From positions 96,382 to 160,381 of the forward strand of contig JANYJZ010000030.1 of NCBI GenBank assembly GCA_025358305.1: DNA of 64,000 nucleotides. The letters are read 5' to 3'. Under the pieces are notes generated by a model, which had not been told where the DNA came from, did not search any database, and was given only the letters and a program-made list of their open reading frames with translations. Shown one piece after another: positions 1-64,000 of this stretch. This DNA is from Ignavibacteriota bacterium (GTDB lineage: Bacteria > Bacteroidota > Ignavibacteria > UBA10030 > SZUA-254). The position numbers and the translations under genes are program-made. Numbering within the stretch: position 1 is the stretch's first letter; each line of letters begins with the position of its first letter.

Positions 1-702
1 CATCGCGCAGCGCCGCCGGACGGCCTCGACCTCGCCCCTGTTCTCCGAGGCGTGCGTGTGGAAGAGCATCCCATCGAAGGAGCCAAGCATGTCGCGGGCT
101 TCCGCAAGGAGCGCGTCGCTGCAGGAAAGCACGAACCGCGGGGCGACCGCGTACTTGATCCTCCCGTCATAGGAGTTGTGCCACGCGTCGGCGAGTTCCC
201 GGGTCGACCGGAGCGCGTCGGCCGTGGACTCCTTGAAGGCGGGGAACGCGTCATTGATGTCCATCATGGCCTTGCCGACGAACGCGCGGAGGCCCGTTTC
301 GCCGATCGCGCGAATGACCTCCTCTTCATGGCGGAGGCTCCCCATATCGAGGATGGTCGTCGTGCCGGAGCGGATGAGCTCCATGATCCCGAGCATCGCC
401 GAAGTGTACATCGACCGGGCGGTATGGGCGGCTTCGAAGGGAAAGATGCGGAGCCGGAGCCAGTCGAGGAGTTCGAGGTCGTCGGCCATGCCGCGGAAAA
501 GTGTCTGGCAGAGGTGCACGTGCGTCTGGATGAACCCGGGGATCGCCACGAGCGCGCGGGCGTCGACGGCCGGGCCGGGACCGGCGGCGCCCGTTGGAAG
601 GATGCCCGTGATGCGGTTCTTCTCGATCGTCACCGAGACATCCTTGAGGACCTCGCCCCGGGCGTTGCCGGTGACGAGGAGCCCAACATCGATACGCGTC
701 AT
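1..702 (-). CDS. Amidohydrolase-family deaminase, 5' part of the gene only (MTA/SAH deaminase or chlorohydrolase-like); start codon at 700-702, the 3' end runs off the window
   Basis: The minus-strand translation begins MTRIDVGLLVTGNARGEVL and contains HVHLCQTLFRG (metal-binding HxH) and FHTHASENRGE, both typical of the TRZ/ATZ-MtaD amidohydrolase family. The plus-strand ORFs in the track at 52-855 and 176-988 are shadow ORFs. Confidence 0.6.
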   Translation of the reverse strand, partial: MTRIDVGLLVTGNARGEVLKDVSVTIEKNRITGILPTGAAGPGPAVDARALVAIPGFIQTHVHLCQTLFRGMADDLELLDWLRLRIFPFEAAHTARSMYTSAMLGIMELIRSGTTTILDMGSLRHEEEVIRAIGETGLRAFVGKAMMDINDAFPAFKESTADALRSTRELADAWHNSYDGRIKYAVAPRFVLSCSDALLAEARDMLGSFDGMLFHTHASENRGEVEAVRRRCAM

Positions 703-814
703 GCCTATAGGGAAGAAAGGGGAAAATTACATGGATCCGTACAGCAATATAGCAAATGGGGAGAGAATTTCAACCGTAAAGGGGGTGGAGCAGAGGGGGC
801 GACGCCGCGCGGGC

Positions 815-1036
815 TCAGGCGTCGGGGGCGGTGGAATCGTAGAGTCCTGTCCTGATCCTCTTCCTATAGAGGAAAAAGAGGAACGCCGTGTAGAGCGAAC
901 AGAGTACAACGAGCGTGGCGGCATTCAGCGTGATGAACTGAGCGGCCGTCACCCCATGACTCTGCGATATGTTGAGGAGAAGATTTAGCACGATGATCCA
1001 ATTGAGATGAAACCCCTGAAATGCCTCCGTGGCCAT
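815..1036 (-). CDS. Hypothetical small hydrophobic protein (73 aa)
   Basis: Short ORF with a hydrophobic core (IIVLNLLLNI...LVVLCSLYTAFLFFLY). No recognisable family, so it may be spurious. Confidence 0.25.
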   Translation of the reverse strand: MATEAFQGFHLNWIIVLNLLLNISQSHGVTAAQFITLNAATLVVLCSLYTAFLFFLYRKRIRTGLYDSTAPDA

Positions 1037-1216
1037 CCACGTCTATAATCTACGTCTCGGCGGCCCGGAATCAGGTGACTCAGATCACATTTTCCAGCCT
1101 TACCCCTCTCTACGGGAACGAAATCGGGAAAAACGCTGTCGCGCTTTTCCCGATCCGCCTCGCTCGACCATCAGGCACTTTCAGGAGGCCCTACGGGCCT
1201 CCGCCCGAAATGAGCG

Positions 1217-3193
1217 TTATTCTTCCTTCGCCCGCATCGAATCCCAGATAGTGTACGCCACAAGGAGCCCGAACATCACCAGGCCGAGGACCTCCGCGTT
1301 GGCGGACGCCGCCCATGCGGTGTTGAACCAGTCAAATCCGCCGAATTTCAGGAATGCGCCCAAGACGCCGAAGAGCGAACCGCCGGCGATGAACCCCGAT
1401 GCGATGAGCGTGCCGCGGGAGAGGCGCGCATTGTTGAGCTTTTCGTTCTTCGTACGGGAGGAGACCCACCAGGCGACGAGACCGCCGGCGAGGAGCGGGG
1501 TATTGAGCTCCTGCGGGATGTACATGCCGAGGGCGAAGGCGAGCGGGGAGATCTTGAGCATCGTCATGAGAAGCGCGATCACCGCCCCCACGACATAGAA
1601 CATCCACGGCGCGGCGGTGTTCGACATGAGGGGCTGGATGACGGCCGCCATGGCGTTCGCCTGCGGGGCGACGAGGGCCTGCGGGCCCTTGAACCCGTAC
1701 GTTTGGTTCAGGATGAGGATGACGACCCCCACCGTCGCCGACGAGACGAGCGTTCCGAGGAACTTCCAGCTCTCCTGCTTCCGCGGCGTCGTGCCGAGCC
1801 AGTAGCCGATCTTGAGGTCGGTGATGAACGACCCCGACACCGAGAGCGCCGTGCACACGACGCCGCCGATGATGAGAGCGCTAAGCATGCCGGAGTTCCC
1901 CGTGAGCCCGATCTGGACGAGGACGAACGAGGAGAGGATGAGGGTCATGAGCGTCATCCCGGAGACGGGGTTCGTTCCGACGATCGCGATCGCGTTCGCC
2001 GCCACCGTCGTGAAGAGGAACGAGACGACCGTGACGAGGAGGAGTCCCACGACCGCGTGGAAGATGTTGAACGTCACGCCGCCCGCGAAGAACACGAAGA
2101 GGAGGAGGGCGGTGAGGAGAATGAACATGACGTTGAAGAGCATCGGGATGTCGCGCTGGGTCCGCACCGTGGTCTCGGCGCCGGCGGACTTCCGGCGGGT
2201 GATCTCGTTGTAGGCGAGGGAGACGGCCCCGCGGATGATCTTCGAGGAGCGGATGATGCCGACGACGCCTGCCATCGCGATCCCGCCGATGCCGATCTGG
2301 CGGACGTAGCCGCGGAAGATCTCTTCCGGCGTCATCGCGGAGATGAGCTTCACCGCGCTGGCACCGAGGGGGCTCGCGAGCCCGTTCCCGATCTCGTGGA
2401 AGAGGGGGACGAGCACGAACCACGAGAGGAACGACCCGGCGCAGATGATCGTCGCGTACTTCAGTCCGACGATATACCCCAGACCGAAGACGACGGCGAG
2501 GACGTCGATCTTGAAGACCATCTTGACCTTGTCCGAGAGCGTCTGGCCGACCGACGTGATCCTCGAGGTGACGACCTCCGACCACCACCCGAGCGAGCCG
2601 ACGATGAAGTCGAACACGCCGCCGATGAGCCCGCTGACGATGAGGACGACCGCTTGCTTGCCCCCTTTCTCCCCCGCGATGAGGACCTCCGTGGTCGCCG
2701 TCGCTTCGGGGAAGGGGAGTTTGCCGTGCATGTCCTTCACGAAGTACTTCCGGAAGGGGATGAGAAAGAGGATGCCGAGGAACCCGCCAAACAGCGAGGC
2801 GAGGAAGACCTGGTAGAAGTTCACCGGGAGGTCGAGGATATACATCGCGGGAATGGTGAAGATAGCCCCCGCGACGACCGCTCCGGAGGTGGAACCGATC
2901 GACTGGATGATGATGTTCTGGCCGAGCGAGTCCTTCCTCTTGAACGCCGTGGAGAGCCCGACGGCGAGGATCGCGATCGGGATGGCGGCCTCGAACACCT
3001 GCCCGATCTTCAGGCCAGAGTAGGCGGCCGCCGCGGAGAAGAGCATCGCCATGAGGAGGCCCCAGAGGACCGACCATGGCGTGACCTCCGCCGGCGTTGA
3101 TTCGGGGGGCATGACCGGGCGGTATTCCTCTCCGGGCTGGAGTTCTTTGTACGCGTTTTCCGGCAAGCCGGTCGTGGTGACGTCTGTCTTCAT
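1217..3193 (-). CDS. Oligopeptide transporter, OPT family
   Basis: 658-aa polytopic membrane protein. Its length and repeated Gly-rich transmembrane segments are typical of the bacterial OPT superfamily. Confidence 0.8.
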   Translation of the reverse strand: MKTDVTTTGLPENAYKELQPGEEYRPVMPPESTPAEVTPWSVLWGLLMAMLFSAAAAYSGLKIGQVFEAAIPIAILAVGLSTAFKRKDSLGQNIIIQSIGSTSGAVVAGAIFTIPAMYILDLPVNFYQVFLASLFGGFLGILFLIPFRKYFVKDMHGKLPFPEATATTEVLIAGEKGGKQAVVLIVSGLIGGVFDFIVGSLGWWSEVVTSRITSVGQTLSDKVKMVFKIDVLAVVFGLGYIVGLKYATIICAGSFLSWFVLVPLFHEIGNGLASPLGASAVKLISAMTPEEIFRGYVRQIGIGGIAMAGVVGIIRSSKIIRGAVSLAYNEITRRKSAGAETTVRTQRDIPMLFNVMFILLTALLLFVFFAGGVTFNIFHAVVGLLLVTVVSFLFTTVAANAIAIVGTNPVSGMTLMTLILSSFVLVQIGLTGNSGMLSALIIGGVVCTALSVSGSFITDLKIGYWLGTTPRKQESWKFLGTLVSSATVGVVILILNQTYGFKGPQALVAPQANAMAAVIQPLMSNTAAPWMFYVVGAVIALLMTMLKISPLAFALGMYIPQELNTPLLAGGLVAWWVSSRTKNEKLNNARLSRGTLIASGFIAGGSLFGVLGAFLKFGGFDWFNTAWAASANAEVLGLVMFGLLVAYTIWDSMRAKEE

Positions 3194-3286
3194 GCGGGGT
3201 ACCTTCCGTGTTCGTCGTGTAGGGAATTAACGGGAACAATCCGGCGCCAATTTGGCGCGACGATCCCCGGTGAAGCGGAACAAGGT

Positions 3287-4558
3287 CTATCCCCTCGTCT
3301 TTTCCACCCAGATCTGGACGAGGTGCAGCACGGTCTCGACGGCCTTTTCCATCCCCCAGACGGAGGCCCATTCATTCTTGCTATGGTAGTTCTGCCCGCC
3401 GGTGAAGATGTTCGGGCAGGGAAGTCCCATCGCGGTGAGCTTCGAACCGTCGGTGCCGCCCCGGATCGGGACCCACTTCGGCGTGAAGCCGGCGCGTTTC
3501 GTCGCCTCGAACATGTAGTCGATGACCCGCGGATCTTTCTCACATCCTTCGCGCATGTTGCGGTAGGTCTCCGTCACCTGGAGCTCGATCCTCGCCTTCG
3601 GGTGGAGGGGCCGTACTTCGGCGATGATCGCCTCGAGTCTCTTTTTCAGGACGGCGAGTCCCGAGGTCTCAAAATCCCTCAGGAGGATGTTCAAGGTCGT
3701 TTTCTCCTCCTCGCCTTTGAGGACGTGGGGGTGAATGTAGGGCTCGTAGCCTTCGGTTGTCTCGGGCGCGACGTCCTTCGGCATGCGCGTGATGATATCC
3801 GCCATGACTCGGAGGGAATTCACCATGATCCCCTTCGCCGAGCCGGGATGGATGTTCCGGCCGTGGACGGTGATCGTGGCGGAGTCGGCGCTGAAGGTCT
3901 CTTTGTTGAGCTCGCCCGGCACGTCGCCGTCGACGGTGTAGGCGAACTTCGCCCCGAACGCCTTCAGGTCGAAATACTTCGTCCCGGCCCCCACTTCCTC
4001 GTCCGGCGTGAATCCGATCTTGATGTCGCCGTGCGGGATCTTCGGGTCGTTCATGAGGCTTTGGACCGCGGTCATGATGATGGCGAGGCCGGCCTTGTCG
4101 TCGGCGCCGAGAAGCGTCGTTCCGTCGGTCGTCACGATGGTCTTGCCGATGTTCTCCTTGAGCTGCGGGTTCTCGGAGGTGCGCAGCACGATCGAAGGAT
4201 CGCCAGGAAGGACGATGTCTCCCCCCTGGTACTTCTGGATGACTTGAGCCTTCACGTTCTCGCCGCTCGCGGACGGGGACGTGTCGACGTGCGAGACGAA
4301 CCCGACCGCCGGTACCTTACCGTAGGCCTTGTCCGTCGCCGCCAGGTTGCTCGGGAGCGTCGCCATGACATAGCCGTACTTGTCGATGCGGACGTCGCGA
4401 ACGCCGAGCTCCTTGAGCTCCTTTTCGAGGAGGCGCAGGAGGTCGAACTGTTTCGCGGTGCTCGGGTATGTTTCGGACTCTTCAGAGGACTGCGTGTCGA
4501 TCTTGACGTAGCGCAGGAATTTATCGAGAACTGATTCGTTCATGGTCGTTTCCTTCAA
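3287..4558 (-). CDS. pepT: Peptidase T (tripeptide aminopeptidase, M20B family)
   Basis: 423 aa with the M20 hallmarks GFVSHVDTSP, GADDKAGLA and FTPDEEVGAG, plus C-terminal GGTDGS. The length matches PepT. Confidence 0.85.
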   Translation of the reverse strand: MKETTMNESVLDKFLRYVKIDTQSSEESETYPSTAKQFDLLRLLEKELKELGVRDVRIDKYGYVMATLPSNLAATDKAYGKVPAVGFVSHVDTSPSASGENVKAQVIQKYQGGDIVLPGDPSIVLRTSENPQLKENIGKTIVTTDGTTLLGADDKAGLAIIMTAVQSLMNDPKIPHGDIKIGFTPDEEVGAGTKYFDLKAFGAKFAYTVDGDVPGELNKETFSADSATITVHGRNIHPGSAKGIMVNSLRVMADIITRMPKDVAPETTEGYEPYIHPHVLKGEEEKTTLNILLRDFETSGLAVLKKRLEAIIAEVRPLHPKARIELQVTETYRNMREGCEKDPRVIDYMFEATKRAGFTPKWVPIRGGTDGSKLTAMGLPCPNIFTGGQNYHSKNEWASVWGMEKAVETVLHLVQIWVEKTRG

Positions 4559-4762
4559 GAAGTAATGCCGGGGCGATAGGCGTGGTGAAGTTCATTGTCG
4601 AGCAGCGTAAATGTGGCCGAATTGTATTGATTTTTCCAGCCATTAGCAAGTCTCCCAGCGCGGATCCTCGTTGCCGGATCAGGACCATTTTCACTTCATT
4701 TTCATGGAACATCCGTATCTTTCATGATACCGAGCATCCTTGCAGGTCGATCGCGATAACCC

Positions 4763-4770
4763 TATATTTG
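4763..4770 (+). promoter_or_regulatory. Candidate Bacteroidetes-type -7 promoter element (TAnnTTTG) upstream of the PepSY-like gene
   Basis: TATATTTG lies about 80 nt upstream of the ATG at 4852, with a TTG about 21 nt further upstream, in the divergent pepT/PepSY intergenic region. Confidence 0.3.
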
Positions 4771-4851
4771 TGCACAGTCAGGCGGCCTGTCGCCGATTCG
4801 CGCACCGGAACGGAGCGGTCCGCTTACCGTCCTCCATGAAAGGAACCACAG

Positions 4852-5334
4852 ATGAAACGATCATCCCTCGTGCTGTTCATCCTCGTGTTCGCAGCAGCCG
4901 CCATGATGGCACAGTCGAACGAAGACCAGGAACAATCTCTGAAGAAGAAGGATATGCCGAAGGCCATCCTCGATGCGTTCGCGAAGTCCTACCCGCACGC
5001 GGTCGTGAAGGGGTACTCGAAAGAAGTGGAGAACGGCGCAGCGGAGTACGAAGTGGAAAGCAAGGACGGTACGGTCTCCCGGGACGTATCGTACGCCGCG
5101 GACGGAAGCGTCCTCGCCGTTGAAGAAAGCATGGCGTACGCCGATCTCCCCGAAGCGGCCCGCGCCGCGATCACCAAGGAATACCCGAAGCATACGGTGG
5201 CGTCATGCGAAAAGGCCACCAAAGGATCCACGACGCAGTACGAAGTGCACCTGAAGCTTGGAAAGAAGACAACCGAGGTCCTCTTCGACGCGAACGGCGC
5301 CGTCGTACAGAAGGAACCGAAGGTCAAGAAGTAA
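4852..5334 (+). CDS. Secreted PepSY-like (beta-lactamase-inhibitor-like) domain protein
   Basis: The N-terminal signal peptide is MKRSSLVLFILVFAAAAMMAQ. Two repeated units of about 60 aa with the pattern YP.A....Y..E......YEVE..... are typical of the PepSY_like family. Confidence 0.55.
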   Translation: MKRSSLVLFILVFAAAAMMAQSNEDQEQSLKKKDMPKAILDAFAKSYPHAVVKGYSKEVENGAAEYEVESKDGTVSRDVSYAADGSVLAVEESMAYADLPEAARAAITKEYPKHTVASCEKATKGSTTQYEVHLKLGKKTTEVLFDANGAVVQKEPKVKK

Positions 5335-5407
5335 CCCGCGTCACGCCGCCCGCCCGACGAGCACATTCGAAGAAAGCACCGACAGGATCGCGCATCTCCG
5401 ACACAAT

Positions 5408-6736
5408 ATGACGAACGCACGCCGAGACCTGCCGACTGTTCATCCGTTGCGGCTCGCGGCCCTCATCCTCCTTTCCCTCGGGAGCATAGCGCCCGGCCTC
5501 GCCCAGCGCGTCCTCTCCCTCGACCAATGCACGGCCATCGCGCTTGACCAGAATCTGAACATGCGCAGCGCGAACGTCGCCCTGCGGTTGGCGAAGCTCG
5601 CGCGGGAGGAAGCGGACCGTTCCGGCCGCCCGCAAGTGCGGGCCTCCGCGAAGGCGCTCGTCGCACCCTATTCCGACAAGCTCGGGTACGATCCCGCGAT
5701 CACCGACGGCGGCCAGTACTCCGCGCAGCTCGGCGTGCAGGGGCTCCTCTTCGACGGCGGCGCACGGAGCTCCAGGGCCCGGCAGCTCGACGCCGACGTC
5801 GAACGCCTCGGCATCGACGAGCGCCGCGCCGCGAGAGACGTGCGGGCAAGCGTCGCGGCGGCGTTCTTCGACCTCCTCCAGGTGATGGATGAATCGAGCC
5901 TCCAGCGGGAACGAATCGACGGGCTCTCACAGTACCTGGACCTCGTGAACCGGCTCTACCACGGTGGCGGCGTGAACTACACCGACGTCCTCAAGACCGA
6001 AGTGAGCCTGGAGAACGCGCGGACACTCCTTGAGAAAGAGGTCCAGGCCGGCGAGTCCGCAAAACTGTCCCTCGCCGAAGCGATGGGGTCGCCGGACGAC
6101 ACGGCCTTCGCCATCGCCGCGCCGGCGCAGCCGTTCGATTCCGCCGCCGCGGAGTCCCTCCTCGTGCGCGGCGCGGTCGATTCCGTCCGATCCCTCGACC
6201 TCCAGAGCGCCAGGCTCAACGTCGAGCGAAGCCTCTTCAGCGTCGACATCGTCCGGTCGGAGCGGCTCCCGTCGGTCTCGCTCACCGGGGACGTCGGGCT
6301 CCTCTCGTCCGGCGACAATCTCAAGCTCCCGTCGGGCCGGCGCGCGGCCACCGTCGGCTACTCCGTCGGCATCACCGTGGAGAACCTCCTGTTCGACTGG
6401 GGCTCGACCGGCCTCCGGATCGAGCAGCAGCAGCTCGAAACGGAGAACCTCCGCCTGAACTTCGAACTCCAGCGCCGGACGCTCAACGCCTCGCTCGAGC
6501 GCCTGCGCGGCGAGATCCGCAGCACGATGGGCCAGATGCGCTCGATCGCCAGGACGCAGAATATCGCGGAGGATAATTACGCGCTCACGAAGGCGCAGTA
6601 CGCCGGCGGCGGCACGACCGCGCTCGACGTCCTCTCCGCCGAGCAGCTTCTGGCCGACAGCCGGCTCGCCGCGCTCCAATCGCGCGCCGATCTCAAACGA
6701 TTGCTCTCGAAGCTCGAACAATTCTATGCACAGTAG
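5408..6736 (+). CDS. Outer membrane efflux protein (TolC/CzcC-like outer membrane factor)
   Basis: Signal peptide (LRLAALILLSLGSIAPGLAQ) and two-repeat organisation of the OEP family. It is the first gene of an OMF-MFP-RND set. The start is moved to the ATG at 5408, because the N-terminal extension of the ORF in the track is Arg-rich junk. Confidence 0.75.
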   Translation: MTNARRDLPTVHPLRLAALILLSLGSIAPGLAQRVLSLDQCTAIALDQNLNMRSANVALRLAKLAREEADRSGRPQVRASAKALVAPYSDKLGYDPAITDGGQYSAQLGVQGLLFDGGARSSRARQLDADVERLGIDERRAARDVRASVAAAFFDLLQVMDESSLQRERIDGLSQYLDLVNRLYHGGGVNYTDVLKTEVSLENARTLLEKEVQAGESAKLSLAEAMGSPDDTAFAIAAPAQPFDSAAAESLLVRGAVDSVRSLDLQSARLNVERSLFSVDIVRSERLPSVSLTGDVGLLSSGDNLKLPSGRRAATVGYSVGITVENLLFDWGSTGLRIEQQQLETENLRLNFELQRRTLNASLERLRGEIRSTMGQMRSIARTQNIAEDNYALTKAQYAGGGTTALDVLSAEQLLADSRLAALQSRADLKRLLSKLEQFYAQ

Positions 6737-7748
6737 AACGGGAACCCAGGTGACCTCACGACTCATTGTCCTCGCGTCTTTCGCCGCGTGCCTCATCATC
6801 GCCGGATGTTCTCGTCCGAAGGAAGAGTCCAGCGACGCTCCCGCGGCGAACGTGCGCGTCCCGGTCTGGGTCCGCAGCCTCGTCCGTGGTTCGATCGAAT
6901 CCGCCGTCACGGCCGTTGGGAGCACCGAGGCGCTCCGGAAGGAGAAGATCCTCTCGCCGATCGCCGGCAGGGTCGTTTCCCTCAAGGTCCTCGAAGGCTC
7001 CTCCGTCAGCGCCGGCGATGTGCTCGCCGTCCTCAGGACGCGCGAAGCCCAAGCGACGCTCGAGGGGGCCGACGCTCTCCTCCGGACGGCCACGACCGAG
7101 AGGCAGCGGGCGGAGGCCCGACGCGCCCGGTCCCTCGCCGATTCGGTACAGGGGCAGATCCTCGTCCGAGCGTCATTCAGCGGGGTAGTCTCCTCCCGCA
7201 ATGTCGCCGAAGGAGAACTCGTCGCCGAACAGACGGTGCTCCTCTCGCTCATCGATCCGACGACGATCATCTTCGTCGCGGATGTCCCTGCGGCCAACAT
7301 CGCCGGGGTCCGGACCGGCCTCTCCGCACGGATCCGCCTCAACCAGTTCCCCGCCGGCGAACTCAGCGCGTCCGTGGACGCCGTCAGCCCCGAGGCCGAC
7401 GCGCAGAGCCAGTCGGTGAAGGCCCGGCTGCGGTTCCGCGGACTGACCGCGGTCCAGCAACGCTCCATGAAGTCGAACCTCGCCGGGACGGTCCGGATCA
7501 TCACAGAGCTCCGGCGCAGCGTCCTCCTCGTCGGGAGCTCCGCGCTCCTCCACGACGACGAGTCCGACGCCTTCTCCCTCGTCATCATGACGGCGGACTC
7601 GCTCGCTCGGATCATTCCGGTCACGCTCGGGGCGCGTTCCGACTCGCTCGTCGAGGTCATGAGCCCGGCGCTCCATGAGGGACAGAACGTCATCATGCAG
7701 GGCCAGTACGCGCTGGCGGACTCCACTCGGGTCACCGTCGAGCCGTAA
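6726..7748 (+). CDS. RND efflux membrane fusion protein (HlyD/CzcB-like periplasmic adaptor)
   Basis: Lipoprotein signal (LIIAGCS) and a lipoyl/beta-barrel motif (ILSPIAGRVVSLKVLEGSSVSAGDVLAVL). It overlaps the upstream OMF gene and its stop overlaps the RND gene start (TAATG). Confidence 0.8.
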   Translation: MHSRTGTQVTSRLIVLASFAACLIIAGCSRPKEESSDAPAANVRVPVWVRSLVRGSIESAVTAVGSTEALRKEKILSPIAGRVVSLKVLEGSSVSAGDVLAVLRTREAQATLEGADALLRTATTERQRAEARRARSLADSVQGQILVRASFSGVVSSRNVAEGELVAEQTVLLSLIDPTTIIFVADVPAANIAGVRTGLSARIRLNQFPAGELSASVDAVSPEADAQSQSVKARLRFRGLTAVQQRSMKSNLAGTVRIITELRRSVLLVGSSALLHDDESDAFSLVIMTADSLARIIPVTLGARSDSLVEVMSPALHEGQNVIMQGQYALADSTRVTVEP

Positions 7749-10700
7749 TGAGCATCTTCGCCTACTGCCACCGCCACCGGAAGGCGCTCCTCTTCACGAT
7801 CGCAGTGCTCACCGCGGCGGGCGTGGGAATGATGCTCCATCTCCCGATCTCGCTCTTCCCCGACATCACGTTCCCGCGCATCGTCATCGTCGCCGACAAC
7901 GGCTCCGAGCCAGCGGCGCGCATGATGGTGGAGGTGACGAAGCCGCTCGAGGAGGTCGCAACGGCCGTGCCCGGGGTCAAGTACGTCCGCTCCACGACCT
8001 CGCGGGGCTCGACGGAGATCTCCATCGGGCTCGACTGGGGAAGCGACGTCCAGCAGACGCTCGGACTCCTCCAGGGCCGCATCGCCAACATCCGCAACGC
8101 CCTTCCGACGACGGCGTCCATCCGGTCGGAGCAAATGACCGTCGCCATCTTTCCGATCGAGGGGTACAGCCTCACGTCCGATTCCCTCTCGCTCGTCGAG
8201 CTCCGGGATATCGCGCTCTACCAGATCCGCCCCGCGCTCCTGAAGGTCGCGGGCGTCGCCCATGTCGACGTCACCGGCGGCGACACCAGGGAGTTCCTCG
8301 TGACGGTGAACCCCGAGAGGCTCGCCGCCTACCGCCTCACCGTCCAGCAGGTCTCCGACGCCGTGGAACACACGAACTTCGTCGCATCGACCGGCCTCCT
8401 GAACGATAATTACCAGCTCTACCTCTCGCTCGTCTCCGGCCTCATCTCAAGCGTGGACGACGTTGCGCGGATCATCGTCGCGGTGCGCAACGGCGTGCCC
8501 GTGCACGTCCGGGACGTCGCCGAGGTGAAGCCGTCGGTGGCGGACCTCTTCATCCGGACGACCGCGCACGGCCGCGACGCCGTGCTCATCAGCATCCTGA
8601 AGCAGCCGAACGGCAGCACCGTGCGGATCTCCTCCGACATCACGGAAGCCATGCGGCGCCTCTCGCTCCCGGCCGGCGCGCACTTCGAGAACTTCTACGA
8701 CCAGGGAAGCTTCATCAGCGGCTCCATCGCGGGGGTCCGCGACAGCATGCTCATCGGCGTCGGTCTCGCGATGGTCATCGTCCTCGTCTTCTTGCGGAGC
8801 TGGCGCCTCACGCTCATCATCCTCCTCGTCGTTCCGGCGACCATCGCTGTGACCTTCCTCTGCCTCGGCGCGCTCGGTAAGACGATCAACATCATGACCC
8901 TCGGCGGCATCGCCGCGGCCGTCGGGCTCATCATCGACGATTCGATCGTCATCATTGAGCACATCTTCACGCGGTTTGCGCGCCTCGACCGGTCGTCGCA
9001 CACGGCGGAGGGGTTCGCGCGCAACGCCGACAGTTCCATTCGGTCCTTGATGCCGGCGATCATCGGCTCGACCGCGAGCACCATCGTCATCCATATCCCG
9101 CTCGCGTTCCTCGGCGGCGTCACGGGGGCCTTTTTCGCGTCTCTCTCCATCACGATGGTCTGCGCGCTCACGATCTCCTTCCTCCTCTCGATCACGCTCG
9201 CGCCGCTCCTCGCGTCGTCACTCTTGCGCGAGTCGGATATCGCCCGGGAGGTCGCGCACGAGCACCGCGAATCCACGCTCGCCCGCCTCTACGGCCGGTG
9301 CGTCGCCTTCTCGCTGAAATACCGCTTCGCCCTCCTTCCCGCGGCGGCCGTGATCGTCTTCGTCGCGTTCACGTTCTATACTCGGCTGGGGTCCGAGTTC
9401 TTGCCGGAGATGGACGAAGGGACGTTCATCCTCGACTACCTCTCGCCGCCCGGCACGTCGCTCGCGGAAACGAACCGCATGCTCGGACACGTCGAGACCA
9501 TCCTCCAGGCGACACCGGAAGTGGAATCGTACTCTCGGCGGACGGGGACGCAGCTCGGGTTCTTCATCACGGAGCCGAACGTCGGGGACTACACCGTGAA
9601 GCTCCACGAGGGGCGCTCCCGGTCGATCGAGGACGTCATGAACGGCGTCCGCGACGAAGTGCGCTCTAACGAGCCGTCGCTCCAGATCGACTTCTTCCAG
9701 CTCATGACGGACGTCATCGGCGACCTGACGAACTCCCCGTCGCCCATCGAGATCAAGCTCTTCGGCGACGACGCCTTGGCCCTTCAGGCGACGGCACAAC
9801 AGGCGCGCCAGCTCATCGAGACGGTGCCGGGCGTCGTGGACGCGTTCGACGGGATCGTCATCTCCGGGCCGTCGCTCATCATCCGCGTCGACCAGGAGAA
9901 GGCCGCCCTCGCCGGGTTCACGCCGCAGGACGTCCTGAGCCAGACCGAGAACATCATGGAGGGGCGCATCGATACAAAGGTCCAGCGGGGGGAAAAGCTC
10001 ATCGGCGTGCACGTCCGGTACCCCGACGCGTACCGCCAGGACATCGCGCGGCTCACGGCGGTCTCCCTCGTCGCGCCGGGCGGCGCGCTCGTCCCTTTGC
10101 GGTCCATCGCGCGGATCGACCGCGTCGCCGGGGAAGCGGAGATCAAGCGGGACCAGCTCCAGCAGCTTATCGCCGTCACCGCGCGGACATCCGGGCGCGA
10201 CCTCGGCAGCACGATGGCCGACATCAAGAAGCTCCTCGCGGGGAAGCTGCGGCTTCCGCCGTCCGTGTCCGTCGAGTTCGGGGGGATCTACCAGACGCAG
10301 CAGGAGTCGTTCACGGGCCTCGCGCTCGTCGCCCTCTCTGCGCTGCTCCTCGTCGTGATCGTGCTCCTCTTCGAGTTCGGCGAGTTCACGATCCCGCTTT
10401 CGATCTTCCTCATCAACGCGATGTCGCTCGCGGGCGTCTTCGCGGCCCTGTGGCTCACGAACATGACGCTCAACGTCTCGAGCCTCGTCGGCATCATCCT
10501 CATCATCGGCATTGTCGCGGAGAACGCCATCTTCATTTTCCACATGATCCAGCAGTTCGAACGCGAAGGGGTGTCGATTGACGACGCCATCAGCCGCGCC
10601 ATGGCGGTCAGAGCCCGCCCGATCGTCATGACGACGCTCGCCGCGATCCTCGCCCTCCTCCCCCTCGCCCTCGGCATCGGGGCGGGGGCCCAGATGCAGC

Positions 10701-10798
10701 AGCCTCTCGCCATCGCCGTCATCGGCGGGTTCTCGGTGTCGAGCCTGCTCCTGTTCTTCGCTCTACCGCCGTTATACCGCTCTCTGAGGCGCGGGTAG
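7748..10798 (+). CDS. RND efflux pump inner-membrane subunit (CzcA/HME-like)
   Basis: 1016 aa with 12 transmembrane helices and large periplasmic loops of the AcrB/CzcA superfamily. The gene order OMF-MFP-RND mirrors czcCBA, and a CDF transporter sits next to it. Confidence 0.85.
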   Translation: MSIFAYCHRHRKALLFTIAVLTAAGVGMMLHLPISLFPDITFPRIVIVADNGSEPAARMMVEVTKPLEEVATAVPGVKYVRSTTSRGSTEISIGLDWGSDVQQTLGLLQGRIANIRNALPTTASIRSEQMTVAIFPIEGYSLTSDSLSLVELRDIALYQIRPALLKVAGVAHVDVTGGDTREFLVTVNPERLAAYRLTVQQVSDAVEHTNFVASTGLLNDNYQLYLSLVSGLISSVDDVARIIVAVRNGVPVHVRDVAEVKPSVADLFIRTTAHGRDAVLISILKQPNGSTVRISSDITEAMRRLSLPAGAHFENFYDQGSFISGSIAGVRDSMLIGVGLAMVIVLVFLRSWRLTLIILLVVPATIAVTFLCLGALGKTINIMTLGGIAAAVGLIIDDSIVIIEHIFTRFARLDRSSHTAEGFARNADSSIRSLMPAIIGSTASTIVIHIPLAFLGGVTGAFFASLSITMVCALTISFLLSITLAPLLASSLLRESDIAREVAHEHRESTLARLYGRCVAFSLKYRFALLPAAAVIVFVAFTFYTRLGSEFLPEMDEGTFILDYLSPPGTSLAETNRMLGHVETILQATPEVESYSRRTGTQLGFFITEPNVGDYTVKLHEGRSRSIEDVMNGVRDEVRSNEPSLQIDFFQLMTDVIGDLTNSPSPIEIKLFGDDALALQATAQQARQLIETVPGVVDAFDGIVISGPSLIIRVDQEKAALAGFTPQDVLSQTENIMEGRIDTKVQRGEKLIGVHVRYPDAYRQDIARLTAVSLVAPGGALVPLRSIARIDRVAGEAEIKRDQLQQLIAVTARTSGRDLGSTMADIKKLLAGKLRLPPSVSVEFGGIYQTQQESFTGLALVALSALLLVVIVLLFEFGEFTIPLSIFLINAMSLAGVFAALWLTNMTLNVSSLVGIILIIGIVAENAIFIFHMIQQFEREGVSIDDAISRAMAVRARPIVMTTLAAILALLPLALGIGAGAQMQQPLAIAVIGGFSVSSLLLFFALPPLYRSLRRG

Positions 10799-10841
10799 AG
10801 GTTCGTTCGGGGGGGCGGGGCGCTTGATGTCGGAAAGTGGC

Positions 10842-10859
10842 CGTACGGAGCTCCGTACG
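10842..10859. terminator. Perfect 18-nt palindrome between the convergent RND and CDF genes (candidate bidirectional terminator hairpin)
   Basis: cgtacggag/ctccgtacg. There is no T-tract on either side. Confidence 0.35.
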
Positions 10860-10881
10860 CGACGATGGTGCGTGCGGTAGG

Positions 10882-11814
10882 TCAGGCGTGCGGACGATCG
10901 GTGCGGTCCAACGCGACGTCGTCCCAAGAGCTCGGGTCATCCGAGGATTCAAGGTGGGTGAACACGGTTGCATTTTCAATGGCGGCGCGGATGTCATTCT
11001 CGATCTTTTCGAGAAGTTGGTGTCCGTCGTGGACGGTCCATTGGCCGGGAACAAGGACATGGACAGAAATAAACCTCCGGGAGCCCGCTTGCCTCGTTCG
11101 CAGAGCGTGATAGGACACATCTGAGGAAGCGTACGTGTGAAGGATCCGTTCCACTTTCTTCTGTTCCTCGTCTGGCAGCGATATATCCATCAGCCCTTCC
11201 ACCGATGTCCGAACGATGCCGAAGCCGGACCAGACGATGTTGCATGCGACACCAAGCGCGACGATCGCGTCGAGCGGAATCCAACCCGTCACAGACACAA
11301 CACCGACACCGAGAAGAACTCCCACCGACGTCCACACGTCGGTCATGAGATGGCGCGAATTTGCTTCAAGCGTGATGGAACGATATGTCCGACCGGCCCG
11401 TCGAAGGATCAGGGCCGTGCCAAAATTCACCAGTGAGGCCCCGACCGAGACGATCAATCCAAGCCCGATCTGCTCGATCGGTCTTGGATGGAAGAGCCGG
11501 TCGATTGCCGTAAAGCCGATGCTGAGTGCCGCTATCAGGATCAGCAATCCTTCAACGCCGCTCGAAAAATATTCCGCTTTGCTGTGTCCGTAGGAGTGGT
11601 CGTCATCGGCGGGACGCGATGCGATGGTCAGCATCGCCAGCGCCATGAACGCGCCGATGAGGTTCACAAGTGACTCAACCGCATCAGAAAGCAACCCAAC
11701 CGAACCGGTCAGCTTGTACGCGATCGTTTTAATTGCGATGGTAAGAATGGCGGCTCCGATAGAAAGCCAGGCATATCTCGTAAGGAATGTCCTATCGGGT
11801 GATTCCGGAGTCAT
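10882..11814 (-). CDS. Cation diffusion facilitator family transporter (CzcD/FieF-like)
   Basis: 310 aa with the CDF signature [12 protein letters not shown], six transmembrane helices, a C-terminal cytoplasmic domain and an HSYGHS motif. Confidence 0.85.
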
Positions 11815-12070
11815 CGTTCAATTCCACATATGGGTGAGCGACTTGTGAATTGCGGGAAGGAGGAGCGGTTTCCCCGCCCGCGCGTCAGGGTGAATGTACG
11901 ATTTTTTTGCCACGGAAAATGGCGCGGGGACCATGCGGATCACACATGCGGATCACGCCGATTGCGACGCGGGTGTGAGGGAATACGAGACCCACACGAA
12001 AAGGGAGGAAGGCGCGATCGGCTGACTGGGGGGGTCGAGGACGCTCCCGGTCCCGAGCCGGGAAACGACA

Positions 12071-12093
12071 CCGGGAGTCGTTTCGACTCCCGG
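12071..12093 (-). terminator. Perfect 10-bp hairpin just downstream of tRNA-Asn
   Basis: ccgggagtcg-ttt-cgactcccgg. The minus-strand T-tract is weak. Confidence 0.3.
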
Positions 12094-12103
12094 TTGGGCA
12101 ATG

Positions 12104-12175
12104 CTCCACAGGCGGGACTCGAACCTGCAACCCTCCGGTTAACAGCCGGATGCTCTACCATTGAGCTACTGTGGA
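12104..12175 (-). tRNA. tRNA-Asn (anticodon GTT)
   Basis: The minus-strand sequence TCCACAGTAGCTCAATGGTAGAGCATCCGGCTGTTAACCGGAGGGTTGCAGGTTCGAGTCCCGCCTGTGGAG folds as a cloverleaf. The D-arm is TAGCTCAATGGTAGAGC, the anticodon loop cTGTTAAc, the T-loop GGTTCGAGTCC, and the acceptor stem is 7 bp. The T-stem has one A-C mismatch. Confidence 0.8.
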
Positions 12176-12309
12176 ATGGTTCACAACGCTTGGGTCTGGG
12201 GGACAGTAGAATTACCCCAAAAAGACGGGCATTCACGAAGAGAACGCAATAATATATGAAAGTCCGTCAAGAATGTCAATATCCGCACTCTTGCCCGCTC
12301 TCCCCCCCC

Positions 12310-12348
12310 AAAAAAGCACATCCCCGATGAGACAAGTCTCCCGGGGAT
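12310..12348 (-). terminator. Intrinsic terminator-like hairpin plus T6 after the small Cys/His ORF
   Basis: On the minus strand atccccg/cggggat encloses a nested gagac-aa-gtctc hairpin and is followed by gtgcTTTTTTggggggg. A 4-nt spacer separates the stem from the T-tract. Confidence 0.4.
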
Positions 12349-12440
12349 TGTGTCGCCTTCGCTCTCTCGGGGATCGTGATTCTTAGTAGGAGGTGAAAAT
12401 CCGATCCGGATGAGGAAGAATTAAGACTCAATGCAGAGGA

Positions 12441-12716
12441 TCAGCCGTTCACGAAGGGATGCCGGCCCATCGGGTGTGGCCTTCCGCTCTCCTGCGCGTC
12501 CGGCAGCGTGATCGCATGACTCTTGTTCCGGCCCGGGCGCCGCACTCCCCTCTTGATATGATGATCATAACAGAGGACCGTTCCCATATACGCCTCCTGT
12601 CCACAGAGCATACATTGGCCGTCCCGCACTTTGCGGAGCTGATACTTGCGCTGCCGGGAGAGGGGGAGATCAGCGACCTCGTCGGCGACCTTGCGCCGGT
12701 TGTTTCTGTTGTCCAT
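12441..12716 (-). CDS. Hypothetical small Cys/His-rich protein (91 aa), possibly zinc-binding
   Basis: GC3-rich codon usage consistent with coding. It carries a C-x2-C ... C-x2-HH motif (QCMLCGQEAYMGTVLCYDHH). It lies 63 nt downstream of the GT28 gene on the same strand and is followed by a terminator-like hairpin. No family was recognised. Confidence 0.4.
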   Translation of the reverse strand: MDNRNNRRKVADEVADLPLSRQRKYQLRKVRDGQCMLCGQEAYMGTVLCYDHHIKRGVRRPGRNKSHAITLPDAQESGRPHPMGRHPFVNG

Positions 12717-12779
12717 GAAGGTACCCTTGACGAAGGTGAAAAATGCGTGTGACGGGCGAGAGAATGATGAAGCGCCGGA

Positions 12780-13916
12780 TCACGCGGCGTTGAATCTCAC
12801 AATATAGTCCGATACCTGATGCACGCCATTGACAAGGTGTGCCCGCGCGATGTTCTGATGGAACGAGTCGAACAGCTGGGCATCGCTGAAGAGCTTGTGA
12901 ACCCACGAGGAGAGCTTCTCTGTGTCCTGTTCGTAGATGCCCATGCGGTTCTGGCACAGATAATCGACGTTCCCCTTCTCCTGCTCCCACAGATAGTTGT
13001 TCACGATCGGGATCTTTCCAGCGAAGAGTGTCTCCATGAACATCGACGCACCGCACTTCGTGATGACGATGTCGGAGGCCTGGAGGATCTCGTGGACGGA
13101 ATCAACGTAACCAAACACGTGGAGCCGGTCCAGCCTCACTGATGCCTTGAGCGCCGCGATCCGCTCCCGCATGGCGTGATTTTTGCCGCAGACCACGGCG
13201 ATCTCCGCCTCGGGATTCCTGCGAAGAAGGTGCTTCACGATCTGCGTCCCCTTGGGGATGCCGTCAGCGCCGCCGATAATGAGAATGAGTCTCCTCTCCG
13301 GGTGGAAACCCCAGCGCCGGCGGAGGACGTCCTTCGACCCGGCGGGGGCGCCGAACCGCTCGTTCAAGATGAACGGGAACACCGTGAGCCTGTCCTGCCT
13401 GATCTCCTTCTGCAGGCAGTGCGTGCGCAATTGCTCGCTGAAAACGATGAAGTGGTGGTCCTTGTCCAGGAACCAGAGCGGGTGCGCGGTGAACGGGTCC
13501 GTCACGACGACGAGCGTCGGGATCGCCAGAGCATGCCTGGCGAGTATCTCCTTGACCGGCCGGATCAGGAAGAAATGGAAGATCACGATCTTTTCCGGGA
13601 GTTCCGACAGGATGCGGCGCTCCAGGTAGGGTGTAACGAAGAACGAGACGATCCGCGCATTCGCGCGGGCCACGAACGGCCACTTGTTGACATAATAGAG
13701 GAGCGCGTAGATCCAACGGCCGTACGCCTGCAGGAGCCTGTAACCGTCCTCGATGCAGCGCCGGATCGCCGCCGGGGCCTCGCCCAGGCCGTCGATGAGC
13801 ACCGGTTCGTGGATCTCCGGATATCGCGTCTTCAGCAATGACGTCACGGAGCTTGCGGGAGCGAGGTGGCCGCCGCCCGTCTTCAGGTAGAGAAAGAAAT
13901 ACGGCCTGTTCGTCAT
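12780..13916 (-). CDS. MGDG synthase / UgtP-like diacylglycerol glycosyltransferase (GT28 family)
   Basis: The N-terminal part resembles the MGDG-synthase domain (YFFLYLKTGGGHLAPA, VVTDPFTAHPLWF). The C-terminal part matches Glyco_tran_28_C (LILIIGGADG, VVCGKN, ITKCGASMFMETLFAGKIPIV). The start is set to M17 (MTNRPYFF). Confidence 0.7.
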   Translation of the reverse strand: MTNRPYFFLYLKTGGGHLAPASSVTSLLKTRYPEIHEPVLIDGLGEAPAAIRRCIEDGYRLLQAYGRWIYALLYYVNKWPFVARANARIVSFFVTPYLERRILSELPEKIVIFHFFLIRPVKEILARHALAIPTLVVVTDPFTAHPLWFLDKDHHFIVFSEQLRTHCLQKEIRQDRLTVFPFILNERFGAPAGSKDVLRRRWGFHPERRLILIIGGADGIPKGTQIVKHLLRRNPEAEIAVVCGKNHAMRERIAALKASVRLDRLHVFGYVDSVHEILQASDIVITKCGASMFMETLFAGKIPIVNNYLWEQEKGNVDYLCQNRMGIYEQDTEKLSSWVHKLFSDAQLFDSFHQNIARAHLVNGVHQVSDYIVRFNAA

Positions 13917-14018
13917 GTCGTCACCCTCATCCTCTGTTGGCATGCTTGAACATACGAAACACACAACACGGAATGATGACCGGAATGTTACCTTCCTGTT
14001 GTGAGTGTCACGGACGCA

Positions 14019-15446
14019 TCAGCGCAAGAGCGGCGAATCATCCGCATGCGTTCTCCCTTCGCGGAGGATGTCCAGGATCTTGTAGGTGCCGAGTTTCCGC
14101 GCCTTGAGGAACCCCGCCCAGGCGGCTTCGGCGAACCTGCCGTTCTCGAGTAGATCGAAGAGCCACTGGTCGGTGTACTCAGGGTTCTCCTGCTTGATCC
14201 CGGCCTGGATCTCGAGGAGCCACTTTTGATTGAAGTACTCCTGGGACCCGATCGCAGGGGAGATGATGAGCGGTATTCCCAGGCCGCAGTAGAACGAGAG
14301 TTCGCTCGGCTTCGACCAGAGGATGTCCGTTGTCCTGAGCGTTTCGTTGAAGAGTGCGTAGTACCGTTCGAACGATTCGCCGAAAACGATGTTGATGCTC
14401 CGGGACGGGCCCCCACCGACCTCGCGCCGGACCTCTTCGAAGTACTCCCGCACCGCCGGCGCCGTTCCGGCGACGAGGTTCAGTACCATCTCCCCGGACT
14501 CGAGCTTCGATCGGAGGCTCACGGCGATCTTCTTCCCTATCTCCTTCTGGGCTTCCGCACCGCCGACCGCGAAGGTGAGCGTCAGCGCGCGGTGCTTCCA
14601 GGGGATGCAGTGCTCCTCGCCGAGGATGTGCTCGACGTTCTTGTTGTGCAGCGGCCAGAATCGTTGGTTCGGGTCGAGATAGTGCAGCCGCTGTCCGAGA
14701 TCGGTCTTCAAGGTCGAAAGATCGCGGCCGCCGAGGAGTTCCTCCGGCAGCGGAAACCCCGTCAGATGGATGCGGTCATGCGGCACGCCGTATGACTGGA
14801 GGCGTTGCGCCGCCTTGCCGCAGGGCGCGAAGTAGAGGATGCGGCTTTCCCATGGGTCCTTCGACACCCAGACCCGATTCAGGTCCGCATCGCAAATGAT
14901 GCAGTAGACCGGCCGCAGTCCCCGCAGGTCGGCCGCGATGGCCGGCGCATAGAAGGATGTGACGACCGGGAGCGGATGCTCCGCCACTCTCCGCAGCACT
15001 CCCGTACAGAGCCCGCGCCGGATGAACGACTCGAGCGCGTGCACCTGGAACGTGCTCTGCGAGAGGTTCCGAATGGGATAGAACGACGGAATGTAGAGAA
15101 ACCGGTTGAGGATCTTGAAGAGGTACTTACCAATCCAGGGAATCCCCTTCGCACGGGAGAATCTCGCGTAGACGGCGAGGATCTTCTTCCAGAGCTTCTT
15201 CTCTCGGGGGGTCGAACCGTCGTTCTCGCCGAGCGTGATGATCTCCCGGTAGGCGATCTCGTGGAGGGGAAGAATGGCCCGCAGATGCCCGTATCCCATG
15301 TTGGCCGAGACGAGCCACACCTTGCCTTTGCCGCTGCGCGGGTCCTCCCCGCGCCGCTGCGGCGCTCCCTGCCGTACGGATGATTCGATCTCGTTGTCTT
15401 CGTGCACTGGTTGATGGGGGCGATCGCTGGAGGCGGGAACCGTCAA
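14019..15446 (-). CDS. Second MGDG-synthase/UgtP-like GT28-family glycosyltransferase (paralogue)
   Basis: The N-terminus VWLVSANMGYGHLRA matches the UgtP GYGNGH motif. Further motifs VVTSFYAPAIAADL...ICDADLNRVWV...IHLTGFPLPEEL follow the MGDG-synthase domain pattern. Its start overlaps the upstream gene stop (ATGA). Confidence 0.55.
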   Translation of the reverse strand: MTVPASSDRPHQPVHEDNEIESSVRQGAPQRRGEDPRSGKGKVWLVSANMGYGHLRAILPLHEIAYREIITLGENDGSTPREKKLWKKILAVYARFSRAKGIPWIGKYLFKILNRFLYIPSFYPIRNLSQSTFQVHALESFIRRGLCTGVLRRVAEHPLPVVTSFYAPAIAADLRGLRPVYCIICDADLNRVWVSKDPWESRILYFAPCGKAAQRLQSYGVPHDRIHLTGFPLPEELLGGRDLSTLKTDLGQRLHYLDPNQRFWPLHNKNVEHILGEEHCIPWKHRALTLTFAVGGAEAQKEIGKKIAVSLRSKLESGEMVLNLVAGTAPAVREYFEEVRREVGGGPSRSINIVFGESFERYYALFNETLRTTDILWSKPSELSFYCGLGIPLIISPAIGSQEYFNQKWLLEIQAGIKQENPEYTDQWLFDLLENGRFAEAAWAGFLKARKLGTYKILDILREGRTHADDSPLLR

Positions 15447-16354
15447 TTGAGCACCAGCTCCCCCGGCGCCAGGAGACCGGGCGCCGCCGAATGCGCCGGC
15501 AGTTCCGTCGGCTGCGGGGCCAGCGAACCGTGAAAGCGATTGAGGTGGACGGCGCCGTTCCGGACGCTGAGAAAACTGGGGGGGGACTCCGTCCAGCAGC
15601 CGCTGTTGAGATACTCAACGGCGCCGTCGACGAACCGTTCCGCGTGGTGCGTATGGCCGCAGCAGACCATGTCCGCGCCTTTTAGCCTGGCATAGGCGAT
15701 GGATTCGACCCTGATCTTCCGGATGCACCGCAAGAAGACCTTCGTGTTGCTCTTCGCGAACCGGGCGACCCGGTGGGTGCGGTCCGTCCACTGGAGGAGG
15801 CGATAGACCAGGTCCGCCAGGAGCGTGATCGTCGGATACATGTTGATGAAGTCGTCGAACTGGTGTCCGTGAAGCACGAGCACTCGGCGGCCGCCAGTCT
15901 CGAACTCGTGTTCGTCCCGCACTTGGACGCCCAGCAGATGGGAGATCGTCTCCGCAGGCCCGTCGTGATTGCCGCACACCCAGGTGATCTCCATGCGGTC
16001 CGACAGCTTCCGGACGAGCGAGAGGATCTTCCAATGACGCTTGTTGAGCCGGCGAAAGTCGATGGAATCAAAGACGTCGCCGTTGAGAATGAGCCGGCGC
16101 GTCCGGATGTCGGAGCGCTCGAGGGATTCAAGGAATTCGATGATGGAGGCGTCCCGGCAGAGGGAGCTGCCGAGGTGGAGATCAGAGATGATGACCGCAT
16201 CGTGGAACGATGGATCGGTTGAGAGGAAGAATGTCGTCGGGTGGATCGGGCGAATTCGTTCCAAACACTTTCCTTCCAATCGTGAGCAATCGTGTTCGTT
16301 CGGGCAACCGTACACGCGAACCTTTGCGCTTGCATACACAAGATAGCATTTCAT
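15443..16354 (-). CDS. Calcineurin-like metallophosphoesterase (LpxH-like)
   Basis: Metallophosphoesterase motifs ISDLHLG, NGDVFD, GNHD, GHQFDD and GHTHH are all present. The start is uncertain: M44 (ATG at 16354) is used, with an in-frame TTG further downstream as an alternative. The ORF in the track extends to 16483. Confidence 0.65.
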   Translation of the reverse strand: MKCYLVYASAKVRVYGCPNEHDCSRLEGKCLERIRPIHPTTFFLSTDPSFHDAVIISDLHLGSSLCRDASIIEFLESLERSDIRTRRLILNGDVFDSIDFRRLNKRHWKILSLVRKLSDRMEITWVCGNHDGPAETISHLLGVQVRDEHEFETGGRRVLVLHGHQFDDFINMYPTITLLADLVYRLLQWTDRTHRVARFAKSNTKVFLRCIRKIRVESIAYARLKGADMVCCGHTHHAERFVDGAVEYLNSGCWTESPPSFLSVRNGAVHLNRFHGSLAPQPTELPAHSAAPGLLAPGELVLN

Positions 16355-16597
16355 ATTACCGGATGATGACGCCAAGATTAACCTTGTCGTAACACCTGCG
16401 GGAGCCCCGTCGATTCCCCCTGATTGGACCAGATCCGGCTCTCGCACGCGGAGGAGGAATATATTCTTCACTTTTGGGATCAATCCGCTCGTTCGCGGAG
16501 TATCATGAATGCAGTCTCCCGCCCATTCTTGGCCGCCTCCCCTCCCGGGGACCCCGCAGGGAGGCTTGAAGCGGGGGCAGGGACGTGATCCCCGTTC

Positions 16598-16626
16598 TTG
16601 ACCTTTCGCGTCGATTTGACTATATT
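16598..16626 (+). promoter_or_regulatory. Sigma-70-like promoter upstream of clpC
   Basis: TTGACC, a 17-nt spacer, then TATATT, about 70 nt upstream of the clpC ATG. Confidence 0.4.
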
Positions 16627-16697
16627 AAGGGAGAAAATACGCCGACGTCTGTGTTTCGGTGCGCGGTACATGTCGATTCTATGGATAGGGACTCAGA

Positions 16698-19199
16698 ATG
16701 GAAGGAAATTTCTCGAACAGGGTTCAGGATGTCATCCGGCTCAGCCGCGAGGAAGCGCTCCGGCTGGGTCACGACTACATCGGCACAGAACACCTCCTTC
16801 TCGGCGTCATCCGTGAAGGCGAGGGGATCGCGGTCAAGATCCTCCGCAATCTCGGCGTCGATCTCTACAAGCTGAAGAAAGCGATCGAGGACACGGTCCG
16901 CACATCGGGCGGAACGCTCACGATCGGCAACATCCCGCTGACGAAACAGGCCGAAAAGGTCCTGAAGATCACCTATCTCGAGGCAAAGCTCTATAAGTCC
17001 GACGTCATCGGGACGGAGCATCTCCTCCTCTCGTTGTTGCGGGACGACGACAACATCGCCGCCCAGATCCTCCACCAGTTCAACGTCCATTACGACGTCG
17101 TCCGCAACGAGCTCGACAACATCATCAGCGGCAAACCCTCGAACCCGCCCGCGGCCCCGGCCGCGGAGCGCCGCGCCGACAAGTCCAAGACACCGGTCCT
17201 CGACAACTTCGGCCGCGATCTCACGAAGCTCGGCATGGAAGACAAGCTCGACCCGATCGTCGGCCGCGAGAAGGAGATCGAACGCGTCGCCCAGGTCCTG
17301 AGCCGCCGGAAGAAGAACAACCCCGTCCTCATCGGCGAGCCCGGCGTGGGAAAGACCGCCATCGCCGAAGGCCTCGCGCTGCGCATCGTCCAGAAAAAGG
17401 TGTCGCGCGTCCTCCACGACAAGCGCGTGGTGACGCTCGACCTCGCCGCGCTCGTCGCGGGCACGAAGTACCGCGGCCAGTTCGAAGAGCGGATGAAGGC
17501 CGTCATGAACGAGCTTGAAAAGGCAAAGGACGTCATCCTCTTCATCGACGAACTCCATACGATCGTCGGCGCCGGAGGCGCGTCCGGATCGCTCGACGCT
17601 TCGAACATGTTCAAGCCGGCCTTGGCGCGCGGCGACCTCCAGTGCATCGGCGCCACGACGCTCGACGAGTACCGCCAGTACATCGAGAAGGACGGGGCCC
17701 TCGACCGCCGCTTCCAGAAGATCATGGTCGATCCGACCTCCGTCGACGAGACCATCCAGATCCTCAAGAACATCAAGCACAAGTACGAAGAGCACCACAA
17801 TATCCGCTACACGGACAAGTCGCTCGAATCCGCCGTGCGCTTAAGCGACCGCTACATCACGGACCGGTACCTCCCGGACAAGGCGATCGACGTCATGGAC
17901 GAAGCGGGGTCGCGCGTTCACCTCTCGAACATCCACGTCCCGAAGCAGATCCTCGAGCTCGAGGGCGAAGTGGAGAAGATCCGCCAGTCGAAGAACAACG
18001 TCGTAAAGAACCAGAATTTTGAGGAAGCGGCCCGCCTGCGCGACCTCGAGAAGAAGCACCTGAGCGATCTCGACCTCGCGAAGCGCGAGTGGGAGCTCAA
18101 GGCCCAAGAGACGATCTACGAGGTGAACGAAGAGACGATGGCCGATGTCGTCGCGATGATGACCGGCATCCCCGTCAATAAGATCGCCCAATCGGAATCC
18201 GACAAGCTCCTGAAGATGGAGGACGCCCTCACCGGCATCATCGTCGGCCAGGAGGAGGCGATCGTCAAGCTCAGCAAAGCCATTCGCAGGACGCGTGCAG
18301 GCCTGAAGGACCCGAAGCGGCCGATCGGCTCGTTCATCTTTCTCGGGCCCACCGGCGTCGGCAAGACGGAGATGGCGAAGGCCCTCGCCCGGTATCTCTT
18401 CGACACGGAAGAGGCCCTCATCCGCATCGACATGAGCGAGTACATGGAGAAGTTCAGCGTCTCCCGTCTCGTCGGCGCGCCTCCGGGCTATGTCGGATAC
18501 GAGGAAGGCGGCCAGCTCACCGAGAAGGTCCGCCGGAAGCCCTACTCCGTCGTCCTCCTCGACGAGATCGAGAAGGCGCATCCGGACGTGTTCAACATCC
18601 TCCTCCAGGTCCTCGACGACGGCATCCTCACCGACAGCCTCGGCCGCCGGGTGGATTTCAAGAACACGATCCTCATCATGACCTCGAACATCGGCGCGCG
18701 CGACATCAAGTCGACCGGCGGGTTCGGGTTCGGCGCGGACACGCCCAAGGACAACTACAAGTCGATGAAGAACACGATCGAGGACGCGGTAAAGCGCGTC
18801 TTCAACCCGGAGTTCCTCAACAGGATCGACGACACGATCGTGTTCCACAGCCTCGACCGGGGACACATCGACAAGATCATCGGGATCCAGATGAAGGAGC
18901 TCATCAAGCGCATGGTGCAGCTTGATATCAACATACAGCTGACGAAGCAGGCGAGGGAGTTCCTCGTGGACAAGGGGTTCGACCCGGCGTTCGGCGCACG
19001 GCCGCTGAAGCGCGCGCTCCAGAAGTACATCGAAGATCCGATAGCGGAAGAGATCCTGCGCAACAAGTTCGGCCAGGGCAGCCTCGTCAAGGTGCGCCTG
19101 AACAAGAAGACCGAGACGCTGAAGTTCAGCGAGGGATCGAAGCGCCGGAAGGACGCGCCGGCTGAACCGGAGAAGCCGCAGAGCGCCAGCGTGAGCTGA
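16698..19199 (+). CDS. clpC: ATP-dependent Clp protease ATP-binding subunit ClpC (Clp/Hsp100 AAA+)
   Basis: Two Clp_N repeats ([42 protein letters not shown]). Two AAA+ modules with Walker A motifs GEPGVGKT and [12 protein letters not shown]-like linker, and a ClpB_D2-small C-terminus. Confidence 0.9.
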
Positions 19200-19229
19200 C
19201 GCCGCTCGGGCGCCCCGAGAAGAAAAGAC

Positions 19230-19263
19230 AACCCCGCCCCGGCGATCCGGAGCGGGGTTTTTT
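19230..19263. terminator. Bidirectional intrinsic terminator between the convergent clpC and PD40 genes
   Basis: aaccccgc[cccggcgatccggag]gcggggtt followed by TTTTTT on the plus strand. The complement is also followed by a T-rich stretch. Confidence 0.65.
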
Positions 19264-19284
19264 ATGACCGGGCCGGATGAGGCC

Positions 19285-20226
19285 TCAGTGCGTCAGCTGC
19301 CGCGCTCCCGTGCCGTCTGCATTCATCACCCAGACCTCCATCGCGCCGGTGCGGTTGCTCTGGAAGGCGATGTGCGTGCCGTCGGGAAACCACGAGGGGG
19401 TCTCGTCCAGGTAGTTTTCGTCGTGCGGCGCGAGCTTCCGGGCGTCGCCCGTGCGGACATCGACGATCCAGATGTGCGCGGCCCCTTTTCGCTTCCGGCT
19501 GTTCACCTGGACGGCGAGGCGCCTTCCGTCCGCCGACCACGAGGGGCACTGCGCACCCCCCTCTTCCGCAGCGATACGGGTCACCTGCCGGACGTTCGAT
19601 CCGTCGGCGTCCATGACGTACACGGCGAGCTCCGACGCGGAGTCCTTGCGACTCGTGTAGGCGATTTGCTTCCCGTCGGGCGACCATCGGCTGTTCCAGG
19701 CGATGGAGAATCCGCCGTTGATGAGCCGCGGCGGCGCGCCGTCGAGCGTCGACAGGAGCAGCCGCGTAGCCGTCCACGTTCCCCCCATGGAGACGAGTCT
19801 CGTGCCGTCCGGCGAGAGGGCCGGGCTGCGGCCGGAAACGCGGGCGAGCAGCTTTCTCTCCGATCCGTCCGGAGCGACGGCGAAGACGCTGCTCGTGTCG
19901 CTCGCGAAGACTGAGTAGACAAGCCGCGCGCCTCCCCGGGTCCACCCGGCGACCGCCTCATGCTCCGGAGAGTCGGTCAGGCGCGTAGCCGTTCCTCCGG
20001 CGGCCGGAATGAGAAAGAGGTCGTCCTTGCCGTCGACCGTCGAGGTGAAGGCGATCGTCCCGCCGTCCGGCGCAACGCACGGGGCCCCGCTCGTTCGTAC
20101 GGTCTTCACGGGAGTGGGCTGCGCCCCCGACATCGTGAACAGGCAGGCAACGACCAGAAGGGAGACACCGCCCGCGATTCGGGCGGCGATCCTGGGATGA
20201 CGGTTGAAGGGGTGCATAGGCCTCAT
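19285..20226 (-). CDS. Periplasmic PD40/TolB-like beta-propeller repeat protein
   Basis: Signal peptide present. Repeated SPDG...LV/A... blades (SWSPDGKQIAYTS, SWSADGRRLAVQ, SWFPDGTHIAFQSNRTG) are typical of PD40 repeats. Confidence 0.7.
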   Translation of the reverse strand: MRPMHPFNRHPRIAARIAGGVSLLVVACLFTMSGAQPTPVKTVRTSGAPCVAPDGGTIAFTSTVDGKDDLFLIPAAGGTATRLTDSPEHEAVAGWTRGGARLVYSVFASDTSSVFAVAPDGSERKLLARVSGRSPALSPDGTRLVSMGGTWTATRLLLSTLDGAPPRLINGGFSIAWNSRWSPDGKQIAYTSRKDSASELAVYVMDADGSNVRQVTRIAAEEGGAQCPSWSADGRRLAVQVNSRKRKGAAHIWIVDVRTGDARKLAPHDENYLDETPSWFPDGTHIAFQSNRTGAMEVWVMNADGTGARQLTH

Positions 20227-21198
20227 TCACTTCCAGATGTACGGTTGCTGGTTCGAGCCGTCGGCATGCATTGTCCAGATCTCCCAATTGCCATGACGCC
20301 GGTTCGTTTGAAAGTACACTGTCGTCCCCTCGGGCGACCATCGGGGCATTTCGTTGTCTCCGTCCTTCGTCTCGACGATCTTCGTCAGCTCGGTGCCATC
20401 CGCCTTCACCGCGTAGATGCAAAACCGCTTTCCCTCATTTGCCCACTGGAACAGCAGCTGCTGCCCATCCGGGGACCACGAACAGTACTCCCCGATCGAC
20501 GTGATGTAACGTTCGGTTCCCGTCGCCAGATCGAAGACGGCGAGGCCGCGCTCGCGCTCCGTTTCGGTCTTCTGCCGGATGCATCTGTAGGCGATCCTGT
20601 CCCCTCCCGGCGAGTATACCGCCCCGTAGCGGATCCCGCCTGGGGCGATGAGGGTGTCGACCGTTCCATTGACGAGATCCACGCGGTAGATCCCGAGACG
20701 GGGGAACGTACCTGCGGCGCAGATGAACCCCTTCCCGTCAGGGGTCCATGACGGTGTTTGCGGCAGTACGAGGTGAAACCTCGTACTGACGTCTTCGGCC
20801 GTGTCTCGCTTCAGATCGTAGATGCAGACGACCCCCTCCTTCGGCGTATAGAGGACGCTCGCTCCGTCAGCGGAGATGAGAGGCATGGAACCTTCACAGA
20901 GCAGGCGGTCCGAGGTATCTGCGACCGACCTCCGGAAGAAGATCTTGATCTTGCCTTCGGACCTGTTCGATTCGTAGGCGAACGACCCGCTGGCGGACAC
21001 AAAGGGCATGGAGTAATTGTAGGTCCCAACCCTGAGCAGCTGCATCCCGCACAACGGACACTGGCCTCCTGTCTCAAGGACCTTCGCGTCGTTCGGACAG
21101 TTGCACGGTGCGCAGTAGTATCCCGCGGGCGTCTGCGAGAAGCTGAGCACGGAGGCGAACGCGGCGAGCATCCAGCAAGCGAACATGCGGCTTTTCAT
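20227..21198 (-). CDS. PD40 beta-propeller protein with an N-terminal Cys-rich (CxxC-x14-CxxC) putative metal-binding motif
   Basis: The start is set at MKSRMFACW (21198). After the signal peptide comes YYCAPCNCPNDAKVLETGGQCPLCGM, then PD40 blades (SWTPDGKGF, YSPGGDRIAY, SWSPDGQQLLF, RWSPEGTTVYFQTNR). It abuts the downstream PD40 gene. Confidence 0.6.
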   Translation of the reverse strand: MKSRMFACWMLAAFASVLSFSQTPAGYYCAPCNCPNDAKVLETGGQCPLCGMQLLRVGTYNYSMPFVSASGSFAYESNRSEGKIKIFFRRSVADTSDRLLCEGSMPLISADGASVLYTPKEGVVCIYDLKRDTAEDVSTRFHLVLPQTPSWTPDGKGFICAAGTFPRLGIYRVDLVNGTVDTLIAPGGIRYGAVYSPGGDRIAYRCIRQKTETERERGLAVFDLATGTERYITSIGEYCSWSPDGQQLLFQWANEGKRFCIYAVKADGTELTKIVETKDGDNEMPRWSPEGTTVYFQTNRRHGNWEIWTMHADGSNQQPYIWK

Positions 21199-21314
21199 GC
21201 GATCCTCTCGTCCCTGAAATGGTGACAACTGCCCCATGGGAGCCCCGTTCGGTCCCATGCTCAGAGGGTACGCGAAGGGCGCCGGAAGGTTGCAGGCGGC
21301 GCCGCCAGGAAGGC

Positions 21315-23684
21315 TCAATAGCCCTGTTCCTGCACCTCCGTCGCGACGATGTCGAGCGTCCTGTGCATCTCGCCGAGGATGGATGTGAACTCGGGATCGC
21401 CGCGGAGCCCGTCGAACCAACTGTCCGACTGGTACCACGAATACCAGTAGTTCCCGAGGCGGGTCGCCCGGCGCATCCAGGCGAGCGCCTCGACGCGGTT
21501 CCCCAGCTTCGCATGGATCGCGGCTGCCTGCCGGGCCATGGCGTAGTCGAACTCCACGAACCCCTTGATCCGGCCGAGCGCACGGCCCGCCGCGGCCGTA
21601 TCTCCCCGCGCCGCCGCCAGCATGGCGCGCGCGAGATCGACCTGCGGGCTCGTCGGCTCGCTTTGTGCAGCGCGCGTGATCTCCTCCTCCGCCTTGCCGA
21701 GGTCGTCGAGCCTGATGTAGCTCAGGGCGAGGAGACCGGCCCGGAGCCACGCGTCGTCCGGGCTGCGTTGAATGGCGCGCTGGAGGTGGAAGATGCTCTC
21801 GCGGTACCGGCCTTGGAACTGGTACATCCGGGCGCGGACCCGATCGATGTTGAACGTCGGATCATAGTCGGCTGCGCGGTCGAAGATCTCCTTCGCGCGG
21901 TCGAACTCGCCCCGATACTGATAGAAGACGCCGACGTCCTCGAGTGACGAGCTCGAATGCGGATCGATCGCGAGCGCGCGGAAGGACTCCCTCACACCCG
22001 CCGGGTAATCGCCCTTGACGCGCAATGCAAATCCGAGCGCGGCGTGCGCCATCGCCATCGACGGATCGATCGCGAGCGCCTTCCGGGCCGTCACCTCCCC
22101 CTTCCCGACCCACGCGGTGTCCGCCGAATAATTGCTCCAGAACTGTTCGACGTAGACGTCGCTGAGCCGCGCGTAGGCTTGGGCGAAGAGCGAATCGCGC
22201 CCGACCGCGCGCTCGAACTGCGCCATGGCATTCTGGTTGTTCGCTTTCGAGCTCTTGTTGAGGTAGCCGATCCCCCGCAGGTATGCCTCGTAGGCCACGT
22301 GGCTCGACGTGCTCACCTTGTGGAGCGCCTGAACCTCCCCCTCGGTGAGGGGGATCCGGAGCCCTTCGACGATCCGTTCCGAGATGTTGTCCTGCACGTC
22401 CCGCATGTCCTGCCAGAGGAAGTCAAGCTTGTCCGCGACAAGGATCGCGCCCGAACCGACGTCCACGAGCTGGAAATTCACGTAGAGCCGGTCCCCCATC
22501 CGCTGGAACCTGCCCTCGAGGACGAACTCCGTTCCGAGGTCCGCGCCGGCCTTCGCCGCCGTGACACTCTTGCCCTCGAACGCGACGATCGCGCTCGTCG
22601 GACGCACGAGGAGCGACCGGACGTACGAGAGCCTCGTGATGATGTCGTCCGCGAACCCGATGGAGAGGAAGTTGCTCGCGGAGTCCTGCGCGGCGTTCGT
22701 AAACGGTAGGACGGCGATGGTCTTCTGCGCCCGGAAGGGGTTTCCGAAGCCGCGGAGGAGGAAGTACGATCCGATCCCGACGGCGACGAGGAGGACTGCC
22801 GCGATCACGGCGAGCCGCGGCGGCAGGAGCGTCGCGTCGATCGTGCGGCGCATGTTCGGGTGCGCCCGGAGCCGCTCAAGGTCGTTCCGGACCTCCGTCA
22901 TCGTTTGGTAGCGCCGGCGGCGGTCCTTCTGCATCGCTTTCGCGATGATGCGGACAAGTTCACCCGAGGTTCCCGGGCGGACCTTTGCCGGTGAATCGGC
23001 GTGCTTCCGGGTGATCGACGTGAGGAGCTCCGCGACCGTCCTTCCCTTGAACGGCAGCTCGCCTGCCACCATGAGGTAAAGGAGCGTCCCGAAGGAAAAG
23101 ATGTCGCTCTGGGCATCGATCTCCTCCTCGTTGATCTGCTCCGGCGACATGTAGGCAAAGGTCCCGATGAGGCTCCCGGGACTCGTCACGTGGCTCGACC
23201 CCATGAGGCGCGCCAAGCCGAAGTCCATGACCTTCACTTGGCCCTGCGTCGAGATCATGACGTTCTCCGGCTTGATGTCGCGGTGCACGATGCCGTGGTC
23301 GTGGGCGTCGGCGATGCCTGCGGCGATCTGGCCCGCGATCTCGAGTACGCGGTCGGCGCCGAGCGGTCCTTCCAGGAGGAGCGCCCCGAGCGTCTTTCCC
23401 TCGACGCATTCACTGGCGATGAACGCCGTGCCGTCGATCTCATCGAACTCATGGATGGTGACGATGTTCGGATGGTTGAGCGACGAGGCGAGACGCGCTT
23501 CCTGGAAGAACCGCGCCCGGTCGTCGGGGGATGCGGCGAGGATGGCGGGAAACACCTTGAGGGCGACGAACCGGTGGAGCTTCAGGTCCTCCGCCCGGTA
23601 GACAATGCCCATCCCGCCCTCGCCGAGCTTGGAGACTACGCGGTAATGAGAAATGGTCTGCCCGAGCATGCCGGATGGTCCCAT
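21315..23684 (-). CDS. Serine/threonine protein kinase with a transmembrane helix, a TolB-N-like periplasmic domain and C-terminal TPR repeats
   Basis: Hanks kinase motifs GEGGMG, VALKV, HRDIKPEN, DFGLA and SPEQ. A transmembrane helix (LAVIAAVLLVAVGIGSYFLL). Then IAVLPFTNAAQD...FVLEGRFQRMGDRLYVNFQLVD, a TolB-amino-terminal-like module, and then TPR-like repeats. The start is set to MGPSGMLGQT (23684). Confidence 0.75.
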   Translation of the reverse strand: MGPSGMLGQTISHYRVVSKLGEGGMGIVYRAEDLKLHRFVALKVFPAILAASPDDRARFFQEARLASSLNHPNIVTIHEFDEIDGTAFIASECVEGKTLGALLLEGPLGADRVLEIAGQIAAGIADAHDHGIVHRDIKPENVMISTQGQVKVMDFGLARLMGSSHVTSPGSLIGTFAYMSPEQINEEEIDAQSDIFSFGTLLYLMVAGELPFKGRTVAELLTSITRKHADSPAKVRPGTSGELVRIIAKAMQKDRRRRYQTMTEVRNDLERLRAHPNMRRTIDATLLPPRLAVIAAVLLVAVGIGSYFLLRGFGNPFRAQKTIAVLPFTNAAQDSASNFLSIGFADDIITRLSYVRSLLVRPTSAIVAFEGKSVTAAKAGADLGTEFVLEGRFQRMGDRLYVNFQLVDVGSGAILVADKLDFLWQDMRDVQDNISERIVEGLRIPLTEGEVQALHKVSTSSHVAYEAYLRGIGYLNKSSKANNQNAMAQFERAVGRDSLFAQAYARLSDVYVEQFWSNYSADTAWVGKGEVTARKALAIDPSMAMAHAALGFALRVKGDYPAGVRESFRALAIDPHSSSSLEDVGVFYQYRGEFDRAKEIFDRAADYDPTFNIDRVRARMYQFQGRYRESIFHLQRAIQRSPDDAWLRAGLLALSYIRLDDLGKAEEEITRAAQSEPTSPQVDLARAMLAAARGDTAAAGRALGRIKGFVEFDYAMARQAAAIHAKLGNRVEALAWMRRATRLGNYWYSWYQSDSWFDGLRGDPEFTSILGEMHRTLDIVATEVQEQGY

Positions 23685-23975
23685 GAGTGTTGACAGGAGC
23701 CCCGGCGTTTGCGCCGGGTACGAATGATGCGGAGGAGTGAGTCGAAAAATATACCAAAGGAGGGTGCAAGAAGCAACACTCGGTCCAAATCCCTGGAGCC
23801 TTGAATCATTTCCCCGCTTTTCGTATGTTAGGTCGGAGCGCGGATCGTACGACATCGCTTCCCCTCCCGGTATCCTCAAATGCTGGTACGATCGCCGGCG
23901 ATCGCGGCGTGTCTGTTATAGAGAGTCGTTGCGTCGGATGGTCTCTCCCACAGAATCAAGGTTTTCTCGCATTCC

Positions 23976-26228
23976 ATGAGACTCATATTTTTACTCACAG
24001 GCCTCCTCCTCTGCGCTCTGCCGGCCCGATCGAACGCAGGGACCTTTCAGAGAGTTGAGGGGACGCTCAGCGGGTTCGTTCGCGATAGCGCCAACGGCGA
24101 GTCGATCCCCTTCGCGTCGGTATACATCAAGGGATTGAAGATCGGGACGGCCACCAACGCGGAAGGCTACTTCGCCATTCCCAACGTACCCGACGGTGAA
24201 CATGAGGTCCAAGTCTCCATCGTCGGATATCTGCCGTCGCTCTTTGTCATTGCGGTCGAGAACGGTGCCGACATCGTCCACAATATCTCCCTCGTCGCTC
24301 AGTCGGTGGACATTCCGCAGGTAGTGGTGACGGCCGACCTCGAGGAGGAGCGGCGCGCGACGCAAACGAGCCACGTGATCCTCCAAGCGGCCGATGTGAC
24401 GACGATGCCGACGGTGGGGGAGCCGGACATCTTTCGCGCGCTCCAGCTCATGCCCGGCGTCAAAGCAACTTCCGAGATCTCCAGCGGGCTGAACGTCCGA
24501 GGGGGGAGCACCGACCAGAATCTCATCCTGCTCGATGGGACCGTCGTGTACAATCCATCGCACTTCTTTGGGTTCTTCAGCACGTTCAATACTGACGCTG
24601 TCAAGGATATCGACCTCATGAAGGGAGGCTTCCCGGCCGAATACGGCGGGCGGCTCTCCTCAGTGCTCAACGTGACGAACATCGACGGGGACCGGATGAA
24701 GAGCCGCGGCAAGGCGTCCATCAGCCTCCTGAGTACCCGGCTCACCGGTGAGGGGCCCGTCGGGGACGGATCCTGGTTCCTCTCCGCCCGGCGGACCTAC
24801 TTCGACCAGTTCATCTCTCTGGCGCATCTCGACACCGGCAAGGACGCTCTCCCGCTCTACTACTTCTACGATGCGAACTTCAAGCTCAATCAGAATTTCG
24901 GACAGAACGACAAGCTCTCCATCGTCGGCTATCTCGGCCAGGACAACCTTGATTGGAAGATCGGGAAGAATGAACTCGCCATCGATATGTCGTGGGGCAA
25001 CCGCACCGGCGCGCTGAAGTGGACGCACGTGTTCAGTCCGACCGTCTTCTCGAACATCATGGCCACCTACAGCAGATACACCGCGGCGATCGGCGTCGGA
25101 TTCAGCGGATCGCACTTCGAACAGGACAACGGGGTCGACGACTATTCGCTGCGAACCGATGTCGACTTCTTCGTGACGAACGACCATTTTATGAAACTCG
25201 GGGCCTGGTGGTCCGCCTACCGGGTCTCGTATCAGCAGTTCAGCGATGGCGACCCGTACGTCTTCCTCAACCGCCCCTCCCAGATCGCCCTCTACGCGGA
25301 GGACGAGTGGCAGTACGACCTGCGGTGGAAGATCCAGTACGGATTCCGGTTTGAATACCAGAACCTCTCCCGGTCCTCCACTATCGGCCCGCGGTTGAAC
25401 CTGCACTATGCGATCAGCGACAATACATCTCTGAAGTTCGCCACGGGGTTCTACCACCAGTATCTCACCGCGGTACCGGCCGGCACCGACAATGGGTTCT
25501 CCCCGTTCGATATCTGGGTCCCGATCAACGACAAGATGAAGACAAGCCGAGCCTACGACCTTGTCATGGGGTACGAAACGAAGAACATCGCCGATATGGT
25601 CGTGACGCTTGAGGCATATTACAAGAAGTTCAACAACATCCTCTACTTCAGAAACGAGATCACGGATTCCAGGGATGTGAGCGACCTCTTCTACACCGGC
25701 TCGGGCGACGCGTACGGCGTGGAACTCTTCCTGAACAAATCGGTCGGCCGTCTCACCGGCATGATCGGTTATACGCTTGCCTGGACCAACCGGAGGTTCC
25801 CTGAACTGAATCGCGGTGCGTCGTTCATGCCGAAGTATGACAGGAGGCACGATCTCTCGGTCACGGCATCATACGCCCTGAGCCCGGACTGGAAGATCGG
25901 ATCGGCATTCACCTACCAGACCGGGCAGCCCTATACTACCGGCGTGGCTCGCTACCAGGTGGATGCGAACGGCGCAATGTTCAGCCAGACCCTGCCCGGC
26001 CCCCTGTTCAACCGCCGCCTTTCGGCGTACAATCGTCTCGATTTCATGATCTCCAAGAGAATGTCGATCTTCGGACTCCAGGGAAGCTGGTACATCCAGG
26101 TCTACAACATCTACAGCCGGCGGAACGTCTGGTTCAAGCAATTCGATGATGCGAAGAACCCCGCGGAGGTCTCCGACGTCAAACTTCTCCCCATCATCCC
26201 GACGGTGGGGATGGAGGTATCGTTCTGA
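23976..26228 (+). CDS. TonB-dependent receptor with an N-terminal carboxypeptidase-regulatory-like domain
   Basis: Signal peptide. A CarbopepD_reg-like segment (GTLSGFVRDSANGESIPFASVYIKGLKIGTATNAEGYFAI), a plug, and a 22-strand barrel ending in an aromatic residue (MEVSF). Confidence 0.85.
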   Translation: MRLIFLLTGLLLCALPARSNAGTFQRVEGTLSGFVRDSANGESIPFASVYIKGLKIGTATNAEGYFAIPNVPDGEHEVQVSIVGYLPSLFVIAVENGADIVHNISLVAQSVDIPQVVVTADLEEERRATQTSHVILQAADVTTMPTVGEPDIFRALQLMPGVKATSEISSGLNVRGGSTDQNLILLDGTVVYNPSHFFGFFSTFNTDAVKDIDLMKGGFPAEYGGRLSSVLNVTNIDGDRMKSRGKASISLLSTRLTGEGPVGDGSWFLSARRTYFDQFISLAHLDTGKDALPLYYFYDANFKLNQNFGQNDKLSIVGYLGQDNLDWKIGKNELAIDMSWGNRTGALKWTHVFSPTVFSNIMATYSRYTAAIGVGFSGSHFEQDNGVDDYSLRTDVDFFVTNDHFMKLGAWWSAYRVSYQQFSDGDPYVFLNRPSQIALYAEDEWQYDLRWKIQYGFRFEYQNLSRSSTIGPRLNLHYAISDNTSLKFATGFYHQYLTAVPAGTDNGFSPFDIWVPINDKMKTSRAYDLVMGYETKNIADMVVTLEAYYKKFNNILYFRNEITDSRDVSDLFYTGSGDAYGVELFLNKSVGRLTGMIGYTLAWTNRRFPELNRGASFMPKYDRRHDLSVTASYALSPDWKIGSAFTYQTGQPYTTGVARYQVDANGAMFSQTLPGPLFNRRLSAYNRLDFMISKRMSIFGLQGSWYIQVYNIYSRRNVWFKQFDDAKNPAEVSDVKLLPIIPTVGMEVSF

Positions 26229-26296
26229 TGCTGATCGCCGCTCACACGAGAAACAGCAAGAACCTCCGACCGCACGCGATCGCACTTCTTCGCGCC

Positions 26297-27145
26297 ATGA
26301 CCCGTGCCGTCGCCGTCGCGCTCATACTGCTCATTGCCGTGCTCTCAGGCTGCGATGAAGCAACGTCGCCCTTTGATTACCGGCGGGAAGTTGTCGTGAA
26401 CGCGACCCTCGTCGCAGGCGAACATTTCGCCGACGTGTTCCTGACATGGTCCGGCAGGGTCGATGAGTATTACAGTCCTTTGGGCTTGGGGATCCGGGGA
26501 GCGCTCGTCATCATCAGCGACGCCCAAGGAGTGTTCGCCGATACGCTTCTCCCCGATAACGGCTACCCTGGACGCTACACCTCCGCGTCCTTCCGATCGG
26601 TGCAGCCTCGTCAAACGTACAATCTCTATGTCAGGACCCAGGAACCCGACGTACGGGTCGTCACCGGCACCACGAGCGTTCCCGATACCTTTCGCATCAC
26701 CGCATCGACGCTGCACAACGGGGACAGGGTCCGCTACGATCTGGACGCGCCCGTCCATTCGTTCGCATGGTCGACCTGCGGGAACTTTTCCGCCTATCTC
26801 CCGACCGTGTGGTCGATGGACGCGAATCCTGCGCTCATACCAAAGGCGTATTACGGCGACACCGCGAGCGCGACCTTCAAACGGCCGAGCCGCACCGTCT
26901 ACCGCATCGGACTCCCAAAGACGCAAACGAACACCGATGTTCCCTGGCTGTTCCTGAATTATTATGGGAGGACGAGATTTGATATCTTTGCCGTGGACGA
27001 GAACTTGGCTGACTTCCTCCGCCAGTGGCTGGCGCTGCAGACGGGGGAGCTGAAGGAGATCCGCTACAAGCTCCAGGGTGGGATCGGCTTGTTCTGTTCC
27101 AAGTCGCGTGCGGAGAACGGCGTTGAGGTCTATTTTGTGAAGTGA
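26297..27145 (+). CDS. DUF4249-family lipoprotein (a frequent partner of TonB-dependent receptors in the FCB group)
   Basis: Lipobox LSGC. The size, composition and position immediately after the receptor are typical of DUF4249. The start is set to M24; the ORF in the track begins at 26228. Confidence 0.5.
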   Translation: MTRAVAVALILLIAVLSGCDEATSPFDYRREVVVNATLVAGEHFADVFLTWSGRVDEYYSPLGLGIRGALVIISDAQGVFADTLLPDNGYPGRYTSASFRSVQPRQTYNLYVRTQEPDVRVVTGTTSVPDTFRITASTLHNGDRVRYDLDAPVHSFAWSTCGNFSAYLPTVWSMDANPALIPKAYYGDTASATFKRPSRTVYRIGLPKTQTNTDVPWLFLNYYGRTRFDIFAVDENLADFLRQWLALQTGELKEIRYKLQGGIGLFCSKSRAENGVEVYFVK

Positions 27146-27226
27146 AGAGGACTCGACGGGGAACAGCATCGGTGTTGTTCTCCGCAGACGGGCAAGAAGA
27201 AGGAATGCTTCTCGCTACCAAACGTA

Positions 27227-27262
27227 GCGAATCCCGCCGTCATATCGACAGCGGGATTCGCT
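27227..27262. repeat. 12-bp perfect-stem hairpin in a 350-nt convergent intergenic region
   Basis: agcgaatcccgc-[12 nt]-gcgggattcgct. Confidence 0.4.
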
Positions 27263-27495
27263 CTCCCTAGTCCACCTATCACAATCTACTGCACGTGAAG
27301 ATGCTACCTTGTTCTACCGTTCATATCGTATTTGCAAGATCCGTGCCACTGCCTGCGGAAGGCGCCGAGAAGAAGAAATGAGGCAACAGGACCGTTATTG
27401 ATGATGTGTTGATCCCAGGGGTCGCGCCGGAAAAGGGGGAGCTGCCAACATATCGGCAGAGGTGCCGTGCAGTTGGCACGGGGGGGAATAATCGA

Positions 27496-28944
27496 TCAGC
27501 GGGTGATGCCGAGCTTCTTCATTTTCGCCTGGAGCGTCGTCCGGTTGAGCCCGAGGATCTCCGCCGCCCGGGTCTGGTTCCAGTCGACGCGCTCGAGGAC
27601 CTTCACGATATGCTGCCGCGTCGTCGCACCGAGGTCGTTCGCATCGACCACGTCCGCATCGGGAAGATAAAAATCGCCGATGACCGACGGGTGTTCTGAA
27701 AGGAGGAGGGCCTTCCGGGCGATGTTCTGGAGTTCGCGAACGTTGCCGGGGAAGGGGTAGCGCTGGAGCGCCGAGATCGCCTCGGCGGTCGGGGACTTCG
27801 CGGGGAGATTGTTCTCAGCGCAGAAGGCCTTCAGGAAGTGCATCGTCATAGGGACGATGTCGTCGGGGCGGTCCCGCAGGGCGGGAAGGCGGATCTCCAC
27901 CCCGCAGAGGCGGTAGTACAGGTCCTGCCGGAACGCGCCGTCCCGGATCGCGTCCCGGATATTCCTGTTCGTCGCGCTGATGACGCGAACATTGACGAAC
28001 CGGTACTGTGTGTCGCCGACGCGCCGGATCTCCCCCTCTTGGAGGACGCGCAAGAGCTTCGACTGGAGGGCCGGCTGCATGTCGGCGATCTCGTCGAGGA
28101 AGATCGTCCCTCCGTCCGCCTCCTCGAAGAGCCCCTTCGTGTCAGCGACGGCCCCCGTGTAGGCCCCTTTCCGGGCGCCGAAAAGTTCGGCCTCGAGGAT
28201 CTGCTCCGGAAGAGCGCTGCAGTTGATCGGAACGAACCGCTTGTCCCGCCGCGGACTCTGGTAATGGATCGCCCGCGCCACAAGCTCCTTGCCGGTGCCG
28301 CTTTCGCCCGTGACGAGGACGCTGACGTTCGTCGAGGCGACGGCCTGTACCTGGTCGCAAACGCCGTGCATCTCGCGGCTGACGCAGATAATGTTGTCGT
28401 AACGGTACTTCCCGACCGCCTCCCCCTTCCAGTACCGCGCCTCGTCCCTCGTCGCCTCAAAGCGCCGCGCGTTCTGGATCGCGATCGCGGCGAGGTTCGC
28501 GAAGGTCTGCAGGAAGCTCACATCCTCGGCCGTGAAGACCTTCGTGACCTTGCGGCTGTCGAGGTAGATCGTACCGATGATCGCGTCCTTGTCCGCGAGC
28601 GGCACGCAGAGGATGGAGAGGATCTTGAACTCCTTCACGCTGTCGCGGCCCATGGTGTTCGGATCGTTCTGGACGTTCGAGGACAGGAAGTACCGGCCGC
28701 TCGACGCCACTTCGGTCGTAATGCTCCGGCTGATCTCGGTCGCGTTCTCCAGCGTCTCACGTTCCACGTTCCGCGCCGCCTTCGGCTGGAGGACGCCGTC
28801 GCCGTCTTTGAGGAAGAGGACGCCGCGTTCGACGCCCACCGCGGTGATCGCCGAGTCCATGATCGTCTCGAGGAGCTCGTCGATGTCGAGGAGCGAGTTG
28901 ATCGCCTTGCTGATCGCGATGAAGGATGCGAGCGTCTTTTCCAT
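27496..28944 (-). CDS. Sigma-54-dependent transcriptional activator (GAF sensor, AAA+, Fis-type HTH)
   Basis: The start is set at MEKTLASF (28944). GAF domain at the N-terminus. Sigma-54 interaction motifs GESGTGKE and GAFTGA-like ARKGAYTGA, plus RVISATNRN. C-terminal helix-turn-helix AAEILGLNRTTLQAKMKKLGI. Confidence 0.85.
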   Translation of the reverse strand: MEKTLASFIAISKAINSLLDIDELLETIMDSAITAVGVERGVLFLKDGDGVLQPKAARNVERETLENATEISRSITTEVASSGRYFLSSNVQNDPNTMGRDSVKEFKILSILCVPLADKDAIIGTIYLDSRKVTKVFTAEDVSFLQTFANLAAIAIQNARRFEATRDEARYWKGEAVGKYRYDNIICVSREMHGVCDQVQAVASTNVSVLVTGESGTGKELVARAIHYQSPRRDKRFVPINCSALPEQILEAELFGARKGAYTGAVADTKGLFEEADGGTIFLDEIADMQPALQSKLLRVLQEGEIRRVGDTQYRFVNVRVISATNRNIRDAIRDGAFRQDLYYRLCGVEIRLPALRDRPDDIVPMTMHFLKAFCAENNLPAKSPTAEAISALQRYPFPGNVRELQNIARKALLLSEHPSVIGDFYLPDADVVDANDLGATTRQHIVKVLERVDWNQTRAAEILGLNRTTLQAKMKKLGITR

Positions 28945-28952
28945 TGTGAAAT

Positions 28953-31772
28953 TTATTGAAAAACCGCCTGCCAGGCAAGTCGCTCGGTGTGCACGCCCTG
29001 GAACAGCACCTTGACGGCCCCGCCGTCGAGGGAGACCTCGGAATGCCGGACCGGCGCCCGCACGACCGACAGGGCCATGCCCGGAGGGATGTAGAGGACG
29101 ACGGCGTACTCCCCGGGCATGAGCTTTTCGCACGCGACCGAGAGGGTCTTGGTCTTGGGGTTCCACTGCACGTCCGCAAGGTCCACCGCCCCCTGCGTCA
29201 GGTGGCGGGAAGTGGAGAGGACGAACGGCTCAAGCGACACCTCATGGACCGCGTAGAGACCGCACGATGTCGGTGGAAGCGTGACCGAACGTGACGTGCC
29301 GAGTTCTCCGAGATAGACCCCGTTCCAAAAATCATACGCGACGTAACTCTTCCTGGGAGGAAGCCCGAGGCGTTCCGGCGTCAGCGGCAGGCGCCGCTCC
29401 CCGGACGACCAGTTGAAGAGCCCTACCGCGTTCCACTTGCCGAACTTCTTCCCGACCGGGAGGTTCCAGACCGTCGGGAGCGCCGTCTCCTGTGTACTGT
29501 AGAATCCGCCGGGTCCGCCTCCGTCAAAGACCCGAAGTGCGACGGTGTTCTCTTGTCCGCGGCGCAGGAGCGCTTCCGGGACGGCATACCTGCGGAACGA
29601 CTGCCACTGCGAATCGTACTCGGGCGGGAACGTCCCGGTCTTGCCGACGAGCTGTCCGTTCCAGTACGTCTGGTCGCAGTCGTCGATCTTCCCGAGCAGG
29701 AGCTCCGACGCTCCGGCCGGCCAGTCCGCGGGGAGCGTGAAGCGCGCCCGGTACCAGACGAGACTGTCGAGCCCCGGAAAACCGTTGTCTTCCCACTGCG
29801 AAGGGACAGGCATGTCGCTCCAGCGGCTGTCGTCGTACGATGGCTCCTTGCGCTCCTCGCCGTCGCCCGGGAGGAACTTCCACACCGCCGGCAGGGAGAG
29901 GGAGGCGCCGTGGTCCGGCGAGAGGAGCGTCAGCCCGTGTTCGTGCGGAGCCGTAAAGAGGTCGACCGGATCGGCTGCGACGCCGTAGCTCGGGATCGTC
30001 AGTGTAAGCAGGTCGATCCTGTCTTGGGGGAGCGCGGGAAGCTTGTCGCTCAACAGCGTCATCTGTCCCGAAAGCGCGACGACCGAGGCCCAGACGCGCG
30101 CCTGGTCTGTCGTGAGCGGTTCGCGCACGAGAAGGCAGTCGGGGTCGTCGTACCAGACGGCGTTGTGATAGAAGAACCGTTCCGCAGCGGCGTGAATGCC
30201 GGGAGTGACGCCGTCCCATCGTGCGGAGACGTCGGAGCCGATACGCATCCCGTCGACGAACCCCATCGAACTGCCCAAGGGCGCGCCGCAGCCGAGGATG
30301 AACTTGTCGGGTCCCACCCCTTTCCGGATCGCGCGCAGGCCCATCTGGTACGCCTGTGCAGACGAGACCGGGATGTGGTACGACCCTCCTTCGCCGGCAA
30401 AGTAGAGAAAATCGATCTTCACATAGTCGTAGCCCCACTTCGCGGTGACGGTGTAGAAGAGGTTCTCGAGCCAGAGCTGCACCGCCGGGATCGTCGGATC
30501 GAGGGCGTAGATCCTCCCGCCCCACCAGTCGTTCGCGAAGAACTCCTTGAGCGAATCATGCTCGTTCCTCAGAAGCCACTCCGGATGCCGCTTGACGACG
30601 GAACTGCTTTCCGCGACGGCGAACGGCGCGAGCCAGAGGCCCGCCTGGAACCCCTTCTTGTGGATCTGGTCGACGAGCCAGCGGTGCCCGTGGGGGAAGC
30701 GCTTGTTCGTGTTCCATTCCCCCGCGGCGATCTGGTACCCGTCGTCGATCTGGATGTACTGGAGCCCCGCCTTCTTCAGCTGCCGCGACGCCGTTGTGAC
30801 GTTCTGGAGGATGCTGTCCTCGGCAATGTGCTGGTAGTAATAGTACCAGGAGCACCATCCGGTCGGGACGTTCTGATTGCCAAAGAGCGCCGCGGGGGCC
30901 TTGCCGGTGGGGCTGAAGGGCTTGTTCTGCGCTGGCGCGAACTTCTGCTGGTACTCCGCGAACCGGCGCAGGTTGTCGTTCGGCGACGGGTCGAAGGCGA
31001 TCATGAGCGGGTCGGTCTCGAGCGTGCCGCCCGCCGGGACCGCGAGCGTTTTGATGTCGGAGGCCGTCGCGAGATGCTGGCTCCCGTCCGAGGGGAGGAG
31101 CCCATCGGACCGGATGCTGTTCGTCGCGCGGGCGTTCGTCAGGAACCCCAACAGGAGGGACTTCCAGGCCTGCGGCTCGTAGAAAAGCGTCGACCAGAAG
31201 CTCGTCTGCGAACGGACGGAGTCGAGCTTCACCACCTCGCTCGAACTCCAGGACTGATACCCGTTGACGTGCATGAGGACCGTGTCCGTCACGTACTGGA
31301 TGTGGGCCGCGCCGTGAAGGTCGATGAGCCGAAACTCCCTCGGCCTCCACTCGTGGCCCGAGACGTTCTTCAAGGCGGCGGAGACGAGGAGGAGCTTTCG
31401 TTCGTTGTAGAGGTTCACCCCGATGTCCCATTCCGCCTTGTCGTCGCTAGCGCGGAGATCAAGCCGCCTCCCCTTTCCGATCGAATCGTCGATCGCGGTG
31501 ATCTTCGCGAGGATCTCTCCGGAGGTGAGATCGAACGAGAGCGAATCGCTCTCCCTGAACCCCAAAACGGAGGTAGCACCGACGATGACCGGCTGCCAGT
31601 CGTTCGACTCGAACTCGAGGACGCTCCAGAGCTTCGTGCCCTTATCGAAGGAGACCTTGAGGAGCCCGTTGTCGAATTCGACGCGCTTCGGCTGGGCCGT
31701 AAGGGCGGCGGCAAGGATGGCGGTGATGGCCCCCGTGAGCAGCAAACGACGCATGAGAGCTCGCATATCCAC
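28953..31772 (-). CDS. Alpha-galactosidase (GH36/melibiase-like) with an additional carbohydrate-binding domain
   Basis: Signal peptide. GWCSWYYYY and IQIDDGYQ are melibiase catalytic-region motifs, with KIDF and CGAPLG further on. The C-terminal segment resembles a galactose-binding-like domain. Confidence 0.7.
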   Translation of the reverse strand: MDMRALMRRLLLTGAITAILAAALTAQPKRVEFDNGLLKVSFDKGTKLWSVLEFESNDWQPVIVGATSVLGFRESDSLSFDLTSGEILAKITAIDDSIGKGRRLDLRASDDKAEWDIGVNLYNERKLLLVSAALKNVSGHEWRPREFRLIDLHGAAHIQYVTDTVLMHVNGYQSWSSSEVVKLDSVRSQTSFWSTLFYEPQAWKSLLLGFLTNARATNSIRSDGLLPSDGSQHLATASDIKTLAVPAGGTLETDPLMIAFDPSPNDNLRRFAEYQQKFAPAQNKPFSPTGKAPAALFGNQNVPTGWCSWYYYYQHIAEDSILQNVTTASRQLKKAGLQYIQIDDGYQIAAGEWNTNKRFPHGHRWLVDQIHKKGFQAGLWLAPFAVAESSSVVKRHPEWLLRNEHDSLKEFFANDWWGGRIYALDPTIPAVQLWLENLFYTVTAKWGYDYVKIDFLYFAGEGGSYHIPVSSAQAYQMGLRAIRKGVGPDKFILGCGAPLGSSMGFVDGMRIGSDVSARWDGVTPGIHAAAERFFYHNAVWYDDPDCLLVREPLTTDQARVWASVVALSGQMTLLSDKLPALPQDRIDLLTLTIPSYGVAADPVDLFTAPHEHGLTLLSPDHGASLSLPAVWKFLPGDGEERKEPSYDDSRWSDMPVPSQWEDNGFPGLDSLVWYRARFTLPADWPAGASELLLGKIDDCDQTYWNGQLVGKTGTFPPEYDSQWQSFRRYAVPEALLRRGQENTVALRVFDGGGPGGFYSTQETALPTVWNLPVGKKFGKWNAVGLFNWSSGERRLPLTPERLGLPPRKSYVAYDFWNGVYLGELGTSRSVTLPPTSCGLYAVHEVSLEPFVLSTSRHLTQGAVDLADVQWNPKTKTLSVACEKLMPGEYAVVLYIPPGMALSVVRAPVRHSEVSLDGGAVKVLFQGVHTERLAWQAVFQ

Positions 31773-31787
31773 CTCGCTAAGGAATGA

Positions 31788-34700
31788 TCAGAACGTGACC
31801 TTCAGTGTCACCATCGAATGCTTCTTCGTGTGGACCCGGACGGTCGTGCCGTTCGAGGGCACCGGCGTACCGGTCCCCTCGAGCGCGTCGGAGAGCACGA
31901 CCTTCGACGGCGCCTTCGGCAGCGTCAGTTCTCCGTCGGCATCCTTCCCTTCGGCGTCGTACCACTGGATGATCCACGCATCCTCGTCCTCCGCCTTCTT
32001 CACCGTCGTGAGGATGAGCGACCCCGGCGAGAGCGCCACGAACGAATGCGACGCCGGCAGCGTCCGCGCACTCCCCTTGGCGGCCATCACCGGGATGAGA
32101 GGGTTGTTGTACTCGTACCCGCGATGGACGGTCATCGAGGATCCAACGCGTCCCTCGTGGGGATAGAGGGCGTAGTCGATCGAATGCTTGCCCCGGTCCG
32201 CCGTTGGATCGGGCCACTTCGGAGACCGCAGGAGCGAGAGCTGCGCGACGTTCCCCTTGATGTCGTAGCCGTACTTCGAGCGGTTGAGGAGGCTCACCCC
32301 GTAGTCGTCCTGGGAGAGGTCCGCCCAGCGCTGGGCGGGGACTTCCACTTTCGCGCTGTCCCAGCTGTTCCGCCATCCGGTCGACCGCCGGATCGAGCCG
32401 AACGGGATCTCGTAGGTCGCGGCGGTGTCGGTCACGGCCAGCGGGAAGGCGACCTTCGCCATCGTCTTCTCCTCCCACCAGTCGATGTTCGTCGTGAAGT
32501 CGATCCGGTCGAGGTTCTGATAGAGGATGACGTCCTGAGTGATGAACGTCGACGGAAAATCCTCCGTCGGGAAGTCCTTCTTTGTCCCGGGTTTGAGGTA
32601 GTCGCGCGTCATACGGATGACCGAGCGGACGGGACCCCGTTCGACGATCTCGACCTTCCGGAGCGTCGTCGGATACTGGACGCCCGTGAGTCCGATGTTC
32701 CAAGCGTCCCACGCCGACGGCGTATCCTGGAGAAACTGCAGCTCGTTCCCCGCGCCGGTGAGGAGTTCCCGGCCCCTGCGCTTGTCGACGAGGCTTTTGA
32801 GCCAGCCGCTCGCCGGATCGACCTCCGCCCGGAAGAGCGGGCTTTCGATGACGCTGCCCGGAGCAGCGGCAGCGGCGGCGGCGTCAGCCGCGGCCGCCGG
32901 GCCCGTCCTGAGTTCGTAGACCTTGTAGCCGATAGGGGGAACGTCGTCCGCGACGAAGAGAAGCTTGTGGCGTCGCGGGCCGTCGCTCACGATTTGGGAG
33001 GGCACGGCCGTCCCTCGATCGTCCGCCACCGAGTACTGCGGCGGCGAACTCCCTTCGGGGAGATCGAGCGTGACGAGGTCCGAGCGCTTCCAGGCGAGCG
33101 CGTTGAAGACGACGACCGGCGTCCCCTTCACCGACGGGGCTTTGACGGCGCCGGCGATCTGTTCAAGGGACGCGCGAAGCTCGGACGTTCCGATCGACAT
33201 GGACGCCGCGTACCGCTCCGCCGCGTCGATGTAGATCTCGCGGATGCCGGAGCCGGGAAGCAGGTCGTGGAACTGGTTGAAGAGCACCCCTCTCCAGGCC
33301 TCCTCGAGGTCCGCTCCCCGGTACGGCTTCCCGTAGAGGGTGGCGAGCGTCGAGAACTTCTCCGCGTTCGTCAGGAGGACCTCGCTGCGGCGGTTGTTGC
33401 TCTTCATCGCCGACTGTGTCGTGTACGTTCCCTGATGGTACTCAAGGTAGAGTTCGTCCTTCCACACCGGAAGGTTCGCCAGGTCCTGCTGCCGGATCCA
33501 GGAAAGATAGGTTCCGGTGTTGCCATACTCGATCGTGGGGTAGATGTCGATCGTCTTCAAGCGTTCGATGCGGTCGATCATCTCGAGCGAGGGTCCGCCG
33601 CCGTGGTCGCCGACGCCGAAGAGGATCATCATCTTTGTCATGCCGGTGTTCGCCTCGAACTGCCGCGACCAGTCGACGAGCTGGTACGGGTCGTCGATCG
33701 TGTTCACATAGTCGAACGGGAAGTAGCTCAGGACCCGCGACCCGTCGGGGGACTCCCACCAAAAGAGGCGGTACGGAAACACGTTCGTCGCGTTCCATCC
33801 GATCTTCTGCGTGATGAAGGCATCGATGCCGGCGTTCTGATAGAACATCGGCATGTTCCCGTTGTACCCGAACGAATCGGGGTTCCAACCGATCTTCACG
33901 TCGGCGCCGAGGCTCTTCCGGAAGTAGCGCTTCGCGTAGAGAAGGTGGCGCATCCATGATTCGCCGCTAGGCAGATTGCAGTCGGGCTCGACCCACATGC
34001 CGCCCGTGACCTCCCACCGGCCTTCCGCGACCCTCTTCTTGATCCCCTGGAACAGGTCGGGATAGAGCTTGTCCATCCAGTCGTAGTACGCGGCGGCGCT
34101 CTGCGTGTAGGTGAACTCGGGGCGCGCGTTCATCATGTTGAGGACGGAGGAGAACGTGTTCCGGACGACCTGCTTCGTCTCCGCGTCCCGCCAGAGCCAT
34201 GCGGCGTCGATATGCGCATTCGCGTCGAAATAGAGCGTGAACTTCCGCGCGTACTCGCTCACCGGACGCAAAAGCGGCCTGATCACGTCGACCGAGCGGC
34301 GGTATCCGGCGGCGTCTCCCGCGGCGAGGGCCTTCACGTCCACCCGAGCCGCAAGCGACTGGAGAAGGTCGTTCAGCCGGAGCTTTTCCGTGCGGTCCAT
34401 ATGGGACCGGTCGGTCCCCGGATCAAGCTTTCGCCGGGCGTTCGTCTGGTACGTGTCGAAGCTCAGGAGCTTCTGGCCGACGCGCAGCGACAGAGAGAGG
34501 TCCTCGATGCTCTGGCGGAGCTCCTTCGACGCGGCGGTCGTGACTTCGGCGCGGATGAGCCGGAGCGGACCGCCCGTGTTGATCGCCTTGATGACGATGA
34601 GGAACTTTTGGCCCGGGGAGGCGTTGCGCGTCAGCTCGAAATCGCCGTCCCACGGGAACATCCCTTTGCTCTCCCCGTTCACCCAGAGGTACCCGTAGTC

Positions 34701-35027
34701 GTCGACGGAGAGGAGAAGCCGCACAGGGCCGCTGATCGGGGCCCCGAGGACGTTCTGGGGGAGGACGATCTCCTTCCGAATCCAGCAGGAATCGGGGTAG
34801 ATCGATTCATTGAGGGAGAGGGTGTTCCACTGCGCATCGTCGAACCCGGGCTTCGTTGGGGCGTCCCCGATGGACCGGAGCCCCTTGAGATCGGCGCTCA
34901 CCTTCCAGTGGTTGAACGAAAGGCTGCCGAGGGAGTCGAGGGCGCCGGCGAGGCGGTCGACGTTCGTTTGCGCCGGCGAGAGCTGAAGGGCGACGAAGAG
35001 CGCCAGGAGAACGGTGAGAGTTTTCAT
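31788..35027 (-). CDS. Alpha-mannosidase, glycoside hydrolase family 38
   Basis: 1079 aa with a signal peptide. GWNPDSFGY and GVGDHGG are GH38 catalytic motifs. The overall length and the C-terminal beta-sandwich domain fit GH38. Confidence 0.8.
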   Translation of the reverse strand: MKTLTVLLALFVALQLSPAQTNVDRLAGALDSLGSLSFNHWKVSADLKGLRSIGDAPTKPGFDDAQWNTLSLNESIYPDSCWIRKEIVLPQNVLGAPISGPVRLLLSVDDYGYLWVNGESKGMFPWDGDFELTRNASPGQKFLIVIKAINTGGPLRLIRAEVTTAASKELRQSIEDLSLSLRVGQKLLSFDTYQTNARRKLDPGTDRSHMDRTEKLRLNDLLQSLAARVDVKALAAGDAAGYRRSVDVIRPLLRPVSEYARKFTLYFDANAHIDAAWLWRDAETKQVVRNTFSSVLNMMNARPEFTYTQSAAAYYDWMDKLYPDLFQGIKKRVAEGRWEVTGGMWVEPDCNLPSGESWMRHLLYAKRYFRKSLGADVKIGWNPDSFGYNGNMPMFYQNAGIDAFITQKIGWNATNVFPYRLFWWESPDGSRVLSYFPFDYVNTIDDPYQLVDWSRQFEANTGMTKMMILFGVGDHGGGPSLEMIDRIERLKTIDIYPTIEYGNTGTYLSWIRQQDLANLPVWKDELYLEYHQGTYTTQSAMKSNNRRSEVLLTNAEKFSTLATLYGKPYRGADLEEAWRGVLFNQFHDLLPGSGIREIYIDAAERYAASMSIGTSELRASLEQIAGAVKAPSVKGTPVVVFNALAWKRSDLVTLDLPEGSSPPQYSVADDRGTAVPSQIVSDGPRRHKLLFVADDVPPIGYKVYELRTGPAAAADAAAAAAAPGSVIESPLFRAEVDPASGWLKSLVDKRRGRELLTGAGNELQFLQDTPSAWDAWNIGLTGVQYPTTLRKVEIVERGPVRSVIRMTRDYLKPGTKKDFPTEDFPSTFITQDVILYQNLDRIDFTTNIDWWEEKTMAKVAFPLAVTDTAATYEIPFGSIRRSTGWRNSWDSAKVEVPAQRWADLSQDDYGVSLLNRSKYGYDIKGNVAQLSLLRSPKWPDPTADRGKHSIDYALYPHEGRVGSSMTVHRGYEYNNPLIPVMAAKGSARTLPASHSFVALSPGSLILTTVKKAEDEDAWIIQWYDAEGKDADGELTLPKAPSKVVLSDALEGTGTPVPSNGTTVRVHTKKHSMVTLKVTF

Positions 35028-35079
35028 ATGAGTTCCCGTAGAGGATGGTCAGATGCGGCCGCGCGCGGAGCGCGCGGCA

Positions 35080-35691
35080 CTAATTGAAATTGACGGTCAC
35101 GCCCACTTCCAGCCGGATGCCGCCGAAGTCGCCGGAGAAGCCTCGGTCGAGCGAGCGGCGGTATTCGTAGAGGATGTCGGAGTAGATCGACAGTCCTCCG
35201 GTGCCGAGGATGTGTTCAAGCCCGACGCCGCCGAAGTACCCGAACCTCTTCGGGAGCGCGCGTTCCTGGCTGCCGCCGAGGGGGCCGAAGGACGATTCGC
35301 TGACCGTGGAATAGCTGGCCCCTCCCTGGAAGCGCACCGCCTCCCGCTTGGAGAAGAATACCTTGTTGAGCAGCCCGAGGTGGATGAAGCGCTCCCGGAT
35401 CTTCAGCGAACTGTCCGCCGGGGCGTCGATGGGCGCCTCCGAGGCGAACCATGCGATATCGGTCACGAGGTAGAGATAATCGTCGGTGATCGGGAATGCG
35501 ACCCCGAACCCCCAGATAATATCCGAACCCGTCTTGTACGATTCACGAAAGTTCTCCCGGGAAGGAAAGAAGAGCCCGCCGTGGACGTGGTAATAGAAGG
35601 GCAGGCGCGATTCGGTGAACTGCGCCAACGCGGAGGAGTTCCCTGCGAGGAGCGAACCGCAGAGGAGCCACGAAAGAAGGAAGGTCTTCAT
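35080..35691 (-). CDS. Outer membrane beta-barrel protein (OmpA-like/porin-family barrel)
   Basis: Signal peptide MKTFLLSWLLCGSLLAGNSSALAQ, alternating amphipathic beta-strands, and a C-terminal aromatic residue (VNFN). The start is set to M13. Confidence 0.5.
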   Translation of the reverse strand: MKTFLLSWLLCGSLLAGNSSALAQFTESRLPFYYHVHGGLFFPSRENFRESYKTGSDIIWGFGVAFPITDDYLYLVTDIAWFASEAPIDAPADSSLKIRERFIHLGLLNKVFFSKREAVRFQGGASYSTVSESSFGPLGGSQERALPKRFGYFGGVGLEHILGTGGLSIYSDILYEYRRSLDRGFSGDFGGIRLEVGVTVNFN

Positions 35692-35723
35692 GATATTCCT
35701 GAAAATGAGTGGGTACACATGGT

Positions 35724-36681
35724 TCATCGCCCCCGCAGCCGGTCGAGGAGCACGGCGGAGAGGATCACCACGCCCAGGAGGATCATCTGGACGTAGGAGC
35801 TGACGTTCATGAGGTTGAGGCCGTTGCGCAAGACGCCGATGAGCATCGCCCCGATGAAGGTCCCGACGACCGACCCTCTGCCACCGAAAAGGCTCGTCCC
35901 GCCCACGACGACGGCGGCGATGACGTCAAGCTCGTACATCTGTCCGGCGTTCGGCTGGCCGGAGTTCATCCTCGACGCCAGGAGGATCCCGCTGAACGAG
36001 GCGAGCATGCCGCAGAGCATGTAGACCTTGAGCACGACGCGGTCCGTCGGAACGCCGGAGAGCCGCGCCGCTTCAGGGTTTCCGCCGACGGCGTAGACGT
36101 GCCGTCCGAAGCGCGTGCGGTCGAGGACGACGTACGCGGCAACATAAACGATGACCATGCAGATCGTCGGGACGGGGACGCCGAAGAGCCGTCCGCTGCC
36201 CAGAAGGCTGAACGCATCGGGGAGGCCCCAGACCGGCCTGCCATCCGTGAACATGTAGGCCGCCCCGCGCCAGATCGTCATGAGCGCCAAGGTCACGATG
36301 AACGGCGTGATCTTGAGCTTCGTGACGAATGTCCCCGCGAGCGCGCCTGAGAACGCGCCGATGGCGAGTCCCGACAGGACGACACAGAGGAGCGCGACGG
36401 GATACGGCGCGTTCATCTTTAAGACCGTCGTCACGATAACGCCCGTGAACGCCACGATCGCACCGACGGACAGGTCGATGCCCGCAGTGAGGATGACGAA
36501 GGTCATCCCCACCGCGATGATGGCGATGATGGAGGTCTGGAGCGATATGTTGAGGATGTTCTCCGCGGTGAAGAAGTAGGGCGAGAGAAGGGCGAAGAGG
36601 CCGATCTCCGCCGCCAGTACGATGGCGATGCCGAACTCGCCGACGAGCGCCTTGAAGGTCTTCGAGGAGCGGGTCACGGAC

Positions 36682-36689
<8 letters not shown>
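35724..36689 (-). CDS. Sugar ABC transporter permease (RbsC/XylH-like, BPD_transp_2 family)
   Basis: Transmembrane-rich, with an IGGTSLFGGRGSV motif. The start is assigned to the GTG that overlaps the ATPase gene stop. The ATG at 36797 would overlap the ATPase gene by 115 nt. Confidence 0.7.
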
Positions 36690-38190
<1,501 letters not shown>

Positions 38191-39102
38191 CTAGTGCGCC
38201 GCGTTCAGGGATGCCGCGTCGACGATGCCGACCTCGACGGGGATCTTCTTCGGGAGTTGGGCTCCCGAGAAATATTCGCTGATCTTCATGATCGTCGTGG
38301 CGCCGATCTTCTTCGGATACTGCACGACGTCGGCCTTGAGGGCCGTGCCTTTTGTGATCGCGTCCACCGCCGGCGGCGTCGCGTCGTAGCCGACGATGCT
38401 GATCCCTGTTCGGTTGAACTGCTTGACCGCATCGAGCGCGCCGAGCGCGGAATCGTCGTTGATGCCGAACATGCCGTTGAGGTCGGGATGCGCCTGGAGG
38501 ACGTCGGCGGCGGCCTGCATCGCCATATCCCTCCTCCCTTCGCCGTTCACGTCCGCGACGATCTCCATGCCGGGATACTTCGCGACGGCGTCCTTGAACC
38601 CTTGGACGCGGTCGAGGACGGAGGTGATGGTGGGCTGGCCGATGATGGCGACCTTCCCCTTCCCGCCGAGCGCCTTGGCGAGGTACTCGCCTGCAAGGGT
38701 GCCGCCGGCGACGTTGTCGGAGGCGACGTGGCAGACGATCTCGCCCTCAAGCGAGGCGATGTCGGCCGTGAAGACCGGGATCTTCGCGTCATTTGCTTTC
38801 TTCACGGAGGGGCCGATCCCCCGGGAGTCGACCGGGCAGACGACGATCGCGTCCACCTTTCGCGCGATGAAGTCCTCGATCTGCGCGCTCTGCTTGCCGA
38901 GATCGAACTCCCCGGCGGTGACGATGAGCTCGTACCCGTGCTTCGCCGCTTCCGTCTGGAGCCCTTCTTCCAGGTCCTTGAAGAAGACGTGGGCCCGGGT
39001 CAGGAGCGAGACGCCGATGACCTTGGAGGCTTTCGCCTCTTTCTTGCCGCAGGAAATCGAGACGAGGGCGATCGCGAGGATGACGCAGAGGATTTTTTTC
39101 AT
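38191..39102 (-). CDS. Sugar ABC transporter substrate-binding lipoprotein (periplasmic binding protein type I, ribose/galactose class)
   Basis: Lipobox ISCG. The Peripla_BP_4 pattern (VIGVSLL..., AIVVCPVDS, KIPVFTAD) is present. Confidence 0.8.
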   Translation of the reverse strand: MKKILCVILAIALVSISCGKKEAKASKVIGVSLLTRAHVFFKDLEEGLQTEAAKHGYELIVTAGEFDLGKQSAQIEDFIARKVDAIVVCPVDSRGIGPSVKKANDAKIPVFTADIASLEGEIVCHVASDNVAGGTLAGEYLAKALGGKGKVAIIGQPTITSVLDRVQGFKDAVAKYPGMEIVADVNGEGRRDMAMQAAADVLQAHPDLNGMFGINDDSALGALDAVKQFNRTGISIVGYDATPPAVDAITKGTALKADVVQYPKKIGATTIMKISEYFSGAQLPKKIPVEVGIVDAASLNAAH

Positions 39103-39109
39103 ACAGCTC

Positions 39110-40066
39110 CTATGATGATGTGGTTCTTCTGTCGAGGATGACCGCCAGCACGATCACCAGGCCGATGGCGACCTGCTGCCAGTACGCGGAAACATCTAAT
39201 AATACTAAACCGTTGCGTAAAATGCCCATGAGGAGCGATCCGATGATGACCCCGAGGATCGTCCCGCGGCCACCGGTGAGGCTCACCCCGCCGATGACCG
39301 CCGCCGCGACCACGTCGAGCTCGTACCCGAGCCCCGCGGTCGACTGTCCAACCCCGAACCGCGAGGTGAAGAGGACCCCGGCGATCCCCGCGGCGAGCCC
39401 GCAGAGGGCATAGACGGCGATCTTGACGCGGTGGACGCTCACGCCGCTCAAGAGGGCCGCCTCCTCGTTGCCGCCGATGGCGTAGGTGTACCGCCCCCAC
39501 GGCGTCGACCGGAGGAGGAACCCGACGGTGGCCGCAAGAAGCGCCATGGCGAGGATCGGAATGGGCAGGCCGAGGATCTCGCCCTGGCCGATGAGGAGGA
39601 ATCCTGGTGGAAGGCTTCGGATCGTCTCGCCGCCGGTGATCGCGAACGCCAGGCCGCGGGCGATGCTCATCATGCCGAGCGTGACGATGAACGGCGGAAG
39701 CTTTGCGCGCGTGATGACAAGGCCGTTCAGGATGCCGCCGAACAGTCCGACGACGACGCCGGCGAGGACGGCGGCTGGGGTCCCGACGTTCGCATTGAGG
39801 AGGACCGCCGTGACGACACCGGAGAGCCCGAGGACGGAACCAACGGAGAGATCGATGCCGCCGGTGATGATGACGACGGCCTGTCCCACTCCCATGATGG
39901 CGATGAAGGAGAGGGCCCGGATGACCTGGGAAAGATTGGACCAGTTGAGGAAGGTGGACTCGAACCCGCTGCTGCCGCCGAAGGAGGAGGTGAGGATGGT
40001 CAGGAGCAGCACTTCGAGCAGGAGCGCGAGCCAGATGCCGAAGCGCATGGTCTTCAAAACCGGCAT
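39110..40066 (-). CDS. Second sugar ABC transporter permease (BPD_transp_2 family)
   Basis: Ten transmembrane helices and an IGGVSLTGGRGTI motif. It is the first gene of the permease-SBP-ATPase-permease set. Confidence 0.8.
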   Translation of the reverse strand: MPVLKTMRFGIWLALLLEVLLLTILTSSFGGSSGFESTFLNWSNLSQVIRALSFIAIMGVGQAVVIITGGIDLSVGSVLGLSGVVTAVLLNANVGTPAAVLAGVVVGLFGGILNGLVITRAKLPPFIVTLGMMSIARGLAFAITGGETIRSLPPGFLLIGQGEILGLPIPILAMALLAATVGFLLRSTPWGRYTYAIGGNEEAALLSGVSVHRVKIAVYALCGLAAGIAGVLFTSRFGVGQSTAGLGYELDVVAAAVIGGVSLTGGRGTILGVIIGSLLMGILRNGLVLLDVSAYWQQVAIGLVIVLAVILDRRTTSS

Positions 40067-40664
40067 GAATCCGCGAATTCTATGATGGAGGGTTCGATAA
40101 GCCGGGATATCTTACAAAGATTTAGCCCGTTTTGCAAGCCTCACACCGACGAACGACGGCCCGCTTCGAGGGTTCGTCCACATGTTATCAGTTTCAGGTA
40201 TTACAGCCGTGTCTCAGCGATGTGTGTTCTAAGCCGTGGACTGATATCCGCCAATCTGGGCACGAAAGCGCAATTCAAGGCATTGGACTTATCCGAACTT
40301 GTTACGAGACACGACAATGGTGCCGGTGACGGCATGAGGATTCAAGTGCCCCCTCAAGCACTTATTTTGGCCACTCTTATTGGCGAGAGATGAGCGGCCG
40401 AGAAGATCTTATTGGCCATCCGTCGGACTAAGTTTCAATACTCATAAATGCCTGATGGGTGATCACCTAATCCTGCTCACTATTTTTGAAATGCTCGATT
40501 GTCAGGAGGCTCAAGGCGGTTCGCGAATGTGATCATGTTGAGGCGGGAAGGAGCTGGCTTTCAGCGAACGAACACGTGCAACGAGGGAATCGCGAGAACG
40601 ATCGTGCGGGGCGGAAACAAAATGCGCCCCCGCCGCATGGTGGAGGGGGCGCATGGTCGAACGG

Positions 40665-41252
40665 TTACTCTTTCGTGACGGACCCGAGGAGCACGTCGAA
40701 GTCGGCCTTCGAGGCTTCGATCGTCTTATCCGGTCCGGTGAACTTGAAGAACACGCGGCCGTTCGGAGCATCAATGATGGCGCCGAGCAGCGAATAGTGC
40801 GCCTTCTTCCCCTGCGACTGCATCATTGGACCCGCGGGGGCGAGGTAGGTCCCCTTGATGACCACGTTCGTCACCTGCATGCCGTGCACTTCCGAGTTCG
40901 TCTGGGTCTTCCCCGTAACGCCCTCGAACTGCGCAGCCCAGCGATCGACATTCGCCTGCACGTCGCCCCCCTGGTTGGCGCCAAAGTAGTACGCAGCGCA
41001 TTCCCCCCCTTCGGCGTCGCCGCCGCCGGCGGGGACCGCGTACGTCCCGACGCGCATCGGCCGCTCTGCCTCGACGGTCCAGCTGCTCGGTACCTTCCAT
41101 GTGACCCCTCCTGCCGAGGTCGGGGTGGTCGCCGGCGCCTGACTCAGCATCGGCGGCTGTTGCTGTTGTGCCTGCTGTTCCTGGCCGTTCTTGTTGCAGC
41201 TGCTCAAGGCCAGCATGGTGGACATTAAAAGAATGATACGAAAACTCATCAT
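40665..41252 (-). CDS. Hypothetical lipoprotein
   Basis: Lipobox LALSSC, followed by a Gln/Pro-rich linker and a soluble domain of about 150 aa. No family was recognised. The start is set to M24. Confidence 0.45.
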   Translation of the reverse strand: MMSFRIILLMSTMLALSSCNKNGQEQQAQQQQPPMLSQAPATTPTSAGGVTWKVPSSWTVEAERPMRVGTYAVPAGGGDAEGGECAAYYFGANQGGDVQANVDRWAAQFEGVTGKTQTNSEVHGMQVTNVVIKGTYLAPAGPMMQSQGKKAHYSLLGAIIDAPNGRVFFKFTGPDKTIEASKADFDVLLGSVTKE

Positions 41253-41338
41253 GATCGCTTTTCCTGTATGAAACATGTGGTGAGAATATTTAAAGGTACC
41301 GGAAATTTTCCTCAATGGCAACGTCTAGTGGGCAACGT

Positions 41339-43237
41339 CTATGCCTTCCCTGTGCGCACGCCCTCCAGCGCGTGCCAGCGGGCGTAGAGTCCCTCCACGG
41401 AGCCCTTCGCCGCATCGAGTTCGGCAGTGAGTTTCGCGGTCTGGCCCCCATATACGTCGAAAAAATCGGGGCGCGCGAAGACCGCCTCGATGCGGATGAC
41501 CTCTTCCTCGGCGCGCATGATGTCGGCCTCGATGGTCTCGAGCTCCTTTGCCTCCTTCCAGCTGAGCTTCTTCTTCGGCCTGGCACCCGGGGCGTCGGGC
41601 GTCGCGTCGCGCGGGGCCGAAGCGGCGGCCTGCGCCGCCGCTTCGGCCCGGCGTGCGATCCGCTTTTCGAGATAGTAGTCGTAGTTCCCTTCGCTGAAGT
41701 GCACCACCCCGTCCCCCTCGAACGCGAGGATCCCGTTGCAGACCCGGTTGAGAAAGTAGCGGTCGTGGCTCACGGCGATGAGGCAGCCGTCGAACGCGAT
41801 GAGTGTCTCTTCGAGAACCCGCATCGTCGCGAGATCGAGGTCGTTCGTCGGTTCGTCGAGGATGAGCATGTTGCCCCCGTTCTTCAGGATCTTCGCGAGG
41901 AGGAGCCTGCTTCGCTCGCCGCCGGAGAGCTTCCCCACCTGCGTGTTCATCCGGTCATCGGCGAACAGGTATCGCCGGAGATATTTCCATATCGTCATCT
42001 TCTCCTCCCCGAACATGATCCACTCCCGTCCTTCGCCGATCTCCTGGATGACGGTGTTCCCGTCGTCGAGGGCGATGCGCGACTGGTCGATGTAGTTCAC
42101 GGCCGTGAGGTCCCCCTTTTCCACGAGCCCGTCGCTCTGCTCAAGTTCCCCGAGGATGATCCGGAGCAGCGAGGTCTTGCCGAGTCCGTTGCGGCCGATG
42201 ATGCCGAGCTTTCTCCCCTTCGTGAAGAGGAAGCTGAGGTCTTCGATGAGTCGCTTGCCGCCGAGGGTCAGACCGAGGTGCTTGAAGTTGAGGATCTTCG
42301 AGCCGAGCTGGGATGCGGGCGGGATGAGGAAATCCACCTCTTCGTCGGCGCGGTAGCCGGCCTTGTCGGCGAGCTCGAAATAGCGGCTCATCCTGCTCTT
42401 GGACTTCGTTCTCCGGGCCTCCGGGCTCCGGCGCACCCATTCGAGTTCGCGGCGGAGGAAGCGGTTCCGCTTGTGCTCCTCCGTCTCCCGCTCCACCTCA
42501 CGCTCGGCCTTGTCGAGGAGAAAATCGGTGTAGGAGCCCGCATGGGAATAGCACTGGCCGTCCGCGAGCTCGATGATCCGGTTCGCGAGCGCGTCGAGGA
42601 AGTAGCGGTCGTGCGTGACGAAGAGGCACGCGCCGGAGTAGCCCGCGAGGAACTGTTCCATCCATTCGATCGATTCGGTGTCGAGGTGGTTGGTCGGTTC
42701 ATCGAGGATGAGAAGGTCGGGCCGGGAGATGATCGATCGGCAGAGCGCGACCCGGCGCTGCTCGCCGCCGGAGAGCGTGCGGATGTCGCGGCTCCCATCG
42801 GGCACGTTGAGGGAATGCATCGCTGATTCGATCCTGTTGTCGAGGTTCCAACCTTCGCGCTGACGGATCTGTTCCTCTAACAGGTGCCTGCGCTCTGAGG
42901 TGTACGGAAGGGATTCGTACTCCTTCAGAAGGTCGGCGACGTCATGGGCCCCTTCGGCGATGTTCTCGTAGACCGTCAGCGCTGGATCGAGAAGGAATGC
43001 CTGGGGAAGGTACCCGGTGACGAGGTCACGCTTCCGGGAGACGGAGCCGCCGTCGGGTTCGAGGATGCCCGCGACGATCTGGATGAGCGTCGATTTGCCC
43101 GACCCGTTGTTGCCGATGAGGCCGATCCGGTCTGCCTGGTGGATGCTGACCGTCGCTTCCCTGAGAACGATCTGCTCGCCGAAGCGGATGGAGACATCCT
43201 GCGCCGCAATGAGGACGGGACTGATGGCTTTTGACAT
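41339..43237 (-). CDS. ABC-F family ATPase (Uup/EttA/YbiT-like; two NBDs, no transmembrane domain)
   Basis: Start at MSKAISPVL (43237). Two Walker A motifs (GNNGSGKST, GRNGLGKTS) and two LSGGE signatures. An inter-domain linker and a C-terminal coiled coil. The upstream extension of the ORF in the track is Arg/Ser junk. Confidence 0.85.
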   Translation of the reverse strand: MSKAISPVLIAAQDVSIRFGEQIVLREATVSIHQADRIGLIGNNGSGKSTLIQIVAGILEPDGGSVSRKRDLVTGYLPQAFLLDPALTVYENIAEGAHDVADLLKEYESLPYTSERRHLLEEQIRQREGWNLDNRIESAMHSLNVPDGSRDIRTLSGGEQRRVALCRSIISRPDLLILDEPTNHLDTESIEWMEQFLAGYSGACLFVTHDRYFLDALANRIIELADGQCYSHAGSYTDFLLDKAEREVERETEEHKRNRFLRRELEWVRRSPEARRTKSKSRMSRYFELADKAGYRADEEVDFLIPPASQLGSKILNFKHLGLTLGGKRLIEDLSFLFTKGRKLGIIGRNGLGKTSLLRIILGELEQSDGLVEKGDLTAVNYIDQSRIALDDGNTVIQEIGEGREWIMFGEEKMTIWKYLRRYLFADDRMNTQVGKLSGGERSRLLLAKILKNGGNMLILDEPTNDLDLATMRVLEETLIAFDGCLIAVSHDRYFLNRVCNGILAFEGDGVVHFSEGNYDYYLEKRIARRAEAAAQAAASAPRDATPDAPGARPKKKLSWKEAKELETIEADIMRAEEEVIRIEAVFARPDFFDVYGGQTAKLTAELDAAKGSVEGLYARWHALEGVRTGKA

Positions 43238-43328
43238 TCGTGTGTGCTCTTTGCGTGAGGGTAACAGCGTGAGGACTTGCTCAAACATAGGGAGAAAATC
43301 CGCTCCAAACAAATGAAGCCGGGGCGCA

Positions 43329-45194
43329 TCACCGCAGGAGGAGCATCTTCCCCGTCCTGTGCACCGTTCCGGCTTCGAGCCGGCAGTAGTAGACGCCGGA
43401 GGATCGGTCGTCGGCATGCCATGGGATCCGGTACTCGCCCGGCTGCAGGCGCTCCTCCACGAGCGTCGCGACGCGCCTGCCGAGGAGGTCGTAGACCTGG
43501 AGCCGCACGGACGCCGGGGCGGCGAGCGTGAAAGAGATGACGGTCGTGCTGTTGAAGGGGTTCGGGTAGTTCTGCCGCAGCTGGAACTCCGCCGGCACTC
43601 CCGCACCGGCGTAGGTGACGCCCGTCGGCGAACCGATGAGCGGAAGCTCGATGTACGACGCGCGGTCCGCATCCATGCGGACGGAGACCCCCGTGTTGGC
43701 GAACATTGGTACGACGAATGGGTAGGATCCGAGGTCGATGCGGTTCGTGACGTCGATGTTCGTGAGCTCGACCCGGATCCGGCTGCCGGCCGTGAACCTA
43801 TGCGCGTGGGGGATCCCCTCCGCGAGCACCGAATCGGGGGCGCCGGGGAGCCAGTGTCGTCCCGTGTAATTGATTCTGTTCAAGAAGTACTTGACGCCGA
43901 GCGAATCCACTTCGTAGATCTGCGCGTGGATCGGGAACTTGTCGGTCAAGGGCCGAAGGTAGAGCTTCATCCGCGGCGTCCCGATCCAGGTAAGGTCCGT
44001 AGGAAGGGGCGGTGACTGGAAGACGAGCGAACGGTGCGGGAGCCTTGAATCGAAGAACGAACCGCGGAACCCCTCGATGAAACCGGAATCGAACGTATAG
44101 GTGGAGTCGGTGTAGAGGTTCTCCAGATAGAGCGAGTCGAGGCTCACCGCGGGCGGAGAATATCCGAGCGTGGAATCTGCCCCAAGATAGAATCGGAAGG
44201 GCGCAACACCGACTGGCGGCCAGGAGTTCACTCCGGAGCGCGTCCAGGTGAAATACCCGAGCGAATCCATGGGAAGGCTGCTCGCGGCATACGTGTAGAG
44301 GGGCTCGTCGGTGATCCCATTGTCGGCCCCCTGGAGAAAATGCCCGAGCCATCGCGTCACCTGGTCGTATTGATAGACGCGCTCGGATTCCACGTGGTCC
44401 GAAAAATGGCCGCGGGTTCCGACGTAGACCTTCTTCGGTCCCGCGTACCGGTTGAAGGCTTCGATGCCGTCGTTCGCGGCAAAATAATGGTCCTGCCACT
44501 TGAGGAACCGGAGCGTCGGGACCGATGCGCTGTTGAGGAGCGCGGTATCGACATCCCGGTACGCCGTGAACGTCGACCGAAACGCGTCGTACGCGTCGTC
44601 CCGCAGGAGACTCCAAAGCGTGTCGCGCACCGGGGCATAATGCACGGTAGCAGACTGAAGGAGGAGAAGCACCGTCCGGCGGACCGAGCCGTTCATGAGC
44701 ATGTCGCTCGCCCAGTGCGGGACGATGACGTCCGATGATACCGCCTGGACCGGCAGCCTGTCCGCCGCGGCCCAGAGCCCGTGCAGCCCTCCCTGCGAAC
44801 CGCCGACGATCCCCACCCGCGCGGTGTCGACGCCGGGAAGGCCGCGGAGGAATGCAAGCACCTCGACGAGGTCGGCACGTTCCTGGAGCGACATGATCGT
44901 CGAGTTCCCTGAGGAATTGCCGTGGCCGCGCACCGAATAGCACAGGGTGAGATAACCCAGGCCGGCGTAGATGCTGCCGTTGGCCGTATCCGCATCCTTG
45001 TCGAGCCCGTACCCGTGAACAAAGAGGATTGCCGGAGCGCCGGACGGAGGAAGGATCGCCGGCGTGTAATACGTCGCGTCGAGGCTGTCCCCCGTGGCAA
45101 GCGGAATGAAGAGGTCGTGACGCACCTGCGCCGACAGGGTCGCTGCAAGAAGGAACGCCGCGAGGATGCCGGACAAGCGGATGAAGACGGTCAC
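43329..45194 (-). CDS. S15/CocE-NonD family alpha/beta hydrolase (X-Pro dipeptidyl-peptidase-like) with a C-terminal T9SS sorting domain
   Basis: Signal peptide. The nucleophile-elbow motif is GGSQGG. The C-terminal 80 aa match Por_Secre_tail (NYPNPFNSTTVISF...VYDLLGRRVATLV...SGVYYCRLEAG...KMLLLR). Confidence 0.7.
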   Translation of the reverse strand: MTVFIRLSGILAAFLLAATLSAQVRHDLFIPLATGDSLDATYYTPAILPPSGAPAILFVHGYGLDKDADTANGSIYAGLGYLTLCYSVRGHGNSSGNSTIMSLQERADLVEVLAFLRGLPGVDTARVGIVGGSQGGLHGLWAAADRLPVQAVSSDVIVPHWASDMLMNGSVRRTVLLLLQSATVHYAPVRDTLWSLLRDDAYDAFRSTFTAYRDVDTALLNSASVPTLRFLKWQDHYFAANDGIEAFNRYAGPKKVYVGTRGHFSDHVESERVYQYDQVTRWLGHFLQGADNGITDEPLYTYAASSLPMDSLGYFTWTRSGVNSWPPVGVAPFRFYLGADSTLGYSPPAVSLDSLYLENLYTDSTYTFDSGFIEGFRGSFFDSRLPHRSLVFQSPPLPTDLTWIGTPRMKLYLRPLTDKFPIHAQIYEVDSLGVKYFLNRINYTGRHWLPGAPDSVLAEGIPHAHRFTAGSRIRVELTNIDVTNRIDLGSYPFVVPMFANTGVSVRMDADRASYIELPLIGSPTGVTYAGAGVPAEFQLRQNYPNPFNSTTVISFTLAAPASVRLQVYDLLGRRVATLVEERLQPGEYRIPWHADDRSSGVYYCRLEAGTVHRTGKMLLLR

Positions 45195-47980
45195 CGTAGG
45201 AGCAGGAGCTTCTTTGTTTCCACGAACGCGCCGGAGTGCAGACGGTAGAAATACACGCCCGTTGGAAGGGTCCCGGCGTTCCAGTTCACGCGGTACCGAC
45301 CCGGCGGCATCGGCTCATTGACGAGCACAGCCACCTCGCGTCCCAGGATATCGTAGACGGTGAGCCGTACCGCTCCACCCTCGACGATCGAGAACTCGAT
45401 CCGTGTCTCGGGATTGAAGGGGTTCGGGTAATTCTGCGAGAGCTGATACGTAATCGGAAGATCCTGGACCGGCGGCGCCACCCCCGTCACCGTGCCTGAT
45501 GCCGTCGTCGTCAGGACCGACCCTCCGCTCCCGACCGCGAACCCGTGCGTACTGTCCGTGAAGGTGAGCCCGAAGAGATCGTGCGTATCGGCGCCGTATT
45601 GGGAGTACCAGTGAGTCCCCGCATCAGTGGAGTACCAGATCGCACCGCCGTCGCCGGCCCCATAGATGTGAGACCCGTCGCGTGCGAAGAGCCGGCGGAT
45701 CGTCGCACTCCCCGGTGTGGCGACCGATTGCCAAGGCGAGGCGGTGGAGGCGCGATAAAAGACCTTCCCGCTGTCACCGGCCGCCCAGAGCGCGGAGGAA
45801 TCACTGGGAGCAACTGCGTTGATCGATCCGGTGAGCTCCACGCCCGTTGTGCTCCAACTCAGCCCGCCGTCCGGCGACGAATAGATCGACAATCCACGTG
45901 AAGAGCCCACGCTCAGGATATCATAGCCGCGCGCGGTGAGGCATTGGAACGATTGCGTAGAATCGGCCACGATCGTCGACCAAGTGCCGCCGCCGTCGGT
46001 TGTGCGGAGGATATCGCCGTCGCCGGCAAGATAGCCGACAACAGGACCCACAAAGGCGATCGCGCGAAACGTCGACGTCACACCCAGATCATGGCGAGTC
46101 CACGTCTCGCCGCTATCGGCGCTCTCATACACCGCGCCCGATTGCCCGACCGCCCAGAGCGACGCAGGGGAGAGGTGAAAGAGGCTCGTAAAGATTACAT
46201 TAAAGCCGACGGCCTTCTCCGCCCATGTGGTGCCGCCATCGGTCGTTTTCAGGATCGATCCGTGATCCCCGAGGATCCAGCCGTTCTGCGTTCCCGAGAA
46301 CGTAACGTCATACCATCGCTGCCAGTTGTTCAGGGGCATGCGGAACCACTTCTGCGTGTAGGTCGGCGAGAGTGCGAGCCCGAAATGCTTGCCCGCGCCG
46401 CATTCCTGCTCGGTGACGGAATCGATCGTCGCGATGTTCGCGATGGGGTTGATCACCGACGGCAGCGCCCGGCGCTCCGCGCCGTCGAAGACGAAGCTTC
46501 GCAAGAGCCGTTCATCCTGGACGCCGGTGCCGACCTCGGTCACGTTCGTCGAGACGTCCACATAGGACCACTGGAGGCGCGCGGTGAACGCCGCAGTCGA
46601 GGGGAATGGCACGACCTCCAGCCACCGCCGGATGTATTTTCCGTCCGCCGCGGCGAGCGACGGGGGCATGGAATCGGGGTGCGCCACGACGAGGACGCTG
46701 TCGAGGCCGAACATGCTCGTGAACCAGAGCGTTGCCAGCTGTCGGCCGTCATACGCCACAAAATGATACGGCACGCCGGTCTGCGTGACGGGAAGGGTCA
46801 CGCTGTTGTACTCTCCTGACGGGGGATGGATGAACGTCTTGAGAAGATAGTTTCTCCGCGCGGTGATGAAATACTTCAGGGCGTCGACATGATCATGAAA
46901 GTCCTGGGCCGTCCCCCATTTCCCGGGGTCGTTCTCCGCCGCGGCGGAGACATAGGCCGCGAGGCTGTCGATCCGCGGCAGCATCCTTGCTTCCGTGAAG
47001 ACCGTCTGCAGCACGGTGTCGACCCGGAGCCGGAGCTCCTCCATAAGGCCGGGCGCCGCCATGAACCGGTCCTTGAGTACGCTCGAAGGTCCAGAGAGCA
47101 CCGGGTACGTGTACGCGAATCGGTCGTTGAGAAGGGATGCCGGATACGGGATCGCGAGATCTCCCGACCGTCCGAACGAGATATCGTAATCCCACGGGAT
47201 GACGGTCCACTGCTGCGTGGCGCGCGAGGTGTCGCGGTAGATCGCATAGTTCTTGCTGTAGCTGTCTCCCATCATCATCACGATGTTCCCCGTGAACCAG
47301 TTGAGGATGCTCGGCATGTCGAAATACCGGTCGAGCGTGTCGGCGAACGAGGCGTCAGGAGCAGTGTTGATGGCATGGAGAAGGACACTCAGATCGGAGT
47401 AGTCGGTGCTGCTGCCGACATCTTTCGCATAGTAGAGCTTCAGGATGCTGTCCGGCTGCTCCGTCATGTCCGCATTGTCATAGGTGTCGTCCGCCTCGTA
47501 CACCGGCGCGACGATACGGCCCCGGCGCTGGAAGAAATATTTGTCAAACTTGTCGATGGCGAGGTAGAGCCCGTCGGGCTGGCCGTTCAGGGAGAAAAGC
47601 GCGTGCTCGGCGATCGGAGCCATGTCGTTCATGTCGGCGAAGAGCCCCCATGCGAGGCGTTCGCGAAGGAACGACTTGTCGGTGTACATGGAGTTGAAAT
47701 TAAGGTCCCGCTGGGCATGGTAGAGGTGAGCCGTGGGGACACGCACGCGGAACGATTTCTTCGAATAGTACCGCGTGGAATGGCCCTTGAACCTCACGAG
47801 GGAATTGTTCCAGAGGGAATCGTGCACCGTGAGCGATGCCGGCAGCAGGGAGTCGCTGAAGATGTCCCGAGTGTAGAGAAGCTGGTAGTCGGCCGGGGTC
47901 ATCGTGACCGAATACCGGGTGAGCTGTGCGTGTGCCGGGAGTGAAAGCAACAACAGCACGAACACGAACATGGTCTTCAT
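45191..47980 (-). CDS. CotH kinase-like domain protein fused to BNR/Ycf48-like repeats, with a C-terminal T9SS sorting domain
   Basis: Signal peptide. CotH-family motifs in the N-terminal roughly 450 aa (SKKSFRVRV, LNFNSMYTDKSFLRERLAWGLF). At least six BNR/Asp-box-like repeats (TTDGGTTW, SADSGETW, TTDGGGTW, SPDGGLSW, STDAGTHW). Por_Secre_tail at the C-terminus (NYPNPFNPETRIEF...VYDILGREVAVLV...GVYFYRLHSGAF...KKLLLLR). Confidence 0.6.
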   Translation of the reverse strand: MKTMFVFVLLLLSLPAHAQLTRYSVTMTPADYQLLYTRDIFSDSLLPASLTVHDSLWNNSLVRFKGHSTRYYSKKSFRVRVPTAHLYHAQRDLNFNSMYTDKSFLRERLAWGLFADMNDMAPIAEHALFSLNGQPDGLYLAIDKFDKYFFQRRGRIVAPVYEADDTYDNADMTEQPDSILKLYYAKDVGSSTDYSDLSVLLHAINTAPDASFADTLDRYFDMPSILNWFTGNIVMMMGDSYSKNYAIYRDTSRATQQWTVIPWDYDISFGRSGDLAIPYPASLLNDRFAYTYPVLSGPSSVLKDRFMAAPGLMEELRLRVDTVLQTVFTEARMLPRIDSLAAYVSAAAENDPGKWGTAQDFHDHVDALKYFITARRNYLLKTFIHPPSGEYNSVTLPVTQTGVPYHFVAYDGRQLATLWFTSMFGLDSVLVVAHPDSMPPSLAAADGKYIRRWLEVVPFPSTAAFTARLQWSYVDVSTNVTEVGTGVQDERLLRSFVFDGAERRALPSVINPIANIATIDSVTEQECGAGKHFGLALSPTYTQKWFRMPLNNWQRWYDVTFSGTQNGWILGDHGSILKTTDGGTTWAEKAVGFNVIFTSLFHLSPASLWAVGQSGAVYESADSGETWTRHDLGVTSTFRAIAFVGPVVGYLAGDGDILRTTDGGGTWSTIVADSTQSFQCLTARGYDILSVGSSRGLSIYSSPDGGLSWSTTGVELTGSINAVAPSDSSALWAAGDSGKVFYRASTASPWQSVATPGSATIRRLFARDGSHIYGAGDGGAIWYSTDAGTHWYSQYGADTHDLFGLTFTDSTHGFAVGSGGSVLTTTASGTVTGVAPPVQDLPITYQLSQNYPNPFNPETRIEFSIVEGGAVRLTVYDILGREVAVLVNEPMPPGRYRVNWNAGTLPTGVYFYRLHSGAFVETKKLLLLR

Positions 47981-48130
47981 ACCAACAATCCTCGTTTAAT
48001 AGCAGATCGGTCAGCGCCAAACGTTCGAATCGGTCGATCCCGACCGATCCCACGTTGCACGTCAACACACAATCTACGATATCCCACGAAATTGTGGTGT
48101 GACCGGCATCAGGACACCCGAAAAGGGGCG

Positions 48131-49060
48131 TTATTTCTTCACTGCGCTGTTTTCCACGGGAAAGAGGCTCTTGCCATCGCGTTTCGGGAACGGGAAGCCG
48201 AAGATACCTGCGATCGTCGGAGCGATGTCGATCTGCATATGGCGTTCCGCCACGACCGCCCCTTGGACGAACCCGGGACCCATGCCGAGGAGCATGATGT
48301 GGCGGCACCCCTCGCACGAGTCTCCGTGGTTCTGAAATCCGCCATGGGCCTCATCGTGCCGTCCATGATCGTTCGTCACGAACATCGTCGTTCGCTCGCG
48401 GTAGACGCTGTCCGATTCGATCTTGTTCCAGAGTCGGTAGACGAGCGAATCCGCCCCCCGGATCGCGCTGAGATATGCGTCCCAGTTCTTCGCGTGGCCG
48501 TTCACGTCCACGTCGGGAAAATTGATGATGAGAAGGCGCGGGTGCTCCGTATCCATGACCTTCACGATCTGCCTCCAGGTGGCCGTGTCGCTCGTGGTCG
48601 CCCCTGCGACGAACCGCGCGCCGTAGGCCGATCCGAACGCCGTGTCGACGCTGTGCGTCAGCATCTCGAGCTTCGTCTTCCCGGAGATCACGAAGCACGT
48701 ACTTTCCGGCTGTCCCGTGTATTTCCGGTAGAATTCAAATACCGTCGGGGTCGCGGGGCGGACGCTGCCGTCGTTCGGCATGTCCTGCCAGACGCCTGTC
48801 AGGACGGCGCTGTGTCCGGCGCAGGTCTTCGTGATCCCATCGTTGCGGAAGTTCGTGTAGACCGTCCCTTTCGGCCGGAGGTCGTTCCAGATCCGGGGCA
48901 TGTTCGTCGCGCCCGCACCGAAGGATTCATCGTACCGGGCGCCGTCGATCATGACGATCACGACGTTTTGTGCGAGCCCTGCGGTGGTGACAAGCACAGA
49001 AAAGATCGCGAGGAAAACAAGCGCGCGCGCGACGACGGGTCGGATACGTTTCATGTGCAT
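48131..49060 (-). CDS. Alkaline-phosphatase-superfamily metalloenzyme (phosphodiesterase/sulfatase-like), secreted
   Basis: Signal peptide. VVIVMIDGARYDE is a metal-binding Asp motif, and TNDHGRHDEAHGGFQNHG sits in the second metal site region. The start is set to M34. Confidence 0.55.
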   Translation of the reverse strand: MHMKRIRPVVARALVFLAIFSVLVTTAGLAQNVVIVMIDGARYDESFGAGATNMPRIWNDLRPKGTVYTNFRNDGITKTCAGHSAVLTGVWQDMPNDGSVRPATPTVFEFYRKYTGQPESTCFVISGKTKLEMLTHSVDTAFGSAYGARFVAGATTSDTATWRQIVKVMDTEHPRLLIINFPDVDVNGHAKNWDAYLSAIRGADSLVYRLWNKIESDSVYRERTTMFVTNDHGRHDEAHGGFQNHGDSCEGCRHIMLLGMGPGFVQGAVVAERHMQIDIAPTIAGIFGFPFPKRDGKSLFPVENSAVKK

Positions 49061-49085
49061 CGGAGATGTCCTTTTTGTAGTTATG

Positions 49086-50861
49086 TTATTTCCAGGCCGA
49101 CCGCAGCCAGTCCTGGTAGATGGTCTTCTGGATCTCACTCGGTGATGTACTTCGGACAACGGTACATGCGGGTACCGGCTGGTGGGCCACCGCGACGGTG
49201 AATTCCTGCAAACGGTCGTTCCGGAAGACCGTCAGGATCACCTTCCCGCCGGGCTTGAGTTCCCCGGTCCTGTCGGTGATATCAGCGCTCCTCACCCGAA
49301 AACCGTTGAGTGCCACGACCTCGTCGCCGAGATCGAGTCCCGCCTCATACGCGGGCGAACCGGCAACGACCCTCGTGACCTTCGTCCGGCCGTCCGCATC
49401 GGAGGTCATGAGACCGATCCACGATTTGGCGACGGAGTCGCGCTGCATCACCTTGAGGCCGGCATACGCGAGGACAGACTCCCACGGAAGCGCCTGCGTG
49501 CCGTCGACAAAATCCGAAAAATACTTGCCGAAGTCCTCCCCCGTGACGTCACGGAGCGTGCGGAGAACATCTGATTCGGTATATCCGACACCCAGGGGAA
49601 ACTGTTTGTAGAGGGTCCGGAGGACGTCGTCGAGCGAATGCGCGTTCGCGGTCCTGTGGCGGATCTCGAGATCGAGGAGCATCGAGACGGTCGACCCTTT
49701 GTCGTAGAAATCAGATTCTGTGTTGAACGCCTGCTGCGTCCCGCGGTTGAACTTGATCCACGCATCAAAGCTCGATCCCGACAGCGGCTGCACCGCGTTC
49801 CCCGGCCGCAGTCGGTCCGCCTGCAGCTCATTCTGGAGCATCTCGAGGAACACCTCCGGCGTCCGGAGTCCGGCGCGGACGAGGATGAGTTCGCCGTAAT
49901 ACGACGTCGTCCCCTCGGCGATCCAAAGTTCGGTCGTATAATTCTCTTTCGTATAATCATACGGCGTCATGCCGCGTGGACGGAGCCGCTTGACGTTCCA
50001 GGTGTGGAAATACTCGTGTGACACCACCGAGAGAAATCCCCGGTACGAATCAGCGTTCTTGAAGACGAAGGGCCGAGTGCCGATGACGGCTGAATTCAGG
50101 TGTTCCGTTGCGCCCCCCGAACTCGGCGTACAGTGGATGAGGAAGACGTACCGTCGATACGGCATGTCGCCCCACTGCGACACCGTCGTCCGGATGATCT
50201 TCGTCATGTCCCGGACCAGTGTATCCGCGTCCCAATTGCCCTCGCCGAAGATGCTCAGGACGTGCGGAATTCCGTCGACGTCGAACGAGAAATCCTTCTG
50301 CGTGCCGATCTCCAGGGGGCAGTCGACGAACGTATCGTACCCCGGCGCCGTGAAGGTCGTGCCGATCCCCTCGAGCCCGGTCGTGACGTGCCAGCCCGCA
50401 TAGGGCTTCACCTCGAGGGTGACCGGTAGGGAGCGGTACCGTTCCGCGTAGAGGAACAGGGCGGCCCCGTCGACGAATGCGTGCGCGTCGTTCAATCCGC
50501 GCGTCCGCAGGTTGAACTCGTTTGCGAACACGGTGTAGCGGACCTTCACCTCTTGCGCCGCGCCGCGCGCGACACGCCAGAGCGATTTCTCCACTTTCTT
50601 CCAGGGAAGCGCGTTCCCCTTTCCGTCGACGGCGGAAAAGTCCACCACTCCCCCGGCGAGATCGAGAACGACGTAGCGCCCGGGGCGCCAGGCCGGCAGA
50701 ATGAGATCGAGATCGGCCGGTTCCGCCGGAAGCCGGTCATAGGTCAGCTCGACCTCAAAGAGGTGCGTGGCAGGCTTGGACATGCCGAGCGTATAGCGGA
50801 TGGTCGGTTGTTGCGCGAGGGTCATTGTCGTGGCCGTAAGTAGAATCAGGAGTAGGTTCAT
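49086..50861 (-). CDS. M61 family glycyl aminopeptidase with a C-terminal PDZ domain
   Basis: Signal peptide. The zinc motif HEYFHTWN (HExxH) appears in an M61 context, followed by a PDZ-like segment (GLDLGDEVVALNGFRV). Confidence 0.75.
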   Translation of the reverse strand: MNLLLILLTATTMTLAQQPTIRYTLGMSKPATHLFEVELTYDRLPAEPADLDLILPAWRPGRYVVLDLAGGVVDFSAVDGKGNALPWKKVEKSLWRVARGAAQEVKVRYTVFANEFNLRTRGLNDAHAFVDGAALFLYAERYRSLPVTLEVKPYAGWHVTTGLEGIGTTFTAPGYDTFVDCPLEIGTQKDFSFDVDGIPHVLSIFGEGNWDADTLVRDMTKIIRTTVSQWGDMPYRRYVFLIHCTPSSGGATEHLNSAVIGTRPFVFKNADSYRGFLSVVSHEYFHTWNVKRLRPRGMTPYDYTKENYTTELWIAEGTTSYYGELILVRAGLRTPEVFLEMLQNELQADRLRPGNAVQPLSGSSFDAWIKFNRGTQQAFNTESDFYDKGSTVSMLLDLEIRHRTANAHSLDDVLRTLYKQFPLGVGYTESDVLRTLRDVTGEDFGKYFSDFVDGTQALPWESVLAYAGLKVMQRDSVAKSWIGLMTSDADGRTKVTRVVAGSPAYEAGLDLGDEVVALNGFRVRSADITDRTGELKPGGKVILTVFRNDRLQEFTVAVAHQPVPACTVVRSTSPSEIQKTIYQDWLRSAWK

Positions 50862-50877
50862 GGCTGTCGCACGGATT

Positions 50878-51693
50878 TCAGTGGGAGCGTCTGCCGGCCA
50901 TGTCCATCACGATCGGGGAAACGAACACTGTCTCCGGATTGTCCCGGTGTGCGAGCCAATCCTGGAGCATCGCGTCTCCCTCTTCGGCCGTCAGGACCTT
51001 CTTCTCGACCATGTGGTGGATGTGCACCGTGAAGAACCGGTGCGCCCATTCGAAGACGCCGCTCTTGGTGCCGCCTGCGAGACAGTGCGGAGAATAGTCG
51101 AAGAGCTCGATACCGTGCGCGCGAAAGATCGTCGGGACGCGCGCACCGACGTACGGATCGCCTCCGCCGGAACGCCAGTAGGCGCGCACTGCGTCGGCCA
51201 TCCGGTCGAACGGGCCTCCGCGCGGAAAGAGCGAGAGGCCTTCGTAGACGTAGTCCTGAAGAGCGATCACTCCGCCGGGTTTGAGCGCCCTAAAGAGTGG
51301 TTCAAGGAACTTCTCGGGGGATGGCACGAACCCGATCACCCACCGGGAAAAGATGAGATCGTATGTCTTCTCCGGCAGCTGCGCCGACTCGGACGTGCCG
51401 GGGAGCGTGTGAATGTTCTTCCAATCCCGGCGCTGTGCTTCCCCTTTGAGCCAGGAAAGGTAGAACTCGGAGGGCTCGAGAACGGTCACTTCCCCCTGTT
51501 CGCCGACTCGGTCGCGGAGGTCCATCGCGACGAACCCCGGTCCGCCGCCGACATCGAGGCATTTCCATCCGGGCTTCACGCCCATCCGGTCGAAGAGGCC
51601 CTCGGTGACGTGCTTCCAGACGCCGTGCTGGAACCGGAGGCGTTCCAGCTCGCGCTGGTTGACGCCGAGAAGATAGTCGGGAAGCTGGGCCAT
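50878..51693 (-). CDS. Class I SAM-dependent methyltransferase
   Basis: Motif I is CLDVGGGPGF, followed by an acidic residue after beta-2 and motif II PGGVIAL. Confidence 0.7.
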   Translation of the reverse strand: MAQLPDYLLGVNQRELERLRFQHGVWKHVTEGLFDRMGVKPGWKCLDVGGGPGFVAMDLRDRVGEQGEVTVLEPSEFYLSWLKGEAQRRDWKNIHTLPGTSESAQLPEKTYDLIFSRWVIGFVPSPEKFLEPLFRALKPGGVIALQDYVYEGLSLFPRGGPFDRMADAVRAYWRSGGGDPYVGARVPTIFRAHGIELFDYSPHCLAGGTKSGVFEWAHRFFTVHIHHMVEKKVLTAEEGDAMLQDWLAHRDNPETVFVSPIVMDMAGRRSH

Positions 51694-51698
51694 GGCCG

Positions 51699-53405
51699 CT
51701 ACCGTGCCTTTCGTTTAAGGATGAGGAGCGTCATGTCGTCGAATTGGGGGTGTTTCCCGACGAACTTCCGTACGGTCGAAAGGATCTTTTCCATAAGTTC
51801 GCGCGCGGAGAATTCCCGGTATTTCAGGATGGTCTCCGCGATCCGCTCTTCGCCGAAGAACTCCTCCTTCTTGTTCATCGCATCCGCGACGCCGTCGGAA
51901 TAGATGACGAGCAGGTCCCCCGGCCGGAACGCGATCTCCGACTCTTCGAACGAGAACTCCTCGATCGCCCCGAGGACGATCCCTCCCGTCGACAGACGCT
52001 GCACAGGGTTCTTTTCCGAGTGAAAATACGGGTTATCGTGGCCCGCGTTGGAGAAGACGAGGCGGTGCGTCCGCGTATCGAGAATGGCGTAGAAGAGCGT
52101 CACGAACTTGTCGATGCTCGTGCTCCTGTGAAGGAGCTTGTTGGAGCGCGAGAGGCACTCCTTCACGCTCACGCCGGGATACGTCTGGCCGCGGAGCGTC
52201 GCCTGGAGGTTTGCCATGAGGAGTGACGCCGGAAGACCCTTGCCGGAGACGTCGCCGAGGCAGACCGCCCACTGATGTTCGTCGACCGGGATGTAGTCGA
52301 AGTAATCTCCGCCGACCACCTGCGCCGGGATGGACGTTCCCGCGACGTCATAGCCGGCGATCTCCGGATGGACCTTCGGGAGGAGATCCGCCTGGATGCG
52401 CGCGGCGAGCCGCACCTCTTCGCGCATTCGGTGGTATGCCTTCTCTGATTCGTAGAGCCGAGCGTTCTCGATGGCGATCGAGGCATGTATCGAGAGGGCA
52501 TTGATGAAGTGTTCGTCGTCTCGGGTGAAGTCGCCCTTTTGCTTGTTGAGGAGCTGCAGGACGCCGATGATCTTGTCATCCTTGTTCTTCATCGGCATGC
52601 AGAGGATCGTCCGCGTGTGGTACCCGGTCTTCTTGTCGAACTCCGGGTTGAATCGCGAGTCAAGATACGCGTCGGAGATGTTGAGCGTGTCGCCCGACGC
52701 CCCGACGTATCCTGCGATACCCTTCCCGAGCGGGAGGCGGATCGTCACGAGTTCCGATCCCCGCAAAACCTTCGACCAAAGCTCCTTCTTCTTTTCGTCG
52801 AGGAGGTAGAGCGTCCCTCGGTCGCCTTCGACGATCTTGAGTGCCGTGTCGAGGATGAGGGAAAGGAGCTTGTCGAGGTCAAGAGTGGAGTTCACGACCT
52901 TCGCCGCCTCGTTCAGCTGCTCCATATGGCGAAGCTCGACGATGGCCTTGCGCGACGAGCGTTCGAGCTCGTTGATGAAATAGGTATTGCTCGACCGGAG
53001 GCGGAGGCTCATCATCTGCATGAGCCGGATGGTGAACGGATGGCTAGCCTGGAGGAGGGCGTCAAAATCGTCCTTGTGGAGCGTAAAGACGACGCAGTCT
53101 TCCATCGCGACGACGCGCGCCGAGCGGGGACGCCCGTCGACCATCTCGAGCTCGCCGAAGAAATCCCCTTCGTGGAGAAGGGCGAGCATGTTCTCTTCGC
53201 CCGACCTCGTCCTCTTGACGATCTTGACGCGGCCGGCAGTGATGAGGTACAGCTCCATTCCCTCGCTCTCGTCCTCCAGAATGACGTCGTTCTCATGGAA
53301 CTTGCGTTCCTTGAGCTTCGGCTTCAGGGTCTGGAAGGCGTCGTCGCTGAGGTCCTCAAAGAGGATGTTCAGCCGGAGCCTGTCGAGGGAGGAAATGGGT
53401 TTCAT
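51699..53405 (-). CDS. Cyclic-nucleotide-binding domain + GAF + PP2C/SpoIIE-type protein phosphatase
   Basis: The N-terminal CAP-like cNMP domain reads FGELEMVDGRPRSARVVA. A GAF domain follows. The C-terminal PPM/SpoIIE motifs are GDYFD, GDVSGKG, FSNAGH and VIYSDG. Confidence 0.8.
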   Translation of the reverse strand: MKPISSLDRLRLNILFEDLSDDAFQTLKPKLKERKFHENDVILEDESEGMELYLITAGRVKIVKRTRSGEENMLALLHEGDFFGELEMVDGRPRSARVVAMEDCVVFTLHKDDFDALLQASHPFTIRLMQMMSLRLRSSNTYFINELERSSRKAIVELRHMEQLNEAAKVVNSTLDLDKLLSLILDTALKIVEGDRGTLYLLDEKKKELWSKVLRGSELVTIRLPLGKGIAGYVGASGDTLNISDAYLDSRFNPEFDKKTGYHTRTILCMPMKNKDDKIIGVLQLLNKQKGDFTRDDEHFINALSIHASIAIENARLYESEKAYHRMREEVRLAARIQADLLPKVHPEIAGYDVAGTSIPAQVVGGDYFDYIPVDEHQWAVCLGDVSGKGLPASLLMANLQATLRGQTYPGVSVKECLSRSNKLLHRSTSIDKFVTLFYAILDTRTHRLVFSNAGHDNPYFHSEKNPVQRLSTGGIVLGAIEEFSFEESEIAFRPGDLLVIYSDGVADAMNKKEEFFGEERIAETILKYREFSARELMEKILSTVRKFVGKHPQFDDMTLLILKRKAR

Positions 53406-53428
53406 GGCAGGCCTTCGCCCTCACTGCG

Positions 53429-54187
53429 TCAGCCGAAGTTCCTGCCCGTGACGACCTGGTACCCCGTGACAGCCATGTCGTCGCTCGTCGTGGAATGCGC
53501 TTTTGTCTCTTTTTCGAGCTGCATCTTCCACTGATATACTCCTGAAAACGTGTGGGCAACCTTTTCGGTGAGCGATTTGAATGAGCCGCTCGCCTCATAC
53601 TTCTCGGCGTCGTGCAGGCTGTTCCAGATCGTGAGGGAGATGGGGTGATCTGGGTCGTTCGCGTTCTCGGTGAGGGCGGCGTAGAGGCAGCCTTCCGCAG
53701 CGCGCAGGACCGGGATGACCTCCTCGTTGAAAACGCGCTTGAACTCATCGATCTTACCGGGGCGTATCTGGGGAGAGACGATGCGGACGAAGAGCGGCCC
53801 GACGCGGCGCTTCGGCATGATGGCCGAGACCCTTTTTTCGGCGATGCTGTACGCTTGGACGACGGGTTCCACCGGAACCGGTTCGTACTCCAGGACGTTG
53901 TCCTTCGAGAGATGAAGGCGCCACTCGGAGGTGCCGGCAAGGTAGGGCTCGGCGCCCTTGAGGAGCTCGGCGAAGACGCCGCTCTTCTCATAGGCCTCCG
54001 CGTGCTGCGGCGTCTCCCAGAGTGTGAGAGAGATGTACTCATTGTCGTCGCGTACGCTCTTCGTCAGGCCGACGTAGAGGCATCCGGGCGTCTCTTGCAG
54101 CCTCGGAATGACGTTGCGCTCGTAGTTCTCCTGAAGCTCGGCAACCCTTCCAGGGTTGGCCGTCACTTGGAGCATTCGCATATGCAT
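53429..54187 (-). CDS. Tandem ABM (antibiotic biosynthesis monooxygenase-like) domain protein
   Basis: Two repeats of about 100 aa with the ABM pattern (...PGRVAELQENYERNVIPRLQETPGCLYVGL...LTLWETPQHAEAYEKSGVFAEL, and ...PGKIDEFKRVFNEEVIPVLRAAEGCLYAAL...LTIWNSLHDAEKYEASGSFKSL). A 35-aa C-terminal tail follows. Confidence 0.6.
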   Translation of the reverse strand: MHMRMLQVTANPGRVAELQENYERNVIPRLQETPGCLYVGLTKSVRDDNEYISLTLWETPQHAEAYEKSGVFAELLKGAEPYLAGTSEWRLHLSKDNVLEYEPVPVEPVVQAYSIAEKRVSAIMPKRRVGPLFVRIVSPQIRPGKIDEFKRVFNEEVIPVLRAAEGCLYAALTENANDPDHPISLTIWNSLHDAEKYEASGSFKSLTEKVAHTFSGVYQWKMQLEKETKAHSTTSDDMAVTGYQVVTGRNFG

Positions 54188-54302
54188 GGCCGTATCTCCT
54201 TATGAAAGACAGAGCCGAACAGAGCCGTCGTTCCGAGGCTCTGCGGCAGGATACTCTTCTCTGAACACTGTTTTCCGTTTCTCCGACCGCACGCGGGAAC
54301 GC

Positions 54303-55589
54303 TTACGCGTCCGGTTTACGCTTCACCACGATAATGGTCATGTCGTCCGACTGCGGCGTGCGCCCGGCGAACGACTTCGCGGCACTGATGATCGTATCGA
54401 TGAGGTCGATCGGCGACAGATGGTGGTTCTTCACGAGAACCTCCGTGAGCCTCTCCTCCCCGTACAGCTCCTTCTCCGCGTTCATCGCCTCGGGAATGCC
54501 GTCGCTGTAGACGACGACGGTGTCTCCCGGCAGAAGCTGGACCGCGGCCTCTTCGAACGGGAAGTGCTCCATGATCGAAACGACGATGCCTCCGGTCGGC
54601 AGGCGGACCGGCGCCTTGCCTTCGGAGAGAAGGAACGGATGGTCGTGGCCTGCGTTGCAGTACACGAGCTCGTGCTTCTTCGGGTCAAGGATGCTGTAGA
54701 ACAGCGTGACAAACTTCTCCGGACTCGTGCTCTCGAAGAGGAGCTTGTTCGACCGCACGATGACGTCCCGGGCCGTCGCGTTCACGAGCGTCTGGCCCCG
54801 GAGCGTCGCCTGGAGATTCGCCATGAGGAGGGATGCCGGAAGGCCCTTGCCGGAGACGTCGCCGAGGCTCAGGGCGATGCGGTCCCCGTCCATCGGGATG
54901 AAATCGAAGTAGTCGCCGCCCACCATCTGCGCCGGGATGCTTCTCCCGGCGATCTCGTAACCGGCGATGTCGGGAAACTTCTTCGGGAGGAGCTCCAGCT
55001 GGATGTTGGAGGCGAGGCGGACCTCCTCCTGCATGCTGATGAGCGATTTTTCGGACTCGTAGAGACGGGCGTTCTCGAGGATCTGACCCGATTGCGCGGC
55101 GATGATGGAGAGCAGGCGCTTGTCGTCCTCGCTGAATCCCGCGCCGTCCTTTTTGTTGAACACGGCGAGGATGCCGATGAGCCTGTTCTTCACGAGGAGC
55201 GGGACGCAGAGAAGCGACCGAATGTCGCCGTCGCCTTTGACGCCCGTGAATCGCGGGTCGTTCGAGAGGTCGTTCGTCAGGAGCGCCTTCTTATTGATCA
55301 TCATCCAGCCGAGGATATTCTGGTTGATGTGGAACTGCTGGTGGTTCGTCGTCGAGTTTTGGGCGCGCACAAGGGTCTTCATCTCCGTCGGCGCCTCCTC
55401 GTCGACGAGCGTGATCATGCCCTGCTGGCCCTGCGCGGTGCGCACGGACCGCTTCACGACATGATCGATGACCGTATCGAGGTTCATCGTCGAGCTGATG
55501 ACGCGGGCGAGCTCGTTCAGGATCGAGAGTTCGTCGACGGCCTTCCGAAGCCGGACGTTCTCCTCCTGGAGTTGTACTAATGGGTCCAT
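54303..55589 (-). CDS. GAF + PP2C/SpoIIE-type protein phosphatase (paralogue of 51699-53405, without the cNMP domain)
   Basis: GAF domain followed by GDYFD, GDVSGKG, CNAGH and VVYSDG. It is about 55% identical by eye to the C-terminal two-thirds of the upstream paralogue. Confidence 0.8.
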   Translation of the reverse strand: MDPLVQLQEENVRLRKAVDELSILNELARVISSTMNLDTVIDHVVKRSVRTAQGQQGMITLVDEEAPTEMKTLVRAQNSTTNHQQFHINQNILGWMMINKKALLTNDLSNDPRFTGVKGDGDIRSLLCVPLLVKNRLIGILAVFNKKDGAGFSEDDKRLLSIIAAQSGQILENARLYESEKSLISMQEEVRLASNIQLELLPKKFPDIAGYEIAGRSIPAQMVGGDYFDFIPMDGDRIALSLGDVSGKGLPASLLMANLQATLRGQTLVNATARDVIVRSNKLLFESTSPEKFVTLFYSILDPKKHELVYCNAGHDHPFLLSEGKAPVRLPTGGIVVSIMEHFPFEEAAVQLLPGDTVVVYSDGIPEAMNAEKELYGEERLTEVLVKNHHLSPIDLIDTIISAAKSFAGRTPQSDDMTIIVVKRKPDA

Positions 55590-55693
55590 AGTATGAGCTT
55601 TCGATCGAGAAAGGTGACTGCGAGAACGGAAAATGGATGAAATAATGTAGAAAATACCGACTCAAAACACAACACCGGGTGCTCCTGCACTCC

Positions 55694-56824
55694 TCAGGAT
55701 GCCCTGTTCGCGGCCAGGCGACGGTAGACATCCTCCACTACATCCACCATGACACCGGTCGTGAAGCGCCGGAGGAGGAGTTCGCGGCTCCGCGCCCCCA
55801 TCGCGGCGATGCGCCCGCGGTCAGAGAAGAGCTCGCCGAGGGCCCGGGCGAGCGCTTGTGGATCCCGGTCCGCCACGGCAAAGCCGTTGACGCCCTCGGT
55901 CACCATCTCCGCGACGTCCCCGACCTTGGTCACGACGACCGGCAGCTCCTGGGAGAGCGCCTGCAGCACGGCGAACGGAAATGTCTCTCCGCCCCCTTCG
56001 ACGGACGAGTGGCAGTAGATGTCGAACGCGGAATAGACAGCCGTGAGATCGTCCCGGAAGCCCGCGAAGGAAACGAGCGGCCCGACCCCAAGTTCCTGCG
56101 AAAGACGGCCAAGCATCTCTCTGAGCTCTCCGTCGCCGATGAGGAGGAGGCGCGCGGAACTCTCGCGCTTCGAGACGTGCGCGAAGGCCCTCAGGAGGTA
56201 CTCCTGTCCCTTGAACGGCACGAGCCTGCCGACATTGCCGACGACGACATCGCCTGGAGCGTAGCCGAATTCCGCCCGGACAGCTTCCCGGAGACGGGGA
56301 TCGCGCTTCATCGCTTCGGGGTCGACGCCGAGGTGGACGACCGAGATCTTCGACGGCGCGATCCTGTCCTCCCGCACGAGAAGGTCCTTCACGCAGACGC
56401 CGTCGACGAGGAAGTGCTCCGTCGCCCAGCGGTTGCGAAACATATGGGTAAGGTTGTGGCTGATCGAATGGAAGCTATGAACGTTCGTCACGTGCTTCGC
56501 GCGTTCCAAGAGGGCGGCGAAGGCGCCGGCAGTGCGGTCGTAGTTCGTGTTCGTGTGGACGATCGCGATGCGGTGCTCACGAACGAGCGAGCGGAGGATG
56601 CCGACGTACTTCGCGAGCTCTCCGTTCGGGGGGAAGTTCACGCCGATCGTCGGGACGCCGGCTGCGGCGCACTTCTTCGTCAGGAGGTTCCCCGGCGGAC
56701 AGGCAACCCAGACCTGGTGTCCTCGCTGCATCAGGGAGGCCGAGAGCTCCAGGACGTAGAATTCCCCGCCCGCATAGAGGGAGGAGGAATTCGTCAGAAG
56801 GATGTTGAACGGCGCGCTCGGCAT
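55694..56824 (-). CDS. Glycosyltransferase family 4 (GT-B, group 1)
   Basis: The N-terminal Glyco_trans_4 region and the C-terminal Glycos_transf_1 region carry the EX7E-like motifs (SSVEGGGETFPFAVLQALSQELPVVVTKVGD). Confidence 0.75.
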   Translation of the reverse strand: MPSAPFNILLTNSSSLYAGGEFYVLELSASLMQRGHQVWVACPPGNLLTKKCAAAGVPTIGVNFPPNGELAKYVGILRSLVREHRIAIVHTNTNYDRTAGAFAALLERAKHVTNVHSFHSISHNLTHMFRNRWATEHFLVDGVCVKDLLVREDRIAPSKISVVHLGVDPEAMKRDPRLREAVRAEFGYAPGDVVVGNVGRLVPFKGQEYLLRAFAHVSKRESSARLLLIGDGELREMLGRLSQELGVGPLVSFAGFRDDLTAVYSAFDIYCHSSVEGGGETFPFAVLQALSQELPVVVTKVGDVAEMVTEGVNGFAVADRDPQALARALGELFSDRGRIAAMGARSRELLLRRFTTGVMVDVVEDVYRRLAANRAS

Positions 56825-56914
56825 GGGGCGTAATGTAAGAAATCAACCGGTGAAAGAAAAAGGCGCCCTTCCACGCTGCCGGGGAAGGGCGCCTGAAGCT
56901 GCTTCGCGAACCCG

Positions 56915-57322
56915 TTACTGCTGCTTGCCGTACACCAGAGCGGCGATGACGCCGAGGATGATGTACTGGATGAGTCCGTAACAAAACCACTGGATGGCTA
57001 GCGCATACGGGATCGGATAGACCGCGTAGGAATCATATGCCATCGGGATGGCGACCATCATGCCCACATAAAAGCCGTACCGCAGTCCTTCGCCGATCCC
57101 TTTCCCCAGATACCCCTTGGAGAAGATGAGGGTGAAGAAGTAGGAGAACACGAGCGCGGTGACGAAGTGCACCCACACCATCGCATCGGCTGCCGGGCGC
57201 ATGATCTTCGCCACGGCGTCCGTCTGGTAGATCGCTCCGAGGAGACCGACGTGGATCACAAAGTTGAGAATGTTCATCGCGATATACACCGCGAGAAACG
57301 TCATCAGAAATTTCTTATTCAT
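56915..57322 (-). CDS. Hypothetical small integral membrane protein (4 predicted transmembrane helices)
   Basis: 135 aa with four hydrophobic segments. No family recognised. Confidence 0.45.
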   Translation of the reverse strand: MNKKFLMTFLAVYIAMNILNFVIHVGLLGAIYQTDAVAKIMRPAADAMVWVHFVTALVFSYFFTLIFSKGYLGKGIGEGLRYGFYVGMMVAIPMAYDSYAVYPIPYALAIQWFCYGLIQYIILGVIAALVYGKQQ

Positions 57323-57399
57323 ACCTACACCTCCTGTAGTATGTGAGAAAGTGACCTGCCGCCGGTTCGATTGTACAAAAGAATAGGCCGAATGTCAAG

Positions 57400-58185
57400 C
57401 TAGTCCCGCTCGTACTGCGCCGGCTTCCGGTCCCGGAAGAGGTCGTTCCACTCGTTGATCGATTTTCGGCGTGAAAGCATGAGATCGACCTCCCGGACGG
57501 CGATCCCCGGTTCCCGCTCGCCGAGCCGGCAGAGGATCTCGCCGCGAGGGGTAACGATCTCGCTCTTCCCGATGAACGAGAGCGAAAGCCCTCCCCGGTC
57601 CTCGGTGCCGATGCGGTTCGCTGTCGCGCTGAAGACGCGGTTCTCCAGGCAGCGCGTCACCATGGCGTCGGGGCAGTGGGGCATGACGAGGTTCGACGGA
57701 TGGGCAATGAGGTCGGCGCCCCGCAGGGCAAGGGAGCGCGCGCTTTCCGGGAAAAGCCAGTCGAAACAGACCATCATGCCGACATTCCCGAACGGGAGAG
57801 GAAAGACCGGAAAGCCGAGGTCTCCGGGAGCGAAGAGCGTGGTTTCCTTATGATAGAGATGCACCTTCCGATAGAGGCCTACGAGGCCCTGCGGCCCGAC
57901 AAGGGCCGCGGCATTGAACGGCACGTCCGCCTTCTCGGCGAACCCGTAGACCACGAAGCAGTTCCGCTTCTTCGCAAAGCCGGAGAGGGCCTGGAACGTC
58001 GGTCCGGTCGGCGGCTCGGCGAGGAGCGCGGCCTCCTTCGGGTCGGTAAAATTGTACCCGGTGTTGAAGAGTTCCGGCAGGACGAAGAGATCGGCGATGG
58101 TTCCCTCCATGAGCGAGAGTGCCTCACGGACGTTCGCGGCGGGTTCACCAAAGGCTGGATCGGTCTGTACGATGGCAAGATGCAT
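57400..58185 (-). CDS. Carbon-nitrogen hydrolase (nitrilase superfamily)
   Basis: Catalytic Glu (VLPELF), Lys (YRKVHL) and Cys (MMVCFDWLFPE) lie in the canonical order. 261 aa. Confidence 0.8.
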   Translation of the reverse strand: MHLAIVQTDPAFGEPAANVREALSLMEGTIADLFVLPELFNTGYNFTDPKEAALLAEPPTGPTFQALSGFAKKRNCFVVYGFAEKADVPFNAAALVGPQGLVGLYRKVHLYHKETTLFAPGDLGFPVFPLPFGNVGMMVCFDWLFPESARSLALRGADLIAHPSNLVMPHCPDAMVTRCLENRVFSATANRIGTEDRGGLSLSFIGKSEIVTPRGEILCRLGEREPGIAVREVDLMLSRRKSINEWNDLFRDRKPAQYERD

Positions 58186-58245
58186 GGCGTTATCTCGTCA
58201 AATGGGGCATGATGGATGAGATGGAAATGCGTCTGAAGAAACCTC

Positions 58246-58274
58246 TTGCTATTCGCGGGGAATAGTTGTATGTT
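58246..58274 (+). promoter_or_regulatory. Sigma-70-like promoter for the cold-shock gene, with a long 5' leader
   Basis: TTGCTA, a 17-nt spacer, then TATGTT. The implied leader is about 205 nt, consistent with the long csp 5' UTRs seen in other bacteria. Confidence 0.35.
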
Positions 58275-58368
58275 AGTACTGCAATCAACAGTACACCGTT
58301 GTTTCGCTTTTAAGATCTTGCTGATGTACCGTTCGCACTCCGTGTGGATTTGAGTGTCACCAGCTGTC

Positions 58369-58420
58369 GAAATCGCAATTCATGGTCGCTTTGAAAGCCA
58401 TGGTTGCGATTTGTCGTTTT
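58369..58420 (+). promoter_or_regulatory. Terminator-like hairpin followed by a T-rich tract inside the csp leader (candidate attenuator or thermosensor)
   Basis: gaaatcgcaattcatgg-[12 nt]-ccatggttgcgattt is a 15-16 bp imperfect stem, followed by gtcgTTTTaag and lying 66 nt upstream of the csp ATG. A Shine-Dalgarno sequence (AAAGGA) sits 7 nt before the ATG. Confidence 0.4.
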
Positions 58421-58485
58421 AAGAGCTTACCATCTGGGCGTACACTTCCCGCAAGGGATCATCAAATCAAAGAAAGGATTGTTCT

Positions 58486-58689
58486 ATGGAAAAAGGAACA
58501 GTCAAATGGTTCAACGGAGCAAAAGGCTTCGGTTTCATCTCACGCAATAGTGGCGAAGATGTGTTCGTTCACTATCGGTCCATCACCGGCGACGGCTACA
58601 AGAGCCTGAACGAAGGTGACACCGTTGAATTTGACGTCGAGACGGGTCCGAAAGGACTCCAGGCGGCAAACGTGACGAAGGCCTCCTAA
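58486..58689 (+). CDS. cspA: Cold-shock protein (CspA family)
   Basis: 67 aa. The RNP1 motif is KGFGFI and the RNP2-like motif is VFVHY. The N-terminus [18 protein letters not shown] is canonical. Confidence 0.95.
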
Positions 58690-58746
58690 GGGCCCTTCGC
58701 AAGATCGAACGGAGAGTCCCTCTCCGAACGAGCTTGAAACACCAAT

Positions 58747-58778
58747 CCCGCACAGAGCGATCTGTGCGGGATTTTTTT
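58747..58778 (+). terminator. Intrinsic terminator of csp
   Basis: cccgcacag-agcgat-ctgtgcggg followed by aTTTTTTTg. Confidence 0.8.
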
Positions 58779-58779
58779 G

Positions 58780-59202
58780 CTACACGCTGTACCTGTCGAC
58801 GACCTCCTGCGGGATCGGGGCGGACCTCCCGGTCGCGAGGTGCACCATCGCATATTCGAACTCGCCGTCGGCGGCGAGCTTCTCGGGGCTTTTCCGGAGA
58901 ATCTCGAACGCCACCGTCGCGGTCGAACCCTTGAGTTCGACCATCCGCGTCCGTACGATGACCACGTCCCCGAGCTTCAGCGGCCGCTTGTATTCCACGC
59001 GGCAGCGCTTCACCACCCACCCGAGGCCCATGGAGACGAACTTCTCCATCGACATCCCGTAGCAGCGCTCCATCTGGTCGTACCGCGCGGCAAGAACGTA
59101 ATCGAGGTACTTCGAGTTATGGACATGGTTGTTCATGTCGATGTCGTCGGGCCGGACGGTGAGCTCGGATTCGAACGTCGAGTAGCGATGCGGCTTCTTC
59201 AT
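58780..59202 (-). CDS. Acyl-CoA thioesterase, hotdog fold (4HBT/YbgC-like)
   Basis: 140 aa. The pattern ...VRPDDIDMNNHVHNSKYLDYVLAAR... matches the 4HBT active-site region. Confidence 0.7.
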   Translation of the reverse strand: MKKPHRYSTFESELTVRPDDIDMNNHVHNSKYLDYVLAARYDQMERCYGMSMEKFVSMGLGWVVKRCRVEYKRPLKLGDVVIVRTRMVELKGSTATVAFEILRKSPEKLAADGEFEYAMVHLATGRSAPIPQEVVDRYSV

Positions 59203-59218
59203 CGGGGCGCCCTTCGCC

Positions 59219-62200
59219 TCACTTCTTCCTCTCCGATGGCTTCAGGATGACCGCGGGCACGTCAAGGGTCTTCACGAGCGCGTTGAACGCCGAGAGCTCG
59301 GTCGTCATCGCGGTCTTGTATCGTTCGAGAAGCCCGTCAAGCTTGCCCGATAGCTCCTGGTAGACGTCATACGTCTGCTGCGTGGGCTTGGCGTCTGCGC
59401 TGGATGCGACGCCGGAAAGCGTCGCGATCTTGTCGTTGAGCTTGATGGGGTAGTTCAGCGCATCCTGGCCGGCCTTGATCTTCACCTGGAGGATATCCTC
59501 CTCCACCGCCTTGAGCTTGTCGTTCAACCTCTTGGCGGCATGCGATACGGAGTCCTTCGCCGGATGTTTTTCCATGCGGCTCACGAGATCGTTCGTCTGC
59601 GCGCGGATGTTGCGGATCATGTTCACCGCCTCATGCGCGTCGCTCACTTTGTCACGGACCTTCATGAGAAAATCGAATTGTTCCTTGAACTCCGCGTCGG
59701 TCGTCGCGATGCGCGGATCCTTTCGGATCTCGAACGGCTTCGTCCAGCTCTTCTTGCCGACCGAGAGGCGCACCTGATACGTCCCCGGCACCGCCTGAGG
59801 TCCCGACGTCGTGCCACTCCACATGATCGCCCCCGGTACCTTTACGGCATCGGCGTAGCGCATGTCCCATTCAAAGCGGTTCATGCCGGAATCGGCCGGC
59901 GCGATCTCCTCATCGTCGTCCCCCCCGCCGGGAACGGCGTGTTTTACCGTCGGCTTCCCGAGGAACGATTTGATGAGCGTTCCCGACTGGTCAAGGAATT
60001 CGAGACGCACCGTGTCCTTCGGTGCATTCTTCAGCCGGTAGGTCACGACGACACCGCTCGGCGGATTCTTTCCGAGCGCGAGGCCCGGCCGGTCGAAGCT
60101 GAATCCCCCGATGCGGTAGGTCTCGCGCGGCTGGAAGAGATAGGCCGCTGACGAGGCGATGCTGTCATTCATCTGATAGAGGTGCGTGAGATCGTCCAAG
60201 ATCCAAAACGACCTGCCGTGCGTCGCCGCCACGAGCTCCTTGTCCCGCTTCTGGATGGCGAGATCGTGGACCGGAGTGGCCGGGAGGTTGCACTGGAGGG
60301 GCTGCCAGAGCTCCCCGTCGTTGAAGGAGACGTAGACTCCCCGTTCCGTTCCGGCGTAGAGAAGGCCTTTGCGGTTCGGGTCTTCGCGCACGACATGCGT
60401 GAACTCCTTGTCGGGGATCCCGCGGACGATCTTCCTCCATGAGCCGCCGAAATCCGTCGTCTTATAGATGTACGGCTGGAAATCGTCAAGCTTGTACCTG
60501 TTCACCGCGACGTACGCCGTTCCCGCATCGTGCGGGGAGGGATCGATGATGCTCACCATGCTCCATGCCGGGACATCGCGCGGCGTGACGTTCTTCCACG
60601 ATGTGCCGTCGTCGGTCGACACGTGGATGAGCCCGTCGTCGGAACCCGACCAGAGCACACCCTGCCGAACGGGTGATTCCGCGAATGCGAAGATCGTGCC
60701 GTAGTATTCGACGCTCGTATTGTCCTTCGTGATCGGGCCTCCGGACGAACCGAGCTTCGAGGTGTCGTTGCGGGTGAGATCGGGGCTGATCCGTTCCCAG
60801 CTCGATCCTTCGTTCTTGCTCCGGAAGACGTAGTTCGCCGTCGCATAGAGCGCGTGCGGCGCGAACGTCGATACGACGATCGGATAGGTCCATTGGAACC
60901 GGTATTTTGCCGTGGCGGCTCCGCCGCCCATCGGGTTATCGGGCCACACGGAGATGTTTCGCTCCTGATCAGTGCTCTTGACGTACCGCGAGAGGTAGCC
61001 GTCGTAGCTCCCGGCGTAGACGACATCGGCATTGGTGGGGTCCACCGCGATATAACCGCTCTCTCCGCCGCCGACGGGATACCAGTCGGTGCGGTCGATG
61101 CCAAAGCCGGTCGTTCTGCTCGCAATCCTGAGCGTACTGTTGTCCTGCTGTGCGCCGTAGACGTTGTACGGGAACTCGTTATCGAGGGCGACATGGTAGA
61201 ACTGCGCGGTCGGTATGTCTTCCTCCGTCCAGGTTCGTCCTCCGTTGAACGACACGGTGGCGCCGCCGTCGTTCCCTTCGATCATACGCTGCGGGTCATT
61301 TGGATCGATCCAAAGGTCGTGGTTGTCGCCGTGCGGCACGGAGATGTTGGAAAGGGTCTTCCCGCCGTCGATCGATTTATGGAACCCCACGTTGAGGATG
61401 TAGACGACCTCGGGGTTCTTGGGGTCGGCATAGACGTGAGAGTAGTACCACGCGCGCTGCCGCAGACGCCTGTCCTCGTTCACCTTCGTCCAGTTCTTCC
61501 CCGCGTCGTCGGAGCGGAAGAGCCCGCCCTCGTCGGACTCGACGATAGCCCAGACGCGTCCGGCTTGCGCCGGCGAGGCTGCGATGCCGATTTTTCCTTT
61601 GATCCCCTTCGGGAGCCCCTCCTTCTCGCCGAGCTCCTTCCACGTGTCTCCGCCGTCGGTCGACTTGTACAGTCCGCTTCCCGGCCCGCCGCTCGACATG
61701 CTCCAGGGGTTGCGGGACGCTTCCCAAAGGGCCGCATAGAGGATCCGCGAGTTCGTCGGGTCCATCTCGATGTCGACGCCGCCGGTCTTCTCGTTCTTAT
61801 AGAGTACGTTTTGCCACGTCTTGCCGCCGTCCTTCGACCGGTAGATGCCCCGCTCTTTGTTCGGGCCGAAGAGGTGCCCGAAGACGGCCGCATAGACGAG
61901 ATTCTCGTCCTTCGGATGGACGACGATCTTGCTGATCGTCTGTGATTCCGCGAGGCCCGTATATTGCCAGCTCTTTCCAGCGTCGATCGATTTGTACATT
62001 CCCTCGCCGGGCATCGCGTTGCCGCGGATGCACGATTCGCCGGTCCCCGCATAGATGACGTTCGGGTCGGATGGCGCAATCGTCAGGGCGCCGACGATGC
62101 CGAGCTTCAAGAAGCCGTCGGAGACATTGATCCAGGTGATGCCGCCGTCCTCCGTCTTCCAGATTCCGCCGCCAGTGGCGCCGAAGTAGAACGTCAAGGG

Positions 62201-62431
62201 CTGGTCAGGACGACCGACAACCGCGACCGACCGACCGCCGCGGAACGGGCCGATCTCCCGCCAGTGCATCTTGCCGTAATAGCTCGTGTCGTAGACCGCA
62301 GCCGATTGGGCTACAAGGGACGGCGCAAGCGTGAGGAACGCCGCCGCTGCAAGAAGAATCAAGACGACGGGAACCAGCGCACGCGAAGCGGAAGGCCCGC
62401 GGAGTTCGCGGTAAGATGAACGGAACGACAT
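59219..62431 (-). CDS. Sortilin/Vps10-domain BNR-repeat protein (secreted, about 1070 aa)
   Basis: Signal peptide. Many Asp-box/BNR repeats (TEDGGITW, SIDAGKSW, SKDGGKTW, STDGGDTW, SDDAGKNW, SIDGGKTL, SFNGGRTW, STDDGTSW, TTDFGGSW). The size and repeat spacing match bacterial sortilin-N/VPS10 family proteins. Confidence 0.7.
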   Translation of the reverse strand: MSFRSSYRELRGPSASRALVPVVLILLAAAAFLTLAPSLVAQSAAVYDTSYYGKMHWREIGPFRGGRSVAVVGRPDQPLTFYFGATGGGIWKTEDGGITWINVSDGFLKLGIVGALTIAPSDPNVIYAGTGESCIRGNAMPGEGMYKSIDAGKSWQYTGLAESQTISKIVVHPKDENLVYAAVFGHLFGPNKERGIYRSKDGGKTWQNVLYKNEKTGGVDIEMDPTNSRILYAALWEASRNPWSMSSGGPGSGLYKSTDGGDTWKELGEKEGLPKGIKGKIGIAASPAQAGRVWAIVESDEGGLFRSDDAGKNWTKVNEDRRLRQRAWYYSHVYADPKNPEVVYILNVGFHKSIDGGKTLSNISVPHGDNHDLWIDPNDPQRMIEGNDGGATVSFNGGRTWTEEDIPTAQFYHVALDNEFPYNVYGAQQDNSTLRIASRTTGFGIDRTDWYPVGGGESGYIAVDPTNADVVYAGSYDGYLSRYVKSTDQERNISVWPDNPMGGGAATAKYRFQWTYPIVVSTFAPHALYATANYVFRSKNEGSSWERISPDLTRNDTSKLGSSGGPITKDNTSVEYYGTIFAFAESPVRQGVLWSGSDDGLIHVSTDDGTSWKNVTPRDVPAWSMVSIIDPSPHDAGTAYVAVNRYKLDDFQPYIYKTTDFGGSWRKIVRGIPDKEFTHVVREDPNRKGLLYAGTERGVYVSFNDGELWQPLQCNLPATPVHDLAIQKRDKELVAATHGRSFWILDDLTHLYQMNDSIASSAAYLFQPRETYRIGGFSFDRPGLALGKNPPSGVVVTYRLKNAPKDTVRLEFLDQSGTLIKSFLGKPTVKHAVPGGGDDDEEIAPADSGMNRFEWDMRYADAVKVPGAIMWSGTTSGPQAVPGTYQVRLSVGKKSWTKPFEIRKDPRIATTDAEFKEQFDFLMKVRDKVSDAHEAVNMIRNIRAQTNDLVSRMEKHPAKDSVSHAAKRLNDKLKAVEEDILQVKIKAGQDALNYPIKLNDKIATLSGVASSADAKPTQQTYDVYQELSGKLDGLLERYKTAMTTELSAFNALVKTLDVPAVILKPSERKK

Positions 62432-62570
62432 GGCGGTAATTCCTTCAAAATGAATAAGGAGAGGAAGCGGGTGAAATATAGGAAAGATTTGTCAAAAGGA
62501 AAAGACGATCGTCGAAGGCTTCGCGACCTTAGAATCGGGCCTTTCCAGGCAGGATGAGACATCAGCCAAT

Positions 62571-62596
62571 GCGGGTGGGCATGCGTGCCCACCCGC
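62571..62596. repeat. Perfect 11-bp stem / 4-nt loop hairpin between the YVTN and sortilin-like genes
   Basis: gcgggtgggca-tgcg-tgcccacccgc. There is no adjacent T-tract on the minus strand. Confidence 0.45.
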
Positions 62597-62682
62597 TGGT
62601 TGTAGACGAGAATCCTCTTATTTCGTCAGCACAAGAAACACCGGCATACGCTCAGACAGCCGGAGTCTTCCTGTAGCAGACT

Positions 62683-63714
62683 TCAGTGTGAGATGACGTA
62701 TAGAAAAGCGCCTGTCACGGGCCCCCGCGCTCGACGACCGGATGGATCCGGTTTGGCGTCGGCTGGCGGCGGGCCGTATGTCGGTTGGAACAGATATGCC
62801 ACATGCTTCACGGGATCGACCGAGATCGTCTTCGCGCCCCGTGCGGTCGCCACCGTGGCCACGGTCGTATATGTGTCGGGCGAATCCTCATGGACGATCG
62901 TCACGCTGCTATCCCTGCCCGCAGGAAGATAGATCAACTTCTCACTCGGATCCCAACCCAACGCATCCACCCCGTCGCCGTTCTTGATCGTTGCGACGAT
63001 CTTGCCCGTGAGCGCGTTGAGGACCGCCGACGTCTTACCGCATCCCGTAAAGATCCTGTCGGTCGTACGATCGTAGGCGATGCCGGTCGGTCCGTCCAAT
63101 GAATCCAGCGGCCAGGATGAGAGGACCTTCATCTCTTTGGCGTCGAGCACCTGGATGGTATTCTTCCCCTCGTTGTTGACGAAGAGCTTCCCTTTCCCGT
63201 CGCTCGCCGCGCCTTCCGGTGCGGTGTCCTCCAGCTCGGCCTGTCCGGTGATCGCGCCTGACACCGGGTCGATCGCGACCGCCGTCCCCGGTTTGCTGTG
63301 ATTGGTTAGAATGACCCGGTTGGTGAAATCGTCGTACATGATGCCGTCAAGACCGCCGACGGCGACCTTGATCTTCTTGACGACGGCGAGCGTCTTCAGA
63401 TCGAACATTGTTACGGTGGAATCACCGCGATTGGTGGTGAAGCCGTGATTTGCAGCGGGGACAAGCGCGATACCATGCGTGCTCGGTGTCTCTGGGATAT
63501 CCCCGATGACCGTCCCTTTGATCCCGTCGAGGACCATGACGTGCGTTCCGCGCGACACGAAGACCCGGCCGGTCCCGGGCTCCGCCGTGAGGTAATCCGT
63601 TCCGCCCTCACCGCCAATGCTGAATTTCTGAACCTTGAATGTTTGCGCCACCGAGGGCGTCGTGAGGCTCGACATCGCGACGATCGCAACGGCAACTCCA
63701 AAGTACCATTTCAT
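62683..63714 (-). CDS. YVTN-family beta-propeller repeat protein (YncE-like), secreted
   Basis: Signal peptide. Repeats of about 40 residues with the pattern G..P.GIA..P....VYV.N.....V.VID; for example TGRVFVSRGTHVMVLD and NRVILTNHSKPGTAVAID. Confidence 0.65.
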   Translation of the reverse strand: MKWYFGVAVAIVAMSSLTTPSVAQTFKVQKFSIGGEGGTDYLTAEPGTGRVFVSRGTHVMVLDGIKGTVIGDIPETPSTHGIALVPAANHGFTTNRGDSTVTMFDLKTLAVVKKIKVAVGGLDGIMYDDFTNRVILTNHSKPGTAVAIDPVSGAITGQAELEDTAPEGAASDGKGKLFVNNEGKNTIQVLDAKEMKVLSSWPLDSLDGPTGIAYDRTTDRIFTGCGKTSAVLNALTGKIVATIKNGDGVDALGWDPSEKLIYLPAGRDSSVTIVHEDSPDTYTTVATVATARGAKTISVDPVKHVAYLFQPTYGPPPADAKPDPSGRRARGPVTGAFLYVISH

Positions 63715-63846
63715 GGGAACCTCCTATAGGATTGAGAGAGCTCTATGAACATACCCAATTTGCGTCTCAATCTCAACTCTGCGTCTGCGGACGACGGAAG
63801 CGTGATTTCCTGTTTGAAAATGGACCGGGAAATCCTACATTAGCCA

Positions 63847-64000
63847 ATGCGCACACGCAATGCACAATCAGACTGGCCGGCCATTCTGGCCCCGCTTCTT
63901 TCACGCTACGCCAGCCGGAAACATCCGCTCGAATACCGCGGCCGGTACCAGCTTCTCGTCATGGTCGTCCTCTCGTCGAGAACGACGGACAAGAGCGTCA
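63847..64000 (+). CDS. nth: Endonuclease III (Nth), 5' end only, truncated at the window edge
   Basis: Translation MRTRNAQSDWPAILAPLLSRYASRKHPLEYRGRYQLLVMVVLSSRTTDKSV matches the Nth N-terminus pattern ...PHP.tEL.f..pfeLLvavlLSaqtTDvsVN. The ATG at 63847 is preceded by an in-frame TAG. Confidence 0.6.
   Translation, partial: MRTRNAQSDWPAILAPLLSRYASRKHPLEYRGRYQLLVMVVLSSRTTDKSV

Follow-up and report, generated by a model that had tools for sequence, protein, structure and literature searches.

The closest described counterparts of the locus analyzed here are the gene pairs in which the metallophosphoesterase (MPE) PlcP is encoded beside a diacylglycerol (DAG) glycosyltransferase, an arrangement that underlies an established lipid-renovation pathway (PMC4796936, PMC8528852, PMC9239053). 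Examples in which PlcP is joined to the GT4 enzyme Agt include those of S. meliloti (SMc00171), Phaeobacter MED193, SAR11 HTCC7211, P. aeruginosa (PA3219/PA3218/PA0842), and Methylosinus OB3b. In Methylobacter tundripaludum and Crenothrix, plcP adjoins a gene for a UgtP-like DAG glycosyltransferase, a link recognized by synteny only (PMC9239053). The lipid glycosyltransferases of family GT28 considered for comparison were Arabidopsis MGD1, B. subtilis UgtP, and the Chloroflexi enzymes RcMGD, RcMGlcD, and RcDGlcD; in Roseiflexus, GT28 paralogues can split the synthesis of mono- and diglycosyl-DAG (PMC3276260). A preliminary description of our locus had considered the association of an LpxH-like enzyme with MGDG-type transferases to be undescribed, whereas both the PlcP–glycosyltransferase pathway and the PlcP/UgtP-like pair of Methylobacter and Crenothrix provide precedents. 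We propose, with a probability of roughly 0.55, that the cluster makes sugar-headed membrane lipids from DAG freed by a phospholipase C-type enzyme, as a variant of PlcP–glycosyltransferase lipid renovation.

The window, that is, the whole 64-kb stretch of DNA that was analyzed, contains 4 genuine, co-directional ORFs between positions 12441 and 16483, all on the minus strand and designated g1 to g4 in the direction of transcription. The g1 gene (15443..16354) encodes a PlcP-like MPE of 303 aa according to the public gene call, which places the start codon, ATG, at 16354. No stop codon interrupts the g1 ORF as far upstream as a TTG at 16483; the conserved core begins near 16200, and the first approximately 50 residues are unconserved and modeled with a pLDDT below 50. 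The g2 gene (14019..15407) encodes a DUF6938-family, GT-B glycosyltransferase-like protein of 462 aa in the public call (P0001), with a GTG start at 15407 that leaves a gap of 35 nt to g1. Its ORF is open up to a TTG at 15446, and only if this codon is the start do g1 and g2 overlap, in which case the overlap is TTGA (junction caaTTGAcgg) and not the ATGA initially reported. Downstream follow g3 (12780..13916), encoding a GT28 MGDG-synthase/UgtP-like lipid glycosyltransferase of 378 aa, and g4 (12441..12716), with a g2–g3 spacing of 102 nt (rather than 103 nt) and a g3–g4 spacing of 63 nt, as originally given.

The hairpin followed by T6 that had been said to end the unit is present on the same strand as an intrinsic terminator-like hairpin with a U6 tract (12310..12352, minus strand; RNA folding dG −20.7 kcal/mol, z −2.9 against shuffled sequences), although it lies approximately 90 nt past the end assigned to the unit. 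Directly downstream of the hairpin is a strong sigma-70-like promoter (12279-12251) for a tRNA-Asn gene (12103-12175). No proteobacterial-type Pho box was found near the operon. The last gene, g4, is an orphan ORF of 91 aa with a CxxC...CxxHH pattern, placed in the transcription unit by position only. Its GC content by codon position (0.65/0.45/0.75) is compatible with coding, but it belongs to no Pfam or NCBIfam family, its sole match among 5.8e9 proteins is g4 itself, and none of the related loci has it downstream of g3. The small Cys/His protein had been counted as an operon member; with neither a homologue nor a tie to the pathway, it is probably an unrelated orphan ORF that stands outside it.

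The g1 product matches Pfam Metallophos_2 (1e-12) and Metallophos (1.7e-7), and the 5 MPE motifs attributed to it on first reading (DLH, GDVFD, GNHD within CGNHDG, HGH, and GHTH) are all found. Its designation as an LpxH-type enzyme held for the fold, yet not for the family. Against the NCBIfam LpxH model (NF003743), g1 scores 24.8 bits, compared with a curated whole-protein cutoff of 134 bits, and a g1-family HMM gives 96 to 110 bits to the PlcPs (105 bits for P. aeruginosa, 96 bits for S. meliloti) versus 26 bits to E. coli LpxH. Likewise, g1 matches validated PlcPs in BLASTP at 1e-18 to 1e-26 and LpxH at 6e-4, and in tblastn searches validated PlcPs match the window at g1 (1e-17 to 1e-19), whereas E. 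coli LpxH has no match in the 64-kb window at 1e-3. The identity of the PlcP references was checked by gene context, the PA3219-like gene adjoining a GT4 gene and cyaB and the S. meliloti gene adjoining those for a LuxR-type regulator and an AHL synthase, and by their mutual identity of 46.6%, in agreement with the published 46% (PMC8528852). The histidine of GNHD, which g1 retains, is needed for PlcP activity and is replaced by arginine (GNRD) in LpxH (PMC9239053, legend to Fig. S5). In our alignment, the column that reads CGNHDG in g1 reads HGNRD in E. coli LpxH.

The g1 protein could nevertheless be the genuine LpxH of the organism, dedicated to lipid A synthesis and lying beside the transferases by coincidence. 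Public annotation of its homologues as UDP-2,3-diacylglucosamine diphosphatases speaks for this, as does the structural comparison: in the AF2 model (pLDDT 77), helices at residues 169-224, between motifs IV and V, form a helical cap inserted in the MPE core, and the 25 top PDB matches found by Foldseek are all LpxH (approximately 1e-13). However, this cap is common to PlcP and LpxH and has no power to tell them apart, and, to our knowledge, no PlcP structure exists, which leaves LpxH as the sole capped MPE available for fold matching. Considering also the failed family model, the histidine in place of arginine, the preference of the g1-family HMM, and the lack of lpx genes in any of the genomic contexts of g1 and its relatives that we examined, we regard this explanation as highly improbable. 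Whether g1 is the only lpxH in the genome, a question raised at the outset, is largely moot because g1 fails the LpxH family tests. By sequence, g1 groups with PlcP and not with the UDP-diacylglucosamine pyrophosphatase LpxH.

Within this grouping, g1 is set apart from the described PlcPs. Of the 6 PlcP motifs (DXH, GDXXD/H, GNHD with its essential His, HGD, GHIH, and GDW), g1 has counterparts of 4 as DLH, GDVFD, GNHD, and GHTH, whereas HGH replaces HGD and GCW replaces GDW, both variants being invariant or nearly so throughout the g1 family. A segment of approximately 12 residues of the PlcP cap is missing, and identity to PlcPs is 23% to 31%, depending on the alignment, compared with 40% to 47% among the PlcPs themselves. 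Because of these motif changes, the shorter cap, and the low identity, g1 represents a sister subfamily of PlcP, the substrate of which could differ.

The order MPE–DUF6938–GT28 of the window recurs in at least 6 related MAGs, and a different but related MPE gene is located downstream of the GT28 gene in 8 of 8 loci of a mostly Bacteroidales-labeled clade that includes Alkalitalea saponilacus. Other lineages have a GT4–acyltransferase–MPE operon or a divergent GT4 gene beside the g1 homologue, and a single locus (L089) displays the order phoR-pstB-phoU-phoB-MPE, a hint at induction under phosphate limitation. Planctomycete g1 homologues, by contrast, are mostly stand-alone genes, and most genomes with the g2–g3 pair have no adjacent MPE gene, so that the link between the MPE and g2/g3 is facultative and the phosphoesterase is not a constant member of the unit. 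These observations bear on an alternative view of the locus, in which g2–g3 constitute a constitutive glycolipid synthase and g1 is not a phospholipase C but a phosphatidate or lipid-phosphate phosphatase, a nucleotide or UDP-sugar-linked diphosphatase, or a functionally untied neighbor. The missing MPE in most g2–g3 loci, the many stand-alone g1 homologues, and the altered HGD and GDW motifs and different cap length that distinguish g1 from PlcP are in line with it. We consider it unlikely, given that at least 3 independent gene arrangements tie the MPE clade to lipid glycosyltransferases, that g1 is far nearer to PlcP than to any other characterized MPE, and that it has a lipid-type cap.

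The g3 product fits the assignment as an MGDG-synthase/UgtP-like GT28 enzyme made in the preliminary description. It exceeds the gathering cutoffs of both Pfam MGDG_synth (3e-9; 37.6 bits, cutoff 25) and Glyco_tran_28_C (5e-11; 43.3 bits, cutoff 22), and its family profile retrieves from the PDB Arabidopsis MGD1 (3.9e-44) and B. subtilis UgtP (8.5e-38). MurG, a match to which had been named as a check on the glycolipid assignment, scores 1.6e-4 and was rejected as the identity of g3; the assignment withstands that check. The alignment with MGD1 (4wyi/4x1t) and UgtP (9wde) spans the full length and includes the GGGH, TD..HP.WF, and QE.GN motifs. The NCBIfam UgtP model (PRK13609) aligns with g3 along its full length at 137.6 bits, short of the 500 bits required of an equivalog, which sets g3 apart from established GT28 lipid glycosyltransferases; by its sequence, g3 belongs with MGD1 and UgtP among the GT28 enzymes, as a family-level relative of UgtP and not its orthologue.

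The claim of 2 tandem GT28 paralogues stands for g3 and not for g2, which matches only Pfam DUF6938 (1.9e-8; 34.6 bits), an uncharacterized family with no literature on it, has no match to MGDG_synth or Glyco_tran_28_C, and scores 17.8 bits against the NCBIfam UgtP model. The 2 proteins are not close paralogues: their C-terminal domains are identical at 21% of positions (E = 0.003 in BLASTP), and profile–profile comparison of their families with hhalign yields a collinear alignment over 349 columns at E = 0.002 and a probability of 13%, making homology by sequence marginal. The AF2 model of g2 (pLDDT 82, pTM 0.82) has MGD1 (4x1t, 1.3e-6) as its best PDB match in Foldseek, and 93 PDB entries match it at E ≤ 1e-3, of which the 50 listed all have the GT-B fold (glycosyltransferases and UDP-GlcNAc 2-epimerases). 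The g2 profile also matches UgtP 9wde (2e-4) across the G-x-G-H, TD...W, and QE..N segments. The N-terminal G-x-G-H motif (GGGH/GYGH) and the central VTD...W motif, the latter as (T/C)D...W, are indeed present in both transferases. Homologues of g2 number more than 3,000 (58% to 77% identity among those listed), and the family is invariant at MGYGH, CDxDxNRVW, VGGAGA, TKPSELSFY, and GSQExxN, including residues H41, G282-G283, K366, E369, E390, and N393. The protein combines 2 Rossmann-like domains with a G-x-G-H loop in its N-terminal part and with glycine-rich and E..N nucleotide-sugar motifs in its C-terminal part; judging from its model, g2 is a distant and very divergent GT-B relative that retains the catalytic His and nucleotide-sugar motifs, although placed in a separate Pfam DUF from the GT28 lipid glycosyltransferases.

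When one genome per species was scanned, g2 relatives were confirmed at 590 places. We examined 75 species-level loci, distributed over Ignavibacteriota, Bacteroidales, Fibrobacterota, and “Leptospirales” MAGs; in 53 of them, the next gene downstream of the g2 relative is of the g3 type, at a median distance of approximately 5 nt. DUF6938, which nearly always occurs together with an MGDG-synthase-like enzyme, is the one new element of the locus, and we propose that the g2–g3 pair is the evolutionarily stable core to which the phosphoesterase was recruited as an accessory in some lineages. The acceptor of g2 and g3 may instead be a non-DAG lipid (ceramide, carotenoid/polyprenol, or ether lipid), or DUF6938 may lack catalytic activity and serve as a partner or regulator to the GT28 enzyme. 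Sequence alone cannot reveal acceptor specificity, g3 falls below the UgtP equivalog cutoff, and the strongly conserved DUF6938 loop at residues 85-117, modeled with low confidence, could form a novel site for the acceptor or for a partner. Yet, the best characterized relatives of g3 (MGD1 and UgtP) all use DAG, which is also the product of PlcP, the counterpart of the neighboring g1, in all studied cases, and g2 keeps His41, the phosphate-loop glycines, and the E/N of QE..N, which would be needless in a mere scaffold. Both possibilities thus appear quite unlikely.

In the proposed DAG-based pathway, g1, a Mn/metal-dependent MPE with the LpxH/PlcP fold (MPE core with helical lipid-binding cap), would most likely cleave membrane phospholipids in the manner of a phospholipase C, into DAG and a phospho-headgroup. 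The g3 enzyme would transfer a hexose from a UDP-sugar to DAG, and g2, together with g3, could either add a second sugar (mono- to diglycosyl-DAG) or provide a second head-group class, the latter modeled on Agt1 and Agt2 of P. aeruginosa. The initial interpretation as a membrane glycolipid gene cluster is supported, and the suggested role of the phosphoesterase as a supplier of DAG is consistent with the evidence. As in the PlcP–Agt systems, a capped GNHD metallophosphoesterase is encoded directly beside one or more DAG glycosyltransferase genes; 2 transferases occur in P. aeruginosa too, and the phoR-pstB-phoU-phoB genes precede one g1 homologue. Unlike in those systems, the MPE belongs to a sister subfamily and the host is Ignavibacteria-type. 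In Methylobacter tundripaludum and Crenothrix, a PlcP-type gene similarly adjoins a gene for a GT28/UgtP-type DAG glycosyltransferase, but no DUF6938 partner has been reported there.

The PlcP–glycosyltransferase pathway itself is known; in the variant proposed here, a GT28 enzyme together with DUF6938 takes the place of the GT4 enzyme Agt. We tentatively suggest, at somewhat less than even odds, that DUF6938 is a previously unrecognized family of membrane-lipid glycosyltransferases which, across many species of Ignavibacteriota, Bacteroidales, Fibrobacterota, and related groups, works as an obligate partner of a GT28 MGDG-synthase-like enzyme, and that the g1 and Bacteroidales MPE clades are 2 PlcP-like subfamilies. 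If so, the g2–g3 pair may make a class of glycolipids for which no genes have so far been assigned in these phyla, and the 2 MPE clades would be new PlcP-like phospholipase C subfamilies, independently recruited to feed the pair.

The four co-directional open reading frames (ORFs) within positions 12441–16483 of the window lie on the minus strand, and public assemblies call the identical genes: g1 (15443–16354, 303 aa), a metallophosphoesterase (MPE) resembling the phospholipase C PlcP; g2 (14019–15407, 462 aa), a DUF6938-family protein resembling GT-B glycosyltransferases; g3 (12780–13916, 378 aa), a GT28 transferase of the MGDG-synthase/UgtP type; and g4 (12441–12716, 91 aa), an orphan ORF at the 3' end of the cluster. 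The ORF of g1 is open up to 16483 and that of g2 up to a TTG at 15446. The four-gene layout in the preliminary description was nearly right, but the junction sequence, the overlap and one gap needed correcting: g1 and g2 meet at TTGA rather than ATGA, an overlap exists only with the TTG as the start codon of g2, and the public GTG start leaves a gap of 35 nt; the 63 nt between g3 and g4 stand, whereas g2 and g3 are 102 rather than 103 nt apart. The proposed hairpin plus T6 was recovered as a good hairpin followed by U6 at 12310–12352 (dG -20.7 kcal/mol, z -2.9), with a near-consensus promoter and a tRNA-Asn directly beyond it, so that the transcription unit plausibly ends there. This tRNA-Asn(GTT) occupies 12103–12175 (minus strand), directly downstream of the operon terminator, and its sigma-70-like promoter at 12279–12251 (TTGACA-17-TATATT) matches 11 of 12 positions.

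The GC3 values are 0.79–0.84 for g1–g3 and 0.75 for g4. Searches of 5.8e9 proteins and of 85 related loci turned up no homologue of g4, which cannot be assigned to the glycolipid system; it has a weak Endonuclease_7 match (E 0.066). Judged from the best relatives of its genes, the host belongs to the FCB group and is of Ignavibacteria type. The flanking genes, encoding an OEP–HlyD–AcrB efflux system, a CDF transporter and ClpC, have no evident tie to lipid metabolism. The operon for OEP, HlyD-type membrane-fusion and AcrB-family RND efflux proteins (5258–10798, plus strand) is convergent with the CDF transporter gene (Cation_efflux and ZT_dimer; 10882–11814, minus strand), and the region 5258–11814 looks like a metal-efflux neighbourhood. 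The gene for the ClpC-type AAA+ chaperone (16698–19199, plus strand) is divergent from g1; beyond it, the stretches 19285–21213 (minus), 21315–23879 (minus) and 23976–26228 (plus) encode PD40 beta-propeller proteins (two), a TPR-repeat Ser/Thr kinase and a TonB-dependent receptor.

The product of g1 had been described as LpxH-like, that is, as akin to the lipid A enzyme UDP-2,3-diacylglucosamine diphosphatase; LpxH is also the widespread public annotation of g1 homologues, and all 25 best PDB matches of the g1 model are LpxH. The family model, a motif and profile scores lead us to reject this identity. On the LpxH family model g1 scores 24.8 bits, where the cutoff is 134, and g1 carries the GNHD motif, the His of which (H130 in g1), according to a supplementary figure legend, is needed for PlcP activity and missing from LpxH (PMC9239053, Fig. 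S5). A hidden Markov model (HMM) built from 120 g1 homologues favours PlcP, scoring the PlcP-type protein of P. distasonis at 110 bits and the PlcPs of P. aeruginosa and S. meliloti at 105 and 96 bits, against 26 bits for E. coli LpxH and 23–41 bits for Bacteroidales MPEs. Compared with canonical PlcP, g1 has HGH for HGD, GCW for GDW and a shorter cap, and because of these differences the g1 family is, as judged from sequence, a sister subfamily of PlcP.

The two validated PlcPs used for comparison were taken from PLSDB, from which they were recoverable because this database includes chromosomal DNA labelled as plasmid: CP090106.1 is a 3.7-Mb chromosomal S. meliloti replicon labelled pSymB, with an AHL-synthase/LuxR quorum-sensing pair and plcP, and CP075839.1 is chromosomal P. 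aeruginosa DNA with plcP, a GT4 gene and cyaB. At 46.6%, the identity between the two proteins agrees with the published value, and both are annotated UDP-2,3-diacylglucosamine diphosphatase. P. aeruginosa plcP lies upstream of the GT4 gene and cyaB (genes that we take to be PA3219–PA3217), and S. meliloti plcP, presumably SMc00171, lies beside genes for a LuxR-type regulator and an AHL synthase, presumably sinR/sinI. The LpxH label is probably wrong for both the g1 family and the PlcPs, which matters when genomes are used to infer lipid A pathways.

Elsewhere, genes of the g1 family are found in a methyltransferase–GT4–acyltransferase–MPE operon, divergent from a GT4 gene, and behind phoR–pstB–phoU–phoB; others are stand-alone genes, and no lpx genes lie beside them in the contexts examined. 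An MFS_1 transporter gene adjoins the MPE gene convergently in three planctomycete-type loci, and one is also found downstream of S. meliloti plcP. A search for the Pho box CTGTCATNNNNCTGTCAT with up to 3 mismatches returned 2 sites in 64 kb, the level expected by chance, and none near the operon; the consensus is proteobacterial, and the search is uninformative for this phylum, whose PhoB motif may differ. In one related locus (L007), an OmpR-type regulator is encoded close to the g1 orthologue and cannot be called PhoB.

For g3, the Pfam models MGDG_synth and Glyco_tran_28_C both score above their cutoffs, and NCBIfam UgtP aligns over the full length at 137.6 bits, under its equivalog cutoff. 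The g3-family profile (22 sequences) matches Arabidopsis MGD1 at 3.9e-44 and B. subtilis UgtP at 8.5e-38 but MurG only at 1.6e-4, which rules out MurG as the identity of the transferases and upholds the earlier assignment to the MGDG-synthase group. Given the domains, the UgtP alignment and the profile matches, g3 is classed with the GT28 lipid glycosyltransferases that act on diacylglycerol (DAG).

The sole Pfam match of g2 is DUF6938, a discrete family (887 clusters at the 50% identity level within 1.84e9 representatives, E <= 1e-3), on which a full-text literature search returned no papers. Homologues of g2 are 58–77% identical among the matches listed, and with many invariant alignment columns the family is, by this measure, tightly conserved. 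The AlphaFold model is confident (pLDDT 82, pTM 0.82) and has a GT-B fold with MGD1 as the top PDB match (1.3e-6), the best solved-structure sequence for the g2-family profile is UgtP (2e-4), and sub-threshold alignments of the family coincide exactly with the ANYGNGH and TDxxLHKIWV segments. Invariant features include His41 (MGYGH), equivalent to the His of GGGH that serves MGD1 as catalytic base, as well as a VGGAGA loop, K366/E369 (TKPSELSFY) and E390/N393 (GSQExxN), and g2 looks catalytically competent. The g2 and g3 families are collinear across 349 columns in a profile–profile comparison, weakly so (E 0.002). On this evidence of fold, motif and profile, the suggestion that the two are tandem paralogues survives as a very distant relationship, but not as a recent tandem duplication. 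Residues 85–117 of g2 (~15057–15155, minus strand) include IPSFYPxRNLSxSTFQV, almost invariant across DUF6938 yet modelled with pLDDT below 50, and may form a membrane-, acceptor- or partner-binding loop. Among longer DUF6938 proteins (641 aa, P0076; 837 aa, P0272), one is fused to PF11667 and the other has ~395 additional N-terminal residues.

With each species represented by one genome, a scan confirmed relatives of g2 at no fewer than 590 places; the matches listed come from Ignavibacteriota, Bacteroidales (among them Alkalitalea saponilacus, which is in culture), Spirochaetota, Verrucomicrobia and Fibrobacterota. Of 75 loci that could be analysed, 53 have a g3-type gene as the next gene downstream (median gap ~5 nt), and it is absent there in most spirochaete and verrucomicrobial loci. 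Among the loci examined, the gene immediately upstream is a g1 orthologue (59–62% identity) in just the four closest species and two additional MAGs. In one clade, whose labels are mostly Bacteroidales, all 8 loci have a different MPE directly after the GT28 gene, at the end of the unit; this MPE is 21–25% identical to g1, the closest of the MPEs compared. Alkalitalea saponilacus DSM 24412 has the order DUF6938–GT28–MPE (L042, 5953–9332). These synteny statistics, like the family and fold assignments, are direct observations. From the frequency of the downstream g3-type gene, as against the patchy and differently placed MPEs, we identify DUF6938–GT28 as the stable core, which a capped MPE has joined at least twice, in different positions. 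Three loci carry, upstream of DUF6938, a gene for a protein of ~215 aa that matches the VTT/DedA domain below threshold (L078, 4884–5531; L079, 5357–6013; L082, 5119–5787) and could act as a partner that scrambles or flips lipids, and in one MAG a CTP_transf_3 cytidylyltransferase gene (L095, 6144–6941) comes after the MPE–DUF6938–GT28 unit.

For the g1–g2–g3 module we infer substrates, order of action and regulation. The g1 enzyme would cleave phospholipids to DAG, which g3 and g2 would then glycosylate, either sequentially, yielding mono- and then di-glycosyl-DAG, or in parallel, yielding two head groups by analogy with Agt1 and Agt2 of P. aeruginosa, which give two head groups (PMC8528852). 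Our literature search returned no usable data on the lipid composition of Ignavibacteria, Melioribacter or Alkalitalea. The association of phosphoesterase and transferase had been thought undescribed; PlcP adjoining a DAG glycosyltransferase is in fact an established pathway (PMC4796936, PMC8528852, PMC9239053), and PlcP beside a UgtP-like transferase was previously noted in methanotrophs (PMC9239053). New here are the PlcP-sister subfamily, the replacement of the GT4 transferase Agt by GT28 and DUF6938 in the g1 locus, the widespread DUF6938–GT28 pair, and the phyla concerned. In P. distasonis, a human gut Bacteroidales species, a canonical PlcP-type gene overlaps a Glyco_trans_1_3-family glycosyltransferase gene by 4 nt (NZ_OY725790.1; L092, 4989–6910), and its product, annotated LpxH, shares 46% identity with P. 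aeruginosa PlcP. This is not the g1–g3 module, and because the neighbour is Glyco_trans_1_3 rather than GT28 and unrelated to g3, the pair looks like another PlcP–glycosyltransferase variant.

PlcP has so far been studied or reported mainly in Proteobacteria; homologues are also on record for Flavobacteria and one verrucomicrobium. If confirmed, the module would extend PlcP-based phospholipid-to-glycolipid remodelling to Ignavibacteria, anaerobic Bacteroidales and Planctomycetes-type organisms that live in soils, sediments and bioreactors, and it offers a first functional hypothesis for DUF6938, a family of 887 clusters (50% identity) present at at least 590 places.

Follow-up and report, generated by a model that had tools for sequence, protein, structure and literature searches.

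CadC of E. coli couples a periplasmic sensor to a ToxR-like DNA-binding domain and has a periplasmic disulfide switch, and PknD of M. tuberculosis is a Hanks kinase with an NHL propeller sensor. TolB and the stand-alone TolB-like propellers (Atu1656, PDB 2OJH) are six-bladed PD40 proteins of the periplasm. In the solved domain of Legionella pneumophila CopA (LpCopA; PDB 8OVL), the ligands of Cu(I)/Ag(I) are three sulfur atoms, those of M44 (the CPMH Met), C59 (the second Cys of CxxC), and M61 (the CGM Met), according to an NMR study (PMC11970713). We analyzed a 64,000-nucleotide stretch of DNA from an Ignavibacteriota bacterium (contig JANYJZ010000030.1), called the window here, in which a kinase gene and two propeller genes lie side by side with the following features.

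21315..23684, minus strand: transmembrane Hanks-type Ser/Thr kinase, 789 aa from the ATG at 23684 (residues 14-267, catalytic domain; ~288-310, membrane helix; 311-789, periplasmic CadC-fold sensor)
21199..21314, minus strand: spacer between the kinase and propeller 1, 116 nt, without a terminator-like site
20227..21198, minus strand: propeller 1, a secreted HMBD-propeller of 323 aa, assigned by Pfam PD40 and HMBD, alignments, and a model (residues 1 to ~22, Sec signal peptide; ~26-56, HMBD variant; ~60-323, six-bladed TolB-like PD40 propeller)
19285..20226, minus strand: propeller 2, a secreted stand-alone TolB-like PD40 propeller of 313 aa
19230..19259, minus strand: terminator-like hairpin, 13 pairs, 10 of them G-C, plus a T-run

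An earlier reading of the sequence alone had described three co-directional genes with a gapless pair of PD40 genes. All three are present as ORFs on the minus strand, and the ATG of propeller 2 directly follows the TGA of propeller 1, the start in public gene calls being an ATG 9 nt further on. A ribosome-binding-like site, GAGAGGA, lies in the spacer 5 nt before the propeller 1 ATG. The hairpin (19259..19230) is directly 3' of propeller 2, closing the unit of three genes toward the convergent clpC gene. Both propeller genes are probably transcribed together with the kinase in the source species, given the lack of a terminator before them, their abutting stop and start, and the strong terminator behind them. 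Five independent assemblies of this species (L001-L005) showed the identical gene order. A scan for sigma-70 promoters returned no sites, which is uninformative since the phylum may use other promoter types, and scanning the window for Rfam families and tRNAs gave no match inside the cluster. The sole match of these scans in the window was a tRNA-Asn at 12103..12175.

The kinase scored 170.4 bits against Pfam Pkinase (PF00069; cut-off, 31.7 bits), which places it among the Hanks-type kinases, and its catalytic motif set is complete (GEGGMG21, VALK40, HRDIKPEN134, DFG154, and SPE180). The second ATG, at 23669 (784 aa), appears to be the likelier start because the gene starts of orthologues align to it. 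A single hydrophobic helix (residues ~288-310) is followed in profile matches by TPR repeats and a TPR end-of-group domain, and residues 311-789 consist of an alpha/beta TolB-N-like subdomain and a TPR superhelix with ~11 helical repeats in the model. These results bear out the Hanks domain, the one transmembrane helix, the TolB-N-like module, and the TPR part that had been assigned to this protein.

An alpha/beta subdomain and then a helical/TPR part, straight after the membrane helix, place the sensor in the CadC-fold class. The periplasmic sensor of CadC (PDB 3LY7) likewise directly follows a single membrane helix, and the window sensor also resembles a widespread extracytoplasmic “TolB-like (COG5616) + TPR” module, whose homologues carry a kinase, a winged-helix domain (PF00486), an adenylate cyclase (PF00211), TIR, or BTAD as outputs. 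However, the window sensor and CadC share 14% sequence identity, the helical part is far longer in the kinase (~340 residues), and the output is a Hanks kinase instead of a DNA-binding domain. CadC proper was rejected as an identity, since NCBIfam PRK10153 gave 26.1 bits against a cut-off of 400, over residues 335-514 only, and the cytoplasmic domain is a kinase. The periplasmic part contains no cysteine, and a CadC-type periplasmic disulfide switch is therefore impossible. The protein is a one-pass receptor kinase in which the CadC-fold module, packing its TolB-N-like subdomain against the TPR superhelix, may sense a periplasmic ligand or protein, the presumed output being phosphorylation of cytoplasmic targets.

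Propeller 2 carries a signal peptide, in which VVAC may be a lipobox, and scored 108.7 bits against Pfam PD40 over three stretches. Its family is very large: 6606 relatives were found, many of them 50-60% identical and ~300 aa long. It is a generic stand-alone periplasmic TolB-like propeller. A tandem duplication was rejected as the origin of the propeller pair, the two being only 26% identical and propeller 2 having far closer relatives elsewhere.

Structural matches to TolB and 2OJH, which are likewise six-bladed and periplasmic, had Foldseek E values of 1e-14 to 1e-13 and a TM of ~0.6. TolB is the best solved structural or sequence relative of both propellers, which would fit a view of them as true TolB, components of Tol-Pal through which the kinase regulates envelope integrity. 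We regard this as extremely improbable. The propellers scored 79 and 139 bits against TIGR02800, whose equivalog cut-off is 343; the N-terminal domain of TolB is missing from both, the propeller beginning immediately behind the HMBD or signal peptide; and none of tolQ, tolR, tolA, and pal is found among the examined genes flanking the cluster, where the neighbors are the kinase and clpC. An identity as true TolB was rejected on these three grounds.

The model of propeller 1 (pLDDT 87.7) has 24 strands forming six four-stranded blades, and its top Foldseek matches were TolB (1crz) and 2ojh; the HMBD part reaches a pLDDT of only 58-72. The CxxC-x14-CxxC motif noticed earlier is present in YYCAPCNCPNDAKVLETGGQCPLCGM, with a fifth Cys inside it, giving the pattern C-x2-C-x-C-x12-C-x2-C-x-M. 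All 13 aligned sequences, which reach down to 35% overall identity, share C7, C10, C12, C25, C28, and M30; family member P0010, with a Trp at the first Cys position, was left out of this alignment. The motif is thus kept in orthologues, the very point on which the sequence-only reading had staked its relevance.

That reading had likened the motif to a zinc-ribbon/TRASH-type metal site. An element of the metal-site type stands; TRASH does not, since the 20 families that 13 N-terminal segments of the family matched at E≤1 include neither TRASH nor YHS. More precisely, the element appears to be of the Pfam HMBD type (PF19335), which was matched in 13/13 of these segments at E≤1 (best E, 1.8e-8), although propeller 1 itself scored 19.2 bits at full length and 21.5 bits as a segment, below the gathering cut-off of 23.6. 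A profile search of the PDB ranked the LpCopA metal-binding domain (8ovl, 3rfu) at the top, and a tblastn search with the Cys motif landed on the N-termini of Cu-ATPases. One paper that cites PF19335 treats an MXCXXC ferredoxin-like chaperone and is not informative for HMBD.

The HMBD-propellers and LpCopA share a domain of ~30 residues with the pattern Y-x-C...G-x-C-P-x-C-G-M-x-L, and the equivalents of ligands C59 and M61 (the second Cys of CxxC and the next Met) are invariant in the HMBD-propellers. In contrast, C-P-M-H of LpCopA is replaced by C-[AS]-P-C-x-C, in which M44 is lost, the His has become Cys, and an extra Cys is added. The first Met ligand position is Pro in 10/13 members and Ala in 3/13, with two extra invariant Cys flanking it, and the spacing between the two motif halves is 2-4 residues longer than in LpCopA. 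The three-sulfur ligand set of LpCopA is not present, and the site is a variant rather than a canonical one; because Pro replaces the Met of CPMH, the metal site, if there is one, differs from the solved site. Judging from these sequences, propeller 1 may use a periplasmic Cys/Cys/Met sulfur site to bind a soft metal, with Cu(I) as the most likely ion, and its propeller could be a platform for binding a protein or peptide. Whereas the LpCopA domain is cytoplasmic and carried by a P-type ATPase, the version described here is exported by the Sec route as part of a PD40 propeller protein. The small CopA-type metal-binding domain is thus used also beyond the cell membrane, mounted on a propeller and with what may be an all-sulfur Cys/Cys/Met variant of the LpCopA ligand set.

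The exchange of the CPMH His for Cys also yields a classical four-ligand pattern, C-x2-C...C-x2-C, and weak zinc-ribbon matches were obtained (Zn_Ribbon_TF in 4/13 members; E 0.0025). Periplasmic cysteines often form disulfides, propeller 1 is Sec-exported, and metal-homeostasis neighbors are absent from all inspected loci of the family, with no copper-homeostasis genes adjoining its members. The Cys cluster might accordingly be purely structural, as a zinc-ribbon-like knuckle or a disulfide-stapled N-terminal cap, and serve neither metal sensing nor trafficking. We find this somewhat doubtful. The Met that follows the second CxxC is kept in 13/13 aligned sequences even where the preceding Gly varies, which a plain zinc ribbon would not need, and its equivalent in LpCopA is a Cu(I)/Ag(I) ligand (PMC11970713). 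Moreover, no other family matches nearly as well as HMBD, and five conserved Cys is an odd number for disulfides. A soft-metal site thus remains our preferred interpretation of the motif; if the HMBD binds Cu(I), these proteins would be a new type of periplasmic copper-handling protein in Bacteroidota and Ignavibacteriota-like bacteria.

The HMBD-propellers form a rare family of ~16 known members, all Sec-exported, whose architecture joins a CopA-type HMBD immediately to a six-bladed TolB-like propeller; the occurrence of such a Cys-rich mini-domain on a periplasmic propeller is the mildly new element of the locus. A search of 1.84 billion representatives with a full-length family profile gave a list swamped by long multi-repeat PD40 proteins and yielded two further true members (P0435 and P0490). 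Scanning a genome collection recovered a single full orthologue among species representatives (L009), which leaves few genomic contexts to compare. The closest relative is merely 48% identical to propeller 1, and the pairing with the kinase is therefore tested by no close relative.

Conservation of the gene neighborhood was inspected at four kinase orthologue loci (L093, L094, L095, and L096; 71, 63, 59, and 48% identity, respectively), eight HMBD-propeller loci, and 32 metagenome loci with relatives of propeller 2. By tblastn, no PD40 relative was found beside the kinase at any of the four orthologue loci. From the propeller side, neither a kinase nor a second propeller adjoins the HMBD-propeller gene at any of the eight loci (L006-L009 and L089-L092), the neighbors of which are all different. 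No kinase lies near the four closest relatives of propeller 2 in metagenome contigs, and among the 32 loci one has a kinase, at a distant locus. The sequence-only reading had proposed a periplasmic assembly reporting to the kinase and had made this depend on conserved PD40/kinase synteny. The synteny is absent (0/4 and 0/8 loci), and by its own measure the proposal fails. Since the neighborhood of kinase and propellers is limited to one species, a dedicated sensing machine is probably not encoded here. We favor the view, with fair but not full confidence, that three ordinary envelope genes merely lie next to each other here and do not form a conserved signaling module. The value of this result is mostly negative, in that an attractive “operon” of a kinase and periplasmic sensors turns out to be a species-specific juxtaposition.

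The three genes nonetheless resemble one transcription unit in the source species, with no terminator in the 116-nt gap, an abutting stop and start, and a strong terminator after propeller 2, and this leaves room for a lineage-specific functional link. In such an arrangement, the exported propellers would be periplasmic co-sensors that dock on the TPR superhelix and modulate the kinase, with propeller 1 reporting metal or redox state. TPR superhelices bind proteins, and the kinase model offers ~11 helical repeats for this. Hanks kinases with a fused extracellular PD40 propeller exist in Anaerolineae (L082, 822 aa; also L066 and L073), so PD40 propellers can act as kinase sensors; an association of a Ser/Thr kinase with a periplasmic or extracellular propeller is common to L082 and the window cluster. 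However, in the Anaerolineae kinases and PknD the propeller is the protein's own C-terminal sensor, whereas the window propellers are encoded by separate, non-syntenic genes, and the window kinase, unlike the propeller-fused kinases, already holds a complete CadC-fold sensor. Family member P0435, with the architecture propeller-HMBD-propeller, joins a second propeller to an HMBD-propeller, yet this extra propeller is equally distant from propeller 2 and propeller 1 (46 and 47 bits, respectively), and a Rosetta-stone link to propeller 2 was rejected for this reason. Synteny is unconserved from both sides, and the kinase orthologues retain this sensor without a propeller neighbor. A lineage-specific assembly is therefore unlikely. 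Less likely still is a more specific version, in which the HMBD-propellers are undescribed periplasmic handlers of Cu(I) or soft metals, loading or sensing the metal for a propeller-bound client, and are wired here, together with propeller 2, to the kinase as a metal/redox co-sensor.

In favor of the juxtaposition, comparison with the kinase orthologue loci places the two propeller genes in a slot of variable content that separates the kinase from clpC, and the conserved neighbors of the kinase are clpC and a GAF/sigma-54 activator, not the propellers. The activator upstream of the kinase is kept in L093-L095, and the kinase is convergent with clpC in L093, L094, and L096, the L095 contig breaking off ~1.1 kb beyond the kinase. 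No gene fills the slot in L094 and L096, whereas it holds an unrelated 432-aa lipoprotein gene in L093 and a Peptidase_Mx-like gene on the opposite strand in L095.

The ORF list confirmed that the kinase and the two propeller genes are co-directional on the minus strand:

23684..21315, minus strand: kinase, 789 aa
21198..20227, minus strand: propeller 1, secreted PD40 protein, 323 aa
20226..19285, minus strand: propeller 2, secreted PD40 protein, 313 aa

The two PD40 genes do abut, as had been read from the sequence alone, with propeller 2 beginning right at the end of the propeller 1 TGA. No terminator-like site was found in the 116-nt gap between kinase and propeller 1, and a 13-pair hairpin followed by a T-run is located 3' of propeller 2. 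Five independent short assemblies from this species have the three genes in the same arrangement. Immediately 3' of the kinase stop codon is a perfect 12-nt palindrome, GGCGGCGCCGCC (21299..21310, minus strand); because it has no T-run, it is not a terminator-like site.

The window kinase is an intact Hanks kinase, with a Pkinase match of 170 bits and all of the catalytic motifs GEGGMG, VALK, HRDIKPEN, DFG, and SPE. Gene starts of its orthologues align to the second ATG (23669), which gives a protein of 784 aa as compared with 783–788 aa in the orthologues. A single hydrophobic helix (approximately residues 288–310) precedes an extracytoplasmic part of 479 residues that contains TPR repeats as well as a TPR end-of-group domain, and direct reading of this periplasmic part revealed no cysteine. 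The earlier description of the sensor as TolB-N-like plus TPR was right, the nearest solved relative being the CadC sensor fold. Among homologues of the sensor module, the attached domain is a kinase, a winged-helix DNA-binding domain, an adenylate cyclase, a TIR domain, or a BTAD domain. The module is a common, output-swappable sensor. The window kinase is a new member of the CadC-fold receptor kinases, which are a common type.

Propeller 1 has a Sec-type signal peptide, PD40 repeats, and the Cys motif YYCAPCNCPNDAKVLETGGQCPLCGM. Its close relatives are few (13 proteins with 41–51% identity among 5.8 billion clusters), and searching 1.84 billion representatives in full with HMMER brought in two more distant members at ∼35% identity, P0490 (338 aa) and P0435 (598 aa). 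The sequence-only reading had likened the motif to zinc-ribbon/TRASH-type metal sites. The motif is conserved: it is carried by all relatives with a known N terminus, and C7, C10, C12, D15, G23, C25, C28, and M30 are invariant in the alignment of 13 N termini; the first Cys is lost only in P0010, a relative outside that alignment. The likeness to TRASH did not hold, as none of the 13 N-terminal segments matched the TRASH or YHS families, and HMBD, the CopA-type metal-binding mini-domain (Pfam PF19335), is the better name. All 13 segments matched HMBD (best E 1.8e-8), and propeller 1 itself scored 19–21.5 bits, just below the cut-off of 23.6. Among PDB sequences, the motif profile ranked the Legionella CopA N-terminal metal-binding domain (8ovl, 3rfu) first with marginal E values of 0.03–0.3, and tblastn of the motif against plasmids matched copper P-type ATPase N termini. 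In the structure model, the remainder of propeller 1 forms a six-bladed propeller of 24 strands (pLDDT above 90), best matched by TolB and the stand-alone propeller 2OJH; the HMBD part is modeled with low confidence (pLDDT 58–72). At locus L008 (2101..3047), the gene of one relative is broken into two ORFs, one for the HMBD (94 aa) and one for the propeller (215 aa), reflecting either a frameshift or pseudogene or else an assembly error.

As determined by NMR, the CopA domain is a small β-sheet core in which three sulfurs coordinate Ag(I)/Cu(I); the ligands are M44, C59, and M61 in C42-P-M44-H ... C56-P-L-C59-G-M61 (PMC11970713). The equivalents of C59 and M61 are invariant in the propeller 1 family. 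At the M44 position the family has Pro (10 of 13 sequences) or Ala (three); the His is replaced by Cys, and there is one additional Cys. We infer a putative soft-metal site of Cys/Cys/Met type. The main alternative is a structural zinc-ribbon or disulfide role of the Cys motif; the invariant Met speaks against a purely structural site. In propeller 1, two known domains are joined in a rare combination not described before, with an altered set of ligands.

Propeller 2 is an ordinary PD40 propeller preceded by a signal peptide; it belongs to a very large family of ∼300-aa stand-alone propellers (6606 matches). It shares 26% identity with propeller 1, which excludes a recent duplication. Public gene calls for propeller 2 begin 3 codons further in. 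With a possible lipobox in its signal peptide (L-V-V-A-C, within residues 20–27), propeller 2 may be a lipoprotein instead of being soluble in the periplasm.

Synteny of the kinase with PD40 genes was not conserved. Four orthologous kinase loci were read (L093, L094, L095, and L096, the last labelled Ignavibacteriae; sensor identities to the window kinase 71, 63, 59, and 48%, respectively), and none contained a PD40 relative. Nothing occupies the slot 3' of the kinase in L094 and L096; in L095 this slot holds an opposite-strand Peptidase_Mx-like gene. At L093, it is occupied by an unrelated 432-aa lipoprotein gene co-directional with the kinase (10711..12009; lipobox MAGC), which matched no Pfam family. 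None of the eight propeller 1 loci (L006–L009 and L089–L092) had a kinase or second propeller beside the propeller 1 relative, and neighbors differed among all eight save the related L008 and L009. Of 32 metagenome loci related to propeller 2, only one, a distant locus, had a kinase nearby.

The periplasmic kinase-propeller sensing assembly proposed by the sequence-only reading therefore fails the synteny test that this reading had named decisive. An assembly restricted to this lineage is unlikely, although several points favor it: in this species the genes are laid out like an operon, TPR superhelices are protein-binding, and some Anaerolineae kinases carry a PD40 propeller as their own extracellular sensor (L082). 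P0435 likewise has a second propeller fused ahead of its HMBD-propeller, but the relation of that propeller to propeller 2 is no closer than its relation to propeller 1. P0435 is a single propeller-HMBD-propeller chain with the all-Cys motif intact. At L082 (4905..11257), a membrane protein of 1237 aa with a PD40 propeller at its end is followed by a Hanks kinase of 822 aa that has a membrane helix and, C-terminally, a PD40 propeller as well; L066 and L073 show this too, the loci being from Anaerolineae and Caldilineaceae.

Upstream of the kinase, L093–L095 share the order GH38 mannosidase, melibiase, GAF/sigma-54 activator, kinase, and other genes stand there in L096. On the other side of the kinase, clpC is found in convergent orientation in L093, L094, and L096, and in L095 the contig stops ∼1.1 kb beyond the kinase. 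The window shares this backbone:

31788..35027: GH38-like gene
28953..31772: melibiase-like gene
27496..28944, minus strand: GAF/sigma-54 activator
16698..19199, plus strand: clpC, convergent with the kinase

This backbone carries two insertions, the propeller gene pair and a TonB-dependent receptor pair (23976..27145), the latter only in the window and absent from L093–L095. The conserved neighbors of the kinase are thus the GAF/sigma-54 activator upstream (L093–L095) and clpC downstream (L093, L094, and L096), and as a functional partner or substrate of the kinase the activator is more plausible than the propellers. The receptor pair (plus strand) sits between kinase and activator, divergent from the kinase, and comprises a 750-aa TonB-dependent receptor (CarboxypepD_reg and Plug) and, abutting it, an ORF of 305 aa that matched no Pfam family. 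Rfam and ARAGORN identified a single RNA gene in the window, a tRNA-Asn (GTT) at 12103..12175 on the minus strand.

Follow-up and report, generated by a model that had tools for sequence, protein, structure and literature searches.

Sus-like PULs of Bacteroidota combine co-localised glycosidase, uptake and regulator genes, with a SusC/SusD pair for import and regulators of the HTCS or ECF/anti-sigma type; in the CAZyme clusters of Ignavibacteriales, susCD genes are reportedly scarce (PMC10576277). The N-glycan loci of Streptococcus pneumoniae contain GH38 plus ABC transporters (PMC5215778). ABC-linked CAZyme clusters of this kind, which belong to bacteria outside the Bacteroidia and are found also in Thermotoga maritima, are composed of hydrolases together with a binding-protein-dependent ABC importer and lack SusC/SusD.

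At the level of regulation, genes for sigma-54 enhancer-binding proteins adjoin small RNA (sRNA) genes in the pairs luxO-qrr1 and glrR-glmY, and likewise in Pseudomonas cbrB-crcZ, the promoter of the sRNA itself depending on sigma-54 and the activator. The P. putida crcZ gene directly follows cbrB; its RNA arises both from its own RpoN/CbrB-dependent promoter and from cbrB-promoter transcripts that read through and are then processed (PMC5113210). Canonical -24/-12 promoters are in use in the FCB group (PMC9723704).

The locus described here is situated in a 64-kb stretch of DNA (the window). It shares with Sus-like PULs the co-localisation of glycosidase, uptake and regulator genes and the FCB-group context with T9SS-tailed proteins, but has neither a SusC/SusD pair nor an HTCS or ECF/anti-sigma regulator; the TonB receptor gene close by (23976-26228, plus strand) is an insertion without relation to the locus. 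The initial annotation had considered a SusC/SusD-type system as the expected one. The closest public sequences are, however, metagenome-assembled genomes labelled Ignavibacteriae, Ignavibacteriales or Bacteroidota and, given the reported scarcity of susCD in Ignavibacteriales, the absence of Sus genes is to be expected. With the ABC-linked clusters, the locus has in common the hydrolases, the type of importer, the lack of SusC/SusD and, as to T. maritima TmGalA, a homologous GH36 catalytic domain. It differs from them in using a CUT2 (monosaccharide, Rbs-type) instead of a CUT1 oligosaccharide system, in enzymes presumably exported to a diderm periplasm, and in an outer-membrane barrel gene inside the operon.

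Gene content and conservation of the locus

The locus comprises eight co-directional genes on the minus strand (40066-27496), in the order initially annotated:

39110..40066, minus: ABC permease 1, CUT2/RbsC-like, 318 aa (PF02653, BPD_transp_2, 149 bits)
38191..39102, minus: sugar-binding protein, RbsB-like, 303 aa (Peripla_BP_4, 202 bits)
36682..38190, minus: tandem-NBD ABC ATPase, RbsA/AraG-like, 502 aa (two ABC_tran domains)
35724..36689, minus: ABC permease 2, 321 aa (PF02653, 154 bits)
35080..35691, minus: 8-stranded outer-membrane beta-barrel, 203 aa (predicted fold)
31788..35027, minus: exported GH38 alpha-mannosidase, Ams1/MAN2C1-like subfamily, 1079 aa (four GH38 Pfam domains)
28953..31772, minus: exported GH36 alpha-galactosidase-type enzyme, 939 aa (TmGalA homology, Melibiase)
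27496..28941, minus: GAF/AAA+ sigma-54-interaction/HTH_8 enhancer-binding protein, 481 aa (Pfam)

The previously given gaps of 8-35 nt come close to the actual range of -8 to 52 nt (in order: 7, 0, -8, 32, 52, 15 and 11), and GC3 values of 0.82-0.89 favour these eight reading frames over opposite-strand ORFs. On either side lie unrelated genes, which encode an ABC-F protein, a lipoprotein, T9SS-tailed peptidases, the opposite-strand TonB receptor, a Ser/Thr kinase and ClpB; the gene upstream of the operon is followed by a terminator-like hairpin (40638-40622). Independent metagenomic genomes show the same arrangement, with protein identities of 50-88%, so that a chance juxtaposition can be dismissed.

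Importer, barrel and glycosidases

The proposed sugar ABC importer of four genes, a CUT2 system in which the two permeases differ, is borne out by domain and NCBIfam matches, with all four proteins scoring below every NCBIfam equivalog cut-off (e.g., permease 1: best match RbsC, 246 bits versus 398; binding protein: RbsB, 190 versus 337; ATPase: RbsA, 566 versus 745). Of the designation "YtfQRT-YjfF-like", the two permeases stand, a feature also of YtfT/YjfF and LsrC/LsrD, but the best NCBIfam matches are to Rbs models. Like E. coli RbsABC and YtfQRT-YjfF, the system consists of a Peripla_BP_4 binding protein, a fused two-NBD ATPase and BPD_transp_2 permeases; unlike these, its gene order is permease, binding protein, ATPase, permease, and some relatives do without permease 1, which is absent from the related operons L096, L097 and L099. 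Permease 2, the start of which was placed by homologue lengths and sequence, begins with a GTG, in an 8-nt overlap with the ATPase stop. The binding protein (PDB 2ioy, E 2e-57) is a probable lipoprotein, given the Cys at the end of its N-terminal signal sequence. Upon alignment to E. coli RbsB, seven of the eleven positions which we take to be ribose contacts are retained and four, here again unlike the E. coli system, are altered (N13H, N64C, R90I, F164G).

The barrel protein has no match to any Pfam or NCBIfam model. Its modelled fold is of the OmpA/NspA/OmpW type, and its closest known counterparts are the 8-stranded barrels NspA, the N-domains of OmpA and OprF, OmpW, and PagL (Pfam OMP_b-brl, PF13505). 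Since 8-stranded barrels of this class have no sugar-sized pore, the protein, as modelled, is too small for a glycan channel; what had been annotated as a small outer-membrane barrel thus persists as a predicted fold, but not as an outer-membrane route for glycans. In contrast to the known 8-stranded barrels, its family is tiny, clade-restricted and always positioned after permease 2, and we know of no described parallel for a barrel gene that constantly follows the permease gene of a sugar ABC importer.

Both glycosidase assignments, the extra sugar-binding-like domain and the secretion of the two enzymes, all claimed initially, found support. The GH38 enzyme matches Glyco_hydro_38N (255 bits), Alpha-mann_mid (83), 38C (190) and 38C2 (36), all above cut-offs, as well as Ams1 (PDB 7vqo, 6lz1; E 1e-120 to 1e-126) and the alpha-mannosidase 7ufr (E 1e-104); it contains AHIDAAW and WNPDSFG, which are presumably the metal and nucleophile motifs. 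The GH36 enzyme is homologous to TmGalA (PDB 1zy9, E 9e-53, residues 300-579), with KIDF opposite KIDF and RIGSD opposite RIGPD, which we regard as the nucleophile and acid/base positions (i.e., both catalytic Asp motifs); Melibiase (45 bits, cut-off 27) and Melibiase_C also match, with GH2_N remaining sub-threshold (18.6 bits). Residues ~630-763 form an inserted galactose-binding-like beta-sandwich that matches the sialate O-acetylesterase domain of 7kmm (E 3e-21). Signal sequences are present on both enzymes (MKTLTVLLALFVALQLSPAQT on GH38) and on those of relatives. As no match to Por_Secre_tail, no T9SS tail and no lipobox was found on either enzyme, both are presumably periplasmic.

Beside a role in foraging, two other readings of these genes have to be considered. 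The locus might serve to trim or recycle mannose/galactose glycoconjugates of the cell's own envelope, with re-import of the monosaccharides, as it encodes no outer-membrane glycan importer, both enzymes are exported without a secretion tail, and the barrel, which has PagL among its fold neighbours, belongs to the outer membrane and is rich in invariant charged residues. Furthermore, L001, L006, L096 and L098 have, between barrel and GH38, a gene for a large protein that crosses the membrane several times, carries TPR repeats at its C-terminus and has a weak GT87 match. This match is sub-threshold (17.8 bits, cut-off 25) and the TPR part alone matches anything in PDB or NCBIfam, leaving the glycosyltransferase assignment unsupported; moreover, the gene is missing from the window, and galT adjoining the importer genes in one relative fits catabolism. 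We consider such recycling improbable. The same holds for the idea that the importer-barrel unit and the glycosidases are independent and share a transcript through genome compaction, with some other monosaccharide being imported. The ABC-barrel core does occur without any glycosidase (and without activator) in L096 and with GH38 only in L097, L099 and the P0018 contig, so that the importer substrate need not be the glycosidase products, and the nearest relatives of the binding protein are ribose-binding proteins. Against independence speak the ABC-barrel-GH38 order, retained with short gaps down to ~35-60% protein identity, the four altered ribose-contact positions, and the fact that CUT2 importers carry monosaccharides, i.e., what exo-glycosidases release. 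Mannose or galactose catabolic genes were not found in the window.

Predicted regulatory elements at both ends of the operon

The regulatory features are:

40109..40137, minus: probable sigma-70-type promoter of the operon (conserved block)
27443..27478, no strand: probable enhancer (UAS), two TGCC-N8-GGCA palindromes (motif matches, conservation)
27334..27348, minus: sigma-54 promoter (-24/-12), TGGCACGGATCTTGC (perfect motif match)
27218..27323, minus: candidate sigma-54-dependent sRNA, ~105 nt (alignments, covariance model)
27226..27262, minus: intrinsic-terminator-type hairpin, AGCGAAUCCCGC...GCGGGAUUCGCU (covariation, T-rich tails)

The probable operon promoter consists of TTGCAA (40137-40132), a 17-nt spacer and TAAGAT (40114-40109); an invariant CTTTG immediately precedes the -10 element, and the predicted 5' UTR is ~36 nt long. 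With 8/12 positions matching, the promoter was not among the results of a simple consensus scan; the block TTG(ACA/CAA/CAT/ATT)-N16/17-TAAGAT with CTTTG, however, is present a single time per locus, invariably ahead of the first ABC gene, in each of the window, L093, L095, L003, L096, L097 and L099 (7 matches in 1.6 Mb).

The last gene encodes a GAF/sigma-54 activator, as annotated before (Sigma54_activat, 231 bits; GAF, 71.5; HTH_8, 47), with the Walker A motif GESGTGKE and a GAYTGA loop; it stays below every NCBIfam equivalog cut-off (best: NifA, 383 versus 529), and its orthologue group spans 62-100% identity. Given the gap of just 11 nt to the GH36 stop, the gene is probably co-transcribed with the operon; a weak hairpin followed by T5, in the last nucleotides of the GH36 gene (28979-28955), could reduce read-through into it.

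Downstream of the activator gene, an enhancer pair, a promoter, a purine motif and a terminator follow in this order in 11 of 11 orthologous loci, at protein identities of 63-88%. The two palindromes, spaced 20 bp centre to centre, precede the sigma-54 promoter by ~95-130 bp and are the only exact TGCC-N8-GGCA matches in the window; paired sites occupy the same position in all eleven loci with invariant half-sites (alignment A2), the second site being 1-2 positions off consensus in some. The promoter, 150 nt downstream of the activator stop codon, is the only zero-mismatch TGGCAC-N5-TTGC in the window, and TGGCA(C/T)-N5-(T/A)TTG is likewise conserved throughout (11/11). About 60-100 nt further downstream lies a strong hairpin with 16 consensus pairs, eight of them with compensatory double changes (6 sequences), and T-rich tails in most loci; this hairpin would terminate the sRNA and probably also the transcript of the operon. 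The 5' part of the sRNA is variable and is followed by a conserved single-stranded purine-rich motif, GGUGGACUAGGGAGAG (27275-27261), just before the terminator (alignments A3 and A4).

With a covariance model (R1), the eleven loci, which are its training set, reach 55-88 bits. Across 548 kb, no further full-length match of comparable score was found, the next best, besides reverse-strand reads of the same terminators, being 25.5 bits inside an unrelated L004 gene. Rfam holds no family for the sRNA, the sole match being a sub-threshold mir-1986 on the hairpin; within the sRNA there is no conserved ORF, and pairing of its conserved motif with the translation-initiation regions of the operon is no better than background (window, L093, L092). 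The sRNA would be previously undescribed, with its expression, 5' end and activator dependence being predictions from sequence.

As in Pseudomonas cbrB-crcZ, an enhancer-binding protein gene is directly upstream of an sRNA with its own predicted sigma-54 promoter, and since no terminator was found between the activator stop codon and the sRNA, crcZ-style dual transcription (own promoter plus read-through) is possible by analogy. In contrast to the cbrB-crcZ pair, the activator has a GAF sensor instead of a receiver domain, its gene is appended to a sugar operon, and the organism is Ignavibacteria-like and not a proteobacterium; the sRNA itself is ~105 nt long with a purine-rich GGAYUAGGGAR, whereas crcZ comprises ~400 nt with A-rich Hfq motifs, and the two have no sequence or Rfam relationship.

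On the basis of these motifs, the activator appears to switch on the downstream sRNA and not the operon itself. The initial annotation had assigned the operon to the activator and suggested a sigma-54 promoter upstream of 40066. Activators are often encoded beside their targets, and this one trails the last glycosidase by 8-42 nt in the window, L001, L081, L093, L095, L097, L098 and L099 and, including L002 (200-nt gap), in 9 of 12 orthologous loci; in addition, a GG at -24 spacing precedes the -35-like TTGCA in the window (CGGTGT-N5-TTGCA) and in L093 (TGGCCG-N5-TTGCA). However, the 598-nt upstream region (40067-40664) contains no TGGCAC-N5-TTGC (up to 2 mismatches) and no TGCC-N8-GGCA (up to 1 mismatch). 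The GG is missing in L095, where the activator is present, and in L003, L096, L097 and L099, all of which conserve the -35/-10-type block, L003 and L096 even without activator, and the recognisable paired sites and perfect promoter of the activator are found downstream of its own gene. A dedicated activator of the eight-gene operon is, therefore, disfavoured and would come as a considerable surprise. A different reading of the downstream elements is that the sigma-54 promoter drives the Ser/Thr kinase-TPR gene, with the ~105-nt element as a leader or attenuator. The kinase gene is on the same strand 100-300 nt past the hairpin in 10 of 11 loci, and no feature of the neighbourhood is better conserved than the order activator-element-kinase. 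The long GC-rich stem with its T-rich tails and a separate, -35/-10-type block of the kinase, TTGCTT-N17-TATATT, conserved between hairpin and kinase start in every locus, count against it, as does the window, in which an opposite-strand TonB-receptor pair of 3.2 kb is inserted between the terminator and the kinase promoter block; the element is nevertheless fully conserved, scoring 87 bits, the second highest of eleven. A leader or attenuator is, hence, unlikely.

Proposed role of the locus

We regard as reasonably probable a sigma-70-promoted operon for alpha-mannosyl/galactosyl scavenging combined with an activator-driven sRNA. In an Ignavibacteria-like diderm, the Ams1-like GH38 and the TmGalA-like GH36 enzymes would release hexoses from alpha-linked mannosyl and galactosyl sugars, i.e., from small oligosaccharides or glycosides already past the outer membrane. 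Capture of these monosaccharides would fall to the membrane-anchored RbsB-like binding protein with its altered ribose pocket, and their import to the CUT2 transporter with its two different permeases, the ABC genes of which are invariably accompanied by the gene for the 8-stranded barrel. Upon a signal at its GAF domain, the activator would bind the two TGCC-N8-GGCA sites right after its own stop codon and turn on the -24/-12 promoter, yielding a terminator-ended sRNA, which may in turn exert downstream effects. This activator-sRNA unit would, thus, close a sugar-uptake operon at its 3' end and precede a Ser/Thr kinase gene with its own promoter.

Operon and activator module are separable: the operon is found without the activator in five loci (L003, L005, L006, L014 and the P0018 contig), and the activator-sRNA-kinase module without the glycan operon in three (L082, L100 and L101); hence, the functional tie between sugar use and sRNA may be weak. 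While the operon itself is ordinary-looking, the distinctive part of the locus is its terminal sigma-54 activator, which apparently controls a downstream sRNA.

Gene content and conservation of the operon

The initial annotation described eight co-directional genes, and ORF listing together with translation bears this out for the minus strand from 40066 to 27496. Third-position GC content is 0.82-0.89 in the operon frames and much lower in the long opposite-strand ORFs. According to Pfam, the operon encodes two BPD_transp_2 permeases, a Peripla_BP_4 binding protein (SBP), a double-ABC_tran ATPase, a GH38 protein with four domains, a Melibiase (GH36) protein and a GAF-Sigma54_activat-HTH_8 protein (the activator; 28941-27496); a 203-aa protein (35691-35080) is unmatched. 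The intergenic gaps measure 7, 0, -8 (overlap), 32, 52, 15 and 11 nt, and the genes on both flanks are unrelated to the operon. Within the last GH36 codons, just 5' of the activator gene, a weak hairpin followed by T5 (28955-28979, minus strand) could attenuate read-through into the activator gene; the frequency of such hairpin-plus-T sites does not exceed that in shuffled sequence.

The importer had correctly been recognised, its Peripla_BP_4 SBP, fused double-NBD ATPase and BPD_transp_2 permeases constituting a CUT2 set. Best NCBIfam neighbours of the ABC proteins are RbsA/B/C, AraG/H and GguA/B, with scores under every equivalog cut-off. This concerns the RbsABC ribose transporter (RbsB 190 vs. 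337, RbsA 566 vs. 745, RbsC 246 and 326 vs. 398) as well as the YtfQRT-YjfF galactofuranose transporter (YtfQ 96 vs. 510, YtfR 492 vs. 850, YtfT 135-166 vs. 535, YjfF 165-192 vs. 363); of the likeness to the latter that had been proposed, the two-permease layout common to both stands, while similarity at the equivalog level is not reached. The SBP matches ribose-binding proteins (2ioy, E 2e-57), and upon alignment to E. coli RbsB, four of the eleven positions which we take to be the ribose contacts are changed (N13H, N64C, R90I, F164G). Given scores that are nearest to Rbs but sub-cut-off, and the altered ribose contacts, the system is therefore classified as a CUT2 monosaccharide importer without an assigned specificity. 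In a distant relative, the P0018 contig, a second binding-protein gene is present and galT (galactose-1-phosphate uridylyltransferase) lies directly upstream of the importer, which hints at galactose as one cargo.

Both glycosidase calls were right, as evident from Pfam domains above cut-off and PDB matches to Ams1 and TmGalA. The GH38 enzyme scores 255 bits for PF01074, 83 for PF09261, 190 for PF07748 and 36 for PF17677, each above cut-off. Among solved structures, yeast Ams1 (E 1e-120 to 1e-126) is nearest, followed by the 7ufr alpha-mannosidases; the enzyme is, therefore, assigned to the Ams1/MAN2C1-like branch, and its 260-residue N-terminal region belongs to that architecture. The sequence contains AHIDAAW and WNPDSFG, presumably the motifs of the metal-binding His/Asp and of the catalytic Asp nucleophile. 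The GH36 protein aligns with Thermotoga maritima TmGalA (1zy9; E 9e-53, residues 300-579), its GWCSWY, IDDGY, KIDF and RIGSD corresponding to GWCSWY, IDDAY, KIDF and RIGPD, where KIDF and RIGxD are assumed to hold the nucleophile Asp and the acid/base Asp, respectively. Melibiase is matched with 45.3 bits (cut-off 27), Melibiase_C is matched as well, and a weak GH2_N-like stretch is seen. By homology of its (beta/alpha)8 catalytic domain, this is a TmGalA-type GH36 protein with predicted alpha-galactosidase activity; the GH36 family includes enzymes of other specificities. Also the extra sugar-binding-like domain suspected in it was found, residues 630-763 resembling a galactose-binding-like domain of the sialate O-acetylesterase 7kmm (E 3e-21). 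Sec-type signal sequences open both enzymes and their orthologues; as the two enzymes are devoid of both T9SS tail and lipobox, they are by default taken to be periplasmic.

The 203-aa protein is predicted to be an outer-membrane barrel of the OmpA-like transmembrane class, with a signal peptide, an antiparallel barrel of eight strands and a C-terminal aromatic signal. Invariant polar residues of the family (alignment A1) include S57, D58, D79, D94, R102 and H105, as well as K111, R121, E160, D173 and R194. Because PagL, a lipid A deacylase, is among the fold neighbours, an enzymatic instead of a passive role is conceivable.

Across related loci from metagenomic genomes (L-numbers), the invariant core consists of binding protein, ATPase, permease 2 and barrel, with permease 1 being optional. 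GH38 usually follows next, except in L096; GH36 occurs in a subset of loci and is missing from L097, L099 and the P0018 contig. The activator lies 8-42 nt after the last glycosidase gene in eight loci and 200 nt after it in L002. Five loci (L003, L005, L006, L014 and the P0018 contig) contain the operon without the activator, and three (L082, L100 and L101) the activator without the operon. In public data, the best relatives of GH36 and the activator come from metagenome-assembled genomes that bear the names Ignavibacteriae, Ignavibacteriales, Bacteroidota or, as a mislabel, Chlorobiaceae. The following relatives, though not the window, have one or two further genes between barrel and GH38, coding for large membrane proteins with multiple passes and with TPR repeats at the C-terminus:

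L001, 4604-6622: membrane/TPR protein
L006, 4647-6701: membrane/TPR protein
L096, 10809-12656: membrane/TPR protein
L098, 1-3533: membrane/TPR protein

Such a protein might tie the locus to envelope glycosylation. Its identity as a GT-C glycosyltransferase was rejected, the GT87 match being sub-threshold and all other matches falling on the TPR part.

No pair of a SusC-type TonB receptor and a SusD-type lipoprotein is present within 27496-40664, and the only nearby TonB receptor is encoded on the other strand, in a segment that is inserted as compared to the other loci. For Ignavibacteriales, a metagenomic study describes susCD as "scarcely detected" in CAZyme clusters, and it reports none for Ca. 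Kapabacteria (PMC10576277). That the locus has no Sus genes is thus expected rather than surprising, and the idea that the importer replaces a Sus system finds no support.

The promoter region of the operon

Regulation of the operon by its sigma-54 activator had been proposed, and a sigma-54 promoter was sought upstream of 40066. In the interval 40067-40664, there is none with up to two mismatches to TGGCAC-N5-TTGC, nor is there a TGCC-N8-GGCA activator-type site with up to one mismatch; in the best of the looser -24/-12 candidates, a GG at -24 is not conserved. The proposal is, therefore, not supported, and a sigma-70-type block is found instead:

40137-40109, minus strand: operon promoter block TTGCAA-N17-TAAGAT, preceded by an invariant CTTTG, 40-70 nt 5' of the first start codon
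40638-40622: terminator-like hairpin at the end of the lipoprotein gene upstream of the operon

The TTGnnn/TAAGAT block occurs once per locus in the window, L093, L095, L003, L096, L097 and L099, always at the operon head, which accounts for seven matches in the 1.6 Mb searched; its left hexamer reads TTGACA, TTGCAA, TTGCAT or TTGATT. Conservation of the block, also in L003 and L096 that have no activator nearby, points to the signature of an activator-independent, sigma-70-type promoter. The same sequence could be taken for a palindromic operator (TTGCAAA-N12-TTTGTAA) over the promoter; the left arm varies in L097 and L099 in the way of a -35 box, hence, the promoter reading is preferred. Consensus promoter and terminator scans covered 26900-40700 and gave counts not above those of shuffled sequence, with the operon promoter block ranking just under the threshold of the promoter scan.

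The intergenic region 5' of the operon (40067-40664) comprises 598 nt as compared to 90-220 nt in relatives, and carries the 10-nt direct repeat GCCAATAAGA twice at a spacing of 32 nt (40375-40416). Rfam at E<=10 over 40000-40700 returned nothing relevant. As an IS200-type transposase gene occupies the equivalent position in L092, mobile DNA may have left a scar in this region.

The activator and a predicted small RNA

The activator matches PF00158 with 231 bits, GAF with 71.5 and HTH_8 with 47. Like bacterial enhancer-binding proteins, it carries a Walker A motif (GESGTGKE) and a GAYTGA loop, a functional variant of the GAFTGA type. Several source databases name its orthologues "Nif-specific regulatory protein". 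Identity with NifA was rejected; the label is probably an over-annotation, because the TIGR01817 score (383 vs. 529) is sub-cut-off and nif genes are not nearby. GAF and phospho-signalling proteins are abundant here: besides the activator and a Ser/Thr kinase, two genes for GAF-SpoIIE (PP2C-type) phosphatases (51699-53405 and 54303-55589, both minus strand), one with an additional cyclic-nucleotide-binding domain, flank an ABM-domain gene.

The features downstream of the activator are as follows:

27348-27334, minus strand: predicted sigma-54 promoter, the window's sole perfect TGGCAC-N5-TTGC, 150 nt past the activator stop codon
27323-27218, minus strand: candidate small RNA of about 105 nt
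23976-27145, plus strand: TonB-dependent receptor (CarboxypepD_reg and Plug) and a 305-aa partner
about 23785-23745, minus strand: conserved kinase promoter block TTGCTT-N17-TATATT
21315-23669, minus strand: Ser/Thr kinase with TPR repeats, true start at 23669, 70 codons inside the longest ORF

The window's only two exact TGCC-N8-GGCA palindromes lie 95-130 bp upstream of the sigma-54 promoter, with their centres 20 bp apart. The FCB group uses canonical -24/-12 promoters (PMC9723704). The motif GGUGGACUAGGGAGAG lies some 60 nt 3' of the predicted RNA start and is directly followed by a GC-rich hairpin of 12-16 bp. The order of paired palindromes, TGGCA(C/T)-N5-(T/A)TTG, a variable stretch, the purine motif and a terminator is present 3' of the activator in 11 of 11 orthologous loci (window, L081, L093, L001, L002, L082 and L097-L101), and the terminator stem has undergone compensatory double changes in 8 of its 16 pairs. 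A covariance model recovers these eleven loci and, over 548 kb, no further full-length match of comparable score; extra copies occur neither in the window nor in 31 loci. Taken together, -24/-12 promoter, upstream sites, terminator and adjacency to the activator mark, at the level of sequence, a predicted sigma-54- and activator-dependent small RNA. Rfam at gathering score over the whole window yielded no sRNA match, the sole match being a tRNA gene (12104-12175, minus strand); at E<=10 over 27100-27520, the hairpin gave the only match, to mir-1986 with 27 bits (gathering score 50).

The short transcript might alternatively encode a small protein, and the window offers a 50-codon ORF; neither its start nor its reading frame is conserved, L001 having a stop but no start codon, and the purine motif is conserved as nucleotides, not as peptide. 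The element could also be the leader of the kinase gene, which is orthologous in all loci (the window copy being 78% identical to that of L093) and, in ten comparison loci, lies co-directionally 3' of the activator-sRNA unit. In the window, the TonB pair keeps the sRNA terminator apart from the promoter of the kinase; it looks like an insertion, since the other ten loci have nothing at that place. The RNA element has remained intact despite this insertion, which makes a free-standing sRNA more likely than a kinase leader. As there is no terminator between the activator stop codon and the sRNA, read-through could, in addition, give a 3'-UTR-derived form of the latter. The DUF4249 label once given to the 305-aa TonB partner was not confirmed, as Pfam and NCBIfam are without match. 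Pairing of the sRNA or its conserved motif with the translation-initiation regions of the operon and the kinase (window, L093 and L092) does not exceed background.

A proposed circuit and its meaning

In the proposed scheme, periplasmic GH38 and GH36 would free mannose and galactose from small alpha-linked glycosides, and the RbsB-like lipoprotein with the CUT2 transporter would take up the released sugars. The activator would be co-transcribed as the last gene of the operon and, upon a GAF-sensed signal, fire the adjacent sigma-54 promoter, giving rise to the sRNA. This activator-sRNA arrangement corresponds to the cbrB-crcZ design (PMC5113210). With regard to its sugar part, the locus belongs to the same class as ABC-linked CAZyme clusters, the CUT2 importer, the exported enzymes and the embedded small outer-membrane barrel being unusual; the regulatory part is an additional member of the class in which a sigma-54 activator stands next to its own sRNA. 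Neither part is categorically new. In this lineage, literature searches found no sigma-54 activator beside its own sRNA.

Tentatively, and as a reading that we consider rather unlikely in its entirety, activator, enhancer, promoter and sRNA (with an invariant GGAYUAGGGAR) would make up one riboregulatory module, not described before, of Ignavibacteria-like bacteria. Going by the literature searches, it would also be the first family of sigma-54-dependent sRNAs to be reported from the FCB superphylum. With the activator presumably transcribed as the last part of the operon, the sRNA would report both operon activity and the GAF-sensed metabolite, and would then control other carbon-use or envelope genes post-transcriptionally, functionally analogous to catabolite control by CbrB/CrcZ; the neighbouring Ser/Thr kinase might share the circuit.

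The initial observation is, thus, confirmed and its interpretation partly supported; unexpected is the predicted, conserved sigma-54-dependent sRNA element just outside the region it had covered. On the glycan side, the locus is a modest addition, in which periplasmic exo-glycosidases may work together with a monosaccharide ABC importer in largely Sus-less Ignavibacteria-like bacteria, and it brings to notice a family of outer-membrane barrels, as yet uncharacterised, whose genes are fixed to those of the importer. Regulation is the more useful result: a naive annotation would name the activator "regulator of the operon", or NifA as in some databases, while the conserved enhancer and promoter point to a new sRNA. 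This cautions that gene adjacency alone is insufficient for inferring regulon membership. To our knowledge, the phylum is without characterised riboregulators, and the predicted element provides a testable entry point into its sigma-54- and sRNA-based regulation.

Follow-up and report, generated by a model that had tools for sequence, protein, structure and literature searches.

The stretch of DNA analysed here, referred to as the window, is 64 kb in length. On its reverse strand, an open reading frame at exactly 45191..47980 encodes a protein of 929 aa, made up of a signal peptide, a CotH kinase domain, a beta-sandwich, a seven-bladed Ycf48-like propeller and a type-A tail of the type IX secretion system (T9SS). 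The gene starts at 47980, after an intergenic gap of 150 nt, and its stop codon occupies 45191-45193. The neighbouring genes lie on the same strand. Downstream is an alpha/beta hydrolase of the CocE/NonD type (Peptidase_S15 + PepX_C) at 43329..45194. Upstream are an NPP-type enzyme of the alkaline phosphatase superfamily at 48131..49060 and an M61 glycyl-aminopeptidase-like protein with a PDZ domain at 49086..50861, the latter two assigned with Pfam.

The signal peptide covers aa 1-18 (47927..47980). By inspection, the N-terminus MKTMFVFVLLLLSLPAHA, followed by Q19, contains K2, a hydrophobic core and AHA directly before the Q. An equivalent N-terminus ending in A-Q is present in all full-length relatives, with Q19 kept in at least 90%, and the signal peptide that the original prediction had placed before the CotH region stands on both counts. 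At the other end, the T9SS type-A C-terminal sorting domain (CTD; aa ~846-929, 45194..45445) bears the motif QNYPNPFNP and is modelled as a beta-sandwich after a low-confidence linker. Over residues 851-926 it matches TIGR04183 at 36.2 bits (cutoff 23) and PF18962 (Por_Secre_tail) at 30.1 bits (cutoff 27), so that the T9SS domain anticipated earlier is recognised above cutoff by both NCBIfam and Pfam. No T9SS machinery gene (SprA/Sov, PorK-N, PorU/V) occurs among the 44 open reading frames of the window, and we therefore infer export from the sorting signal alone. Related metagenome-assembled genomes (MAGs) are rich in T9SS-tailed genes. A search of the genome contigs with the full protein was dominated by the generic QNYPNPFN tail pattern; it returned unrelated propeller-plus-CTD cargo and was uninformative on CotH.

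The CotH atypical protein-kinase domain extends over aa ~20-385 (46826..47923). Residues 62-379 match the whole PF08757 profile (1-322/322) with E=6.3e-61 and 207.1 bits against a gathering cutoff of 23.8, which bears out an assignment first made from motifs, both of which, SKKSFRVRV and LNFNSMYTDKSFLRERLAWGLF, are present. The domain adopts the atypical protein-kinase-like fold of the solved CotH structure. Its identity was predicted correctly; its extent was not, as the fold ends near residue 385 rather than after roughly 450 aa. The equivalent of the catalytic loop, D239-x4-N244 (GDSYSKNY, 47249..47266), and the metal-binding Asp motif D264-Y-D266 (PWDYD, 47183..47191) align with D224/N229 and D247-Y-D249 of B. 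cereus CotH, respectively, and the catalytic set that was to be checked, here Asp/Asn/Asp, is thus conserved. Among 64 relatives, with identity down to 34%, K74, D239 and D264-Y-D266 are kept in every sequence and N244 in 61. The 23-residue spacing of D239 and D264 is that of the published B. subtilis pair D228/D251, an equivalence drawn from spacing without direct alignment, on the basis of the B. cereus alignment and the residue numbers quoted in PMC7821199. In B. subtilis CotH, mutation of D228 or D251 inactivates the protein (PMC7821199). By its residues, the CotH domain is predicted to be catalytically competent.

Between the kinase and the propeller, residues 386-540 (46361..46825) form a separate, lineage-specific beta-sandwich that was overlooked in the original prediction; searched alone against Pfam, it has no match even at E<=10. 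The propeller follows at aa ~541-835 (45476..46360). It matches PSII_BNR (PF14870) over residues 542-823 with E=1.1e-24 and 87.6 bits (cutoff 27), and is modelled with a pLDDT of 90.3. The predicted fold has seven blades, as does Ycf48, and the best Foldseek matches are the Ycf48 structures 5oj3, 5ojr and 2xbg, with E ~1e-14 and TM scores of 0.72-0.79 normalised to the target, in keeping with the Ycf48-like propeller proposed earlier. The count of Asp-boxes was too high: instead of at least six, five canonical boxes ([ST]x[DN]xGxx[WFY]) were found, at residues 579, 620, 660, 702 and 784. The Ycf48 equivalog NF010237 scores 85.5 bits, under its cutoff of 326. Fold and Pfam domain are common to the propeller and Ycf48, but with a score below the equivalog cutoff the propeller is a structural relative, not an orthologue.

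The downstream S15 hydrolase, identified with Pfam and NCBIfam, scores 56.9 bits with PF02129 (cutoff 23) and 33 bits with PepX_C (cutoff 22.5), while TIGR00976, at 56.2, stays below its cutoff of 66.3. All 11 orthologues compared keep G131xS133xG135, D235 and H263, the triad being assigned by order and conservation only. The hydrolase carries a T9SS tail of its own, and so is indeed the second cargo gene that had been expected. The two genes overlap by 4 nt, as predicted, yet in the opposite sense: at the junction cgGTGAcc, the GTG start of the S15 gene overlaps the TGA stop of CotH, and the overlap reads GTGA, not ATGA. Counting long forms, the S15 gene overlaps or adjoins CotH at 6 loci, and at a further 7 among the short forms; the arrangement of the window is thus shared by five other long-form loci, and the S15 neighbour is absent in about half of the long-form loci (eight). 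Export tags co-vary between the partners. The tail is present in 5/5 complete S15 partners of tailed CotH and absent in 5/5 complete adjacent S15 partners of tail-less short CotH forms. At locus L087, a tail-less, propeller-bearing CotH has a convergent S15 gene nearby that also lacks the tail. The ten-out-of-ten agreement is weaker evidence than it looks, since in the tree all short forms fall into one clade and the co-variation represents only about three independent lineages.

The upstream NPP-type protein (309 aa) is secreted, with a signal peptide and without a T9SS tail. It scores 40.5 bits with Phosphodiest (cutoff 23), 38.8 with Metalloenzyme and 35.1 with Sulfatase. In 13 sequences, drawn from both CotH clades, D39-G-x-R42, T79-x3-H83, H189 and D231-H232-G233 are invariant and D185 is kept in 12; profile, metal ligands and Thr nucleophile are all found at the sequence level. 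The S15 and NPP-like partners both retain their catalytic signatures. The NPP-type gene lies directly upstream of CotH in 8 loci of the family; in the sister clade it is divergent, at 6 loci. The M61 gene is upstream of CotH in seven other loci as well, and is frequent in the syntenic block.

The protein is a member of a catalogued but uncharacterised family of uncultured Ignavibacteria-like bacteria. At least 70 clusters of proteins, formed at 90% identity, show the same architecture; they come from MAGs of Ignavibacteria/Bacteroidota in independent metagenomes and are automatically named "CotH kinase family protein" or [quoted passage not shown]. A literature search found no paper that connects CotH with Ignavibacteria or with type IX secretion; the apparent matches for CotH and Ignavibacteria were to the author name Schoepp-Cothenet. 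The architecture is uncharacterised, as was claimed, but the rarity that the claim implied is contradicted by the number of clusters. In the tree, the propeller-bearing forms are ancestral and the short forms constitute one clade; gains or losses affected propeller and export tag together, with the kinase core intact. A VTC polyphosphate polymerase and DUF4956 adjoin six basal family members, L087 among them, and TLC ATP/ADP-transporter-like genes adjoin CotH in the sister clade. The latter hint at a phosphate-donor supply for extracytoplasmic CotH kinases. VTC with DUF4956, or the TLC-like transporter, could bring a phosphate donor across the membrane. We know of no ATP source outside the cytoplasm. 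Within the 64-kb window, no VTC, DUF4956 or TLC-like gene is found.

The tethering of a secreted CotH module to a surface structure has precedents, in cellulosomes and in streptococcal Pel loci. The dockerin-CotH proteins of cellulosomes (C. thermocellum CseP/Cthe_0044, the LTD-Fn3-CotH protein Cthe_0239, and those of anaerobic fungi) are likewise secreted CotH proteins with a C-terminal tethering module. They tether by dockerin and cohesin in Gram-positives and fungi, whereas the present protein, from a diderm, has a T9SS type-A CTD in that place, and they have no propeller and other gene partners. The CotH-FN3 proteins of streptococcal and clostridial Pel loci (SIR_1594) come close in another manner: they are also predicted to be secreted, have intact catalytic residues and a beta-sandwich after CotH, and adjoin a VTC-like polymerase and DUF4956, as do the basal members of the present family. 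In contrast, the window contains no Pel genes; propeller and CTD replace FN3, and the partners are the S15 hydrolase and the NPP-like enzyme. Bacillus CotH (B. cereus 5JD9/5JDA; B. subtilis) consists of one domain, some 360 aa long, and lacks a signal peptide; its site of action is the mother cell, where it acts on the coat of the developing spore, with CotB and CotG as substrates. The protein described here adds signal peptide, beta-sandwich, propeller and T9SS tail, and its host belongs to a Gram-negative lineage in which sporulation is not known; genes for Ser-rich repeat proteins of the CotB/CotG kind are absent from its surroundings.

More distant comparisons concern single domains. Fam20C and Fam20B resemble the CotH domain only at the level of the fold (11-14% identity); they are eukaryotic Golgi enzymes, which receive ATP from Golgi transporters. 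Ycf48/HCF136, the best structural match, is likewise a seven-bladed Asp-box propeller, but the context here is not photosynthetic and the propeller is one domain of a secreted multidomain protein. The Mucorales invasin CotH3 is also a surface-displayed CotH protein with a signal peptide; it is eukaryotic, has a GPI-type anchor, serves as a host-receptor ligand, and belongs to an unrelated lineage with other accessory domains.

Taken as a whole, the protein is probably a secreted, surface-acting CotH kinase with a binding propeller, co-transcribed with an exported S15 hydrolase. It is predicted to be a real, catalytically competent secreted kinase. It would cross the inner membrane via Sec and the outer membrane via T9SS, and the mature protein would act at the cell surface or in the medium. 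There, the kinase domain would transfer a phosphoryl group, most probably from ATP to Ser/Thr of proteins, as in Bacillus CotH. The beta-sandwich may serve as a spacer or support domain, and the propeller, as a non-catalytic module, would bind the substrate or anchor the enzyme to a surface structure. The gene would be co-transcribed with that of the S15-type hydrolase, which T9SS would export to the same compartment, possibly coupling the two activities. An NPP-type phosphodiesterase, putatively periplasmic, often accompanies them.

A glycan substrate is possible, given the sister clade's GH113-like partner and the association with Pel loci. The CotH domain would phosphorylate carbohydrate (exopolysaccharide, LPS or the glycan of a glycoprotein) while the Asp-box propeller binds glycan, and the secretory-pathway kinases Fam20B, acting on xylose, and POMK offer a model. 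Propellers with Asp-boxes often act as scaffolds for glycan binding or for glycosidases, and the one here has a weak match, far below cutoff, to the glycosylhydrolase equivalog F510_1955. A GH113-like TIM-barrel gene flanks CotH in ~40 sister-clade loci, in Gram-positives CotH shares the Pel polysaccharide loci with DUF4832, which is GH-like, and GH38, melibiase-like and sugar ABC transporter genes lie 5-15 kb from CotH in the window. The glycosidase genes of the window are, however, not conserved as neighbours of CotH in other loci, and the tightly linked partners, S15 and M61, are peptidase-like rather than glycan enzymes. The nearest propeller structure, Ycf48, is peptide-binding, and protein Ser phosphorylation is the sole activity demonstrated in the CotH family. 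On these grounds we regard phosphorylation of glycans as unlikely.

Another donor or another chemistry might operate outside the cell, either polyphosphate-dependent phosphorylation or nucleotidyl transfer, comparable to AMPylation by SelO. In favour are the VTC-type polymerase and DUF4956 next to basal members and Gram-positive CotH loci, the NPP-type nucleotide phosphodiesterase as a conserved neighbour, and documented atypical kinase folds with different chemistries. This appears improbable, as the canonical D-x4-N ... D phosphotransfer constellation is fully kept, the TLC-like partner of the sister clade points to ATP, and the window is devoid of VTC and DUF4956. It is very improbable that the protein serves only as an adhesin or scaffold at the surface, with a CotH fold that binds but does not catalyse, as proposed for Mucorales CotH3. 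The Mucorales CotH proteins are host-receptor ligands (PMC9973265), a structural part has been proposed for the CotH of cellulosomes, and several beta-rich binding-type modules are combined here with a surface-anchoring tag. Nevertheless, the putative residues of catalysis and of the nucleotide site, K74 included, are conserved across the 64 relatives, which is not expected of a purely structural role, and short forms devoid of every other module keep them too. An assembly or gene-calling artefact in which two distinct genes, one for CotH and one for propeller and CTD, were fused, as CotH-only relatives of ~540 aa and the abundance of propeller-plus-CTD cargo genes in Ignavibacteria might suggest, is effectively refuted by an identical 929-aa protein on 6 independent contigs, the same uninterrupted architecture across the clusters from different studies, an unbroken frame with a coding-type GC3 of 0.80, and the ancestral position of the propeller-bearing forms.

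Beyond the secreted kinase favoured above, we tentatively offer a wider proposal, which we hold to be well below an even bet: the gene may represent the T9SS-displayed arm of a system of extracytoplasmic phosphorylation that is widespread among bacteria but so far undescribed. A secreted CotH would be genetically coupled to a donor-delivery device, to an NPP-type phosphodiesterase with a recycling or reversing role, and to lineage-specific effectors, here the T9SS S15 hydrolase, with surface or matrix proteins or glycans as targets. As devices we propose the TLC-like ATP/ADP transporter in the sister clade, and VTC with DUF4956 in basal members and Gram-positives. Only for the spore coats of Bacillus is the role of CotH kinases understood, while most members are secreted and come from non-sporulating organisms. 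The present family provides a comparative handle, with an intact kinase core, co-varying export tags and candidate donor-supply neighbours. If extracellular phosphorylation by such enzymes holds true, bacteria would have their own equivalent of the Fam20C secretory kinases, and the ATP source of an extracytoplasmic kinase would be explained. For the window itself, the gain is mainly the correct annotation of a catalogued family; what is new is its context, namely the conserved CotH-S15 pair with tail co-variation, the upstream NPP, and the VTC/DUF4956 and TLC-like neighbours of relatives.

A scan of 41-52 kb for sigma-70 promoters and intrinsic terminators gave nothing above shuffled expectation. 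The S15 stop is followed only by a weak hairpin. Upstream of CotH, about 120 nt from its start, CCTGATGCCGGTCACA (48098..48113, reverse strand) is a candidate CRP/FNR-type operator, judged by its sequence. It occurs once in the window against 0.07 expected, and CCTGA-N6-TCACA is found at the equivalent intergenic position in three other loci.

The CotH gene is a single open reading frame of 929 aa that spans exactly 45191..47980 (-) in the ORF listing of the window, and its codon-position GC is of the coding type, with a GC3 of 0.80. Its profile match, fold and catalytic residues all place the protein in the CotH family. Pfam CotH covers residues 62-379 over its entire 322-position profile (E=6.3e-61, 207 bits vs a cutoff of 23.8). 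Profile searches also place PSII_BNR, the Ycf48-type propeller, at residues 542-823 (E=1.1e-24) and Por_Secre_tail at residues 851-925 (30.1 bits vs a cutoff of 27), and NCBIfam TIGR04183, the T9SS type-A sorting domain, scores 36.2 bits vs a cutoff of 23. The N-terminus, MKTMFVFVLLLLSLPAHA with Q after the cleavage site, has the appearance of a Sec signal peptide; all full-length relatives possess one, ending in A-Q. The original prediction had named these four elements, and they hold, with corrections in detail: the CotH fold, drawn to about 450 aa, stops near residue 385; the "at least six" Asp-boxes become five canonical ones, at 579, 620, 660, 702 and 784; and the ATGA overlap of the CotH start with the S15 stop is reversed, as the TGA stop of CotH overlaps the GTG start of the downstream S15 hydrolase gene, 43329..45194 (-), in cgGTGAcc, and a 150-nt gap precedes the CotH start. 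At least 90% of relatives have Gln at the position of Q19 (47924-47926 (-)), the first residue past the predicted cleavage site, which would fit the N-terminal Gln (pyroglutamate) that is habitual in exported Bacteroidota proteins.

Residues 386-540 form an extra, strongly conserved all-beta domain, for which no Pfam family was found even at E<=10. When 1.84 billion representative proteins were searched exhaustively, this beta-sandwich turned up in only 34, nearly all of which carry it directly C-terminal to CotH, a few weak matches being other T9SS cargo proteins. Residues 530-929 were modelled (pLDDT 90.3) as a seven-bladed propeller, a flexible linker and then a beta-sandwich CTD. Ycf48 structures are the best structural matches of the propeller model (Foldseek E ~1e-14, TM 0.72-0.79 normalised to target), and in the Ycf48 equivalog test it reaches 85 bits, far under the cutoff of 326; it is a structural relative of Ycf48 and no photosystem assembly factor. 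Modules of a Ycf48-like propeller and T9SS tail, ~30% identical to residues 535-929, occur in the metagenomic loci L001-L079 and are very common in Ignavibacteria MAGs as stand-alone or otherwise fused cargo; within this lineage the unit of propeller and CTD resembles a mobile cassette. The window holds a second large Asp-box protein (59219-62431 (-), 1070 aa) with Sortilin-Vps10/BNR repeats and without a T9SS tail, weakly similar to the CotH propeller at 25-30% identity.

The reading towards which we lean is that of an active, exported kinase. It would leave the cell via Sec and then T9SS, its propeller would direct it to a substrate, presumably a protein, at the surface or outside the cell, and it would act, with ATP as the putative donor, alongside the co-transcribed S15 hydrolase in one shared compartment. 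In mode of working, it is closest to the cellulosomal and streptococcal Pel-locus CotH proteins, which are likewise secreted, tethered modules; unlike these, it has a T9SS CTD as tether, a lineage-specific beta-sandwich, a Ycf48-like propeller and other gene partners. A secreted CotH with one more accessory module would not surprise a specialist.

The pairing with the S15 hydrolase was followed through ~35 family loci, obtained from exact-protein look-ups and from scanning metagenomes with an alignment of CotH alone as seed. A Peptidase_S15/PepX_C hydrolase lies directly 3' of CotH, overlapping it or at most ~60 nt away, in the window and loci L083, L084, L090, L093 and L094, where CotH has the long form (with beta-sandwich and propeller), and in L088, L097, L098 and L103-L106, where it has the short form (beta-sandwich alone). 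In a tail-less propeller clade (L087, L109, L110) the S15 gene is convergent, ~1.5 kb off, and about half of the long-form loci miss it as a neighbour. The export tag is concordant in every complete case: five tailed CotH proteins have a tailed partner, and the tail is absent from five adjacent partners of tail-less short forms, as from the convergent S15 of L087. Given the tree topology, this concordance amounts to roughly three independent lineages; it suggests, but does not prove, that both proteins are co-localised. The GxS133xG elbow, D235 and H263 are invariant in the S15 orthologues. The QNYPNP sorting motif occurs in only two ORFs of the 64 kb, CotH and S15, whose sorting domains (45194-45445 (-) and 43332-43583 (-)) are 53% identical over 84 residues. 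In two short-form loci, probably of the same organism (L089:8631-9296 and L100:7619-8284), the partner is truncated to ~220 aa, which suggests that it is decaying in that lineage.

Directly upstream of CotH, in the window (48131..49060 (-)) and seven other family loci, lies the gene of a 309-aa secreted alkaline-phosphatase-superfamily enzyme with an NPP-type signature (D39-G-x-R, T79-x3-H83, D185-x3-H189, D231-H232). The recurrent syntenic block also has an M61 aminopeptidase-PDZ gene, cNMP/GAF-SpoIIE phosphatases and a sugar-type ABC transporter. A candidate CRP/FNR-like box, CCTGATGCCGGTCACA (CCTGA-N6-TCACA, 48098-48113 (-)), precedes the CotH start by ~120 nt; it is the single one in the window, where 0.07 are expected, and L084, L093 and L098 have it at the corresponding site. 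The regions 51699-55589 (-) and 21315-23879 (-) encode two GAF-SpoIIE (PP2C-type) phosphatases, one with a cNMP-binding domain, and a Hanks-type Ser/Thr kinase with TPR repeats; similar genes lie beside the CotH block in L083, L084, L088 and L089. Downstream of the block, 28953-40066 (-) encodes a GH38 alpha-mannosidase, a melibiase/GH31-like protein of 939 aa and the ATPase, binding protein and permease of the sugar-type ABC transporter; synteny with CotH in other genomes extends to the transporter but not to the two glycosidase-type genes. The ABC-F ATPase ORF (41339-43672 (-), mechanically called at 777 aa) runs upstream into the S15 gene end; on identical contigs its called start is 43288 (649 aa), 40 nt past the S15 stop.

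A kinase outside the cytoplasm requires a phosphate donor, and the more interesting lead is that extracytoplasmic CotH kinases are recurrently coupled genetically to candidate suppliers of one, mostly outside the window. Basal family members (L087, 9576-11032; L109, L110, L113-L115) adjoin a VTC-type polyphosphate polymerase and DUF4956, a module that also lies beside secreted CotH in Gram-positive Pel loci (PMC7112168; bioRxiv 10.1101/2024.04.20.589940). A sister CotH clade (L117-L158, e.g. L118:402-6447; 25-31% identity, ~40 loci, GC 0.40-0.72) has a conserved cluster of a GH113-like gene, a ~276-aa putative outer-membrane protein, secreted CotH and a ~445-aa membrane protein of 12-TM size. 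Such GH-like partners in relatives, together with the Asp-box propeller, would suit a kinase of glycans, a reading that we weigh as unlikely. The ~445-aa protein exceeds the Pfam TLC ATP/ADP transporter cutoff in all seven members scanned (29-66 bits vs 21), and in at least 22 sister-clade loci its gene comes immediately after CotH; it may be a route of ATP supply for a periplasmic or secreted kinase. Also recurrent in the clade is an NPP-type phosphodiesterase, a homologue (25% identity, E=5e-11) of the one encoded upstream of CotH in the window. Our literature search found no publication linking CotH to a nucleotide transporter. VTC, DUF4956 and TLC-like genes are absent from the 64-kb window, where such a donor supply is proposed from relatives; another donor or chemistry for the CotH protein has a slim chance.

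Of the elements of the preferred reading, the analysis establishes the folds, the catalytic residues, the sorting signals and the conserved pairing, whilst the protein substrate, the ATP donor, the surface location and what the propeller does are inferred. Aligned to the B. cereus structure 5jd9 (E=8.6e-34), D239, N244 and D264 correspond to D224, N229 and D247, where the signature is a catalytic-loop D-x4-N with an Asp 23 residues later, the same spacing as D228-D251 of B. subtilis. PMC7821199 reports that mutation of D228 and D251 inactivates B. subtilis CotH. The conservation of catalytic residues, raised as a check in the original prediction, is evident across 64 relatives with identities as low as 34%: none departs from D239, D264, D266 or K74, and 61 retain N244. 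The core is therefore predicted, from its residues, to be active and no pseudokinase, and this invariance argues against a non-catalytic adhesin, which we consider very improbable.

The CotH-propeller fusion is real, and the chance of an artefact is negligible. Six metagenomic contigs carry an identical CotH protein, and among 5.8 billion proteins a word-indexed search yielded 129 relatives at E<=1e-10. The full architecture is common to ~75 clusters (90% identity), 44-76% identical to the protein. Their MAGs of origin bear the label Ignavibacteria, Ignavibacteriales, Bacteroidota or Chlorobiaceae; the automatic name given to the proteins is 'CotH kinase family protein' at NCBI and, at JGI, 'spore coat protein CotH/photosystem II stability/assembly factor-like'. 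The annotation was right, and the family is already catalogued, neither rare nor unannotated. The claim of an uncharacterised architecture stands for the literature, where our search turned up no paper that treats CotH together with T9SS or in Ignavibacteria, but not as rarity. Relatives of ~540 aa have CotH and the beta-sandwich and nothing else, those of ~827 aa keep the propeller without the tail, and a few have CotH, beta-sandwich and tail without the propeller. A neighbour-joining tree built on the shared 516 N-terminal residues groups the short forms in one clade, with the main long clade as its sister, and propeller-bearing lineages fall outside both, so that the propeller is probably ancestral in the family and was lost once.
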